64,000 nt of DNA from Octopus vulgaris (lineage: Eukaryota), in the NCBI GenBank assembly GCA_951406725.2, contig OX597818.1, positions 11,222,001 through 11,286,000 of the forward strand, given 5' to 3'. The translations under genes were made by a program, and so were the position numbers. Below are positions 1-64,000 of the stretch, piece after piece. The notes under the pieces were generated by a model. It had not been told where the DNA came from and searched no databases. It saw only the letters and a program-made list of their open reading frames with translations. Position 1 is the stretch's first letter. Each line of letters starts with the position of its first letter.

Positions 1-975
1 AATGGCTGCTCTCAAATCAGCACCTGTTGCAGGTTTCATAGAGTAGACTTTGTCTTTTAGATATCCCCATAAAAACAAGTGTAGTGGTTTGAGGTCTGGT
101 GAACATGGAGAGTATTCAATGTAACCCCTCGTCCAATCCATCTATTTGGCTAGATCGCGTCATGGGAGGCTCTAACATTACGATGGTAGTGTGGGAGTGC
201 CCTATCTTGCTGAAAATAATGCTCCGCATCTTCAAAGTCTTCTTTAATGCTTGGCATGACAGACTGGTGCAACAATTTCAAGTAAATGGGACCAGTCGCA
301 ATAGCGTCAAAAAGAATGGTCCAGTTAATTCTCTTGATGATGAGCCACCCCACATTGTAACTCCTGGTAAATTAACATGGTGTTCCACCATAACATGCAG
401 ATTCTCAGGTCCCCAGTCGGTGCAATTGTGACAGTTAATTAAACCGTTTAATTTGAATGTGGCCTCATCACTCCATACAATCTTTATTGGAAAGTGAGCA
501 TCTTCTACACAGCATGCCTAATACCATTCACAGTACTGCACTCTTTGATCTGGATCATCATCATTAATAGCATGGACTAATCTTGCAATGTAACTTTTTC
601 ATTGACAACGCTTCAAAATGCGTTGGACAGATGATTTTGAAATACCTACCTCACGACTTCCTTGACAGATTTTGTTGGACTTTGGTGATAAGTTTCCAGC
701 ACTCCTTCTTGCTTTGTTGGGGTTGTCGATGTTCATGGTCTTCTGGAATGCTTCTTGTGGACATTCTGAACAGTTCCATTGGCTTCAAACTTATCTCTAA
801 TTCGAGTGATGGTAAATCGCATTCGTGGATCTGTTTGAAACCCTCTCCTAAACTGTCTTTGCACTTCAACTGCTTTTTCACACTTCCAGTAGCAGTTCAG
901 AATGAATTTCCTTTGTTCAAAGTTTAGTCTGATTGCCATCATTAATTCCAATGGGTTTAATCTAGGAAGAAAAAG
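1..975 (-). mobile_element. Degenerate Tc1/mariner-superfamily transposase (DUF4817-type N-terminal HTH + DDD catalytic domain), frameshifted; continues beyond window start
   Basis: Minus-strand translations give RKFILNCYWKCEKAVEVQRQFRRGF..TITRIRDKFEANGTVQNVHKKHSRRP (733-930), [12 protein letters not shown] (~440-480), [16 protein letters not shown] (~170-225) and SPDLKPLHLFLWGY (~61-110, a degenerate WPPRSPDLTPLDFFLWGY motif). The pieces lie in different frames. Confidence 0.85.
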
Positions 976-999
976 CATCAATTGAGTCATCAGGTGCTA

Positions 1000-1069
1000 A
1001 AGTATGTATACATTTTTTTGTACACCATGTATGTATGTATATGTATTTATATATATATATTACATTATA

Positions 1070-1119
<50 letters not shown>

Positions 1120-1134
1120 CTATCTATCTATCTA

Positions 1135-1172
<38 letters not shown>

Positions 1173-1990
1173 CATACATATGTATACACACATATATCTA
1201 TCTATCTAACTATATATATATCTATATATATATATATATATATATATGCAGACACACTCATACACATCATTGCTCAGTGCTTATTTCCATTCTTTTTTAT
1301 TACGTGTGCCACAAATATATGGATGCATCTATAGAACGTGTGTGTCTGTGTATACATTTATTATGTGTTTGTGTGCAGAATTCCTACACTTTCAATTCCC
1401 GTGCCACCTGACTAATGGATGTTCAGCTGGGCTGTAAATTAAATTTAGTTTTAAAACCTCTTAGTGACTAGTGTCACTAACTTTATAGGCTGTTTTTCAC
1501 CAGCTGTGTGGTTTTTCAACTTTAAAGCTTTTGCTCTTTTGTTAATTAAGCTTCTGCTGTAGTAAAATGTGTGTTTGCCTATGTATATGAATGTGTGTGT
1601 TAGAGTAAGTGTGTGTGTATGTGTGTGCATATGTACTTGTGTGTGTGTGCTTGTGTACATCTACATATCTAAATTCCAATATTTACCTGTCTATCTATTT
1701 ATCCATCTCTCTCTCTCCTTCTCTTTTTCTCTCCCTCTCTTTCTCTCTCTCTCTCTTTTCATGTGTGTGTGTCATCATCTTCATTTATCATCTGTTTTCC
1801 ATTCTAGATGTATAGATATGTATGTATGTATCTACCTATCTATCTATATGTGTGTGCGTATGTGTGTGGATATATGCATGTATATATGTGTATACATAGA
1901 TACCTATATTTATGTGTGCGTGTGGGTACATATTTAGCCATGTTTATATTTTCTTCTACATATGGCTGATTATATGTATGTGTGAATAAG
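1000..1990. repeat. Compound microsatellite tract ((TA)n, (CT)n, (TCTA)n, (TG)n)
   Basis: Simple repeats seen directly; they explain the IYIYIY/CVCV ORFs. Confidence 0.9.
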
Positions 1991-2167
1991 TGCATAAATG
2001 CATATACACACACCAAGATATGTCATGCGCCCTCTGTATGGAGTTTCCTTTCATTGAATTTGTTTGAAGTCTCTTCCTTCATGTTTACTAGAAATTTTAG
2101 ATTTCTCTATTAATTACAAACTGACACACATCCCAACACTTACATATATACAGCATTAACTCCTACA

Positions 2168-2200
<33 letters not shown>

Positions 2201-3411
2201 TCATACTATCATACGGTAATATGTATAGTCAAATCACGAAATGAATATATATTTGCACATATTTCAGTGCAATATCATATAAGTTTATATACACTAACAT
2301 CACTTTCCACAAACCAATGAGGACTATTTGACCTGTTAGAAATAGTAGCCTTTTTTTTTGTTGTTACATTCTACTATTTAAAAATGAAAAAAAAGAAGAA
2401 ATGTCACATTGCTCAATGTTGTCCTTGATACACAATGTTTTAAGAAAAACAAGAACAAGATAGAATGCCTTTGGTATGACTGGAATATCTTTGGTATGTC
2501 TGCTTATTCAGGATTGGTCTGCAGCCAAACTACAAGAACATCCATATCATGAACATCCATTAACACATTTGTGTACAAACACATCACGTGACCACGTGAC
2601 TTACCAGCCTATCAAATGTTGTTACACATCGCTGGTCACAGTGCATTTTGCATTGTTTTAGCCTTCAAATGCTGGTTAGGAGAGCAAGCCAATAAAAACA
2701 CATAATGTGTATAAAAATAAGTAAGTGGATCCTCTGCTAGTTTTAACAATGTGTATTCTAGTTGTCTGATGCACTGAACTACCAACTCATTGTATTAAAG
2801 TGCTGGTTGTTAAGTATTCCACAGATTCAGCCACCCTTAATGCCGTTCTCAGCCAGAAGCATTGCAATAGAGTTGGCCCTTTGGATTATATGTACAGTAT
2901 ATCCAACTCGCTTCCACACACTGTTTCTCTCTGCTTCGGTTATTCCAAAGCTTTGGCAGAAGATATTTACCCAAAATAATAATCAATGAGATCAAACTCT
3001 AAATCTTGTGATTGCAAAGGAAGCGACTCAAACACCTACACACTCATATGCTTATATACACATACATTTGTATCAAGGTGTTGGATCGCCAATATTTAAT
3101 GATGAGGCAACTGCATTGCCTGTTCTTAAATGAACCTATAAATGGTGACCATTTGTCAGATGTGTGTGTATTCCTAATGTAATTCTCAAGCAGAATTAAT
3201 TAGACACAGTGTATGACAAGGCTGTACTCTTTGAATTATGAGGCACAAACCGGCCTTTCAGGCTTTTATTCAATTTCCAGTTGCACTCACAAAATATATG
3301 TTGACCCAATGTTAAAGAATATGACATTTTCCCAAAATGCCATGCAGTGGGATTGAAACCAGAACTTTGTTGTTGCAAAGTGAATGTTCTAATCATTCAC
3401 TTATATTGTAC

Positions 3412-3448
<37 letters not shown>

Positions 3449-3912
3449 CATGTATATAAACACAAACACATGATATCTAACCATGTCACATGATCATGTG
3501 ACTGACCAGACTATCAGATGCTGTTACACATCACTGATCATAATGCGCTTTGCATTATTTTAGCCATCAAATGACAACACCCTGCTGGCAAGGTGCGCAG
3601 GCCAACAAATCCCACTGATCGAGGGGGATTGGAGCAATGTGAAATGAAGTGTTTTGCTCAAGAACATAACACATCATCTGATCTGGGAATTGAACCCACA
3701 ATCTAGCCATCATGAATGCAGCAACCTAATCACTAGGCCACATACTTTCATTTAACCTTGTATAAAACCAAAATGCATAAAAATACTCAGATATGTACTT
3801 AAATATTTAACTGAATCACAAGCATACACCCTCACTCTCTCTTTCAAAATATTTATTGCCATTTATTCTCCTCTGCTCACCCTTATACAATTCTCCTTCA
3901 GTAATAACTAAT

Positions 3913-4365
3913 GAGGGTGGCAAGCTGGCAGAAATGTTAGCACACCAGGTAAAATGCCTAGTGGTATTTCGTCTGGCTTTATGTTCTGAGTTCAAATCCC
4001 ACCAAGGTCGACTTTGCCTTTCATCCTTTTGGGGCTGATCTTATTGAGTGGCACCCTCCCCACAAATTTCGGTTCTTGTGCCTTCAGTGGAAAAGAATGA
4101 TAACTAATGAGGACAGCGAGCTGGCAGAATTGTTAGCATGCCGAGTGAATTGTTTAGCGGTATTTCATATCTTTACATTCTGAGTTAAAATTCGCTGAGG
4201 TCAACTTTGCCTTTCATCCTTTCTGGGTTGATTAAATAAGTACCAGTTATGCACTGGAGGTGGTGGTGGCAGTGGTGGGGTCGATGTAATCAACTTAATC
4301 CCTTTGTCTGTCCTTGTTTGTTCCCTCTATGTTTAGCGCCCTATGGGCAATAAAGAAATAAATAA
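3913..4365 (+). mobile_element. Two adjacent copies of tRNA-derived SINE family B (core GCCTTTCATCCTTTnGGGGTnGATAAAATAAGTACCAG)
   Basis: Head GGCnAGCTGGCAGAA..TTAGCA and B-box-like GAGTTCAAATCC, plus a central core that recurs >20 times in the window. Confidence 0.75.
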
Positions 4366-4589
4366 TAACTAATGTACATTGCACTAACAAGGGGAAACTC
4401 TATGGTTGGAGAGCCTCCAAGAAATTGCAGCTAAATCTGTATTATATCACATTCTATCATTTGGATTATATAGTCCAGAGTAGAGTGTTCCAGGAAAAAT
4501 AAATGGGATGGTTATGGCTGAAGCACTTCTCATCTGTCAAGGCTCTATTTGATCAAGATCAACACAGGGCTAAGCAAAATTGTGGTGCC

Positions 4590-4815
4590 ATTTGCCAGCC
4601 ACTTCTGGCCCCTGTGCTGGTGGCACATAAAAAGCACCTACTACACTCATGGTTGGCGTTAGGAAGGGCATCCAGCTGTGGAAACACTGCCAGATCAGAC
4701 TGGAGCCTGGTGCAGCCTCCTGGCTTCCCAGACCCCGGTCAAACCGTCCAACCCATGCTAGCATGGAAAATGGACGTTAAACGACGATGATGATGATCAT
4801 CATCATCATCGTCAT
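4590..4815 (+). mobile_element. SINE-like family C ending in a (GAT)n tail (..GGCGTTAGGAAGGGCATCCAGC..CCAACCCATGCTAGCATGGAA..GACGTTAAACGATGATG)
   Basis: Near-identical copies at ~11920-12182(+), 14150-14500(-), 25690-25950(+), 31780-32110(-), 46020-46440(-), 47270-47490(-), 54930-55200(+) and 63878-63970(-). Confidence 0.75.
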
Positions 4816-6114
4816 CATATCCACATTCAATTCATTCCATTGTCAGCCTCAACCAACAATTTCTGCAGGCTAAGTTTAATTCAGTCTTCAAGTAGCTCCT
4901 GCAGTTTCTGCTTAGAGCGATGCATATCTGATGTTTTTATTTCACCTAGATTCCAGGAGATCATAAAACAATTTTATGTCTTTTATATCATATTCCTCCC
5001 CTTCCTCCATTATTAGAACCATCATTTATCATCACCACCATCATCACCATCATCATCACTGTCATAATCTCCATTCCTTTCTTCCCCCATGTCATCTTTG
5101 TCAGTAATATTATTCTCAAAAATATTCATTAATATTACTTTATACCAATAAACTATAAATTGTTTTAACTGGAGAAATCATTAGTTACTGATTGATGGTC
5201 AGAATGTGTGTGGAGGGGTGTTGTGAATGTGCCATAACTAGTGGATGGGGTGGGGGCAATCACCAGATAAAACCCCTGCTGTAATTTTTTCATTCTCGCA
5301 TATTTTTGTTTTTGGAACTTGTTTTTTTCCTTTGTGTTTTCTTTATTTTATATTGCTTAAGGTTCTTGGTGCTATAATTGATATAAAGCTATGAAATTCT
5401 TGTTTTATCCTTGGTTCATCCCTGATCAGGCAGACCTTTGGTCAAAGAGGGGCTGTCTATGCTCAATCTTTTATTTTGACTGATTGGCAAAGATTCGCTC
5501 ATTAATATGCTGCAATCCTTCGCTCATTAAGATGCTGCTCACACGACCTCTGCTATATGGTGACCCCTCTAAACTAGCTAGCTGCTTATTTTCAAAGCTT
5601 TTCTTCCACCCATGATCCTGACAGTACTTCAATGCTCAAACACTACATTAACCCTTTAGCATTTAAACTGGCCATATCTGGCCAAAATACACTATCTGCT
5701 TCATGTCCAAACTGGCTATAACTGACCTCTAGCACTTACCCCACAATGTTACTCTGAAAACACATAATCACATCTTTGAAATCTTGAAGCTATGAGATAA
5801 TGTAGGATTAATTCAAACGTTGTGAATTAATGAATGTATTTAACAAAGGAATCTGAATATTGTATAGTGAAATATTTTCTTGGTAACAATCTTCTTGACC
5901 TACATCTTTTTTACAAGCATCAATGATTTAAGATTTACAGGAATTCAAACTGAATGTCAACTGCCTTGATTTTACGAATTTTGGAGGATCATCGAAGGTG
6001 TTCATGATCACTACTCCTCATCCTTCACTGATGATGGCTTCTGTTGTTGCCTCACTCTTATACTCTCTCTTATTCAATAGTTCTTGGTTTTGCATTATTT
6101 GTTTAATTAAATTA

Positions 6115-6610
6115 TACAGTGTATCAGAATTTTTGTCCTTGGGTTGCAACTGTTATTTTCTATTTGCTTACCTCTAGAAAGTATGAAAAATAGCTAATAT
6201 TTCTTTTAGACTTTGCTTTTGTTACATTTATTCAAACCTCAAAGAATCCCTCTCGACACATGGCTATGATACTACCCTACTACTTCTGCTCATTATCAGA
6301 GATGCACATATTGTCAACAACTAAGGGACATGCTCAAGTGATTACGGTCAAACCACCAACAAGCAAATCTGTGATATTGAGCAGAATATTTGCTATAATG
6401 ATATTTCTACTTCAGCAACTCAGCACTGAATCTGTCTGAAATGTAATGGAAAATAGGTCAGTTTTGAAACATTGATGTCAGTGTCACAAAAACAAAGTCC
6501 GAAAGGAATGGTTGTTGTTATCTTTGATTTCTAGATTAGAAGCAAAAAGGAAATAACACTTATTGGCCAAAGACAAAAGAAAATTTTTTAAATGTGTTAC
6601 GCAATGTTAC
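6115..6610 (+). mobile_element. Non-autonomous TIR element (MITE family E)
   Basis: Same sequence as 12817-13244(-) and 61617-62101(+). Those copies show terminal inverted repeats of the form TACACTGTGTAACA/TGTTACnCAGTGTA. Confidence 0.65.
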
Positions 6611-6846
6611 TGTTGTTTTTGATATTATTTTGCTGGTGGTGTTTTCTTGTTTTAGTTAGAACCACAAAGGTTCTGTGATGCCTTGCAGCCAATTTTGGTT
6701 TTTGTCACCAACCTTTGACATAAAGGTTTTATTCTCTCTGCAATTTTCTGGTTGAAATAAAATAATTAAATTTAATCATAGCAGAAAATATGTAATACAA
6801 ATCTCAACATATGACTAATAGTTTTCTCTCTTTTTAATGTTTATAG

Positions 6847-7006
6847 GATCTTATGTTTCCAAATCGAGATTTAGGCCGATTTTCAGTGGATGTAAATGGA
6901 ACATTACACATTCGACAAGTGCGTTTTGAAGACGCTGGCGAGTATACATGTCATGCTTATAATGCAGCTGGCAGTAAAGATAAGAAAGTTCACATTACAG
7001 TTCGAG
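6847..7006 (+). CDS. robo: Robo exon: C-terminal half of Ig domain 4 (DLMFPNRDLGRFSVDVNGTLHIRQVRFEDAGEYTCHAYNAAGSKDKKVHITVR)
   Basis: AG at 6845-6846 after a polypyrimidine tract; I-set Ig motif L-x-I..D-x-G-x-Y-x-C-x-A-x-N-x-x-G; matches ROBO1 Ig4 (RFSVSQTGDLTI..DVGYYIC..NVAGS). Donor is AG|GCAAGT, phase 1. Confidence 0.92.
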
Positions 7007-8204
7007 GCAAGTACAAAATTTTATGCATCTATCAGTATACACATGTCAGTGTGCATGTGTGTGTGTGTGTGTACATGTATTCATATGTGATGGCTGTCCA
7101 TTCATGTCTGTGGAAAGCTATCATTGGCTATTAAAAGAATCCTACTTTGACTGCATCCCTGTAATCTCACTAGCCTCTTACAAGTCTTTTCGTAGACATC
7201 TTACACATACACAAACACATATGATATATGTGTCTGTGTTATATATTCATACACGTATTCTATTTTCATTTAGTTATCCTAGGAGAAGAATTGCAGTGTT
7301 AAGAATTCTTCTTCATGGAACAATGAAGTTAACAGAGCTGTATTTGCACTCAGTTTTGGTAAATATAAAGGATGTCCACACACGAGTGTGTGTGTGTGTG
7401 TGTGTGGTGTAATGGACATAGTGCTGATGGATAAGATGTAGGTGAATGAGGTGATTGAGTGCACTTAGTATAACGTGACATGCTGTTGAGAGGATTCAAG
7501 GTTTAAGTGACAGTGAAGGGATATATAAAACGTTGCATTAATCCCATGAACAGATTTGGAATTACATTACAAATGTTGTATGAAGTGTTAAATCATTATG
7601 TGTCAGGTGCTGAGACATTGAGCTTAAAACCCAATCTCCAACCTTAAATTTGGTTGTTATCATAATCGAGAATTGAATCTGAGTAATCTGAGCAATAATT
7701 TTTCAATTTGAAAAGTGAAATTGTTTAACTCATAGTAATTGGAATGTTAATGAAGTTTAAATGAGAAAAAATTGCTATTCTAAAGAACAATTTTAAAAAT
7801 TCAAAAGTAATTATCTGCGTATAACTAACAGGAAATTGTATAATTAAAACATTTCAAAAGACTTGTAATTTGAACTTAGAATCACATAAATACTCAAATT
7901 TAGTTTGATTTTAAATCTACCCAAGGCAAAGTGGTTTATAGATTCTTCTTGTTTCAGCCAATCTACCTTCTAAAAAAGTAAAAAAACTTCGCCTTATTTT
8001 TCAGTTTTAGTGAATAATTATTGAGTTTTTAAGATATATATTTACCTTATCTAATAAGGTATCAATTAACTAACATGACATCAGAAACTATGTAAATTTT
8101 CATGTCATTACTAATAAACAATGTTTTAAGTAATAAGAATTATACATTTCTTTATGTCTAAATAGGAATTCCTATGCTAACTAACATATCTTTTGTCTAT
8201 CTTT

Positions 8205-8426
8205 TAACTTTTACTTGTTTCAATCATTTGACTGTAGCCATGGCTTTTTAGTCAAACATATTGGCCCTGGAACTTATTTTTTTAAGCCTAGTACTTATTT
8301 TATTGGTCTCTTTTGCTGAACCACTAAGTTGCAGGGACTTAAACACACCAATACCAATGATCAAGCGATGGTGAGGAGCAAATACATACACAATGACACA
8401 CACTCACATAGATATATACATACATG

Positions 8427-8464
<38 letters not shown>

Positions 8465-8622
8465 GCTTCTTTCAGTTTTCATCTACCAAATCCACTCACA
8501 AGGCTTTGGTCAGCCCAAGGATATACTAGAATACACTTGCTCAAGGTGCCACGCAGTGGGACTGAAGCAAAAACTACGTGGTCGGGAAACAAGTTCCTTA
8601 TCATACAGCCATGGTTGCACCT
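8205..8622 (-). mobile_element. tRNA-derived CORE-like SINE family A
   Basis: Reverse complement of the GGCTGTGTGGTAAG..GGTTCAGTCCCACTGCGTGGCACCTTGGGCAAGTGTC..GACTGAAACAAGTAAAA unit seen intact at 18654 and 45289. Confidence 0.8.
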
Positions 8623-9049
8623 ATGTGTCAGATACTTGAAAAACATGTATGCAAATAATCCATTTTAAGAATTATTTTCAGAGGATGATCTGACAGTATT
8701 TACTAAGCTTAATATTGTTGTTTTTTGGAACATACTTCAAAATATCTTGTGAATGTCTTTACAATAGGTTTTCACTGTACTTATTCCGAAATACAAGTGA
8801 TAGAGATTTTTTTTTCAGAAATTAAAACTATATGACTCAGCTCCTCACTTCACTACTGTTCAATACTTCAGTTCACTAAACTGATAAGAATAGGTACCTG
8901 ATCATTATGGAATATTAGAATATTACTTGTGATTAGTTGTATCCTTTCCTGGTATATTTATCGCTATTCTACTGAATATAATCATGAAAGCATATTAGCC
9001 TCATAATTTAGGAGATATTTATGATTGTAATGTAGTTGAGGTTAATCTC

Positions 9050-10750
9050 ATACTAAATTTGTGGCTTTGCAAGAAAGTTAAGAATATTGCTGCAAGCTGG
9101 CTGAATCATTAGAGTATCAGGAAAAATGCCTTGCAGTATTTCTTCTGTCTTTTTGCATTTTGAGTTCAAATATATCTTAATTGGTTTTCCTCTTTTCAAG
9201 GTTGCTTTGATACATTTTTCTATGTCAAGTCTCTCTTTGATTTCTTTGTACTGTCTGTAGTTGTGTTTCCATTTGTTTATCACTTGCAGTATATAACTTG
9301 AGACTTTCCAGATACAAGAGATGTTTGATTGTTTTGCTATAGCATGTGTATCTATATTCTGTTCTGTTTAACATGTCAATTAAAGGTATTAATGCCAGAT
9401 AGAAAAATAGTGGAGCGAGGGAGTTTCCTAAGAATAATCCTCTTCTAATTGGGCATGGGTTTAGTTTCTATAATTTCCTTTCATTGTCTGTAACTGCAGA
9501 ATTGCTTGCAATTTATTCTTGGCTTGTTACCATACTCATGGCTATTGTTTCTATGTGCGGTAAATACTGTCAAAATGCTCTGTCCAGACTTTTCTTTTCC
9601 CTTTGGCAGTTTTCAGTTATGGCTTTATTGATCAATAACTGATGTTCAGAACCAAATGAGCCTTTGCTGCATTCTTCTGTTCTTCTGGAAATAGGTTCTT
9701 CCAGATATCTCTGTGTGTGCATGTGCACACACATACACACCCTCTCTCTCTCTCTCACTCAGTCACTCTCACACACACACAGTTATTATTGCAGTTAAGG
9801 CTTTGTAAGTTGTTGGGAAACATGTTATGAATCTGTAGTTTCATGGGTTTGTGGTTTCTGTAGATTTGTGGATTAAGATGGCTTTTCCTTTCATGAGCCA
9901 TTCAGATGTCTCTGGTTCTGTCAGTACCTCATTAAATTTCTCTGTCAATATTGTTTGTGTTTCTGTTAAAAATTTTAACCATGAATTGGGGACCTTGTCA
10001 TATCCTCATGCCTTCCATTTGTTTATTGTTTGCAGTACCTGGGTTAAGTGCTGTGTTTGTTTTGTTGAATATTTTCCACAGTGATTCCTTCATAGCCCTT
10101 ACTCCTTCCCAAAATTCTCCTCTTGCTGTTGGTGTTGCATTGACTTTTCTTTTATTTTTCCAAGTTCTTTGTAGAATCATTTTGCAGTGGAGTTGAACTG
10201 CTTTTAATTTTTGAATTACACTCAGTCCTAGAGTATGATAATCATGATTTCCTCCTTCAGAATTACCTATTTCTAGATCTACTTCATATTCCTTTTCATT
10301 TATATTATCATTTGTGCGGTTCAGGTTTAGTACTTTTTGGTCATTATTGTGCAGTCCTAGGGCATGGGTTTGCCATGTTTTGTTCTTTGCATTGTTTGTG
10401 TTGCTCATGTTCCATCTTCATATTTTACATTCTCAGTACTTATATCTTTGTTAGGTATTCTGTGATGATTAAATGCATGTTTGTAATGTATTCTTTCTTA
10501 TAAATGTGCTTTCAATTTCTGATATTTTTTTCATTCTGAGAATGTATTTTCTTAAGCTAGCTACTTTGTTGGAGTTCAGCAATATATTCAGATCTGGGTT
10601 ATTTTGCTTCCAAACTTGAATGGAATATACTATTGTGTTTTTGTTTTGTTGGTGGCTAACCACTGGCAAATAAACATATAGGAATAGAAACATATTCTTC
10701 TTGTGCCTATCTATATTCCTTTTTTTTTTCTGTTTTATTTGAAAGACTTG
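9050..10750 (-). mobile_element. Highly decayed non-LTR retrotransposon ORF remnant, R4/Dong-like (RLE clade) RT region
   Basis: Broken minus-strand translations: EHQLLINKAITENCQR..AFDS (~9560-9700), L-A-P-L-F-F-Y-L-A-L-I-P-L (~9380-9430), KHLLYLESLKLYTASDKQMETQLQTV (degenerate YMDDLKLY, ~9250-9330), IEKCIKATLKRGK, and N-terminal WKQNNP..NKVASLRKYILR. These recall R4/Dong-type ORFs. Confidence 0.6.
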
Positions 10751-11588
10751 AGGAGTAACATTTGGCCCAATATTTAAATTGTCATCATTTTTGTAAGGAA
10801 CTTTGTCATTATTTTCGTAGGGAACTGCTTGGTACTTTCTGTGTAATATTTTCAAAGTATGCACTTTCCAATTATTATCTATGGGCTGAATGATACAGAT
10901 ATTATTATTTTTCAATTCTTGAGTTTGCTGGTGGAATGTGGAGACACTCTGTTGTTGATGTGAGTTGTAATTCTGGTGATCATGTTTACACATGCTGTGA
11001 AAATGTTGGATATTGTAAACATTTATAATGTGTGACAAACAGATATAAATTTTTATGAGTATTACTTAATCAGTGTTGTTCCAACATTTCACAATTGGTT
11101 TTATGGCTTCATTTGTTTTTTCTTTTTTTTTCTATCTCTGATGTCATTGGGTAATTCTTGTAGCAATATTTTAGCATTTTTCATGTTACATGTCACCTGA
11201 TGTATTATCATCATCATCATCATCATCATCATCAGTGAAATGAAAGAATTGTTAAGTATCCGATAAAATACCTTGCAGAATTTATTTACTGTTCTTTATG
11301 TTCTGTGTTCAAATCCCTTTAGGGGTCAGTAAAATAAAGTATTTGGCTCACTTTAAAGATTAACCATCTGCTCCCAAAAATCTAGGCTTTGTGCCCATGT
11401 TAGATGTAATTACAAATTTCAGTCATTGTGGTGTAATTGTAAATTCAGTGTGAATGAAACTACTCTACACCTGGAAACTAATTTTCCAAGTATAACCAGT
11501 TTATTTTTAGTCTGTAACATTATGAATCCTGCCTCCATCTTTACTCTTCTCTTTTACGATAATAATCTTTTACAATGTTTGATTGCAG

Positions 11589-11807
11589 AACTTGATCCTG
11601 AAATCCCCGATGATGATATGCGTCCACCTCCTATTATTAACATGGGCCCGCAAAATCAGACATTGCAGGCAAAGACGGATGCTGTATTGCCTTGTCAGGC
11701 ACACGGCGATCCGATGCCTACAATACAATGGCTCCGAAATGGTCGTCCTTTGCAGATGAACAATCCAAGACTCATGTTACTTGGAACTGGATCTCTAAAA
11801 ATATCTG
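11589..11807 (+). CDS. robo: Robo exon: Ig4-Ig5 linker and N-terminal part of Ig5 (ELDPEIPDDDMRPPPIINMGPQNQTLQAKTDAVLPCQAHGDPMPTIQWLRNG..GTGSLKIS)
   Basis: CAG acceptor at 11586-11588; donor G|GTAAGA; phase 1-1. The RPPP-I-x-x-GP-x-NQT motif is characteristic of Robo Ig5. Confidence 0.95.
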
Positions 11808-12816
11808 GTAAGAGTGAAATAGTTTCATCCCATTCTTTAAAAAAACATGCTACTTGTTCTTTTGTTCATTATTATTTTACATATATTTGTACTCAAGAAG
11901 TTCTGTCCTCTACAATGTTCCATGTTAAAAAGTGCTGGTGCCACATAAAGATCACTGGTGCTGGTGCCACATAAAAATCACTAGTGCTGGTGCCACATAA
12001 ATGCACTGGTGCTACATAAAAAGCATCCAAAACACTCTAAAGTGGTTGGTGTTAGGAAGGGTATTCAGCTGTAAAGACAAAACCAAAACAGACTATGGAA
12101 TTTGGTCTAGCCCTTGGCCTTGACAGCTCTTGTGAAAACCATGCCAATTTGGAAAATGGATGTTAAATGTCAACGATGATGGTATACTTATACATGAGTT
12201 ACAAATGATTGTCTTTTTTAGGTGTTACAAATTTTCTGTTTATTGGGTGTTAAAGTTGCATAGGATGACAAGCAATTAGCTGAGTTATTAGAGAATCCGA
12301 TAAAATGCTTAGTAATATTTGTTTGGGTTCTTTGTGCTGTGAGTTCAAATCCTGCCAAAATCAACATTGTATTTCATGTATTGGTGGCAGGAGACCAATA
12401 AAGTACCAGTGGATTGGTAAAATTACTTAAGACACTAAAAGCATTGTAACACATCAGCTACTTTTTAAAAATTAAAGAAAAATTAGTACTAATGTTGCTT
12501 TAAAACGGAGATAGACACACACATTGGTTTTACTGCAAAGCAGTACATGTGCACTAGTATGGTGTGTTAAAAATATTTAATTTTTCTAAATATTATCTCG
12601 TTTTTCAACTTATCTCAGAAAATTGCAGTGTGCATACAGATCATGTGATTGAATTGATTGATTCTAGTCTTGTTTGGTACTTATTATTTTGTTTAGCTCC
12701 AGTTCTTTCATAGTCCAGCACACCTGTGAGTAGATAATAATTCTGCCTTAGTTTCTATCAAATGCATTATAATTAGGACAACATTATTTGTATCCTTTTA
12801 ACGAGAGGCTAGAGTA

Positions 12817-13244
12817 TTACACAGTGTAACAAAATTTTAATATTTTTTTTTGTCTTTGGTCAGTTTGGTCAGTAAGTGTTATTTCCTATTTGCTTCTATC
12901 TAGAAATCAAAGGAAATGACTACTATTCCCTTAAAATTTTGCTTTTGTGACCTGGACATCACTGTTTTGAAATTGACCTATTTTCCATTACAAATTCAGA
13001 TGGATTCAGTACTGAAGCAGAAATGTCATTATAGCAAGTATATTCTGCTCAATACCACAGATTTGCTTGTCAGTTGCTTGACCATAGCCACTTGAGCATG
13101 TCTCTTAGTGGCTGACAGTATATGCATCTTTGATCATGAGCAGGAGTAGTGGGGAGCTTTAGCCATTTTTCATACTTTCTAGGGGTAAGCAAATAGGAAA
13201 TAACAGTTACTACCCAGGGACAAAAGCTGTGTTACACAGTGTAA
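12817..13244 (-). mobile_element. MITE family E copy with TIRs
   Basis: TTACACAGTGTAACA at the left end and TGTTACACAGTGTAA at the right end; the interior is the reverse complement of 6115-6610. Confidence 0.7.
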
Positions 13245-13679
13245 TAGAAGAAAAGACTGTTGTTTCATTTCTAGCAAGTCTTAACACAATTATTTAGTAG
13301 ATAAGGTTGTTCTTACTATATTGAAAATAAGGCTATTATGTTTGTTTTAAGTCTCATCTAATGATAGACTAACAATCTGGAGTTAGTTCAAAGGGGTTTA
13401 GTTAAGTCTTTGAGCAGACCACAAAGAGTCAATATAAAAAAAATTATAATTAGTTCACCAAAATACATCTTGGTATACATATACACAGTGGAGTGGTAGA
13501 AACATTGGGCATTGGGCAAAATGCTTTCAAATCCTGTTGAGTTTAACTTTGCCATTCGTCTTCCTTGAGTTCAATAAAATTAAATACTAATTTAGTACTG
13601 AATTTGATGGTATTGATTAACCCCTACTGTCAAACATTGCTGCTCTTCAATTTAAATCGGAGATAATTTCTATATTATT

Positions 13680-14150
13680 GAGTGTGAGAGCAGCATATTC
13701 CATCAAAGTGACTCTGGGATGCAAGTATACAAAGTCCAATATACCCATAACTACCTGTCTTATAAGAGTTCACCAAGGACATGCATCACAGCTATATGGG
13801 CACAACATGCTGATCTCATTTCAAGATAAACAACACATGACCTTGCAGGTCAAGTTAGAATTTTCATCAGGTCAAGTAGCTCATCTCACTCAAAAGGTCC
13901 CTGAATAATATCTGTTTAAGGATGATTAACAAAACACCCATGTTTCCAGAATGGAATTCTTCAAACCCCAAAGAATTCCCCACCATACATGGCTATAATG
14001 CTCCCCTACTACTTCTGCTCATGATCAGAGATGCACATATCGTCAGCCACCAAGATATGCTCAACGGTTAAGGTCAAACAGTTGACAAGCAAATCTGTGG
14101 TATTGAGTAGAATATTTGCTGTAGCCCATCTTTTATACCAAATCAAAGCA
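13680..14150 (+). mobile_element. Interspersed repeat family D
   Basis: Colinear with 58212-58740 (AGTGAGAGAGCAG..CATCAAAGTGACACTGGG..GACAAGCAAATCTGTGGTATTGAG..CCCATCTTTTATACC). Confidence 0.7.
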
Positions 14151-14500
14151 TCATCATCATCATTTAGCGTCCGCTTTCCATGCTAGCATGGGTTGGATGG
14201 TTCAACTGGGGTCTGGGAAGCCAGTAGGTTGCACCAGGCCCAGTCTGATCTGGCAATGTTTCTACGGCTGGATGCCCTTCCTAACGCCAACCACTCCGTG
14301 AGTGTAGTGGGTGCTTTTTACGTGCCACCAGCACAGGAGCCAGACGAGGCTGGCAAACGGCCATGATCGGATGGTGCTTTTTACGTGCCACCGGCACAAG
14401 GCCAGTCGGGGCAGCGCTGGCAAAGGCCACGTTCGGATGGTTCTCTTATGTACCACCGGCACTGGTATCACAGCTGCAATTTCCATTGATGTTGATAGAT
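14150..14500 (-). mobile_element. SINE-like family C copy (little diverged)
   Basis: (CAT)n followed by CGTCCGCTTTCCATGCTAGCATGGGTTGG..GGATGCCCTTCCTAACGCCAACCAC; CpGs retained. Confidence 0.8.
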
Positions 14501-15510
14501 TTCGATTTTGATTTTGGATTTTATTATTATCATAGTGAGGCAATGGCATGGTAGAATCTTTAGCACTCTAGGTAGAATGTTTAGTGGCATTTTGTCCATC
14601 TTTACATTCAAATTCCACTGAATTCAAATTCTGATGAGGTTAGTCTTGCCTTTCATCCTTTTCAGGTTGATAAAATAAGTACCGGTCAAGCACTGAAGTC
14701 AATGCAGTCAACTTACCACTTTATGGTTTCCTTTCATTATAATTTTATTTCAGCTGCCTTAGCACCAGACACCCTCTGGGGGCTAAGAGCAGCAAGGGTA
14801 CTTTTGTTTTGCTATGCGTGCTAAAATCATCACCACATTTATTCCATTTTGGATGGAGAGTACTTTCCGTAGTATATGGGCTGTACCCTTCAAAGTTATC
14901 TTGTGTAGTTCATGAAGATTGGAGTTACCAGGGAGTTGCTCAATATACTTCTCAGCTCATTTTTTTTTTTTTCATTAGTTGACAGAATCATTAGCATGCT
15001 AGACAAAATGCTTAGCAGCATTTCATTAGTCTTTACATTTTGAGTTCAAATTCTGTTGAGGTCAACTTTGCCTTTCATCCTCTTGGGGTCAATAAAAGAA
15101 GTACCGTTTGAACACTTGGGGTCAATGTAATTGACTTATCTTCTCCCTGAAATTACTGGCTTACTGCCAAAATTTGAAATCATTATCATCATCATCAACA
15201 TCAGTAGTAGTAGTATGATATTGATTTTCTACTTATTATTGTCGCTGAGTCCCAGTTCTGCTCAGATAGACTCGACCTGTGATGAAACATGTTCTAGCCA
15301 TGAACATATTTTTGCTATTTTTGGGAGGTATGTAAAGCTGGAGGTGTATTCAGCCTGTTCATCTCAGACTACATTATTGAATCTTCTAGAATAATTCCTC
15401 TTTCTGAAATGTTAAGGTATGATTGAAGAGAGATTTTCTGGAAGCCTTCACACAAAAGATTCCTCTGTTGAACCAGCGTGTAATTGAACTTCTGTTTTTA
15501 TCTTTTGCAG

Positions 15511-15600
15511 ATCTCCATTTTTCTGACACTGCTACATATACTTGCCGTGCTGTTAGTGAAACTGGTGAAACTATATGGAGTGCATCATTAGTTGTACCAA
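15511..15600 (+). CDS. robo: Robo exon: C-terminal part of Ig5 (DLHFSDTATYTCRAVSETGETIWSASLVVP)
   Basis: TTTTGCAG acceptor and A|GTAAGT donor; 90 nt, phase 1-1; aligns with ROBO1 [24 protein letters not shown]. Confidence 0.95.
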
Positions 15601-15701
15601 GTAAGTACAATTTCCATTTCTCTTGATATATTTGCCTACATGAACTGTATATACAGCTTTGTGTATCTATGTATAAAGATTTAATGTGTATAAGGCATAG
15701 G

Positions 15702-16075
15702 TACAGGTGTGGCTGTGTGGTAAGAAGCTTGCTTCCCAAACTACATTTCTGAGTTCAGTCCCTCTGTGTGGTATCTGGGGCATGTCTTCTACTATAGGCG
15801 CAGGCTGACCAAAGTCCTGCAAGTGAATTTGTTAGATGGAAACTGAAAGAAGCTCATTGTATATGTATCTGTGTTTGTCCTCCACCACTGTTTTAGAACT
15901 GGTGTTGGTGGGTTTACATCCCCGAAGCTTAGTAGTTTGGCAACAAAAAAAAAAGACAGGGACTAAATATCGGGCTTTAAAAAAAAGTACCGGAGTCAAT
16001 TCATTCAACTAAAGGTTCGTCAAGGTGGTGCCCCAGCATGGCCACAGTTTCACGACTGAAACTAAAAGAAGATAA
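15702..16075 (+). mobile_element. SINE family A copy
   Basis: Same head, core and tail as 18654-19058. Confidence 0.8.
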
Positions 16076-16532
16076 AATATATATGCACATGTATACACTT
16101 ATGCAGATATGTGTGTGTATCTGTACGCTCACACAGTCCTTTTTCCTATTTGGTGAAAAGTTATTTGGAGCAACATTTATTGCCAAATGCCTTTGCTGGT
16201 GCCTGGATAGAACTACTAGTTACAGAAGATTTGCCTCAAGAAGTTTTGTCCAAACTATGCAAGGATGAAAAAGTGTACAGTAAAATTTGGTGATGCTGTT
16301 GCATGTGTACGTACATATATCTATAATTACATATGTGTGTGTGTGTGATTTGTTCATTTAATATCAATTTTACCTTCCTAGTTTGGGCTGTGCAAGGAGT
16401 TATTTGAGGCAATGCTTTTACAACCAGGGGCTCTTCCTATCTCTAACCCTTTCCTGTTTTTCAAGGTTGCATGCATGTATATATCTGTGTGCATATGTAT
16501 GTATGTGTGAACAAATATTTATGTATATATAT

Positions 16533-16576
<44 letters not shown>

Positions 16577-18653
16577 GCATATACACACATACATAGATCA
16601 TCATCGTTTAATGGATGTTGTTGGTGTTAAAAAGGGCATCCAGCCATTAAAACCATGCCAAAACAGAGTGAAGTTTGATGCAGTCTTCTGTCTAATCAGC
16701 TTCTCTCAAACTGCCCAACACACACACATCCATGCTGTGATTTGAACACAGGCCACCTGGGTAAAGCCCAGAAATTATAACCAATTTGTATGTATGTGTA
16801 CATGCTGACCACACACATCTGTGTGTGTGTATTTTATGTAAGTTGACAGAATTAAACAATTTTGTAACTATCTGTACATGTGTGTTCGTAGGTATATATA
16901 TATATATATATTTGATTCGGTTGGTTGACATTTGATGGTGGAAACTAACCCATTACCAATGACCTTTTTTTCATGTCTGTCATTTAGCAAGACACAAAAT
17001 TTCATACTTCAGCACATATAATGGTATGCACCCTTTGCATAGCTCCACCCATCCAATCCACCTCTCACATTTTGCAAGCCTAAAGGTCGCTCCACTTTGT
17101 CACTCTGCATCAGGGGGGTCATTCCAGCCTGTCAGTAACGCATTAAGAAACACTTTACCACGTCAGAGTGCATTAAGACCATGCTTGGCAGCCGAGAAAT
17201 TGCAGCTGTTCACATCAAGTAGAGTGACGACTCTGTCAGCTGCTGCCATTTCTGCTTCAGCAGCTCCTCAAAATTATAGAGCTCTCTCTTTCTTCCACCC
17301 TCAACACAATCGCTATTCATTTAAAGCAGCCCTCAATATTTAAAGATATTAGCATGCATAACTGCTCTGTTTATGACCACTGGGTTTCCTGATAAGCGTT
17401 TAATATTTTTCTTCTCTAACAAGTTCTATTTGTTATCAAGAATTGCATCTATTTCTATATTATAAGCACTTCTGTTGCATTGTTGTGGCAAATTTTTATA
17501 ACCATTGACCCTTTTTTTTTTGTTTTGTCTTTTGAGTTGTTTTCATATTTTTCTCTCTTTTTTGTGGAGTTGGTGGTAGAGGTATGCGTTTTAGTTTAGC
17601 TTTTGATGTGTTTTTGTTTATCCTTGTCATTGTAATTTTCGCTTTTTACTGCTGTTGCTGTTAATATTTCTGTTGTATGTTGTTGCTATTGTTATTGTTA
17701 CTGTTTTTTGTTGTTGTTTTAATTGCTCTTGTTTCAGTTAGTCTTGCTGTAGTTATTCCTGTTTTCTTTATTTTCATTAAAGCTGACATACTTTCGGTTC
17801 CTGATGTTCTATCTCAGCATAGTGTGTAACAGAAGTAATGGTGGGTGGGCGGGTGGATGGATGGATGGATGGATGGTGGCTAGAGACACACAGACTGACA
17901 GACAACAGAGACAGACAGACAGACGGACAGGGAAGAAAGTGATAGAAAGACAGATGCATGATGCAATTGGTGAGAGTAAATAATGGGTGTTGAAATAAGG
18001 GTGCTCACCAATAATCTGTAGTGGGAAACTGGAAGTGTGTATATGCATTGTGTGTGTTGTGTGTGTGTGTGTGTGTGTGTCTATTAGCCAGTGAAGATTG
18101 CCTGGGCGTTTGCAAATGTTGATGTCAATCAAAAAAACATCACTGATGATAATTTGCAGAGGCAGAAACAGAAAATAGTTTTGTTTGCTCTGACTAAAAC
18201 ACTCACTGTTTTCGACAGTCTTTTTTATATTTTTGTCTTTTGGGGTTTTTTTCTTCTTTGTTTTGTTTTATTTTTAAAGAATGCATAAAATAAGAAATAA
18301 AATTCAGAATGTCTCAATCACTCTGCTAAACTCCATTACTAACACAAGATGGAGAGATGCAAAAGTGATAGGATTTCATTTGTCTTTATGTTGAGCAATG
18401 GTTCCCAAGCAATTCTATGCTTAAAGACAACATACAAGGAAAATGTTAACTTGTCACTCCACCACCACCGTCTAACACACATTTTATTCGTACATCCAAA
18501 TAAAGAAGAAAGTGTTTATTTCATCACTCAACCTGCTCAATATAAAACAACTAAATCTTGCACTAATGCAACATGGTTCTGCAACTTGCTAGAAACAGCA
18601 GCCAGATCTCCCTCAAACCAAACTCTATCATACTTTTAAAAATGATCTTACTA

Positions 18654-19058
18654 GGTGCAGGAGTGGCTGTGTGATAAGTAGCTTGCTTACCAACCACATG
18701 GTTCTGGGTTCAGTCCCACTGCGTAACACCTTGGGCAACTATCTTCTACTATAGCTTCGGGCCGACCAAAGTCTTGTGAGTGAATTTGGGAGACGGAAAC
18801 TGAAAGAAGCCCTTCGTAGATAGATATATATATGCGTGTGTGTATGTGTGCTTTTGTGTCTGTGTTTGTCCCCAACATCACTTGACAACTGATGCTGGTG
18901 TGTTTACGTCCCCGTCACTTAGCGGTTCAGCAAAAGAGACCAATAGAATAAGTACTAGGCTTACAAAGAATAAGTCCTGGGGGCGATTTGTTCGATTAAA
19001 GGCAGTGCTCCAGCATGGCTGCAGTCAAATAACTGAAACAAGTAAAAGAGCGAAAGAA
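18654..19058 (+). mobile_element. SINE family A copy (tRNA-like head, CORE-like ACCTTGGGCAA segment, internal (TA)/(TG) microsatellite), inserted into a family-H repeat
   Basis: A-box-like TGGCTGTGTGATAAG and B-box-like GGTTCAGTCCC; >12 copies in the window. The flanks 18570-18650 and 19060-19175 are the two halves of a family-H element. Confidence 0.85.
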
Positions 19059-19199
19059 AGATTATGTAGGCCTAGATACATTATGCCTGAATACAAAATG
19101 GGATGGTCATGGCTGGAATTTTTCATCATAAATCCTTGCAATCAAAGTCAGTCTTGAGTTAAACAACAATAACAACTGCCATTCTTCAAATCATGCACC

Positions 19200-20520
19200 A
19201 CCAGTTGGTGTCACTATGAGGTTTCTCTATGTCCATATATCATGATCTGGCATGACATTCATCAAGACACTGCCATGTAGTTCAAAGTCTTCCTCAATGA
19301 TTTTCTTGAGGGTCATGTTTGGATCACCATGTCTACAAGTGATGTCAGAAGGCAATAACAGAACTACCACACCAGTTTCACTTTGTCTCATTACATGTCC
19401 AGCAAGGGCTAGGCAACATTTTCTTATAACCATTGAAATCTTTGGAAGACACCTATATAAGATCTTGTTTGTTGTGTGTAACTGCCAAGGGATATTAAGT
19501 ATGCAAGAGACTTCCTTGTCAGGGTCCATGACTCTGAGCAATAAAGGATTGATTCCACAATGTCTTTCAAAACCCTGATTCTGGTGGTTTGATTGATTAA
19601 TGCAGTCCAGACAATAGGAAGGGAGTGGTTAAGCCTCACACCCAGTCCTGACCAATTTGGGTAGGGATATCAAAAAGAAGTGTTGGTGGGGCACTCGGTT
19701 GGTTATGATGGCAAAAGTTCCAGGTGATTTGATCAATGGAACAGACTGCTCATAAAATTAATATGTATGTGACTGAGCACTCCACAGCCACATGTACCCT
19801 TAACATAGTCCTCAGGGAGATTCAACATGTCACAGAATGTGACACGGCTGGCCCTTTTGAAATACAGGTACTGCTCATTTTTGCCTGCTGAGTGGACTGA
19901 AGCAACGTGAAATAAAGTGTTTTGCTCAAGGACACAATGCATCACCAGGAATTGAACTCACAACCTTATGATCATGAGCCAAATACCCTAACCACTAAGC
20001 CATACAACTTAACAAGTTTTATGTAACCACCCAGGTACTTGAACTCAACTTTTTCAATTTTGGATCCATCAAGTGAACACAACAGAGAAGTGATGGATAC
20101 CTCTCGGTGCATGTACATCATTTTCAATGCATTCAAAAACAAACCAAGTTCCTGGGTAGCTCTCACAATTGGTGGAGTAAACCCTAGGCTGCTGACAAAT
20201 TGTCTTCAAGAAAGCAGATGTTATCTGTACATGCAAGTTCTGCAAACAACTCTGCTGGTTAGTGTGAGCTCTGACATCTCTTGAATGTAATTACATCTGA
20301 TGGCGTAATGGCACTTCTCAAAGCATAATCCAGAGTCACAATGAAGAGAAAGATAGCCAAAGGATTACCTTGTAGGACTCCAGTGTTCATCTCAAAAAAT
20401 TCAACACCATAAGCAGGATCCCTAATATAACATTCTTGTCAATAGAGTCAAACAACTTAAAGATGTCAATGAAGAGAAGCACAACTTCTTTCTTATAATT
20501 TTGAATCTCCTCAATCAACA
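19200..20520 (-). mobile_element. Decayed RTE-like LINE reverse transcriptase/C-terminal remnant, interrupted by a SINE at ~19685-20010
   Basis: Minus-strand motifs: LFIDI.KLFDSID (~20440-20480), NTGVLQGNPLAIFLFIVTLDYA (~20320-20390), KIEKVEFKYLG (~20030-20060), ESILYCSESWTL and ALAGHVMR. Confidence 0.75.
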
Positions 20521-23500
20521 GCCCTTTTACCATTTTAAAAGTTAAACTATATTTTTTGATTTGTAGATTTTAGAAAAGCCATAACCACATTGTGTAGATA
20601 GGATGCCCACAGCTAAAAATGCTGGTAAAACAATTAAAGTGTAGGTAAACTCGCAGGCAATTTATATTTGCATATGTGGGTTGCCCCTAAATGGTATATT
20701 GCTTTGAGTCAGCTCAAGTAAAAGTTGATTAGGTTTCCTTCATGACAAAAATGACAGTACCACATATAAAAATATATTTTTCCAGTGGAAGCATAAAACA
20801 TTGTGTATGAGAAAACAGCAAAAAAGAGCTGTACATTATTTTAAAAAATTACCTTTGATTAGTGCTGAAGTATTTTTATTCTTTCTTTTACGGATTTCAA
20901 TCATTGGATTACAACTATGCTGGGATACTGCTTTGAATGATTTTCAAAAATTTTTGTGGACTATTTCAGCCCTCATTATTTTGTCTGGTCCTCAAGGTGA
21001 CAAGCGGGCAGAATCTTTACTGCACTAGACAAAAATGCTTAACAAGATTTCGTCTGTCTTTACATTCTGAGTTCAAATTCTATTGAGGTCTACTTTGCCT
21101 CTCATCCTTTCAAGGTCGATAAAATGAGTACCAGTTAAACACTGGGGTTGATTTAATTGACTTAGTCCCTGCCGCCTAACCTGCTGGCCTTGTGCCAAAA
21201 TTTGAAACCAATATTTTGTCTGGTACTTATTTTAGACGATAAAAGAAGTGGAATGAAAGCTGTTCAAATTCTTATTGTAGGAACCCAATCCATGATGAAA
21301 ATATCAATGTAAATTTCATTAAACACAAAGAAACTCAACTCTAACCCCAAGAATCGGGTTATGGATTTTTACCAAGAATTGCTGTTATCTCTGTTTTCCT
21401 TCCTCTAATGTCTTTTAGAAAAAAAAATACCAGAAATCTACTGAGAATAATTCAATCAATTATACATTAAATAAATCATCAGATTATAAAATATTTATGG
21501 TTTATTAAAAGTTGGTGAATTTGTAGTGTCATAAGAGCATCAGATAGAATTAATATCTCATGGTATTGGTGCCAGTTCTCTGCACTCAAATGTTCAAATC
21601 CTACCATGTCAACTTTTCATTCTTTTGAGGTTGATAATGCACCAGCCAAGTGCAAGGGTTTCTTCTTCTTCTTCCCCCTCCTTCTCTCTCTCTCTCTCTC
21701 TCTCTCTTTCAGCTATGTTGTATTGTGAGGAAAATCATGATGTTGAGGTATAAAAGGGTTAAAGCAAGAGACAAGAAATTTCTTCTCATAGAGAAATTGA
21801 TATGCTACTAGAACTATTCAAGTACAGACTTTTGTGCAGTACAGAAGGGATGAAACATAATGGAGATAAAGAATAAAAAAAAAAACCCCATAAAGATCAG
21901 CATTTAGATTGTGTCTGAACTAGGGATTTTTAAAAGAGGTTAATGATAGAAAGTTCAATGATACAGATGATGGCATTCTTCACTTTTCTTTAACCTTCAA
22001 CACAGTGACTTAATTCAAATGCAACTAAGGCACTTCACATGAAAGCTATCCTGCTTCCCTCAACAAAGGTGTTGAAAATACACTATAATGAATGTAACAG
22101 GCTAGTTACTTTTGACATCACAAAGACACACTCACTACCCATAATCATGTTAACAACTTTTTATTTTATCTTCTGTAATATTGGACAATAGACAATTAAC
22201 ACTTTGCAAATATTAGATGTCACAATCCTTGATGATTTTCCATAGTGATCTTACATTTATAACAGGGCTAAAGCTGCTTGGCAAAGACTAACCATTCTTT
22301 TCTGGATCTAAAAGTGTCTCAGTCTTGATCAGTTGTTGGCCTTCCACAAAATATATATGAGATCCCAAATTGAGTACTACTCTTATATTTTGGATGGTTG
22401 TTGTCATTTCACACTAACATTTAAGATCACATCTGAAGAAACACCATCTGACTGATTGACAAAGACTCAGTTACCAACAACTTCTGGATTACAGATGTAC
22501 TGTCTGCTCTCTTTCTGCCTATTACACCACTACTCCAACATCCCCTGCACTGCCTACCTAGCTAGCTGCATACCTCCTAAACCCAGTCAACACACCTGTC
22601 TCTTTTCCTTTCCTTATTCCTACTTTGTTGCAACCTGTATCTAGATTCTTCATTTACCGTTTCTCAGCCTTACCACTGAAAAACATTTATCCTTCAAAAT
22701 TCTCTTGCCTCTCAAATTTTCCTGTTGATGTTGAACTACAAGATGTTCAAGATTAATATATGCCGTGTATATATACAGTCTCAGAAGGCCAACAAAGGTC
22801 ATGGGCACTGCACCTTCCTATTGATTAAGCTAAGAAAAAAATATAAGAATAGAGATACTTTCTTGTGTCTTTATCATTATCTCTCTGTTTCATGTTCAGT
22901 TCGCTGTGGCTTTCCTCTGCGAATCAGGGAAATATATATAACAATTGCCAACTGTCCCTTGTGGCTTGCCAAAATAAATCAATATTCTAGATTATGTCTG
23001 CTGGGAAATTTTCAATTGTTGACATATCAGAAATTAGGTTTCTTGAGAACAAATACATTCTGCTTGATCTGTGGTTGATTCAGATTCCTCTTGGAATTAT
23101 CAACTGAAGAGGAAAACTGTTTGGAACTGATTTTGATTGTGTGAAAATTGTTATTTGGTTTTTGTTTTTGTCAGGAAATGATTGCTAAAAAAGTAAAAAG
23201 AATTGAAAGAACACAGTCATTTCACGTGATATATAAAAATGTGTAATCATAGTTAGAATAATATGACTAAATCATTTTGAATAAAACCTTTGATATCGTA
23301 TGACTCAGTTGTTGGTCAGCAAATGACAGTCCAAAGAAGCTTCGGTGAAAAATGTTTTAGAATTTCATGGCAACCCCATTGCTTATGTCTATTCCTTTTG
23401 GTTGCATCTTAGTAACAAAGGATGGCTTTCATTTTTACCTGTGCATATCAAGTTTGGCATAGATTCACTTACCAACATTCTCCAATCTAAGGACCACAGA

Positions 23501-24354
23501 TGTGTTGTCTTCTCTATCTTTTCTACCTGTAATACAGATGTCTGTGACTTGAAATTAGCTTGTGACATACCACCTTCACTATGGCACTTCCAAGTCCTCT
23601 TCCTCTTAGACCCTACATTAACTACAACATCTAGTCCTTCCTGGAAAACAATCTCTCTGGAATTCCTCCCCAATCCATGTTTTTCCTGCAGCCATCAAGT
23701 TGCAGTCCAAGAGGACCATGAACCATATCAATCTTACTAGTCTCAGAAACTATGTAATAATGTTTAAAGGTGCAACCTGTTTTTTCTTTTAAAAAAAAAA
23801 AGAATGTAAAACACTGTTACAAAATATCTAAAGCATAACAGTTTTAACTCGGTTGACTAAGACAACTGTAGACACTAGTCTTTCATTGTTTTTGTTGTTT
23901 ATACTATTGTGGATCTAGATCATCCACATCCAATAAACCCAATATAGAAAACCTTACAACTGTTGTCTATTTTTAAAAGTCATAATGTATCCATGTCTAT
24001 ATTATCTAATGTATTTTTCATTTTTTAAGATGGTAGGGAGATTTGGCTGGTATTTCTAGCAAAATAAGCAACCATGTAGAGTCTGTTTCATTGGCTTGTC
24101 TTAATGACTTTATCACGCCCATTGCAAGGCTTGAGCTCAGCATTGCAACCTAATGGAACACTTGTTCAGTTTACATTGTTTCTTACCGCTAGTTATAGTA
24201 ATGAATTTTACATTCGACATGGTTAAGAGATAGTAATCAACCATTTTTGGGAACTATTTTACGGTCTTAGATTATGTTTAAATACATTATAATAAAATGA
24301 CATAATTTCCAAATATTGATGTATTTCTAACAGCACTTTGTTTCATTCTTTCAG

Positions 24355-24545
24355 GTCCTGAAGCAACTAATGTGCAATACCATCGAGCACCGCAACAAAA
24401 CCAGTTACCTGGAGCTCCATCCCAACCTGAAATCAGCAGTGTCACAGATACAACTGTCCATCTTTCTTGGCGTCCTAGTATACATAAAGGGGGTTCACCT
24501 CTATATGAATTTATTGTAGAATATTTCAGTCCGCAGAGTGGAAAT
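24355..24545 (+). CDS. robo: Robo exon: Ig5-FN1 linker and N-terminal half of FN3 domain 1 (SPEATNVQYHRAPQQNQLPGAPSQPEISSVTDTTVHLSWRPSIHKGGSPLYEFIVEYFSPQSGN)
   Basis: TTTCAG acceptor; AAT|GTAAGT donor; phase 1-0; matches ROBO1 [29 protein letters not shown]. Confidence 0.95.
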
Positions 24546-24844
24546 GTAAGTCATTGTTTTTTCCTGCTCTTCATCATGTACAGAATAACAATAATAGGCA
24601 AATTATATTCCTATGTCTTAAAATGGTTAGCATAAAAAAAAAAGCATCCTGCCAAAAATTCTGTCTCAGAACATCCTACTAGAAAGTTCCTACACTAACC
24701 ACAACATCCAGTCCTTGCTCCCCAAAATATTATCCCTCTGAAATTCTTTCCCAGGTCATGTTTTTCCTGTTGCCATCTAGTTGCATTTAAGAGGTATATT
24801 ATGTCGGTCTTACTGGTTTCAGAGATATGTATGAAAAAATTATA

Positions 24845-25375
24845 AGAATGTAAAAATCTGTTATAAATTCAGAATCTGGAAAAGGAGACAAAAGTATTAA
24901 TCATCTCTTAAATGAATGCAGTGAGCAAGAGAAAATTGAGATGATGGTGTTAGTAAAAGAGAATATTGGGATGATAGCAAAGTGTGTGGGTTCAAAGTGA
25001 TTGAAAAGTGGCATGGACATGAGCTTGAGGTTGTGATGGTGAATGATAATTTCAGGATTTATGAGATTTTTCTGAAAAGATTAACCATAATATTGAAGCA
25101 AGGAGATTAGATAATATTGAGGACAAAAAGGGAAAAAAGTGTAAAATTATAGACTTATAGAGTATACCAAAGAAATTGATAAATATGAGGACCAAGCCAG
25201 ACAGATGAAATAAAGTGACAATTTTACCTGTAGTAATTAGTGCACTTAGGACAACACTCAAACATCTGCCTAGGATGCCCGAATGATATTGGAATTGTTG
25301 ACCTGTAGAAAAGTGTTGTCCTGTCTTTTGCTAGTATGCCAAAAAAGATTCTTGGAATTTTAAGAGGATTTGTCA
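24845..25375 (+). mobile_element. Decayed C-terminal zinc-knuckle/restriction-like endonuclease region of an RLE-clade (R4/Dong-like) LINE
   Basis: Broken translations: RIWK.ETKVLII/ESINHL..EC, HNIEARRLD (degenerate RPD), KKCKIID, EIDKYED, KVTILPVVISALRTT. Confidence 0.55.
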
Positions 25376-25689
25376 CCAAACATTAAGACAACATCTTCTG
25401 CTGACTAAAATAGCTTGTCATAGCTTCATGATAGTAATAATAATAATGATGATGATGAAGATGACGACAATTTGTTTTTCTTATTTTCCACAGTGGCATC
25501 TGTTGAGGAGGGCAGTTTACAGGAGAAGGTTATGTAAAAAAGAGGATGGGAAGGATAAAAGAGATAGGATAAAAAGTATATATGATATTCATATAAGTGA
25601 ACACATGGAAGTATGCAAAACTTATCCTCCACAGCAGGATTATTAATGCTGCTCCCTCTTCTGAAGAAGATTGACCTGCAAGAGCTCAG

Positions 25690-25950
25690 TGCTGGTGCCG
25701 CATAAAAAGTTCCAATGCTGACACCATGTAATAGCACCCATGCCAGTGCCACATGAAGGCATTCATGCTGGCACCATGTAAAAAGCACCCAGTACACTCT
25801 AAAGTGTTTGCTGTTAGGAAGGGCATCCAGCCATAGAAATCAAGCCAAGTCAGATTAGAACCTGGTGCAGCTCACCCTGCTTGCTAGCTCAGGTCAAACC
25901 ATCCAACCCATGCCAGCATGGAAAACAGACATTAAATGATGATGGATGAT
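25690..25950 (+). mobile_element. SINE-like family C copy
   Basis: GTTAGGAAGGGCATCCAGCC..CCAACCCATGCCAGCATGGAAAACAGACATTAAATGATGATG. Confidence 0.75.
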
Positions 25951-27039
25951 GCTGTCCTGATTCTTGAGATTCTCCAGTAGGGCCAATCAAAGAAGCTTAC
26001 AAATCCAGGATCACCCTGACCAATATTTTGTCTTCTGCCCCACAGATAGTCTTTTCTTCTTCTTTTCAAATATTTTGTCCATTTCTTTTACCAACATTTT
26101 GTTAGGTACTCTACCAATATTTCTATCTATTGTCATTTTCCTTACTATATATCTATTTATGATAGTAAAAAAAAAAAATTAACACCAGCATCATACCACA
26201 TATTTCAGAGGGAGAGACACATGATAACATCACTGGTATTTATCTTATCGACTCTTGAGTGATGAGCATCAAATCTGGGAAGGGTTAAGGAAGATAAGAA
26301 AGATAAAAAGAAAGGAAATAGGGGGAATAAAAGGCAATGTGAAGGAGAAGAAGAATTGAAAAAATGAGGAGGAAAAAGAATAAAAATAAGATAAAACAGT
26401 CATAAAAGAAAAAAAATTGGGATAAAGAAGTGTAAAATGCAAATGGAGTAAGGTGATTGGATTTTGGACTTATGGTAGTGGTGGCAGCAATGGTAAAAGT
26501 AGTGGTGGTGGTGGGGTAATGACTTGAAGATTTGTAAAATCTAAAGGTGGAAAACGTGGTGATGGTGGTGGTGTTTATAGTAGTGATAATTGTTGTGAGG
26601 TTGTAGTAGTGGTGGTGATGATGATATTGGTGAGGCTGTTGTGATGCTGGTTTGTCAGTCATAGTGGTAATGATTGAGGTGACTGTGGTAATAACGAATA
26701 GATGGGTGGCTGGGTGGGGTTGGTTGCTCAGCGTGACTTTTTTGTTTATATTTTTTTTTTTATGTCATGATGGAAAGGGTGAAAGAAAAGAGTGAATTTG
26801 AAGCTATTTAAAACAGGATTTTATCCGTTAAAACTCTTCACTGATTTTCATATAAAATTATCTTCCTGATTAAGAAATCTTCATTGACAGATAATCCTTA
26901 TCCTTTCACACAAGAGCAATCAATGTACAACAGCAAGGATGTCTCTTCAATCTTCATTATTATCACCCATACATGCTCTACTGCATCTTCAAAAATAGAT
27001 TCCTTTTTCCATTTGAATGGATCTTATGAACCTGTTTTT

Positions 27040-27840
27040 AAACCAGATATCTAACCCACTGTCTTAAGCATGAACCAGTAACAAGGTTTCTTGGTGGTCA
27101 CTCATTCGGCTAGAAATAACAGTCAAATTTTCAACTCTCACTCTGCTGTCGTAAAAAGAGGACATAATTATCAAGGCACACAAGTAAAAGTGGGAATGTC
27201 TATGTGGTTCTTTATCATCCTAGAAATAGCAGACAAATTTCCCTATCTCAAGGAGCACCCTGTTGTCTTGAAAATGAACAGATAAAGCAGGATACATGAG
27301 CTAGAGGGAAGTTATGTAGGTCATTCGTTCTGCTAGAAATAACAGCCAAATCACACTGTAATTCACAGACTGACTTTCTAAACAGGAGAAACAAGGTTTG
27401 CGATTGTTTGATATGCTTTAAAAACAAACCAGATCTTCAATTCAACCCAGTTGTCTTTAAAAAACAAAGATTATTATACAGAAGGATGAGAAAGCATCTA
27501 TTAGGTCATACATTCTGCTAAAAATAGCTGCCGAATCTTCCTTAGATTACACTTTTCTCTTTTAATGTGATATATTAAATGTATCACTTCAAGACTTGAT
27601 GTGATATATTTCTTTATGTCAAACATATAAGAAATCCTTTATGTGCTCTACATGCTAGAAATAGCAACAATATCTCTCAAGTTACACACTATGGTCTCAC
27701 TAAAAGATGTACATTAGGTACTATAAACCCTGAATACCCTCTCAAAAGGAAAAATACATGATGGTCACAGATGGAATGCCTTTGAACATAGGTCTCTCTA
27801 TTGAATCAGAGCCAATCTGAGAGCTAAGTAGTAACAGCTG
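27040..27840 (+). repeat. Degenerate tandem array of ~6 family-H head units (~110-130 bp period)
   Basis: The motif (T)GCTAGAAATAnCAGnCAAAT..CTGTCTT recurs at ~27110, 27220, 27332, 27420, 27515 and 27653. Confidence 0.55.
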
Positions 27841-27957
27841 ATTTATAGCTTATCTGTTGTATAGTTTCTTTCATATCCATCCTCTTTCACCATCTGTTGA
27901 ACTTCTTTTGAAACTATCTTCAGACATTGCTGCTGATGGTAGAAAGGGTATCTGTGA

Positions 27958-27995
<38 letters not shown>

Positions 27996-28502
27996 CAAAA
28001 ATGGGACAAGAACGCAAAACATCCAGACAGTTAGGTGATGCAAAAAAGGTACAAAACATCCAGACAGATGATACAAAGAAAGCAAGGATGGATCATTTGG
28101 AGTTTTCTGTCCTCAGTCGAGTTCCAGATTATCTTTGCAATTTCAGCTGGTTGTACTTGAGATTGCTCCAATATGGCCAGCCCCAAGAAAAAACTAAGCT
28201 AAGAGCATTAGATTCCTTGGAAGAAAGCAGCGAATGTATACGAAAACAAGGGAGAGAAAAAAAACGGAGAATGTTACACAAATACAAACTCAAATAACAG
28301 GACATAACAACAGGTGTCTTTCGACTAAGGACAAATTAAGCTGGCATGCACACACACACACACAAAGAAATGGCTATTTCAATGGCCACTGTGTCTGCCC
28401 TTACCTGTTGAACTTATATCTAAGAATCTTTTTTGTTGCTGCTGCTGTTACTATTGTTAATAATAATAATGATAAATTTAATAATGATTCAAACTTCTGC
28501 AG

Positions 28503-28653
28503 GGTTGGGTAACAGCAGCTGATCACATATCACTAGAAAGTTACACAGTGCGGAAGCTGAAACCCAACAGAAATTATATATTCCTGGTGAGAGCTCGGAA
28601 TGCCCATGGTATTAGTCCTCCAAGTCCTTTATCTAGAATGGTTGAAACTCAAG
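28503..28653 (+). CDS. robo: Robo exon: C-terminal half of FN3 domain 1 (GWVTAADHISLESYTVRKLKPNRNYIFLVRARNAHGISPPSPLSRMVETQ)
   Basis: Not in the ORF track. TTCTGCAG acceptor; AAG|GTATGT donor; phase 0-1; matches ROBO1 [40 protein letters not shown]. Confidence 0.95.
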
Positions 28654-28804
28654 GTATGTTGCTCTAATGAAACTATTCTTTGAATATTTTTTTTTTTTTT
28701 GTTTGCAAAATTCTTCTTGTTCTCTTTGCATAAACTTTAGACATTTTACAAAATTCATAAATATGGAAGTAATATATGGATAAAATGTGATCTTTGGTCT
28801 AGGA

Positions 28805-29026
28805 CAGTGGTTCTCAACTAATTCTACTGCAGTGTACTCCTACAGCTATTTAATGTTTAAAAAATTCTGTTGTATTTTTATCATTAAATATTAGAAATGG
28901 TATAAAAAATATTGTTCAAATATTCAGTGTATTGTAGAAGTATAAGCAATTTATTGCTCATAAATTTTAACAAAACATTTTATATAGACCCCCAAGCACC
29001 ACGTGGACTCCAGTTGAGAACCACAG
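28805..29026. mobile_element. hAT (Charlie/Buster-like) MITE
   Basis: TIRs CAGTGGTTCTCAAC / GTTGAGAACCACAG; 8-bp target duplication GTCTAGGA / GTCTAGCA (7/8 match), like the nTCTAGAn hAT-Charlie target preference. Confidence 0.8.
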
Positions 29027-29611
29027 GTCTAGCAGATCAATGTACTGTAGATCTTATAATGTGAGATTGCTGGGTTTTGTTGCTGTTTTTACAGATAAAT
29101 GGAATGGTGGGTTAATATGGTCAAATAGGTAAACAGGCAGAGTAGAGAAATAGACAGGTAGATAGATGAGTTAAGGAACAGACATAGATTGCTAAACTTG
29201 GAAGCAAGTGTGGGTTGGTAACAGAAACTGGTAGTAACTGTAGAAGATTTGCCTCAGTTAATTCCATCTGACCCATGGAAATGTAGAAAAGTATACTTTA
29301 AAAAGATGGTGATGATGATGATCATAATGTGTATCTTCTGTGTTAATGAAGAAATGGTGACACTAAATAACGATTATAAACTTTGAAGCTTGTAAGCATT
29401 CACCATGTATTGGCTGCAGAAAATTGTCTGATATTAACAGAAAAAAATGGCTATTAATAAGCATACTGATACCAATTTTTTTCCTGTTGATGGCTTATAT
29501 GCCCCAATATTAGACTATTTTCTTTAGCCAATACATGGTGAATGTTTCTAGGCTTAAAGCTTAAAATTATTATTTGCAGAATACACACACACACACATAT
29601 ATATATCTTAA

Positions 29612-29940
29612 CATTTACTTGTTACAGTCATTGGACTGTGACCATACTGAGGCACCACCTTGAAGGATTTTCAGCAAACAAATCAACCCTAGTACATATT
29701 TTTTAAGTCTGGTAACCACTAAAGTAGAGGGACATGAACCAACACCAGTTGTCATTCAGTGACTTTGGGGACAGACACACACACAATAGATTTCCACATA
29801 GTTTCCATCTATCAAATTCAATCACAAGACATTCGTTGGCCTAGGGCTATAGCAAGAGACACTTACTCAGGATGCTATGCAGTGGGAGTGAACCGACATG
29901 GTTGCAAAATGAGCTTTTTAACCTCACAGTCATATGGCTT
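29612..29940 (-). mobile_element. SINE family A copy (diverged)
   Basis: Reverse complement of the family A tail and core. Confidence 0.65.
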
Positions 29941-31614
29941 GCCTACACACAAACACACACACACACACACACACACACATGCATTTATACATATGTATGT
30001 TTAAATGTTTGTATATATGTATAATAGTTTTATAATGCTATTGTTTGTTTGACTGTGTGGTTAAGAAGTTTACTTTTCAAGCAAATGGTGCTTGTTTTTC
30101 AATCCCATTGTAGATATAAAAATCATATTTCATGATTGTGTGTGTCTCCTCATCACCATACACAAAACCACCTCCCTCAGTGCTACTCTCTCTTGCACTC
30201 AGTTGGGGAAGCTTGTCTTGCAAGTATCTTGGTGACCTCACTGCTGCTAGTGCCACATAAAAAGCACCCAGCATGCTGTGTGAAGTGGTTGACATTAGGA
30301 AGGACATCTAATCATTGGAACCATACCAAAACAGACATCGCTTGAGGCAATCTTCTGATTCGCCATTTCATGTCCAATTTATGGAAGCACCTTCCATGCT
30401 GTCATGTTTGATGATGATAATGTTATATTTACACGCACACACACATTCATTCACCTGCATTATGTCCAGTTTCCAATTACGAAATTTTACTGTAAAAGCT
30501 TTGGGCAACCCAAGGCTATGGTAGAAGATACTTGTTCAAGCTGACACTCAGTAGGATTGAACCAGAATCTACATTACTGCAAAGTAGACTCCTTCTTATC
30601 TTCACAGCCATGTCTATGCCCATTTGTTAATTCATTTGGCCTCCTTCCACCGCAACCCTTCTTCTTCCTGCATTATTCATTTCATGAATTATGCAACAAT
30701 AAAATTTTTTTAAAACGTGTTGGAAAACACAAACAAAACCCCAAAACCATCTCTTTTATTTTGACTGTATTTTCATCTGTTACTCCCAATCCATATGTTA
30801 CAATGTTTGTCTTGTGTTACATCAATACAAAAATACATTTGTCTTTATTAGAAAGCAAAACACTTGCAGTTTAAATAAGTCAATAACAAAACAAAAACCA
30901 TACATTAATTGTCCTGTTTAGATATTAGATATTAGCAAATGGCCTTAACTCTCACTAGTTTCTTTTAGTTTTTTTTTTTTTTTTTTGTAGGGATTATTTT
31001 TGAGAGGGAGAGGAGGAGTTGTTTTGTATTCTGTTGTAGCTTTTCTTATTTCCTTTTTATTTTCCAGCCATATTTGCCTTCATTTTATTTTTTAATTTCA
31101 GCATTAGTTGACTATTTTAATCTCAAATGTATAAATGTTTGCTTTGTCTTTTGTATGTTTTTAGTTTCTATTGTTCTTTTCTTTTTATTTCTCCTCCTAT
31201 TTTACATGTTATGTTCATATATTTGATAATATTTTTCTTTATAGATAGCCATGTTTTAATTTTTGGTTTCTTTAAAACCATTCTGTGCCATGGAACACAT
31301 CAGTCTGCCCATGCATGCTATCTCTGGTTTCTTTGAATGGTTTTTGTAGCATACTGAGAAGAAATTCTTAGTTCCTTGCTCAATGTTCTTCTATTTCTTG
31401 TAGTCTCTGGAATACTCAACCACCCTGTAGACTGAATGTTTGAGATTACAAAAGTGATCCACAAAGTAATAAATGTCATTTTATTCAGGAGATATAAATT
31501 TTTTCTCTCAGTTAAAGCCTTTTCAACTATAAATAAAATAAATAAATCCTCTTTTATCAGATTCAATGATAAATATTCCCCTCGATTAATCCACTGAACT
31601 ACCTATCCAATGAA

Positions 31615-32382
31615 TTAACTCTTTAACATTTTAAACCAGCTATATCCAGTCCAAATGCCTTACTTGTTTTATACTCAGATCAGCCAGATCCCATCTCTCA
31701 CACTTACTCTACAATGTCATTCTAAAAATATATAATCATATGATTGAAATTTCAAAGATGGAAAATAATGCATGATTATCATCATCATCGTCATCATCAT
31801 TGTTTAGCATCTACTTTCCATGTTGGCATGGGTTAGATGGTTTGACTGAAACTAGTCAGCTGGAGAGCTGCACCAGATTCCAGTCTGATTTGGCATGGTT
31901 TCCAGAGCTGGATGCCCATCCTAACACCAACTACTCCAATAGTGTAAGGGATGCTTTTTACATGCCAGTTATGTGACACTGGCATCAGCTTCAACTACAA
32001 TTTAACTTGACTTGATGGGTTTTCTCAAGCACAGTATATCGCCAAAGGTCTTGGTTACTTAGCATTGCTTCTGTGAGGCCCAATGTTGGAAGGTTGCTTT
32101 TTACATGCATGTTTTCCAGTTACGTGGACTTGAGCAACATGAAATAAAGTGTTTTGCTGAAGGACACAACGAACCATCAAGTATTGAACTTACAACCTTA
32201 CGACCATGAGTCAAACGCCCTAACCATTAAGCCTCATACCTCACTAACTCAATATAGATACAGAAGAAAGTGAAGGTGCTAGTTATGTCACATCAGCATC
32301 AGCCATGACTACAATTTCACTAATTCAAAACAAGGCGAATAAATAGGCATTTGACAGAGTAATCCGAATGCTAAAGGGTTAA
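31615..32382. mobile_element. piggyBac-type MITE interrupted by nested SINE insertions
   Basis: The left part (31615-31778) and right part (32321-32382, ending AATGCTAAAGGGTTAA) join to give the sequence of the intact copy at 44875-45105. Confidence 0.7.
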
Positions 32383-33349
32383 AGTGGCAGTTACTGAGCA
32401 TTCCACAGGCACTTGTCCCCTTAACACAGGCTTCAAACTGAATCACTGTTACTATGTGCAGTATGGCTGAGCCATTTGAATTATAGTCCCAGCACATCCA
32501 ACAAGCTTCTATGCAATTTCTGTCTACTCAGTTTTACTTACAAGGCTTGGATCAACCCAAGGCTATGATATAATACATTTGCTCAAGGTTCTTCTGCACA
32601 GTGGCATTAAACTTCTAATGTCGTGATTATGAAGTGAACTTATTAACCATTCGACTATATCTGCATCGCTGTTAACATAAACACGTGCATACATTTTATC
32701 ATCACCATTGTCATCATTATGTCTATTTTTCCATGCTGACAGGGAGCAAAATTTTCTACAATTGGAGGTTTCTCCTGTTACCCAGCCTAAACTGTTTTTC
32801 AAATGCGGTATTTGATTTCATTGACCTCACTCATAGAAAGTAATGAACTTATCGAATACACACATGTCTATGTGTATATATGTGTGTATGTGTATGTATA
32901 TATCATCATCATCATACATCTGTCTTTTATGCTGACATGGGCTGGATAATTTGACAGGAGCTGGCCAGATGGAAGACTACACCTGGCTACTGTGTCTGTT
33001 TTGGCATGGCTTTTACAGCTGGATGCCCTTCCTAACACCAACCAGTCCATGTATATATATGTATGTGTGTGTGTATGATATGTATAAATATCTTTGTATA
33101 TTTATTTGATATCATGCATTTTGCATTATTGGTTATGGACTTTCAATGGACCAGTCATTGGTTGCATCTTTTCCAATAGCAGAAATGACAAGGAAATATC
33201 TGCATAAATCAAGTGGGATCATTACACTTAGAGTATCTATTGTTCAGCCCACTTTACCAGCTATTTTGCTGCTGCTGTAATTCTTTTTTATAAGTTAATC
33301 TTTCCTTTTCTTTTTAAAGATACACTTTATGTTTTATATCTGTGTACAG

Positions 33350-33468
33350 GTCGCAGAGGTAGTGCAATTTTCACACAGGAAGAAATTGAGCAGCGTTTAC
33401 GAGGAATTGTTGTTAACCTTCTTCAAGGTGAAGCATCTGGACCATCTGCCATCAAAGTCGATTGGCAG
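33350..33468 (+). CDS. robo: Robo exon: FN1-FN2 linker and start of FN3 domain 2 (GRRGSAIFTQEEIEQRLRGIVVNLLQGEASGPSAIKVDWQ)
   Basis: Not in the ORF track. TACAG acceptor; CAG|GTAAGT donor; phase 1-0; matches ROBO1 VDHKQVQRELGNAVLHL..SSSSIEVHWT. Confidence 0.92.
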
Positions 33469-33529
33469 GTAAGTGTTACACACATCCATACAAAAACACA
33501 CTGATTATATTTCATATACTATGTCACAC

Positions 33530-34139
33530 TGTTGTGATTTTAGTTTTGATTACGTGATTTTGATTGTCTCGATTGTTGTTATATGCCTGCACAGCAACTG
33601 CGTGGAGTTCTGTTCTGTTTGCAGACAACATGTTCAGAGTGGATTTTAGTTAGTTGAAAATGTAGCAACTCGCTGCATAAAAATGTTATTGCGTTGAAGT
33701 TTGGTTTTGCTTACAATTTAGCAATCTTTGCTTGTATTGTATATTGCTGTATTTTTAGTCGATTAAAACCTTTTAAACTTTGATATTTGAGTTTTGGTTT
33801 ATAACAATATAATCAACTAAAAAAAAATACAGCTAGAGAAAGAGAGAAAATGGACAGCAAATTTATAAAACCAAATTTGTTCACTGCTGATCCAAGTTCG
33901 AATCAAGCTTCGAAAGAATGGAAATATTGGTTCAGAACTTTAAAAAATTTTTTAGAATCATTTCCTGCTGAACCACCTATCATTGATGAAAGCAAACTTC
34001 GGTGTTTAATAGCGCACATAGCTAAAGACATTTACAAACTCATAAGTGAATGTGAGAATTACTCAGAAGCAATTCAAACTCTGGAGAGACCGTACGTGAA
34101 ACCTTTTAAACTTTGATATTCAAGTTTGGGTTTACAACA
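33530..34139 (+). mobile_element. Internally deleted Ty3/Gypsy-like LTR retrotransposon: 5' LTR (33530-33806), gag N-terminus (33850-34103), last 41 bp of the 3' LTR
   Basis: TGTTGTGA..T(A/T)ACA termini; ATTAAA signal at 33762; gag-like ORF MDSKFIKPNLFTADPSSNQASKEWKYWFRTLKNFL..KLRCLIAHI..YSEAIQTLERPYVKP; 33766-33806 is repeated at 34099-34139 (37/41 identical). Confidence 0.75.
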
Positions 34140-35420
34140 CACTAAAAAAAAACCTGCCATACAATTGAAGATAGTTGTGAGCTTAGTCAAAGATCTTTTT
34201 AATTCCCAATTCTAGTTATTTCATTTGTGTCATTCTTGTTCTTTGGGAAACACATAAACATCATAGCCTCTCATTTCTTATTTATTTCGTATTACAATTT
34301 GCAAAAAATAATGTCATCAGCTACAGGTTTCCAGTGAGCCAGTCATAAGTTTACTGAACTTCTGACTGCAAGGCTAACAAGGAAGCATGTGTAGCTTGGT
34401 GAAGAATATATATCGCAAAGAACTTCATGAAAAACATTGGCTTTCCAGTCTTTTCATTTGTATTTATGTTTTACTAATATACATTAGTATACACTTACTT
34501 ACAAGTTATACTTATACATACAAAGATACATAGTCAAATTATGCATGCACACACACACACACACACAGAAGCCAAGCCGATGAGGAAATCGTTACACCTT
34601 GACTTGTTAGAAATAGCATTTAAGTCTTCAAATCAAACCTTAAAAACCTTAAAAAAAGAATATCATATTGGACAGCTTCAATCTGGATGTACAAAAAGAT
34701 GGGATAGTTATGGCATGAAAGTCTCCAATTGTAAATCTGCTTGATCAATTCTGACAAGAGGATTAAACAACAACCGCCTCAAATAGTACATCTTTTGACT
34801 TCACAGCACTAAGCTTTTTTAGGTTTTTTTTTTTTGCAATATCTGTTTTCCTTGTTTACTTCCTGTTTTTATTTCAACATTACACTAAGTGGTCCTGTTT
34901 GACCCTTTTAATACCAACATGCCTGACTTTACATTTAAATTAATGCTTTCCATCATAATTTTATATAAGAACATTTTATGTTATGTTCTAAATACCAGCT
35001 TAATAATGACAAAGTTATTTTACTAAATCCTTTGAAATTCTTGAATATTTTCAAAATAGATTGAAATTTTTATAGACCAATAATTTTTAAGTTTTATGTT
35101 ATAAACCTGTCCAGTCCAAGATCAGAATATTTTTACCTCAGATTTTTCACATTTGCAAATTAAAATTAAACATTGATTACCTTTTTTTGACTATGCACAC
35201 ACAAACATGATATATATTCTGTTTAATGACTACAGGATGGTTAATTTAAAAACAGTATTTTGTAGATGACACACTATATGTCATGAATATTTCTAGTGAA
35301 GCGAAATTGTTTCAGAATCCTTAAAAAAATTACAAAGACACTCCTATGCTCAATGTCTATATTCCATTAGAAATATGGTGATAAAGGCATTAAATGTCTT
35401 TCATCTACTGCATTTTACAG

Positions 35421-35643
35421 GTTATGAAAGGTCACAGTGCTATAGATGGTTTCAAAATAAAGTACCGGCGCTCAGAGCACAATAGCGAGATCCGTACAAT
35501 TACAGTACAAGACCCAACAGCTACTTCGTATCTTATCGAAAACCTTTACAGTCAAACATGGTATGAGATATGCATTCGTGCATATGGAGGCAAAGTATTT
35601 TCTCAGTGCAGTAATCCCATTAAGGTTCACACCAACGAAGGAG
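35421..35643 (+). CDS. robo: Robo exon: remainder of FN3 domain 2 (VMKGHSAIDGFKIKYRRSEHNSEIRTITVQDPTATSYLIENLYSQTWYEICIRAYGGKVFSQCSNPIKVHTNEG)
   Basis: TTTTACAG acceptor; GAG|GTAAGT donor; phase 0-1; FN3 G(Y/F)xIxY and LxxxxxYEI motifs. Confidence 0.95.
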
Positions 35644-35859
35644 GTAAGTTGCAAATTCTCTCTGTAAAAAATGTTTGAAATAATTTGTTTGTATGGGTGA
35701 TGGTTGTGGTGTTGGTAGTAGTAGCAGCAGTGACAGCAAATGTGCAGATGTGTTTGTGTTCATAAGGATATTTATTGTAGGTGATAATGTTTTTATGACA
35801 TATATATATATATATATATATCCCTCTCCCTCTTTTGCACACATACACACACGGCAGTA

Positions 35860-36003
35860 ACTTCCACCTACCGAATCCAATCACAAAGCTCCGGTCGGCT
35901 CGGAGCTATAGTGGAAGACACCTACCCAAAGTGCCACGCAGTGGGACTGAACCCGAAACCATGTAGCTAGGAAGCAAGCTCCCTAATCACACAGCCATGC
36001 CCA
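35860..36003 (-). mobile_element. 5' half of SINE family A
   Basis: Reverse complement of GGCATGGCTGTGTGATTAG..CGGGTTCAGTCCCACTGCGTGGCACTTTGGGTAGGTGTC. Confidence 0.75.
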
Positions 36004-36199
36004 CGTATATATATATATATATATATATACGTATCTATACCGTAGACATATATGTGAGTAATGATATATATATGCATATATGTGAGTAATGATATATATA
36101 TGCATATATATATATGTATATATATATGTATGTACATACACACATTATATATAATCTCCAGTCCAATCCAGTGTTTTAAATCCCGGTTTTGTCCCCGTT

Positions 36200-37395
36200 A
36201 ACGGAGGTGGCCAGATCTATCTCAATGCCATAGCAACTGCCTTCACACCATCTCACCATCTTGTTCTGTTTTGGGCATCTTCCCTTCTCAAGCCAACCAT
36301 CCCAATTTCCTCCTCCACATTTTCCTCAGTCTACCTCACTCCTTCCTCATAGCTCTCGAAACCTACCTTTTTGCATGATTCTTCATACCTGACTTTCATT
36401 TGCTCAATCCTATTATTACATAAAGCTTTGTGCACCTCCTTCTTCCTTGCTATCACATCCCTCACCTTCTCGTCCCACAACCACATATCTCCTCGATCTC
36501 TCCTACCCTTCATCCTTCCACACACTTCATCTTTAGAGACCTCCACAAATCTGGTGCATCAATGCTTACCAATTCCCAAACTCTCTCCTTAAACCTTGCT
36601 CTTGTTTCTTCTTACTTCAATTTCTACACTTTTTTCCTCTCAACTGTTCACTTTCTCACACTATAACTTTCTTCTTATCCAAGTCAGCAACCACCAACCT
36701 GTGCTGCAACTCCCCTGGTATTGTCTTCACATTTCTCAGATACTTTCTGTTTTTCCTGCCAACCAACATGAAATCAATCTCTGTCTCATTCCCTCCTGCA
36801 CTGAAAGCCACCTTCCTTTTCTCTGTTTCCCTTAACCACATGTTTGCCACACACATCTATTTCTTATCACAAAACTCCAACAGCATCCTTCCTTCCACAT
36901 TTCTCTCCCCAATTCTGTTTTCCCCATCCACACTCTCAAAGCCCTGGATCCATTTCCCAACATGTCCATTAAAATCACCCATGCCCAAAACCAATTCATC
37001 TACCTTTTGTAAGTCCCACTCATTCACCATTTCATCAAAGAGCTGCTCTTTCTCGGCGATCCCTCTCCCACTTTGCAGACCATACCCACAAATCCCCCTC
37101 ACCACTTCTTCCTTAAATGCTATCACTACTGTCACTCTTTCTCCTGGCCTCCACCACTTTCTTAAAGATTTCTTCCTTCACCAAAACTCCCACACTTCCA
37201 GTCCCCTTGCTATTTCCCAACTGCCACAACTTGTACCTTCTTGCCTTGACTCCTACAAATCTTGTTCCCTGACCCCTCCACCTAGCCTCCTGCACACAGT
37301 ACACATCCACCCTCCTGTTCCTCAATTCCTCACACACCTCAGTTCCCCTCCAATACAGACTGCCCACATTCCAACTTCCCAACCTCACCCCAAGC
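36200..37395 (-). mobile_element. RTE-clade LINE fragment: apurinic-like endonuclease (EEP) domain and downstream region, frameshifted
   Basis: ORF pieces RLGSWNVGSL..VDVYCVQEARWRGQG, LGMGDFNGHVG..GERNVEGRMLLEFC, ANMW..TEIDFMLV..KTIPGELQHRLVVAD and WLWDEKVRDVIARKK are canonical LINE APE motifs (WNV, QE, GDFN, ID, (D)H). Confidence 0.88.
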
Positions 37396-37399
37396 TTGT

Positions 37400-37820
37400 G
37401 TGTGTAGTTATCATGGCTATGTGGTAAGAATTTTGCTTCCCAAACACAAGGCTTCAGGTTCAGTTTCACACCATGGCACCTTGGGTAGTGTGTTCTGCTA
37501 TAACCTCAGGCCAACCGAGTGTTCTGCTATAACCTCAGGCCATCCATTGCGAGTGGATTTGTTAGGTGGACACTGAAAAAAGCCCATCATGTGTGTGTGT
37601 GTGTATTTGTGTCTGTGTTTATCCCCACTATTTCTTGACAACTGGTGTTGGTGTGTTAATGTCCCCATTACTTAGTGGTTTGGTAAAAAAGACTGATAGA
37701 ATAAGTACCAGGCTTTAAAAAAAAAAAAGTGCTGGGGTCAATTCATTCAATTCATAATTTTTCAAGGCAGTACCCCAGCATGGCCACAGCCTAATGACTA
37801 AAAAACAATTAAATGATAAA
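37400..37820 (+). mobile_element. SINE family A copy with an internal ~25-bp tandem duplication (GTGTTCTGCTATAACCTCAGGCCA x2)
   Basis: Family A head, core and tail. Confidence 0.8.
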
Positions 37821-38949
37821 TGATATATGTTATCAGTGTCCACTTTCTCATACTTTAGTTGGATGATGTCATATTTGAGACAGGATTTTATGCCAAAATA
37901 TATTCTTCCTGTCACCAATCCCTAATTGTTATTTTTTTAGATAAGAGAGATTCATTATTCCCCAAGCCATCAACAGTACAGAGTGCTCACTCATAGTATC
38001 AAATAGGAGTATAACCTGCTTTATTTGTTGAGTTTTGTTTGCTGAGTTAGTTGTCTTACTTCATAGAGTTTATGCAGAATCCTTTGGGATTAAAATGAGA
38101 TAAATTCTTTTAAAATCAGAAGGAAAAATATATCTGCTTATTTATGCATATTATATGAAAATGAAGCCTTCTTTATTGTCCCATTGGCTCTGTATTATTA
38201 ATATTGATATTTTATAGATTCCAAAGTGCTGAAAGGTTAAAATGAACCCATGAATGGAAGACTAGAAGCTAGATAATTATATAGATATATTTTTATTAAT
38301 CTGTAATATTTCAATCATCTGCCACACACTGGTAGGGCTATTTATTGGACACAGTGATGCTTAAACCAGTAGAATATGTGTAAGATTGTGTTTATCACTT
38401 GTGTGTGTGTGTGTATTTAGTTATGTATTTGTACTTTATTATGTCTGTGAATGTAGAGTATGTCTCTGTATGCATTCTATTTTATTGATTAGCCTAAATA
38501 TCCTCTTCTTCCTCCCTTTAAATACACCCATATTCACCTCTAACCTCTGTCACTTACAGAATTAAAAACCATGATATATCACTTTTGCTATAATCATTTT
38601 TGCTGTCGCTCCACCTACAACTACTACTACTACTACTGTTTGGTGTTGTTACCAATATTTGAATAGTTGCCAATGTCTGTAGAAAGATAAACATGTAATC
38701 TGTAAGATTAGGTCAGCAGTGTCTCTCTCAAAAAAAGAAAAGATGATGAAAATCAAATTTACATATACAACTTTAATTAGTTTTATATCTGCACCCAGCC
38801 ACTCCTAATTGACACTGGAGAGGTTCCACTTTGCCTACCGTTTCTTTTGCTGCGGACACCAACTACTAAATAAACAGTGAGCCAATGGGAGTTATACAAA
38901 CTATTAGAAATAGCAGAGAAATTCCCCTCAAATTACACTTTACTGTCAT

Positions 38950-39345
38950 AAGCACAGGTATGGCTGTGTGGTAAGAAGCTTGCTTCTCAACCACATGGTT
39001 CTGGTTTCAGTCCCACTGTATGACACCTTAGGCAATTGTCTTCTATAGCCTTGGGCCAACCAAAGCCTTTTGTGTGGATTTTGTAAACAGAAATTTAAAG
39101 AAGCATGCTGTGTACATTTACATGTGTGTGTCTTTGTGTCTGTGTTTGTCCCCCACCTCTGCTTGATGACCTGTGCTAGTGTGTTTATGTTTCTGTAACC
39201 TAATCGTTTGGCAAAAGAAACCAATGGAAAGAATACCTGACTTAAAACAATAAGTACTGGCATCAATTCATTCGAGTAAAAACTCTCCAAAGCAATGCCC
39301 CAGCATGGCCACAGTCTAATGACAGAAACAAGTAAAAGATAAAAA
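38950..39345 (+). mobile_element. SINE family A copy inserted in a family-H repeat
   Basis: Family A consensus; family-H halves at ~38880-38948 and 39350-39440. Confidence 0.8.
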
Positions 39346-39944
39346 TAAATGACAAGTCTGAAAATTAGACCCTGACTGAATGGTCAATCCCTTGATTCAT
39401 AGGTTTGCTTGAGCAGCATTGACCTGAGGCTAAGCAACAAAATATTTTAGTTCAACACACCAGCAAGCAGGCATCCGCAGATTAATCTCTCACCTCTGTA
39501 AAAAAGAAAAGACACAGCAGACAATGCCATCTTGAATATACACAGAAGGATGGGCTGAGCCTGTCAGAGATGTGTTTGTTGATGAGTGTGTTCAATCTGA
39601 GTTGATCTGGAGACCTGAGACTACAACCAACAATAACAATGAGTTAACAAGAGATTATACAGGGCTCTTTAACCTACTAAAAACAGGAACCATATCTCTC
39701 ACAAATAACTCTTTATCATGTTAAAAAGAATGTATATAGACACTTAAATTAAGATCAGTGTTTACTAATTTTCAGGAATGTTAAATCCTAGCTTAATTTC
39801 ATTTTGGATTTAAATATTTAATGAAAGCAGAGTACACATCCCATATTTTTCATAACAGTAATTCACAATTTAAAAAAAGCATTCAGTGCTACAAACATCA
39901 AAGCAAGAGTTGTAATATCTGGTTATGATGGAAGAGAATTGTGT

Positions 39945-40262
39945 GACACCTTGGTCATATGTCTCCTTACTATAGCCTTGGGCCAGCCAAAGCCTTGTGA
40001 ATGGATTTGGTAGACAGAAACTAAAAGAAGTCTGTCATGTGTGTCTTTGTGTCTGAATTTGTCCCCACCCCCACTATTTGACAACAGGTGTTGATGTGTT
40101 TATGTCCCCCATAACTTTCTGGCTCAACAAAAGAGACCAACAGAATAAGTACAAAGCTTTAAAAGTATTCAAAAAAGGTACTGGAGTCAATTTTGATTAA
40201 AAAATTTTCAAAGCAGTGCCCTGCGTGACCACAGTCTAATGACTGAAACAAGTAAAAGATAT
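39945..40262 (+). mobile_element. 5'-truncated SINE family A copy
   Basis: Starts at GACACCTTGG and ends at GACTGAAACAAGTAAAAGA. Confidence 0.75.
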
Positions 40263-40626
40263 ATATATATGTATGTATGTATATTAAATCATCATATGTG
40301 TGCATACACACATATATACCCAGCAGGCTTCTGTTAGGTGTATATTTATCCAAAGATCTGGTAGATACTTGCTCAAGGTACTGTGCAATGGGATTGACTT
40401 CAGAATAGTAGTGAAATAAAATTCTTAAACCCACAGTCATGAATTTTACCCATAAGGAAAATGAATTATAAATATTATTTTTTTTGTTTCGTTTTTGTAA
40501 TATCAGCTATTTTGTTTGTGCATGTACAGTACAGAAGTTGAATCAGAGTTCTTCACTTTGGTTTGTTTATTTGATTAATTTTATCACAATGCCTCCCTCT
40601 AACCCTCTCTCTGTTTTTCTATTTAG

Positions 40627-40742
40627 CACCTGCTGCAGCTCCAGAAAATATTGTTATTCATTGGCTATCAGACAGTAGCATGTCAGTGCGATGGTCACCG
40701 CCACCACGTCCTTACCGATATGGTGATGTCAATGGATATGTT
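40627..40742 (+). CDS. robo: Robo exon: N-terminal half of FN3 domain 3 (APAAAPENIVIHWLSDSSMSVRWSPPPRPYRYGDVNGYV)
   Basis: Not in the ORF track in this frame. TTTTTCTATTTAG acceptor; GTT|GTAAGT donor; phase 1-0; matches ROBO1 APSAPPQGVTV..TAILVSWQPPPE..NGMVQEY. Confidence 0.93.
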
Positions 40743-40779
40743 GTAAGTGTTATATCTTTGACTATTTCATTTGATCAGT

Positions 40780-41290
40780 ACAGGTGTGCTTCATAGGTAT
40801 GATAAAAGGTAGATCAAGTGATATTGTTAAAATGCTAGAACAGAGGTGTGCTGCATGCAAGAGATAAGATGAAGGAGAGCTTCAGCCAGATATCTCAGGG
40901 ACAAGGAACAAAGATAGAAATTTTTTCTTAGAAGGCAATAGTGATGGTGTGGGAGGTGTAGGCATACTTTTGGCAGACAAATAGGTAGATAAGATGATCG
41001 AGGTAGTTAGAGTGTGGCAGGATAATTAAGTTTAGTCTTATCTTGAAAAATATGACAGCAACATTTATTTCTGCATATTCTCCTCATTGGGACTGGCAGA
41101 TGAACAAAAGGACAGATTTTTACAAAGCCCTTTTACAGATAACCTTGATGATGAATGACAGCGACATATTTTTATGGCTGGTCATTTCAACAAACATATT
41201 GGGTAGCAACCCAGCAACTAATACAGGGAAAATATAGTTTTGGTCCCAGAAATGTGGAGGAAACATGGCTTCTGGAGTCTTGTGATGCAA
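40780..41290 (+). mobile_element. Heavily decayed RTE-like LINE endonuclease fragment
   Basis: Broken translation GRSSDIVKMLEQR..CMQEIR.R..GVGGVGILLA..IEVVRV..RIIK..FISAYSP..NVEETWLLESCDAN resembles the 36200-37395 family. Confidence 0.6.
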
Positions 41291-41544
41291 ATGGCATACA
41301 TACATACATACAATCATCAGCATCATCATTTAACATCCGCCGGAATGGGTTGGATGGTTTGATAGGGGCTGGCCAGCTCTGTGTCTATTTTGGATGCCCT
41401 TCTTAATGTAGAAACCATGTCAAAACAGAACCTGGGCAGCCCTAGAGAGTGTGTCTCTTAAAAGTTATTAAAGATTTTTTAAAATTTTGGAAAATGTTTC
41501 TTTAAATATTGTTTGCGGTGATATCAAGTATCTTCTGCAAAATC

Positions 41545-41593
<49 letters not shown>

Positions 41594-42251
41594 CTCAAAA
41601 CAAGAGACTGAAAAAGTTTTTGGTACTATTTATTCACATGATTCATCTGCTAATAGTAGATACAAAATTGTACATGTAGTAGAAAACATGTATGGTATCT
41701 CTTATTAGAAATTTTTCAAATAGAGATTCTCTCTCTAAAGAATTTCTTTTAAACACACACACACACACCATACACACATGCACACACACACATACACACA
41801 TAGTATGTACATATATTGTACAAATAGAACTTGTTGCACACTCAATTATCACTTTTTTTTTCCCTTTGAAAATTCTATATTAGTGAACACTTTGTTGATT
41901 ATCTCAAAAAAATCTACTAATTCTGGGAACTGTTTGGAAAGCAGGCAGAAACTGTGCAAGAGGGCTATGGCAGCTTTGCATTATTGCCAATCTCAAATGT
42001 AATTTGCATTGAATATTTGCAGCAGTGCAATTGCAGAGGTGTAAAACCAAAAGGAAAAAAAACCAACGTCTTTTTACTGAGATAATCAATTCTACCTCTA
42101 CTAATAGTACAAAGTACTTATAATTGATATATATATATATATATTAAATATATATTAAGTATTAAAGCTAGATATATATATATATCTTACATAAGATAGA
42201 TTATTTCATACAGTTGTGTTAATTTTATATACCATTTCTCTTCCACACCAG

Positions 42252-42417
42252 ATCCGCTGCTATGGAGAAGATAGAAAAGATAATTGTAGTCTTGCCACAA
42301 ACTCATCCGTGCGCCGAGTTATTATTGAACGTTTAAATCCCTCAACCACCTACATGTTGCAGATGGCAGCTGTAACAAACAAAGGCACAGGAACATGGAG
42401 TCAAAAGTTCTACATGG
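42252..42417 (+). CDS. robo: Robo exon: C-terminal half of FN3 domain 3 (IRCYGEDRKDNCSLATNSSVRRVIIERLNPSTTYMLQMAAVTNKGTGTWSQKFYM)
   Basis: Pyrimidine-rich CAG acceptor; ATGG|GTAAGT donor; phase 0-1; L-x-P-x-x-x-Y..AA-x-T-x-x-G-x-G-x-x-S motif. Confidence 0.95.
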
Positions 42418-42907
42418 GTAAGTAAAGTAGGAAGACACGAGTCTCTTGTATGTAAGATAGGTTACGCACTGGGTCAAGCATGCATATCTCTTTTCTCGTA
42501 CTACATCATCATCATCATCCTTCAGCATCTGTCTTCTTGTTATAAATATCTTTCCTTTTTCTCTGCTATATTTTTCTGTTAACTTCAGACTTTGGCTTAC
42601 AGTTGGTGTGGAGTTTTAATGAATCCAGATTCCTATTGACTACTGTTCATATTTCAGTCTAGTACTTATACTGATCTTTGTCAAATAATCAAGTTTTGCA
42701 TTTTCTGCATAGAGGGATGTAACATGACATTGATTTACACAGGCATATATGCACACATTTATATACACATGCATGCACACAAACACATTCATATGCACTC
42801 TGGACTTTAATGAAGTTTTCATCCATATAATATCTCTCTCTCTCTTTATATATATATATATATATATATATAATATGTATATATATAAAGAGAGAGAGAG
42901 AGAGATT

Positions 42908-43080
42908 TGCACAGTTATGGCTGTGTGGTAAGAAGCTTGCTGCCCAGCCACATGGTTCTGGGTTCAGTCCCACTGCATGGCACATTGGGCAAGTGTCTCC
43001 TAATATAACCTCAGGTTAACCAAAGCCTTGTGAGTGGATTTGGTTGATGGAAACTGAAAGAAGCCCATTGTGTGTGTGTG

Positions 43081-43135
<55 letters not shown>

Positions 43136-43240
43136 CTTAGTGTCTGTTTGTCTCCCCACCACTACTTGACAACTAGTGTTGGTGTATTTAGGTCCTTGTA
43201 ACTTAGCAGTTCGGCATAAGAGCCCAATAAAAAGTAAGTT
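42908..43240 (+). mobile_element. SINE family A copy
   Basis: Family A consensus with a (TG)(TA)(TG) internal microsatellite. Confidence 0.8.
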
Positions 43241-43395
43241 TGCTTTTTGTTGTTTTTTGAGACAGTAGGATGTGATTTCAGATAGATTTAGACACTCTTG
43301 CATGTTAAGTGACATCTTCCTACATTTTTTTTTTTCATTTTATCCATACTGTAATTGTTGCTGAAGACATATTTTTGTTTGTTTTTTTGTTTCAG

Positions 43396-43557
43396 TTCCT
43401 GAAAAACCATCAATAATGAGACAGCCTTGGTTTATTGGCATGTTAATTGGGACAATTGGTGGAACTGTGTGGATTGCTTTGTGTATTGTTAGCATTTGGT
43501 TGTGTCGCAAGAAGCACACCCAGAAGAAATTAATGGAACAAAGTGGAATGTATAGCA
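43396..43557 (+). CDS. robo: Robo transmembrane exon (VPEKPSIMRQPWFIGMLIGTIGGTVWIALCIVSIWLCRKKHTQKKLMEQSGMYS)
   Basis: Not in the ORF track. T-rich TTTCAG acceptor; A|GTAAGT donor; 162 nt, phase 1-1; hydrophobic helix followed by RKK; matches ROBO1 [31 protein letters not shown]. Confidence 0.95.
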
Positions 43558-44874
43558 GTAAGTTTTGAAATTATCTTTGATTCCTACAATCATGCCATCC
43601 ACAAAACTTGCTTTACCATTTGACCTTTCCCTCATCTCAGTCTCTATGCTATCTACTATAGCTTTCACCATGACATCTGCAATATCAATATCTATAATGC
43701 TATCCAGTGATGTATTGTATATGACATTGCTCTCCATACTTTTATAACATTGCTCTCCATATACCTTCTACCACATCTGGCACCATGCCATATACCAGAT
43801 CTCTTTTTCTATCATCTACCGCATCCATCTTCATACCATCTATCACACCTGTCTCCTTATCATTTGCTGCATACCATATACCATGTCAGTCTCCATTCTT
43901 TCTTCCACAGTTTTTTTGATTGGCATTTTATTTCATTTACAATGGAAAGATGAAAGGCAAAGTTGACCTCAATGGAATTTGGATTCAGGCTGCAAAGAAC
44001 CAGAAGAAATACATCTAAACATTTTGTTCATTACTCTAATAACTCTGCCAATTCCTCACCCTACCACATCTGACACTATACATCTAACACTTTATCATCT
44101 ATTTGTCTATATACTTCCTGCCATATCTACTCTGATACTATCTATCATAAATATCTCTTTACCAACTTCCACACCTTTCTACATGTCATACACAACTCTT
44201 CATATCAACCACTAAATCTGTCTTGCCATCCACCACACCTATCACCATACCTTCCACTACCACTCACCCTCATTCTATCAACCAAATCTAATACTACACT
44301 ATCTGTTATACCATCTGTTGCACCTGGCACAAGATTGTTTCTTTTATGTAATCTTTGTAACTACACCAGTGTATTACTGGTACATTTACATTTTGCCTTT
44401 CATTCCATTGAGGGTTTTTTGGGGGTTTTTTTTCTGGGAACATCAGTAAAACATTGAGAGAAATAGACCCGCTCTTACAAAGAAGGTCATGCGGTTTTTT
44501 AGGAATCTTTTTAGACTAACATAATCCTTGGTCTTATTGATTTTTAACAAATTTCTTTTCATGTGAAGTTGCAAGGTAGTGCCCACAGATTTTTTTTAAG
44601 GCTCACCCAATCATAGGGTATGTATAACTAGGGCATTTATTTGGTTAGTGTCAAGTTTATACAATTCTTTCCTGCCACTTCGCAAAAACTAACTTTCTTA
44701 TATTTAGAATGAATAACTTTGATTTCTTGAGACAACCTGTCTCACTTTGTAAGAAATGTAGAAGTTGTACTTAGCGATTGTACTGACAGAGAAAGATATT
44801 TATTTTCATTCTGAATCAGATTTACATGTACTGAAAGCCCATAGCCATATTAATCACAAGCTAACAGTTCATAG

Positions 44875-45105
44875 TTAAACCCTTTAAAATTTAAACTGGC
44901 CATATCCATCCCAGATATTCTACCTGTTGTATGTTCAAACTAGCCAGACTTAGCCTTTCACGCCTACCCTACAATGTCAATTTAAAAAAATGCACAATCA
45001 CATCATTGAAATCTCAAAGCTATGAGATAATGCATGATGAATATAAAACAATGTGAATAAACATACATAACATTTGACTGAGTAATCTGAATGCTAAAGG
45101 GTTAA
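44875..45105. mobile_element. piggyBac-type MITE
   Basis: TTAA(A)CCCTTTA..TAAAGGGTTAA ends (TTAA target, CCC/GGG termini); related copies at ~5648-5865 and 31615-32382. Confidence 0.75.
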
Positions 45106-45288
45106 AACAGAATCAAGAATGCATCATGTGAACCTTTCCATTACACACAATGTGTTTTGTTTCCTGTCAGAAAAAAACAGTCAAGGCAGATTCTTACTTT
45201 AATAAAAGGAACTTAGAATTTGAAATTAACACATTTATTAGTTTATATAATAATGTTTCGGATTTAGACACAAACCAGCAATACTGTA

Positions 45289-45665
45289 GTGGCTGTGTGG
45301 TAAGTAGCTTGTTTACCAGCCACATGGTTCCGGGTTCAGTCCCACTGCGTGACACCTTGGGCAAGTGTCTTCTACTATAGCCTCGGGCCAACCAAAGCCT
45401 TGTGAGTGGATTTGGTTGACGGAAACTGAAAGAAACCCGTCGTATATATTTATATATATATATGTGTGTGTGTGTGTGTTTGTATGTCTGTGTTTGTCCC
45501 CCTAGCATTGCTTGACAACCGATGCTGGTGTGTTTATGTCCCCATAACTTAGCGGTAGAATAAGTACTGGGCTTACAAAAGAATAAGTCCCGGGGTCGAG
45601 TTGCTCGATTAAAGGCGTTGCTCCAGCATGGCCGCAGACAAATGACTGAAACAAGTAAAAGAGAG
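45289..45665 (+). mobile_element. Young SINE family A copy
   Basis: CpG-rich, close to the consensus inferred from the other copies. Confidence 0.85.
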
Positions 45666-46649
45666 AGAAATACTAAGGAGAGAGGGTTAATTATTACTAT
45701 CGCATGCACCACCCCCCTCCTAAAGGAATAAAAAGTGAAGTTGACCGTGATAAGATTTAATCACAGAAAGAAGAAAAACCACAAGGTATTTTTTTAATAA
45801 TGTTGCAATGGTCTTGCTAGCTCACAGCCTTTATTAATTTCTGATTTAAACACAAGGCTTGAAATTGTTGAGGAGGCAGAAGTCAATTACATCAACCCTA
45901 TTGCTTAATTAGTACTGATCAACCCTGAAATGATAAAAGACAAAAGGGGCCTCAACAGCATTTGAAACACAGAATGTAAAGCCAGAAGAAATGCCACTAT
46001 TTTGTCCAACATGCTAATCACCATCATCATTTAGTGTCTGTTTTCATTGCTGGCATGGGTTAGATGGTTTGACTGGGGCTGGTAAACTGGGGAGCTGCAC
46101 CAGGCTCCAGAGTGTTTTGGCTTGGTTTCTATGGCTGGATGCTCTTCCTAATGCCAACCACTGCACAAAGTGTATTTGGTGTCTCTTACATGTCACCATC
46201 ACAGTGCTTCTTTTATGTCTCTGGCATGGGTGCCTTTTATCTGTCAGCAGTTTGGGTGCTGTTTGGCCACAACCGGTTTCACTTAGTTTGATGTGTCTTC
46301 TTAAGCACAACAATTCACTAGAAGATTCAGTCACTTGTCTTTCCCTCAGTGAAACTCAACATCCAAAGATCACATTTCCACACCTCATCCCACATCTTCC
46401 TGGGTCTACCTCTTCCACAGGTTCCCTCCAAATTTTGGTTCACAGCCAGCAAATCTGAAGGGAGAGGGCCAGTTAATACTATTAATCTCAGTACTTAACT
46501 ACCACTTTATTTTATCAACCCTGGAGGGATGAAAGGTAACGTTAATCTTGCCAGGATTTGAACTCAAAACTTAAATAGTCGAACTCTGTATTGTGTGGCA
46601 TTTTGTCTGATGCATCATCAATTCTGCAACAACAACAACAATAATGATG

Positions 46650-46680
<31 letters not shown>

Positions 46681-48324
46681 AGAACACTTAGGTTAGAGGT
46701 GAGGAAGAGTTTGAGATTAATGTAGTTCTTGGATAGGAAAATTAAACAGGATGTTTACTGTTGGATTTTCAAGAAATGCTAAATATATAATTTATGAAGT
46801 GATAGGAAGAGATGAGATGGGTACAAGAAGTGAATTTTTATTGCTTCAGAGTATTCAGAGAGACCAAACCAGCTGTAACACACAGGCTAGTGGTAGAAAT
46901 GGTTGTAAGAGATTAAAAAACAACAGCTGGCTGCCGTTGTTTATAAAATAAGAGTGTTGATGTATTCAGTTAATGCTCATATGATATTACAAGACCAAGC
47001 ATTGTTTAACTCCCAGCTCAATCCTGATTGAGGAGACTTATGAACTTAGGCATTCCAGCCACAGTTATCTCATATTTTACTTTTCTCATATGTCATATAG
47101 AAATACATTATCCATTGTATGCATCCTTTCTTTTTAAGACATTAAGGATTTGAGGGAGATTTGAATGCTGTTTCTAACTGTTTCAGCAAGCTCATAAACA
47201 TTTCCATATAAGCGAGTATGAGTACATAATTGTTGAATGACAATATGCCCTATTCATCTTCATTAATATTTGACATCCGTTTTCTATGCTGGCATCAGTT
47301 GGACTTCTTGACAGGAACTTGCAAGGTCAGGGGCTGCACCAGATTCCATAGTCTGTTTTAGCTTGGCTTCTATGGATGGATGCCCTTCCTAATGCCAATC
47401 ACTTTACTGAGTTTACTGGGTGCTTTTTACATGGCACCATCACCAGTGCTTTCTATGTTACCAGTGCCAGAATTTGTCATGTGGAACCAGTACTATTAAA
47501 TGTAATAGAATGAGTATTGATTAAAACTATGCTTTTGAAAGAAGAAAACCCTTCTGTGATTTATTTGAAGTTGAAACCGTCTGACTTGCAATCTTTGCAT
47601 AAAATTTAGGCACATATTCAATATTTAATTATATAGTCAATATTTTGACATAATTCAATATTTAAACTTGCCTCAAAATATAGGCATACCCAGTATTTAG
47701 GTATATTTAAAATATTCAAGCATATTCACAAAAACTCCAAGAAGTAATAGTGCAACTGGCTGATTGACTTTGACCTATGACAACTGGATCATCAGTATTT
47801 TAAAAAAAACACAGCTTTGAGATGGATGAGATGGTCATCAATAGGAAGAAAGAAAACTTTGAGGAAACTCATGGGTCACATGGCATCAAAACTTTTAGGA
47901 ATACCTGAAGACTATCAAACAGACATTGGGGTAACATAGCAGAACACTGAAAAACTACTTCTCAAACAAGCATGAGGTGGACTAACAAACTAACATGTAC
48001 GCATATCTCAACATTTCAGCATGCTACAGTAGCAAGGGATACATCATAATGTTGGCATACCTCAATATTAAAGCATTTCTCAAAATGTTGGTGTACCTCA
48101 GTTGGCATTTTTCAAGGTTGCAAGCTGGTAGAACCATTAGCATACTGAACAAAATATTTAGTTGCATTTTGTCCGTCCTTAAGTTCTGAGTTCAAATGCT
48201 GCCAAAGTCAACTTTGACTCTCATCATTTTGGGGTCTATAGAATAAGTAGCAGTTGAACAGGGGTCGATGTAATCAGCTTACCGACTCCCTAAAATTGCT
48301 AGCATTGAGCCAAAATTTGAAACC

Positions 48325-48362
<38 letters not shown>

Positions 48363-49136
48363 CATCTCCGCTTTAGAGAAAACCAAAACGTCTCATGCTA
48401 TTCATTTAAAAATTCCTGAGTAGAACTTATTATTATTATCTCTGCATTTGAAACTATTTTGAATAGTGAATTTCTTAACTTTGGCTTGTATTAGATAAGA
48501 ATAAACTATTTATTACTGTTACTAAATTTTCTACAGCCACCTTCACATTCTATGACTGCCATTGGGATCGATCATGTACCAGACAAGGGTTCTGGATTAT
48601 TTTTCCAGTTTTTTTTACTTAATTTTTGAGAGTGGTCGGGTTCATTTTTAGTATTCTTATTCATGAGAGCAATCAAGTTTATTTCAGATATTCTCATTTG
48701 AAAAATCATCTCTGGCTAATCGTTGACAGGATGTTGGTGTTGCTCTTGTTGTGGTTGTTGTCGTTATTATTGTTGTTGTTGTTGTTGTTATTATTATTAT
48801 TATTATTATTAAGGTGGTGAGCTGGCAAAATCATAAGTATGGTGGGCTAAATGCTTAGCAGCATTTCATCCATCCTTATGATCTGAGTTCAAACGCTACC
48901 AAGGTCAACTTTGCCTTTCGTCCTTTTGGGGTTGATAAAATAAGTACCAGTTGAACATTGGGGTCAGTGTAGTCAACTTAACCCTTTTCTTAAAATTGCT
49001 GGTTTTATGCCAAAATTTGAAACCTATATTATGAATTTCTCAAAATGTTCACATATCGCAGTGTTTAGGCATACATTAAGTATGGCTAACATCTTCATAG
49101 AGCCACTGAGACTTGCTGGTTGGCTAGTTTATATAT

Positions 49137-49191
<55 letters not shown>

Positions 49192-49209
49192 TAGATAGAT
49201 AGATAGATA

Positions 49210-49578
49210 TAGGTGTGACTGTGTGTTAAGTTGCTTCCCAACCACATGGTTCTGGGTTCACTCCTTCCTACCATATGGCACATTGGGCAAGTGTCTTCTA
49301 CTATCAGGCCAACAAAAGTCTTGTGATTGGATTCGGTAGACAGAAACTGAAAGAAGCCCATCATATATATATGTGTGTGTGTATCTTTATGTCTATGTTT
49401 GTCCCCATCGCCGTTTGACAACTGGTGTTGGTGTGTTTATGTCCCTGTAACTTAGTGGTTCAGCAAAAGCAACTGATAGAATAAGTCCTGGGGTCGATTC
49501 CTTTGATTGAAAAAATTTCTAAGCTGGTACCCCAGCATGGTTGCAGTTTAATTACTGAAACAAGTAAAAGATATAAGA
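49210..49578 (+). mobile_element. SINE family A copy
   Basis: Family A consensus. Confidence 0.8.
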
Positions 49579-50108
49579 CATATATATATATATATATATA
49601 TATTATTTCTATAGTGACGTTATGTATTTGGTTTATTTTACATCCGTGATATTGTTTGCGGTTATGTTTAAATATGCTATGGGTTGAAACAAGGATACTA
49701 ATACCAAATTAAATCCCAAAGCAAAAAAAGCAAAAGGTGAACGTACTATGAAGCCTTGTATAAATTTACACTATTCCTTGTAATAAATAAAACTTTAGTG
49801 GATGGATAAATTCAATCAAATAATTTGACCATGTGAACTACATCCATTTATTTATATTATTCTCTGCTTCTACCCTGTGGTATTCATTGCTGGTTTATCT
49901 TTTGTTGGTTTCATCGATGATATCATTCCTTTCATTTTAAATAGCAATCATCTCTGAAGAGAAAATGCAACAGCACTAGAAGAGGAAGGAAAAGTACTCC
50001 AATGACCTCTCTAATGTTGCCAGAAATTACTTTTACTATCGAATACAGATTAATGTTTGCCAATTTGATGCTGGAAAGTTCATGGCAAAGAAATGCAATT
50101 AAGTTGTA

Positions 50109-50160
<52 letters not shown>

Positions 50161-50832
50161 ACACAAATATTGAACATGGCTGAAACCATTCAGAATTACA
50201 ATTTTACTGCAGTTTCATCTGTACAATCAATATATTACACAGATACATACATATAAATACATGCACACACATGTGTGTGTGAGAGAGACACTCTGAGAGA
50301 GATAAGCCGATACATAAAAAAAAAATCAATATTTATAATACAACTTATTAACTGCTGAGTAACTGAAAACTTGTTGAAAATGGCACTAAAAGCATCGGAA
50401 ATTATTTTGCATGAAGAAAATTTAGATAATACAGAGAACAAGTAAACTCAGGATAAGGTTTAGATAACACATCACTTGTTTTACCTTCCTCTTCACCCAA
50501 GTATTTATTTTTCCCCCTTTTTATTGGTTTCAATCATTGGACTGCAGTGATACTGAGGCCCTGCCTTCAAGGGATTTGGTCTATTATATCGACCCCAGTA
50601 CTTGAGTCTCATAATCAATCTGAATAGATATCAGATGACTGAGTTAGCATACTGAGTTACCTCCCTTAGGGAATTCACATGCTTTAGGAGTCAGTACCAT
50701 CTAACTGTCTTTGGTGATATTTTGCTCAGAGCAGTCCTGGTTCAGCTGATCTTCTTTCATTACTTTTAACCTATGATCAGTGACATTCCAGTTATGTTCA
50801 TTATTTTTTTTCTGTAGCCATAGTATTTATAT

Positions 50833-51255
50833 AGGTGCAGCCATGACTGTGTGGTAAGAAGCTTGCTTCCCAACCACATGGTTTCAAGTTCAGTCTCACT
50901 GCATGGCACCTTGGGCAAGTGTTTTCTACTATATATCTCGGGCCAACCAATGCCTTGTGTGTGGATTTGGTAGATGAGAACTAAAAAAGCTCATTGTATT
51001 TATATATGTGTATATATCTATGCATCTGTGTCTTTGTGTCTGTGTTAGTACCCCCCCCCCCCCATCACTGCTTGACAACTGGTTTTTGTGTGTTTACATC
51101 CTCATAACTCAGTAGTTCAGCAAAAGAGACTCATAGAATAAGCACTAGGCTTAAAAAAGTTCTCAGGTCGATTTGTTCAATTAAAATCCCCTCAAAGCGG
51201 TATCCCAGCATGGCCTCGGTCAAATGCCTGAAACAATTAAAAGAATGAAAGAATA
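50833..51255 (+). mobile_element. SINE family A copy inserted in a minus-strand family-H repeat
   Basis: Family A consensus; H-like flanks on both sides. Confidence 0.8.
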
Positions 51256-51599
51256 TCAAAACTGCATTATTGAACGTCTTTATCCTTTTTCACATACTTT
51301 AAGAAGCATTTGGTTGCTATTTGTTCTGAAAGTGTCTCATCAGTTCAATACATTTTAAAGTAAAGGGTCACCTGAAATATAGCATAACAGCCAAAATATA
51401 ACATCTAGTAAATTAGCATTATAAATTTTTTTAAAATGGTTTGATGTCAGATTTATATCAGGATACATGAGAAATTTAATTCAAATGATATTATAGTTAT
51501 TTATACTACCATCATTCAAAATATGCAGAAAAAAATTTAATTCCCATGAAATCGGATATTTTAATTGAAATCTATTTTTTCGTTTCTTTGTTGTGGCAG

Positions 51600-51630
51600 C
51601 GCCTCTTCAAAAACAGGAAGAACAAGCTCG
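51600..51630 (+). CDS. robo: Robo 31-nt juxtamembrane cytoplasmic exon (TPLQKQEEQAR)
   Basis: Long T-rich tract plus GCAG acceptor; CG|GTAAGT donor; open in the phase-1 frame required by the TM exon; exits in phase 2. Confidence 0.8.
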
Positions 51631-51952
51631 GTAAGTAAAACAAAATATATTCTTTCAAAGTCTTTCAATATTAGAACTATTTACCATTCTACAGCCATTA
51701 GCATTTGAATGGTTTTGTGACTTTTACATTGTTCTTTTATACTATGTGGCATCAGCATTTTTTTAAATATTTTTTGTTACCCATTTCCCTGCCTTCCCCT
51801 CTCTTACCCTCTTTCTCTCTCTTCCTCTTTCTCTGCCCCTCTCTTTCTCTTTATTTCCATCAATCAAATGCTTTTTTCCCCATGTTAATGAACTTGTTTA
51901 CATTCAACTTAAAAAATCTAAATTATCAAGTGTCAAAATCGTTGCTCTGTAG

Positions 51953-51967
51953 TGTTGAGCATATATT
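51953..51967 (+). CDS. robo: Candidate 15-nt Robo microexon ((R)VEHI(L/F)), phase 2-2
   Basis: CGTTGCTCTGTAG|TGTTGAGCATATATT|GTAAGT; multiple of 3, no stop; UGC close to the 3' splice site. Prediction only. Confidence 0.45.
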
Positions 51968-53046
51968 GTAAGTTTGTGTAATTTGGGTAGAAATTTATAT
52001 TAAGAGCCAACTCAATGATGCAATTGATATGTATATCAACAAATATAGTGAATGTGAATCCTCAATTTGAATATTTAGGTTTCTTTTTATTCTTAATTTC
52101 ATGTGTATTTGTTTTTATGTTATTTTTTTGTTGTTTTTGCACAAAAGTAACAAACAAATCCAAGTATTACTACTACTACTAATAACTACTACTACTACAA
52201 TAAAACAATAACAACAATGAAAAGTCTTCTACTGCTATTGATGATAATAATGATTGCTTTTATTTGCCACGAGGACAGCAGATGAAGGAACATTACATGG
52301 ACATTTAATTATAATAAAGATATTGATGATGTATGATTTTTTAAAATATTTTTAAATATTTTTATGAGTATGATGATAACAACAGCATAATATTTGATGA
52401 TGATGACGATGGTAGTGGTGGTAGTAGTGACGATGATGATGATGATGATGACAATCACGATGATGGTGGCGACGATGATGAGGACAACAACAATGATGAT
52501 GATCATAACGATGATGCTAATGCCAACACAATTACTAATGATGAACCGGGAAAAATCTACTAAAACAATTAAAATCTGAGCTGTTCATTTTACAATCCCA
52601 CAGAACTATTAAAATCTAAGATTTAAACTAAAAATCATGTTATCTTTTTCTGAAATGTCACTGAAATGTTAACGTTACATGTGTCTTTTTAACTTACTTC
52701 AGAAATGTCTAACTTCCTCTCCTTTAAAAAACAGATGTCTCCTCCTTCCTAATCTGTTATTCCATTATTATTATTATTATCATTATTATTATTATTATCA
52801 TTATTATTATCATTATTATTATTATTATTCAGTTTATGGTTTCTTCCTTTCTGACTTCAGTCTCTTCTAATCTCTCATCTCCTCTCAGAACTTCTTCTCA
52901 GTTTCTTTTCATTCACTATTATCAGCAGCAACATCACCCCATCCTACAGACACATTGTCAAACAAACAAGAGTACCTTCATATGGTCATTCAACCTGCTA
53001 GAAATATCAAACAATTTTTTTTTTTAATCACAACATACCATACCAT

Positions 53047-53430
53047 AGGCACAGGCATGGCTGTGTGGTAAGAAGCTTGCTTCCCAATCACATGGTTCTG
53101 TGTTCAGTCTTATTGCGTGGCACCTTGAGCAAGTGTCTTCCACTATAACTTCAGGCCAACCAAAGCCTTATATATATATATGTGTGTGTGTGTGTGTGAG
53201 TATTATATATGTATGTATATATATGTGTGTGTGTGTGTGTGAGCATATATTTATGTCTGTGTTTGTCCACTGCCTGACAACCGGTGTTAGTGTGCTTATG
53301 TCCTTGTAACTTAGCGGTTCAGCAGAAGAGACCAACAGAATAAGTACCAGACTTTTAAGAAATAAAAATAACAAGTACTGAGATTGATTCATTCAACTAA
53401 AAATTCATCAAGGTGATGCCTTAGTATGGC
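53047..53430 (+). mobile_element. SINE family A copy
   Basis: Family A consensus, preceded by a family-H head. Confidence 0.8.
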
Positions 53431-53987
53431 ATTTTAGTTTGGTGCATGTTCTAGTAGCAGTAGCTTCCCAATTGATGGTGTTGTTAGTGTTGTAGAGGCC
53501 TCACTGTGGGCAGTGGTGGAAGACTGGCTGTAGGTTGGCAGCACTGGTGGTGATTACTGTAGTAGTAGTCAGTGATTGTAGTAATGGTAAATGCTATGGT
53601 AGCAGTTGGTGAAGGCATTGTCTACATTGGTGTTGTTGGTGATGGTGGCAAATGCCATGGTAGTATTTGGTGGTGGTATTGGTGGTGTATGTCCTTGTAG
53701 TAATCTTTGGAAAGTTGCTACTCACCAGATATATGCCATATGATTGCATATGAAGATAACAGGTCATATTACATACAAATGCACAGAGAGAATTAAATAT
53801 CTTCTTGTACTTTTAGCTGTGTAGCGCTGAGCAGAATTACAGTTAAAAATTTGCCCAGCCTTATTTATCAAATGCAGGTTTACATTCACAAGTACATTGT
53901 ATCAGAAAGGACCATGATGAAAGGTTAGGAGCTGACACTCATCAAACCCATACCAGTACTGAAATATTGACATTAATTGATTATGAT

Positions 53988-54278
53988 CATTGGTTCTCAA
54001 CCAGGGTCCATATAAGATTTTTATGAGGTCCAACACATCAAAATAGTAAATTAGGGATCCACAATAGTATTTTAAGGGCCTCTGAAAAACATTTTGCTTC
54101 AGATGTATGTATTGGTATGTATTGCTGCAAAAAACAGCTGGGTTTCTCTCTTTACATAGTTCAACCTTCACAATGTAAAAAAAAAAAAAAACTTTAAAAA
54201 ATAGTTTTAAACACCAAATGACAAGAATAAAATAGTATTTAAAGAGGTCCATAGATAAAAGATGGTTGAGAACCCTTG
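53988..54278. mobile_element. hAT-type MITE related to 28805-29026
   Basis: Ends CATTGGTTCTCAACCA / TGGTTGAGAACCCTTG. Confidence 0.65.
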
Positions 54279-54896
54279 GATTGTGGTGATAATTACACAC
54301 ACACATGTCTTTATAAGAAGCTGATGATCCCCTTTGTTGCCACTCAGTTATTTTTGCCTTATGAAAGGATTCAGGCAAAAATTATTTTCAAACTTCTTGT
54401 CATCTGAATGATCACGTATGACAAGAAATTCTGAGTTGGGGCACAGTGAATCAATCCTATATGAATATGGACATAGAGTCAGTGACATGTATTGAGTACT
54501 TTTTCAGACATGTGTGTGTGTGTGTGTGGTTGAAGACGTTTGCTTCCCAACTATGTGGTTTCAAGTTCAGTCCCACTATGTAGAACCTTGGGCAGATGAT
54601 GTCTTCTGTAGCTCTAAGGTGACCAAACTTGTATGTGGATTTAGTAGACAGAAGCCAAAAGGCTGGTCATGTATATAAGTATTGATTTCAAATTTTGGCA
54701 CAAGGGTAGCAGTTTTGGGGGAGTGGATAAGCCAATGACTTTGACCCCACTTGCTCAGTTGATACTTATTTTATTGACCCCAAAAGGATGAAAGTCAAAG
54801 TTGACCCCAGTGGAATTTGAACTCAGAACGTAGACATGGGCAAAATGCTGCTAAGTATTTTGTCTGGTGCAGTAACAATTCTGCCAGCTCACCACC

Positions 54897-54929
<33 letters not shown>

Positions 54930-54930
<1 letters not shown>

Positions 54931-55200
54931 CGCCTTACTGGCACATGTAAAAAGATTTGAGCGAGGTCATTGCCAGTACTGCCTGACTGGCCCCCGTGCC
55001 AGTAGCACGTAAAAGGCACCCACTACACTCTCAGAGTGATTGGCGTTAGGAAGGGCATCCAGCTGTAGAAACTCTGCCAGATCAAGATTGGAGCCTGGTG
55101 CAGCCATCTGGTTTGCCAGCCCTCAGTCAAAACTGTCCAACCCATGCTAGCGTGGAAAGCAGACGTTAAACGATGATGATGATGATGATCATCATCATCA
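54930..55200 (+). mobile_element. Young SINE-like family C copy
   Basis: GGCGTTAGGAAGGGCATCCAGCTGTAGAAAC..GACGTTAAACGATGATGATG. Confidence 0.8.
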
Positions 55201-55805
55201 TTATATATATATATATATGACTAATAGAATGGACTAACATATTTTGTTGCATAATATTACAATTGTTTCATCACCATTTTACTAGAAGATCATTGCAGAA
55301 ATATTATTACATAATACATGAAACAACACATCATATTGATATTATTCCAGCAATACTGGCAAGGGGCAATTTTGCAGGTTTATCAATGAAACTGGTTTGC
55401 TAAACTGAACTTTATCCTACTTAGTATATACCTCACATTGATAATGTTATAATCACAGTTTAAACAAAAAAATAAACTTGAGTACATTCTAAGCTACAAC
55501 ATAAATTGATCTGTCAAGAAATGGGGTGAACGAAGTAAGCAAAAAAATAAATAAATAAAAACAATTAGAAAAAGCTTATAAATAAATGAATAAAAAAATA
55601 TACAAAATACATATAATAAAACTTATCTTAATGTCTGGAGAGTTTCATATCTCTTAATTGTTAGTGTCTCCCCTAATGTCATTAGGTCGTCTGACCACAC
55701 TAGTCAACTTGAATTGAAATAAAGTGTGTGTATATATATAATATATATATAGATATGTGTGTGTATAGATAAATAGATATGTATGTGTGTGTGTGTGTAT
55801 ATATA

Positions 55806-55847
<42 letters not shown>

Positions 55848-57065
55848 CTCTCACTGCACTCTAGAGAGTGGTTAGTGTTAAAAATATTATATTTGGCCAT
55901 AGTAACAATGCCAAAGCAGAGACATTGGAGCAAGACATGGTTTGTAGACTTGTTAGATCCTGTTGATTTGTCCAATCTATACCAGCATGATTATGATAAT
56001 TATGTAGGTAAACAAGTAGACAGACTGAGAGATTGATAGACCTTGCACACACTATATTACCTATCTACCAATCTACATGAATGTATATATTACTTCACTG
56101 CCTGCATACATATAAGTACAATTTTATATGAATCTCACAATAACTAATTACAGCAATTCCCACACCCTTTCATGCACCTGTGTGCAGGTATCATTGTGTT
56201 GTTAAGAAGTTTGGAACAACATGGCCCTGAGTTTGATCTCCCCACCACAGCATCTTGCAAAGGTGTTTTACCTTAGTTTCAGGTACATTAATATCTTGTG
56301 TGTGAAGTGTAGTAGATGAAAGCCATGAAAGTTTTGTGTGTTTATCTGTATAAAATACTTTGTGATGTTTATATCTGTAAATGATAGGTGAGCTTTGGGT
56401 TTGATATAATTGGTTACGGCTCTATAAGGTCATGTGTCTGTGTGGCTGCAGTTTCATGACTGGAACCACTAAAAAACTGAAGGATATAAAATGTCTTGCA
56501 AAATATGTTTGCGCAGACATGTGTGTGTGTGTGTCCATAATATAAACATTGATGTATTTATTAGAATTTAAGCAATACTTGGTTAAGATGAGTGGCAGGA
56601 TGATGAGTAATTTTCTAATCATTCAACTTACAGAAGCTAGACTGTTCTCTAACATAGTCCAGTATCACACAGAAATTTGATGTTTAAGATTTACAACAAC
56701 CCTAGCAATTAGCTATATTATGTAAGTGGTTAAGATTTTATCTACGATGTAGGTAAAACACTTAGAAGTACAAGGAAGATAGTAGAACTAAACAACTACC
56801 TCTCCATGAAAGAAATGTTTCACCTTACAACAAATATATTCCTATGAGAGAAATTATTACAAGTATGCTCTGCAAGTTGGCCATATTTGTAAATGTCTTC
56901 TGCATATAATTTATCTAAAATCTTAACCATCTATTTTATAGCTAATTACTGTACACACACATATTTATTGGCAGCTAAAATTTTATCTATAACATATCTT
57001 CAGTTATATCTGGAAGTGGAATATCATCATCACCACCACCACCATCATCATCATCATCATTTGGT

Positions 57066-57660
57066 TTGGTGGAGTGGCAGAACTGGTAAATCAGAGGGCA
57101 AGATACCCTGTTATATTTACGTATGTCCCTTTAGATTCTATATTCAAATTTTATTGATGTCAGCTTTGCTTTCATCCTTCTTAAAATAAAAACAAGTCAA
57201 GTATAAAGTTGGTTTCATTGACCATAATGGTTTCTCCATAAATTTGAGACCTTGTGTTAATGTTGGAAATTACCATTATTTTTATTATTATTATTAAGGT
57301 GGAGAGCTAACAGAATCATTACCATGCCGGAAAATATATTTAGTGGTATTTCTTCCGTCCTTACGTTCTGAGTTGAAATTCTGCTAGGATTGGGTTTGCT
57401 TTTCATCCTTTCAGGGTCGATGGAATAAGTATCAGTTGAGCACTGGGGTCGATGTAAGCTACTGTCCCCACCACCCAATATTTCAGGCCTTGTGCCTATA
57501 GTAGAAAGTATTTCGTCTGTCTTCATGTTCCACCGATGTCGACTGTGCCTTTCATCCTTTCAAGGTCAATAAATTAAGTACCAGTCAAGTACTGGGGTCG
57601 ATATAATCAAATATTCCCTCCCCCCAAAAAATTTCAGGCCCTGTGCTTAAAGTAGAAAGA

Positions 57661-57720
<60 letters not shown>

Positions 57721-58743
57721 GTTATCATTATTATTATGAAGGTGGCAAGCTGGCAGAATCATTAGCACACCAGACAATGGCAGTTCTTCTTTTATGTTCT
57801 GAGTTCAAATTCAAATGCTGTCAAGGTCAACTTTGCCTTTCATATTTTCGGAGTTGATAAAATAAGTATTAGTTGAACAATGGAGTCAATATAATCGACT
57901 TAATTCCTCCCCTGAAATTGATGGCCTTGTGCCAAAATTTAAAACCATTATAATTGTTGTTGTTGTTGTTGCTGTTATTATTGTTATTATTATTATTAAG
58001 GTAGCAAGCTGGTAGAATCATTAGCATGTCAGGCGAAATGCTTAGTGGTATTTTGTCTGTCGCTACGTTCCAAGTTCAAATTCTGCCGAGGTCAACTTTG
58101 CCCTTCATCCTTTTAGTACCACTCAAGTACTGGGGTCGATGTAATTGATTGTTCCCCTCCCCACAAAAATCCAGGCCTTGTCCCTACAATAGAAAGGATT
58201 ATTATTATCATTGAGTGAGAGAGCAGTGCATGCCATCAAAGTGACACTGGGGTAAAATATACGAAGCCCAGTATACCCATCATGACTACCTGTCTGATAA
58301 GGGTACACCAGGCACATGCTTCAGAACCATATGTGCGCAACATATTGATCTCATATCAAGATAAACAGCACACGACCTTGCAGGTGGGGCCCTGTTAGAA
58401 TTTTCTTCTGGTCGAGTAGCCCATCCTGCCCAAAAGATCCCTGAATAAGAATTGTTTAAGGATGTTGAACAAACAACCCATGTTTCCTAAGGTGAATTAT
58501 CCAAACCTCTAAGATGCTCCCCCACTACTTCTGCTCATGATCGGAGATGCACATATCGTCAGCCACTAAGGGACATGCTCAACTGGTTAAGGCCAAACAA
58601 ATGACAAGCAAATCTGTGGTATTGAGCAGAATATTTGTTGTAGCCCATCTTTTATACCAAGACAAAACAATGTACATGATAACACTTCCAATCAGTTAAG
58701 ATCAGCAGCCACAAGAGCCACTACCTGGTACTGCATCATCATC

Positions 58744-58790
<47 letters not shown>

Positions 58791-59600
58791 CATTATTATT
58801 AACAACATGCCAAGCTGGCAGGATCATTAGTAAACTGGACACAATACTTAGTGGCATTTCTTCTTGCTTTATGTTCTGAGTTTAAATACTGCTGAGGTTG
58901 AATTTGCCTTTAATTCTCTCAGGGTTGATAAAATAAATACTAGCCAAGCAGTGGGGTTTGTGCAATCACCTTACCTAACCCACTTAAAATTGCTGCCCTT
59001 GTGCTAGGATTTGAAACCGTTATGATAGTGAGCTGATGAGATCATTACCACACCAGAAAAAAAATGCTTAACATCGTTTCTTTTGGCTCTTTATGTTCTG
59101 ATGCCACTGAAGTCAACTTTATGTTTCATCTTTTGGAGTTGATAAACTAAGTACCAGTTGAGCACTAGGGTTGATGTAATCAACTTTCCTTCCCTTCAAA
59201 ATTGCTGACCTTGTGCCAGAATTAGAAAGGATTATTATTGATACTAAAGACATGAGCTAGCAGAATTGTTAAAGTACTGAAAAATATGCTTTGCTACATC
59301 TGTTCGAGCTCTTTACATGTTGAGTTCAAATCCCTCCAAGGTCAATTTTGCTCTTCTTTCATTTGATTAACCCCTTCTCCTTAAAATTGTTGGTAGACTC
59401 AATAAAGCAGTTAACAAAGTATGATACAGTATTTAGTCATGTCCTCCTTCTAAATTTTAGGTTTAAATTCCAGCAGAGTCTTCTTTGCTTTTTATTCTTC
59501 TGGGGTTAATAAAGTAAGCAGTAATGATGTATTGGGTTTGATGAGATTGACCACTCCCCACCCCAAAGTGTACAGGCTTGTGCCAATGAAGAAAGTATAT
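57066..59600 (+). mobile_element. Head-to-tail cluster of ~9 SINE family B copies separated by (ATT)n tails, with a family D element at 58212-58740
   Basis: Heads AAGGTGGnnAGCTGGCAGAATCATTAGCA or core segments at ~57066, 57297, 57510, 57738, 57998, 58805, 59025, 59250 and 59390. Confidence 0.8.
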
Positions 59601-59827
59601 TATTAACTGCCTCTAATATCGTACCAAATCCTCAGTGTTAAAATATCTTCCCAAGGCTTTTAGTATCTCCTCTCCTGCCATCCATTACTCACTCTTTCCC
59701 ATGTTTTACTTCTGCTTCTCTTTCTCTCTATCTCTCCTTCTTCCCCCCCATTCTCTCTTTCTGTGTATCGCTTCCTTATTAGCTTTACCAGTTATTTTTA
59801 CTGTGATTTTTCCCTGTCCTTGTCCAG

Positions 59828-59860
59828 ATATGCTGTTGTACCTGCTGGCTATATGAAATG
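59828..59860 (+). CDS. robo: Candidate 33-nt Robo microexon ((R/L)YAVVPAGYMK(W/C)), phase 2-2
   Basis: Long pyrimidine tract, then TTTTCCCTGTCCTTGTCCAG|ATATGCTGTTGTACCTGCTGGCTATATGAAATG|GTGAGC; strong sites, in frame, no stop. Confidence 0.65.
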
Positions 59861-60184
59861 GTGAGCTAAACCGGTGATCAATTGCTTTCCTTTTTTTCTA
59901 TTTCAAATCACTCCTCTGCCAACACCTCTACACTGACACCATCACTGCCACCACACCTATCTTCCTACTTAGTTTATTTCATTATTTTTGTTGTTTTTTT
60001 TCTTTCTGCATTCTTCCTTTTATATCTGTTTACTTTCAGTTTTAATTCTTCTTTATTGTTGTATTCCTACCCATCTCAGCATCGTCTATTTCCTGGCAAA
60101 TTTCAAAATTTATTTTTAAGTGTTTTTTTTTCAGTTCTGTATTTTCTTATTTTTTTTAAAAACTATTTTATTATTTCTTATCAG

Positions 60185-60211
60185 TCAAGTGTTAGATGGT
60201 GTCATGTGTCT
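60185..60211 (+). CDS. robo: Candidate 27-nt Robo microexon ((R/C)QVLDGVMC(L)), phase 2-2
   Basis: TTTTATTATTTCTTATCAG|TCAAGTGTTAGATGGTGTCATGTGTCT|GTAAGC; multiple of 3, open. Confidence 0.5.
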
Positions 60212-60416
60212 GTAAGCTGTACTCTAGAAACCAAACCTGTGGGCTAGGTTTCAAATCCTCACAATTCTCTTTCTCTTAAACCTCCAATACAACAACCATT
60301 TCTTCTTCTTCTCCTTCTTCCTCCTTCCTCTTTAGAAAAAGCATGAAAAACGCAACCTCTTATCTTTCATTTTTCCTCTTTTTAAATAAACCTTTAGTCT
60401 TGTTGTTTACATAGCA

Positions 60417-60474
<58 letters not shown>

Positions 60475-60600
60475 TATTGTTGTTGTTGTTATTGATTGTT
60501 CTGTATTTCCTTATCTATACTTGTTAGTTTTTTATCATGGAAAGTTTGCAACATATTATTTATTTGAGATTTGAGTTATGTAGTAGTAGTAGTAGTAGTT

Positions 60601-60647
<47 letters not shown>

Positions 60648-60960
60648 TTTTGTCATTGCAGAATATTTTTCTTTCTTTCTATCTTTCCCCTTTTATTTTC
60701 GTTGCATTTTCCTCGTGTTTCTCTTCCAAAACCACCATGACCACCACTAGTGGAATGTTTTTATTTATATATTTATTTTGCATTCTTTTGAAATTATTAT
60801 TCACATGTTGATTATATATTCGTTTTGCATGGAAAGGTAAAATATCGCAATGATTATTGTGAACCAGTTTTCTCTACTATAGTTATTTATTCATTTATTC
60901 AATGAATTAATTTCTGTAGGCTGGAAAATAGTATTTTTCTTTCTCTCTCTTTTATTTCCT

Positions 60961-61225
60961 TTAACCCTTTCAATGCCAATCATCTTGATAGCATAACTGA
61001 TTCCATTATACAAAACCTCTCGTTTCAAAGTGTTCATATTTAAATTAACATTTCATCATAATTTTATGTAAGAACTTTTTTGCATTATGTTTCAAGCACC
61101 AGTTTGATAATGACAAAAGTTAGTTAATTTGATTAAATTCCTCCCATTTATTAATTATTTTCAAAATTAATTGAAATATATAGAAAGTGATTTTCATAAG
61201 AAATATATAATCACACGAGGGTGAA
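60961..61225. mobile_element. Probable piggyBac-type MITE, second family
   Basis: Starts TTAACCCTTT and ends in degenerate GAGGGTGAA; the interior resembles ~34900-35060. Confidence 0.45.
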
Positions 61226-61616
61226 ACAATATTATTAATTCATTTTTGTGTTTCATTTCATGATTTTTGTTTTTTTTTTAAAGTATGATCCAATTCTGCA
61301 ATGCCTTAAGCTCTCTTACAATAATTATGAATAAACAAGTAGTATAAAATTAGAAACCAAACGTTTTGTTTGAGGAAGATTCAAAATACCATTGTTGATA
61401 AAAAGAAGTGGTGTACTAGGTTATTGAAAACATTATCATTGGCTCAAGCGCTGCTCAAAAATAGTCATTGTGTTATTCTCATAAGCAGAACACATTATTC
61501 TGCTTTTCTCACTTTTTTAATATGACAATAAATTTCATTCCTTCTTCTGGATTAGTTGCTTAATCCAGGTCAGTTCCAATCAAGCTGTCACATGACCATA
61601 TTCATAAGTTTTGATT

Positions 61617-62101
61617 ATACTGTGTAACATGATTTTTGTCCTTGGGTAGCAAAACTGTTATTTCTGATTTGATTGGCCCAAAAGTATGAAAAATGGCTAA
61701 TATTTCTTTCAAACTTTGCTTTTATTACATTCATTCAAACCCTGGAGAATCTCTCTCAATAGATGGCTATGATGTTCCCCCACTGATCCTGCTCATGATC
61801 AGAAATGCACATATTGTCAGCCACTAAGGGACATGCTCAAGTGGTTAAGGTCAAGCAACTGACAAGCAAATCTGTGGTATTGAGCAGAATATTTGCCATA
61901 ACGATATTTCTGCTTCAGCAACTCGGTGCTGGATCTGTCTGAAATGTATTGGGAAATAGGTCAGTTTGGAAACATTGATGTCCAGATCACAAAAGCAAAG
62001 TTTCAAGAGAACAGTAGTCATTTGATTTCTAGGTAGAAACAAATAGAAAATAACACTTACTGGCCAAAGACAAAAAAAAAAAAAATTTGTTACGCAGTGT
62101 T
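61617..62101 (+). mobile_element. MITE family E copy
   Basis: TIRs ACTGTGTAACA / TGTTACGCAGT (10/11); interior colinear with 6115-6610. Confidence 0.7.
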
Positions 62102-63364
62102 ATTTAATCTTAGAGTATCTAAGACCACATTTCTATTGTTTACTTTTCCTTTTTTTAAAAAATATGATGGGCTGAGATTTGCAGGAGATTTTACTGCTGT
62201 TTGTAGCAAGTCTAATAATCATATAAATGTTCTTTCAAGATTGAAAAGATAACTGTGGGAAAAACATTAAACTCTGATCCTGTGTTTAAAAAATACTTAT
62301 TTTGGTAATATGAAAATATGCAAATTTACCAAAAACTTCACCACCCATGGCTTAATAGTCATGGGAAAATAGATGTGAAATAGAGACATGAATAGAAAAT
62401 GATACTGTTGATAATAAAAGTAATAAAATTATTGAAAATATGAAAAAATAGTGTACTTTTACGTGTCATCAGATGAAATAGAGACAACATTGAAGGCAGG
62501 GCTTACGATTATAGACAATATACTACCCAGAACTTCACTCTATTTCGTTTTACAGTATATCAAGTTGTACTTGTTTTCTGTTTATTTGCAACCCAATTCC
62601 AGCCAGTGTTGATTACTCTTAGCCTACTAATTTTAGTGACTAACCTTGTGAACCAATGAGGGACTTTCTATACTGTTGGTCAACTTGTTTGCATTACCAG
62701 CAAGATTTCCCTCAAATTACTCCCCCATATCTTGAATAAAGAAGGACATATTGGACAATGTAGTCTCTGATATATGACCATTGATCATAGGTCTCTTTGA
62801 TCTCTGCTGAGCTTAGGCTAAACTACAAAACCTGTCAGATGGGTGAAATTATCCAATCTTCTTCTACCCCTTATACAGTTTCTGCTATTTGAAATGAGTT
62901 TTTATTTGGGCTTTCATGTTCGATTAGAAATAGCTGGTTTCTAATGATACTTCAAATAAGTTTAATTCCTGAAACTTCTGTATTTATCTTCCATCTCTAT
63001 CTTACATTCTACCCAGAAATATATTTACCTGACAATAGTTAAACCTGCAGCCCACACACTCTCTCTCTCTCCCTCTCTCTCTCCCTCTCTCTCTCTAACT
63101 ATTTCCCCTCTTATCTATTCCTCCATCTCTCTGCTTAATCTTTTTTCTATCAATTTGTTTTGCTCTCTCTCTCTCTCTCTCTCTCTCTCCCATTCCTAAT
63201 ATTTGATATTTCTACCATATCTTTCTATCTTCTACCTACGTATCTATTAAACATAGAAATGAGAAAATCAGAGTATTGATGGCTGGAAGCTTCAATTTTA
63301 ATAAGTTAGCAAACTAATGCATAGTACTTTCACCTGTTGTAAATTTGTTCAAACAGGCACACAC

Positions 63365-63395
<31 letters not shown>

Positions 63396-63434
63396 TAGTC
63401 TCTCAAAGCATAGTTGTACTTTTCTTTTATTTAG

Positions 63435-63470
63435 GTATATAAATACTAAAGTAATCAATGCACAGCTTTG
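63435..63470 (+). CDS. robo: Candidate 36-nt Robo microexon ((R/W/L)YINTKVINAQL(W/C)), phase 2-2
   Basis: GTACTTTTCTTTTATTTAG|GTATATAAATACTAAAGTAATCAATGCACAGCTTTG|GTAAAG; multiple of 3, open. Confidence 0.5.
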
Positions 63471-63570
63471 GTAAAGGAGTGTGTAGAAAATGTCACATGT
63501 GTTAATAGCTAACTATGTAGCTACACAATTATTCAATTCTCTTTTCTATCTCTGTTTCACATCCATTCAG

Positions 63571-63611
63571 GATAACTAGTGGCCCCATTTGGATACCTTT
63601 GCAGAACTGTA
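63571..63611 (+). CDS. Possible further Robo cytoplasmic exon (ITSGPIWIPLQNC); 3' boundary uncertain
   Basis: Strong pyrimidine-rich acceptor (..TTTCACATCCATTCAG) and open in phase 2, but only weak donors (GTAGTG 63609, GTGTGT 63612). Confidence 0.3.
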
Positions 63612-64000
63612 GTGTGTTCAACCTGTCTATCTGTGTCTATGTGTGTGTGTGTGTTGGTATATTGTTGAATATTTAGCACCAAATCAACCCTGATCAAGCA
63701 AACCTACATTCAAAGCCATTTTCCACCCTGACTAGCTATCCTTTTCATTGGCACAATATATCTAGGTCCACATTAACTAGTACATCTGTCTTTTCCGAGA
63801 TGGTTGGGTATGATTTGAAAGAAATTTCACTGCTATTTTTAAGAGATCAAAATCTTTTTTTGTGTTACATGTTGTCACATCATCATCATCATCATCATCA
63901 TTTAATGTTTGTCTTCCATGCTGGCATGGGCGGGACAGTTTGACTGGAGCCGGCCAGGCAGAAGCCTGCACCCATTACCTATGTGAATATTAACATTTCC

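Follow-up and report, generated by a model that had tools for sequence, protein, structure and literature searches.

Robo locus, reference exons and isoform data

The gene in the window, i.e. the whole stretch of 64,000 nt of Octopus vulgaris DNA that was analysed, is Octopus Robo (roundabout receptor). Robo receptors are defined in PMC10084454 by five Ig domains, three FN3 domains and one TM helix, and five I-set and three fn3 stretches each were found in the proteins P0003 and P0020. By exon chaining, the exons of the window were linked into a stretch of the Robo protein P0013 that begins in the Ig4 region and includes the TM segment. The gene and region named in the initial annotation (Robo, juxtamembrane tail) were confirmed, as were the start of the TM exon and the exit phase of the 31-nt exon. 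The two reference exons are:

43396..43557, + strand: Robo TM exon, 162 nt, exit phase 1, boundaries set by exon chaining against P0013
51600..51630, + strand: 31-nt exon, exit phase 2, present in all listed cephalopod isoforms

The TM exon is 100% identical over 53 aa to the O. sinensis roundabout homolog P0003 and is followed by a GTAAGT donor at 43558, while the 31-nt exon is preceded by an AG-free zone of 69 nt. One motif was common to all TM-containing full-length mollusc matches except P0023; this cytoplasmic motif shared among molluscs is taken here to be CC1.

In order to assess the use of exons, 41 Robo proteins were examined, comprising 14 Octopus, 10 Sepia-like and 17 other mollusc proteins; the lists covered 15 of 29 proteins in the Octopus cluster and 15 of 17 in the Sepia-like one. 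The isoform evidence consists of gene models and assembled contigs at the protein level. Six O. bimaculoides isoform patterns duplicate six of the seven O. sinensis patterns, and the two sets may be non-independent.

Searches for short transcript fragments returned one match among 46 candidates, a genomic fragment, the search for nearby clusters returned no further cephalopod cluster, and HMMER over the 50% representatives returned six matches with no new cephalopod isoform. A degenerate pattern of the 31-nt exon matched once in metagenome contigs and, being without Robo context, this match was judged to be due to chance. An exact look-up of six intron-spanning ORFs gave 0/6 in the collection, which is not informative on the acceptor in other DNA. 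Four putative RNA read sets were compared with 43481-52200, a range that covers candidate 1 (see below) and none of candidates 2-4; repeats dominate, and the 15 of 435 joints and 24 of 3150 loose ends listed include no exon junction and are no evidence either way.

A 15-nt microexon and cassettes after CC1

Optional elements that had been overlooked by the initial annotation are a 9-nt exon extension, a 15-nt microexon and three post-CC1 cassettes. The microexon is located as follows:

L002:6443-6457, 16 kb beyond the window: 15-nt microexon, a multiple of 3 nt, alternative and conserved, adding five residues

It was found in 13 of the 14 Octopus and 2 of the 10 Sepia-like proteins, with four of the five residues shared. 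Hallmarks of eMIC-dependent microexons are a UGC near the acceptor and a long AG-exclusion zone (10.1101/2021.02.24.432780), and here a UGC at -10, an AG-free zone of 121 nt and a strong donor are present. On a splice-site matrix for which 13 exons of the Robo gene itself served as the training set, no minus-strand segment in 264 kb reaches the score of this microexon. Its inclusion in neurons would depend on the eMIC domain of Srrm234, and it is predicted to add two tyrosines to the tail.

Downstream of CC1, three cassettes of 48-51 nt (A-C) occur in five combinations. Five short in-frame exons of the Robo tail (33, 51, 48, 51 and 51 nt), the 33-nt exon described below among them, have no counterpart in the examined proteins of cuttlefish-like and other molluscs; if confirmed, they would have been gained in octopus.

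A 9-nt acceptor shift and a putative TG acceptor

Directly upstream of the 31-nt exon the following element was identified:

51591..51599, + strand: optional 9-nt 5′ extension of the 31-nt exon, adding three residues; putative TG 3′ splice site at 51589-51590

Both forms occur: among the Octopus proteins, 11 have the three-residue insert and 3 lack it, and among the Sepia-like proteins, 2 have it and 8 lack it. Four Logan proteins, 0-2 residues apart, display both states of the insert and of the 15-nt microexon. The occurrence of all four combinations in Sepia-like contigs was not taken as proof of independence, since a distance of only 31 nt separates the two events and the assembler may have joined paths.

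The nine inserted bases are identical to the nine bases at the canonical AG of the 31-nt exon. A separate 9-nt microexon was rejected as the source of the insert because no AG..GT-flanked 9-mer encoding it was found in the intron and the sole other matching 9-mer, at 45287, has non-splice flanks. The acceptor region is single-copy in this genome (G000). In this genome, a non-canonical TG located 9 nt before the AG is likely the only acceptor at which the insert can be spliced, and the layout agrees with that of documented TG-AG tandems: the TG lies 9 nt from the AG (limit 28 nt), a T is found at -3, the donor is GT, and both sites appear to be used at the protein level. A-to-I editing was rejected as the origin of the odd acceptor, as it cannot convert TG into AG; the editing cases reported in PMC4176328 convert AA into AG-like ends.

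The insert would instead stem from a plain AG-AG tandem acceptor of cephalopods if AG had become TG in this genome through an allelic difference, a recent lineage-specific substitution or a mistake in the assembly. A single assembly shows the TG (40 of 89 differences listed in the artefact check), TG acceptors are rare, with 37 human introns reported in PMC2374985, and the O. vulgaris model P0020 is without the insert. However, this explanation demands a change at precisely this base, both the distance and the pyrimidine at -3 agree with documented TG-AG tandems, and P0020 is simply a minimal model, since the 15-nt microexon and cassettes A-C are absent from it as well. An AG-AG tandem is regarded as unlikely.

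If the TG acceptor is real, the AG at 51598-51599 would define the intron together with a branch point (candidate near -39), and in the second step the spliceosome could use the TG 9 nt before this AG for joining to the upstream exon, as is the case for human TG-AG tandems. The three residues added by use of the TG are small and hydrophobic and would lie some 20 residues beyond the membrane.

Four short segments in the intron downstream of the 31-nt exon

The initial annotation had proposed four short frame-preserving segments as microexons:

51953..51967, + strand: candidate 1, 15 nt, unsupported; weak acceptor, strong donor GTAAGT, UGC at -10
59828..59860, + strand: candidate 2, 33 nt, demonstrated exon (isoform counts; tblastn match 59823-59861)
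60185..60211, + strand: candidate 3, 27 nt, unsupported
63435..63470, + strand: candidate 4, 36 nt, unsupported; weak donor

Coordinates, lengths, AG and GT ends and donor hexamers were verified for all four, and none of the 32 combinations of these segments with the downstream 15-nt microexon creates a stop codon. One of the four proved to be a real exon: the 33-nt segment is present in 14/14 listed Octopus isoforms (0/10 Sepia-like, 0/17 other molluscs), while the 15-, 27- and 36-nt segments occur in 0 of the 41 Robo proteins examined. Since no listed Octopus isoform skips it (0/14), the 33-nt exon looks like an octopus-lineage exon and not like a splice switch. It may have been gained in the octopus lineage, or lost or skipped in decapodiforms. 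The encoded YxxV motif would be of the AP-2 sorting type.

The proposal that most GTRAG donors of the interval pair with a suitable acceptor was not confirmed. Among 14 GTRAG donors counted across 51631-64000, repeats included, only four close a YAG-flanked, stop-free segment of 6-51 nt with a length divisible by 3; three of these segments are candidates of the initial annotation, and the donor of candidate 4 (GTAAAG) does not fit GTRAG. Over 264 kb, segments of this kind with a GTRAG donor number 4.0 per 12 kb on the plus strand vs 5.4 on the minus strand, and look-alikes of the unsupported segments arise by chance on the antisense strand. On the matrix, minus-strand segments scoring equally well are expected 6.65 (15 nt), 0.13 (33 nt), 0.63 (27 nt) and 4.59 (36 nt) times per 11.87 kb. 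None of the four combines the two eMIC hallmarks, as a UGC is found in candidate 1 only, where the AG-free zone is 20 nt, and candidates 2, 3 and 4 have no UGC and AG-free zones of 19-48 nt.

Candidates 1, 3 and 4 are unsupported rather than refuted. Candidate 4, with a donor score of 1.2, is likely a chance segment, and the same is likely for candidate 3, given a chance of 0.47 for an equally good segment within the interval. Annotation pipelines often overlook exons of 15-27 nt, so that the absence of candidates 1 and 3 from the proteins is weak evidence. It is conceivable, yet improbable, that candidate 1, candidate 3 or both, and perhaps also a 12-nt segment at L001:8761-8772, are rare neuron-restricted microexons overlooked by annotation. 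Candidate 1 scores 8.8 on the matrix and combines the UGC at -10 with the GTAAGT donor, whereby chance would yield a UGC with an equally good donor 0.18 times per 11.87 kb, and its UC-rich upstream tract contains 17 UCUC/CUCU words. Candidate 3 scores 14.6 and thereby exceeds the annotated cassettes A-C (10.9-12.0), so a low matrix score cannot exclude an exon. With a score of 20.8, the 12-nt segment exceeds all minus-strand segments in 264 kb; as an exon, it would bring in a stop codon behind the 33-nt exon, with truncation or loss of the receptor as the result. At the loosest threshold, 16 plus-strand vs 4 minus-strand segments pass in the interval, which together with the low-scoring cassettes argues against a pure-chance reading. 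This excess, obtained with thresholds derived from the candidates themselves, disappears across the whole 46.6-kb juxtamembrane region (34 vs 31). Moreover, the AG-free zone of candidate 1 is short, and tiny events in this gene were within reach of the RefSeq pipeline, whose models include the 15-nt microexon as well as the 9-nt shift but none of these segments.

Overall interpretation

With a probability of roughly two in three, the interval is a long Robo intron with one real 33-nt exon, likely always included in octopus, and three AG..GT segments that likely arose by chance, while the tail is varied instead by the 9-nt shift (likely at a TG) and by the 15-nt microexon beyond the window. The general idea of a cephalopod Robo tail varied by short in-frame elements thus survives, carried by different elements than those first proposed. 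Acting together, these elements would adjust the spacing within a disordered tail, its number of tyrosines and its trafficking and would not form a 16-state recognition code.

A more far-reaching version is quite doubtful, namely a modular splice-coded Robo tail. It would combine a non-canonical TG acceptor retained by octopus and cuttlefish after their divergence with a conserved neural microexon, with neuron-restricted microexons that annotation has missed (candidates 1 and 3, 12-nt segment) and with an octopus-specific trio of tyrosine-bearing cassettes downstream of CC1, and cell-type-specific combinations of these would diversify Slit responses from one gene. The original proposal of four independently spliced segments giving up to 16 juxtamembrane isoforms is highly improbable, because, even if all four are multiples of 3 nt, stop-free in every combination and include one real exon, that exon is never skipped in the listed Octopus isoforms, the other three occur in no protein and the donor of candidate 4 is very weak.

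No paper on these octopus Robo splice elements was found, and nearly all of the tail variants are already present in RefSeq models. Interest is limited by their presence there and by the fact that both mechanisms are known; if confirmed, the octopus tail exons would be a means, open to experimental test, of diversifying axon-guidance signalling.

Comparison with known systems

In Robo1, exon 18 is a short juxtamembrane exon. It is one of the alternative exons described for mammalian Robo1/Robo2, besides the NOVA-repressed microexon 6b and Robo2 exon 21 (PMC6687390). The initial annotation had drawn a parallel to the NOVA-regulated ROBO1/2 microexon; such a microexon exists, but 6b is extracellular, between Ig3 and Ig4, and therefore offers no positional parallel (PMC6687390). 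Robo2 exon 21 encodes 42 aa between CC1 and CC2 and raises repulsion (PMC6687390); like the octopus cassette trio it sits after CC1, with one exon in Robo2 and three in octopus. In both mammals and octopus, signalling would be tuned by small in-frame exons. In keeping with a sorting role of the octopus YxxV, Robo signalling in the fly requires tyrosine-based AP-2 motifs (PMC4559387); against it, the fly YLQY motif at residues 1090-1093 is not membrane-adjacent (PMC4559387).

Neural microexons under eMIC/Srrm234 control, as far as described, resemble the octopus 15-nt exon in being multiples of 3 nt, alternative and conserved at the protein level, and in having a long AG-free zone and a UGC near the acceptor, unlike the 33-, 27- and 36-nt segments, which have no UGC.

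Among the human TG acceptors described in PMC2374985, all TG sites lie within 28 nt of an AG and six form 9-nt TG-AG tandems. The octopus layout, TTG followed by 9 nt ending in CAG, matches these six, and RYK, DLG4 and SMARCA4 share with it a GT donor, a TG 9 nt before the AG and a pyrimidine at -3. The human cases favour a purine after the TG, whereas octopus has a T. In the fly, 22 of 23 GT-TG introns reported in PMC4528330 have a similar alternative splice. The octopus tandem differs in belonging to a cephalopod axon-guidance receptor and in being deduced from protein isoforms and one genome; common to it and to human and fly tandems (PMC2374985, PMC4528330) are an in-frame three-residue insert, the use of both forms and an apparent conservation across distant species. 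Should it be confirmed, the 9-nt shift would extend the short list of rule-breaking TG acceptors by a case from molluscs that is often present in gene models and has apparently been conserved for a long time.

Exon mapping, isoform survey and chance estimates

The exons were mapped by chaining against the Robo-type protein record P0013 and by peptide matching in the window (G000:C5:11222001-11286000, contig C5 of the Octopus vulgaris genome G000) plus 200 kb downstream, where positions refer to numbered stretches (L001 to L019). Of the 29 members of the Octopus cluster 15 were listed, and of the 17 members of the Sepia-like cluster also 15; those without the transmembrane (TM) region (1 and 5, respectively) were dropped. 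The 41 proteins counted comprised 14 from Octopus (7 from O. sinensis, 6 from O. bimaculoides and 1 from O. vulgaris), 10 that were Sepia-like and 17 from other molluscs. The Sepia-like label was assigned by distance: six Logan proteins had 20-26 mismatches and two had 91-99 mismatches to the S. pharaonis record P0024, and the same proteins had 235-307 mismatches to Octopus. The isoform evidence consisted of gene models and assembled contigs, not of read counts, and the records of O. bimaculoides and O. sinensis may share evidence, since the six patterns of the former repeat six of the seven patterns of the latter. Candidate-like segments were defined by a YAG acceptor, a length of 6-51 nt divisible by three, no stop codon and a GTRAG donor; additionally, a splice-site matrix was built from 13 exons of the Robo gene itself.

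Gene identity and exon organization

The TM exon of the window was 100% identical to the O. sinensis 'roundabout homolog' P0003, which contains five Ig and three FN3 domains. The motif in the exon at L005:4740-4939 was taken to be the cytoplasmic motif CC1.

Exons mapped from the TM exon onwards
Window 43396-43557: TM exon, matching P0003
Window 51600-51630: 31-nt exon, after the TM exon
Window 59828-59860: 33-nt exon (candidate 2), after the 31-nt exon
L002:6443-6457 (G000:C5:11302443-11302457): 15-nt exon, beyond the window
L004:4216-4280: 65-nt exon, beyond the window
L005:3306-3356: 51-nt exon, phase 1, beyond the window
L005:4740-4939: exon with the putative CC1 motif, beyond the window
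L011:2216-2263: cassette A, 48 nt, phase 0, after CC1
L012:3558-3608: cassette B, 51 nt, phase 0, after CC1
L012:5001-5051: cassette C, 51 nt, phase 0, after CC1

The intron after the TM exon carries very high-copy repeats at window positions 45227-45808, 48719-49009 and 50756-51046; all three are abundant in the contigs of four sequencing runs presumed to be RNA. A 42-nt AG..GT segment (window 9763-9804, score 16.8) in the intron that separates the Ig4 and Ig5 exons adjoins a microsatellite and is absent from the alignment of listed isoforms.

Microexon candidates after the 31-nt exon

The initial annotation had proposed four frame-preserving microexons (candidates 1 to 4, at 51953-51967, 59828-59860, 60185-60211 and 63435-63470) in the 11.87 kb after the 31-nt exon. 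Their coordinates, lengths and ends agreed with the sequence, and none of the 32 combinations with the downstream 15-nt exon gave a stop codon. The observation was partly confirmed and its interpretation partly supported: among the listed members, candidate 2 is a real exon present in 14/14 Octopus, 0/10 Sepia-like and 0/17 other mollusc proteins, and candidates 1, 3 and 4 occurred in none of these 41 proteins. The 51-nt exon at L005:3306-3356, which encodes two tyrosines, was likewise present in 14/14 Octopus proteins and in none of the listed Sepia-like or other mollusc proteins; it is apparently a second octopus-specific tail exon.

Over 264 kb, 87 such segments were found on the plus strand and 118 on the minus strand, and because this amounts to 4-5 per 12 kb, candidate-like segments are common. 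Of the 14 GTRAG donors in the interval, repeats included, 4 close such a segment, not most as had been supposed for the non-repeat donors. With the matrix, 6.65, 0.13, 0.63 and 4.59 chance occurrences were expected in 11.87 kb for candidates 1 to 4, respectively, rates to be read with caution because the three annotated cassettes score 10.9-12.0, under candidate 3 (14.6), because the UGC and strong donor of candidate 1 are together expected by chance only 0.18 times, and because the loosest threshold gave 16 plus versus 4 minus segments in the interval, though 34 versus 31 in the whole region. The contig sets of the four runs guessed to be RNA were repeat-dominated on 43481-52200, with no exon junction among the entries listed. 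The probability that at least one of candidates 1 and 3 is a rare microexon is low but appreciable.

A 12-nt unannotated AG..GT segment at L001:8761-8772 (G000:C5:11294761-11294772) has the top splice score of the region (20.8), unmatched on the 264 kb minus strand, and occurred in 0/41 proteins. It is in frame after the 31-nt exon but would create a TGA after the 33-nt exon; it may act as a poison microexon or be spliced in a mutually exclusive manner.

The 15-nt microexon and the probable 9-nt extension

The 15-nt exon was present in 13/14 Octopus and 2/10 Sepia-like proteins, and the two groups share four of its five residues. It follows an AG-free zone of 121 nt, with UGC at -10 and the donor CAG/GTAAGA, and may be neurally regulated. 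Scallop proteins carry, as judged by eye, a short sequence with tyrosine that resembles it at the corresponding position.

In 11/14 Octopus and 2/10 Sepia-like proteins, an insert of three residues stands at the junction of the TM exon with the 31-nt exon; in four Logan proteins 0-2 residues apart, this insert and the 15-nt exon were each both present and absent. No AG..GT-flanked 9-mer encoding the insert exists in the 8-kb intron. Only two 9-mers could encode it, one at 45287, where splice flanks are missing, and one at 51591-51599, the nine bases directly 5′ of the AG, preceded by TG. The window contains no N and the region occurs in single copy, and with the donor fixed at 43557/43558 an intron ending in TG would result. 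Use of this TG acceptor for the insert is likely (probability about 0.8), the TG base being known from one genome and the isoforms at protein level.

Among other molluscs, P0052 and P0053 differ from P0006 by one residue where the counterpart of the 31-nt exon begins, which suggests repeated shifts of the acceptor of this exon. The TG may be what is left of an earlier acceptor.

Optional pieces after CC1

In the models of O. sinensis as well as those of O. bimaculoides, cassettes A to C were combined as ABC, AB, B or none; with A alone, which occurred in O. sinensis, this makes five of eight possible combinations in Octopus models. None of the counted Sepia-like and other mollusc proteins carries them. 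This trio is the nearest thing to the expected array with its up to 16 isoforms. Two more optional tail pieces lie at approximately L016:201-401 and L019:3560-3757. One comprises 35 residues and depends on an internal GTGAGT donor; the other is a cassette exon of 64 residues, skipped in 3/14 Octopus models. The optional status of the tail pieces is established at protein-record level.

Proposed mechanism and comparison with known systems

The AG would set the intron end, with the TG offering a second position for ligation; the 15-nt exon would be turned on in neurons, and the 33-nt exon would be an octopus-lineage addition bringing a YxxV motif. The net effect would be to adjust, to a modest degree, the linker length, the tyrosine sites and the trafficking of a disordered tail rather than to encode identity. 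RefSeq models already include the supported exons, and each of the two mechanisms belongs to a known kind. Apparently undescribed are the likely TG acceptor, which octopus shares with cuttlefish-like sequences, and the gain of short tail exons specific to octopus: in a literature search with limited coverage of subscription journals, no paper on cephalopod Robo isoforms was among the entries listed, and 'robo' is absent from the main text of 10.64898/2026.09.05.749416, which includes O. bimaculoides.

For human, 39 TG acceptors in 37 introns are reported, always <=28 nt from the AG, some being the predominant form, with conservation as far as chicken or fish; six lie at 9 nt, the distance also found in octopus (PMC2374985). 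The fly annotation is reported to hold 23 GT-TG introns (PMC4528330). The AG-free zone, UGC and donor of the octopus 15-nt exon match the features described for exons dependent on eMIC, the domain of Srrm234 linked to neural microexons (10.1101/2021.02.24.432780). In fly Robo, motifs of the YxxV kind are described as needed for AP-2-dependent endocytosis and signalling, but lie farther from the membrane than the YxxV of the 33-nt exon (PMC4559387). The NOVA-regulated vertebrate microexon invoked earlier is no positional parallel, microexon 6b being described as extracellular (PMC6687390). According to the same source, mouse Robo2 exon 21 lies between CC1 and CC2 and increases repulsion; like the octopus cassette trio, it is located after CC1.
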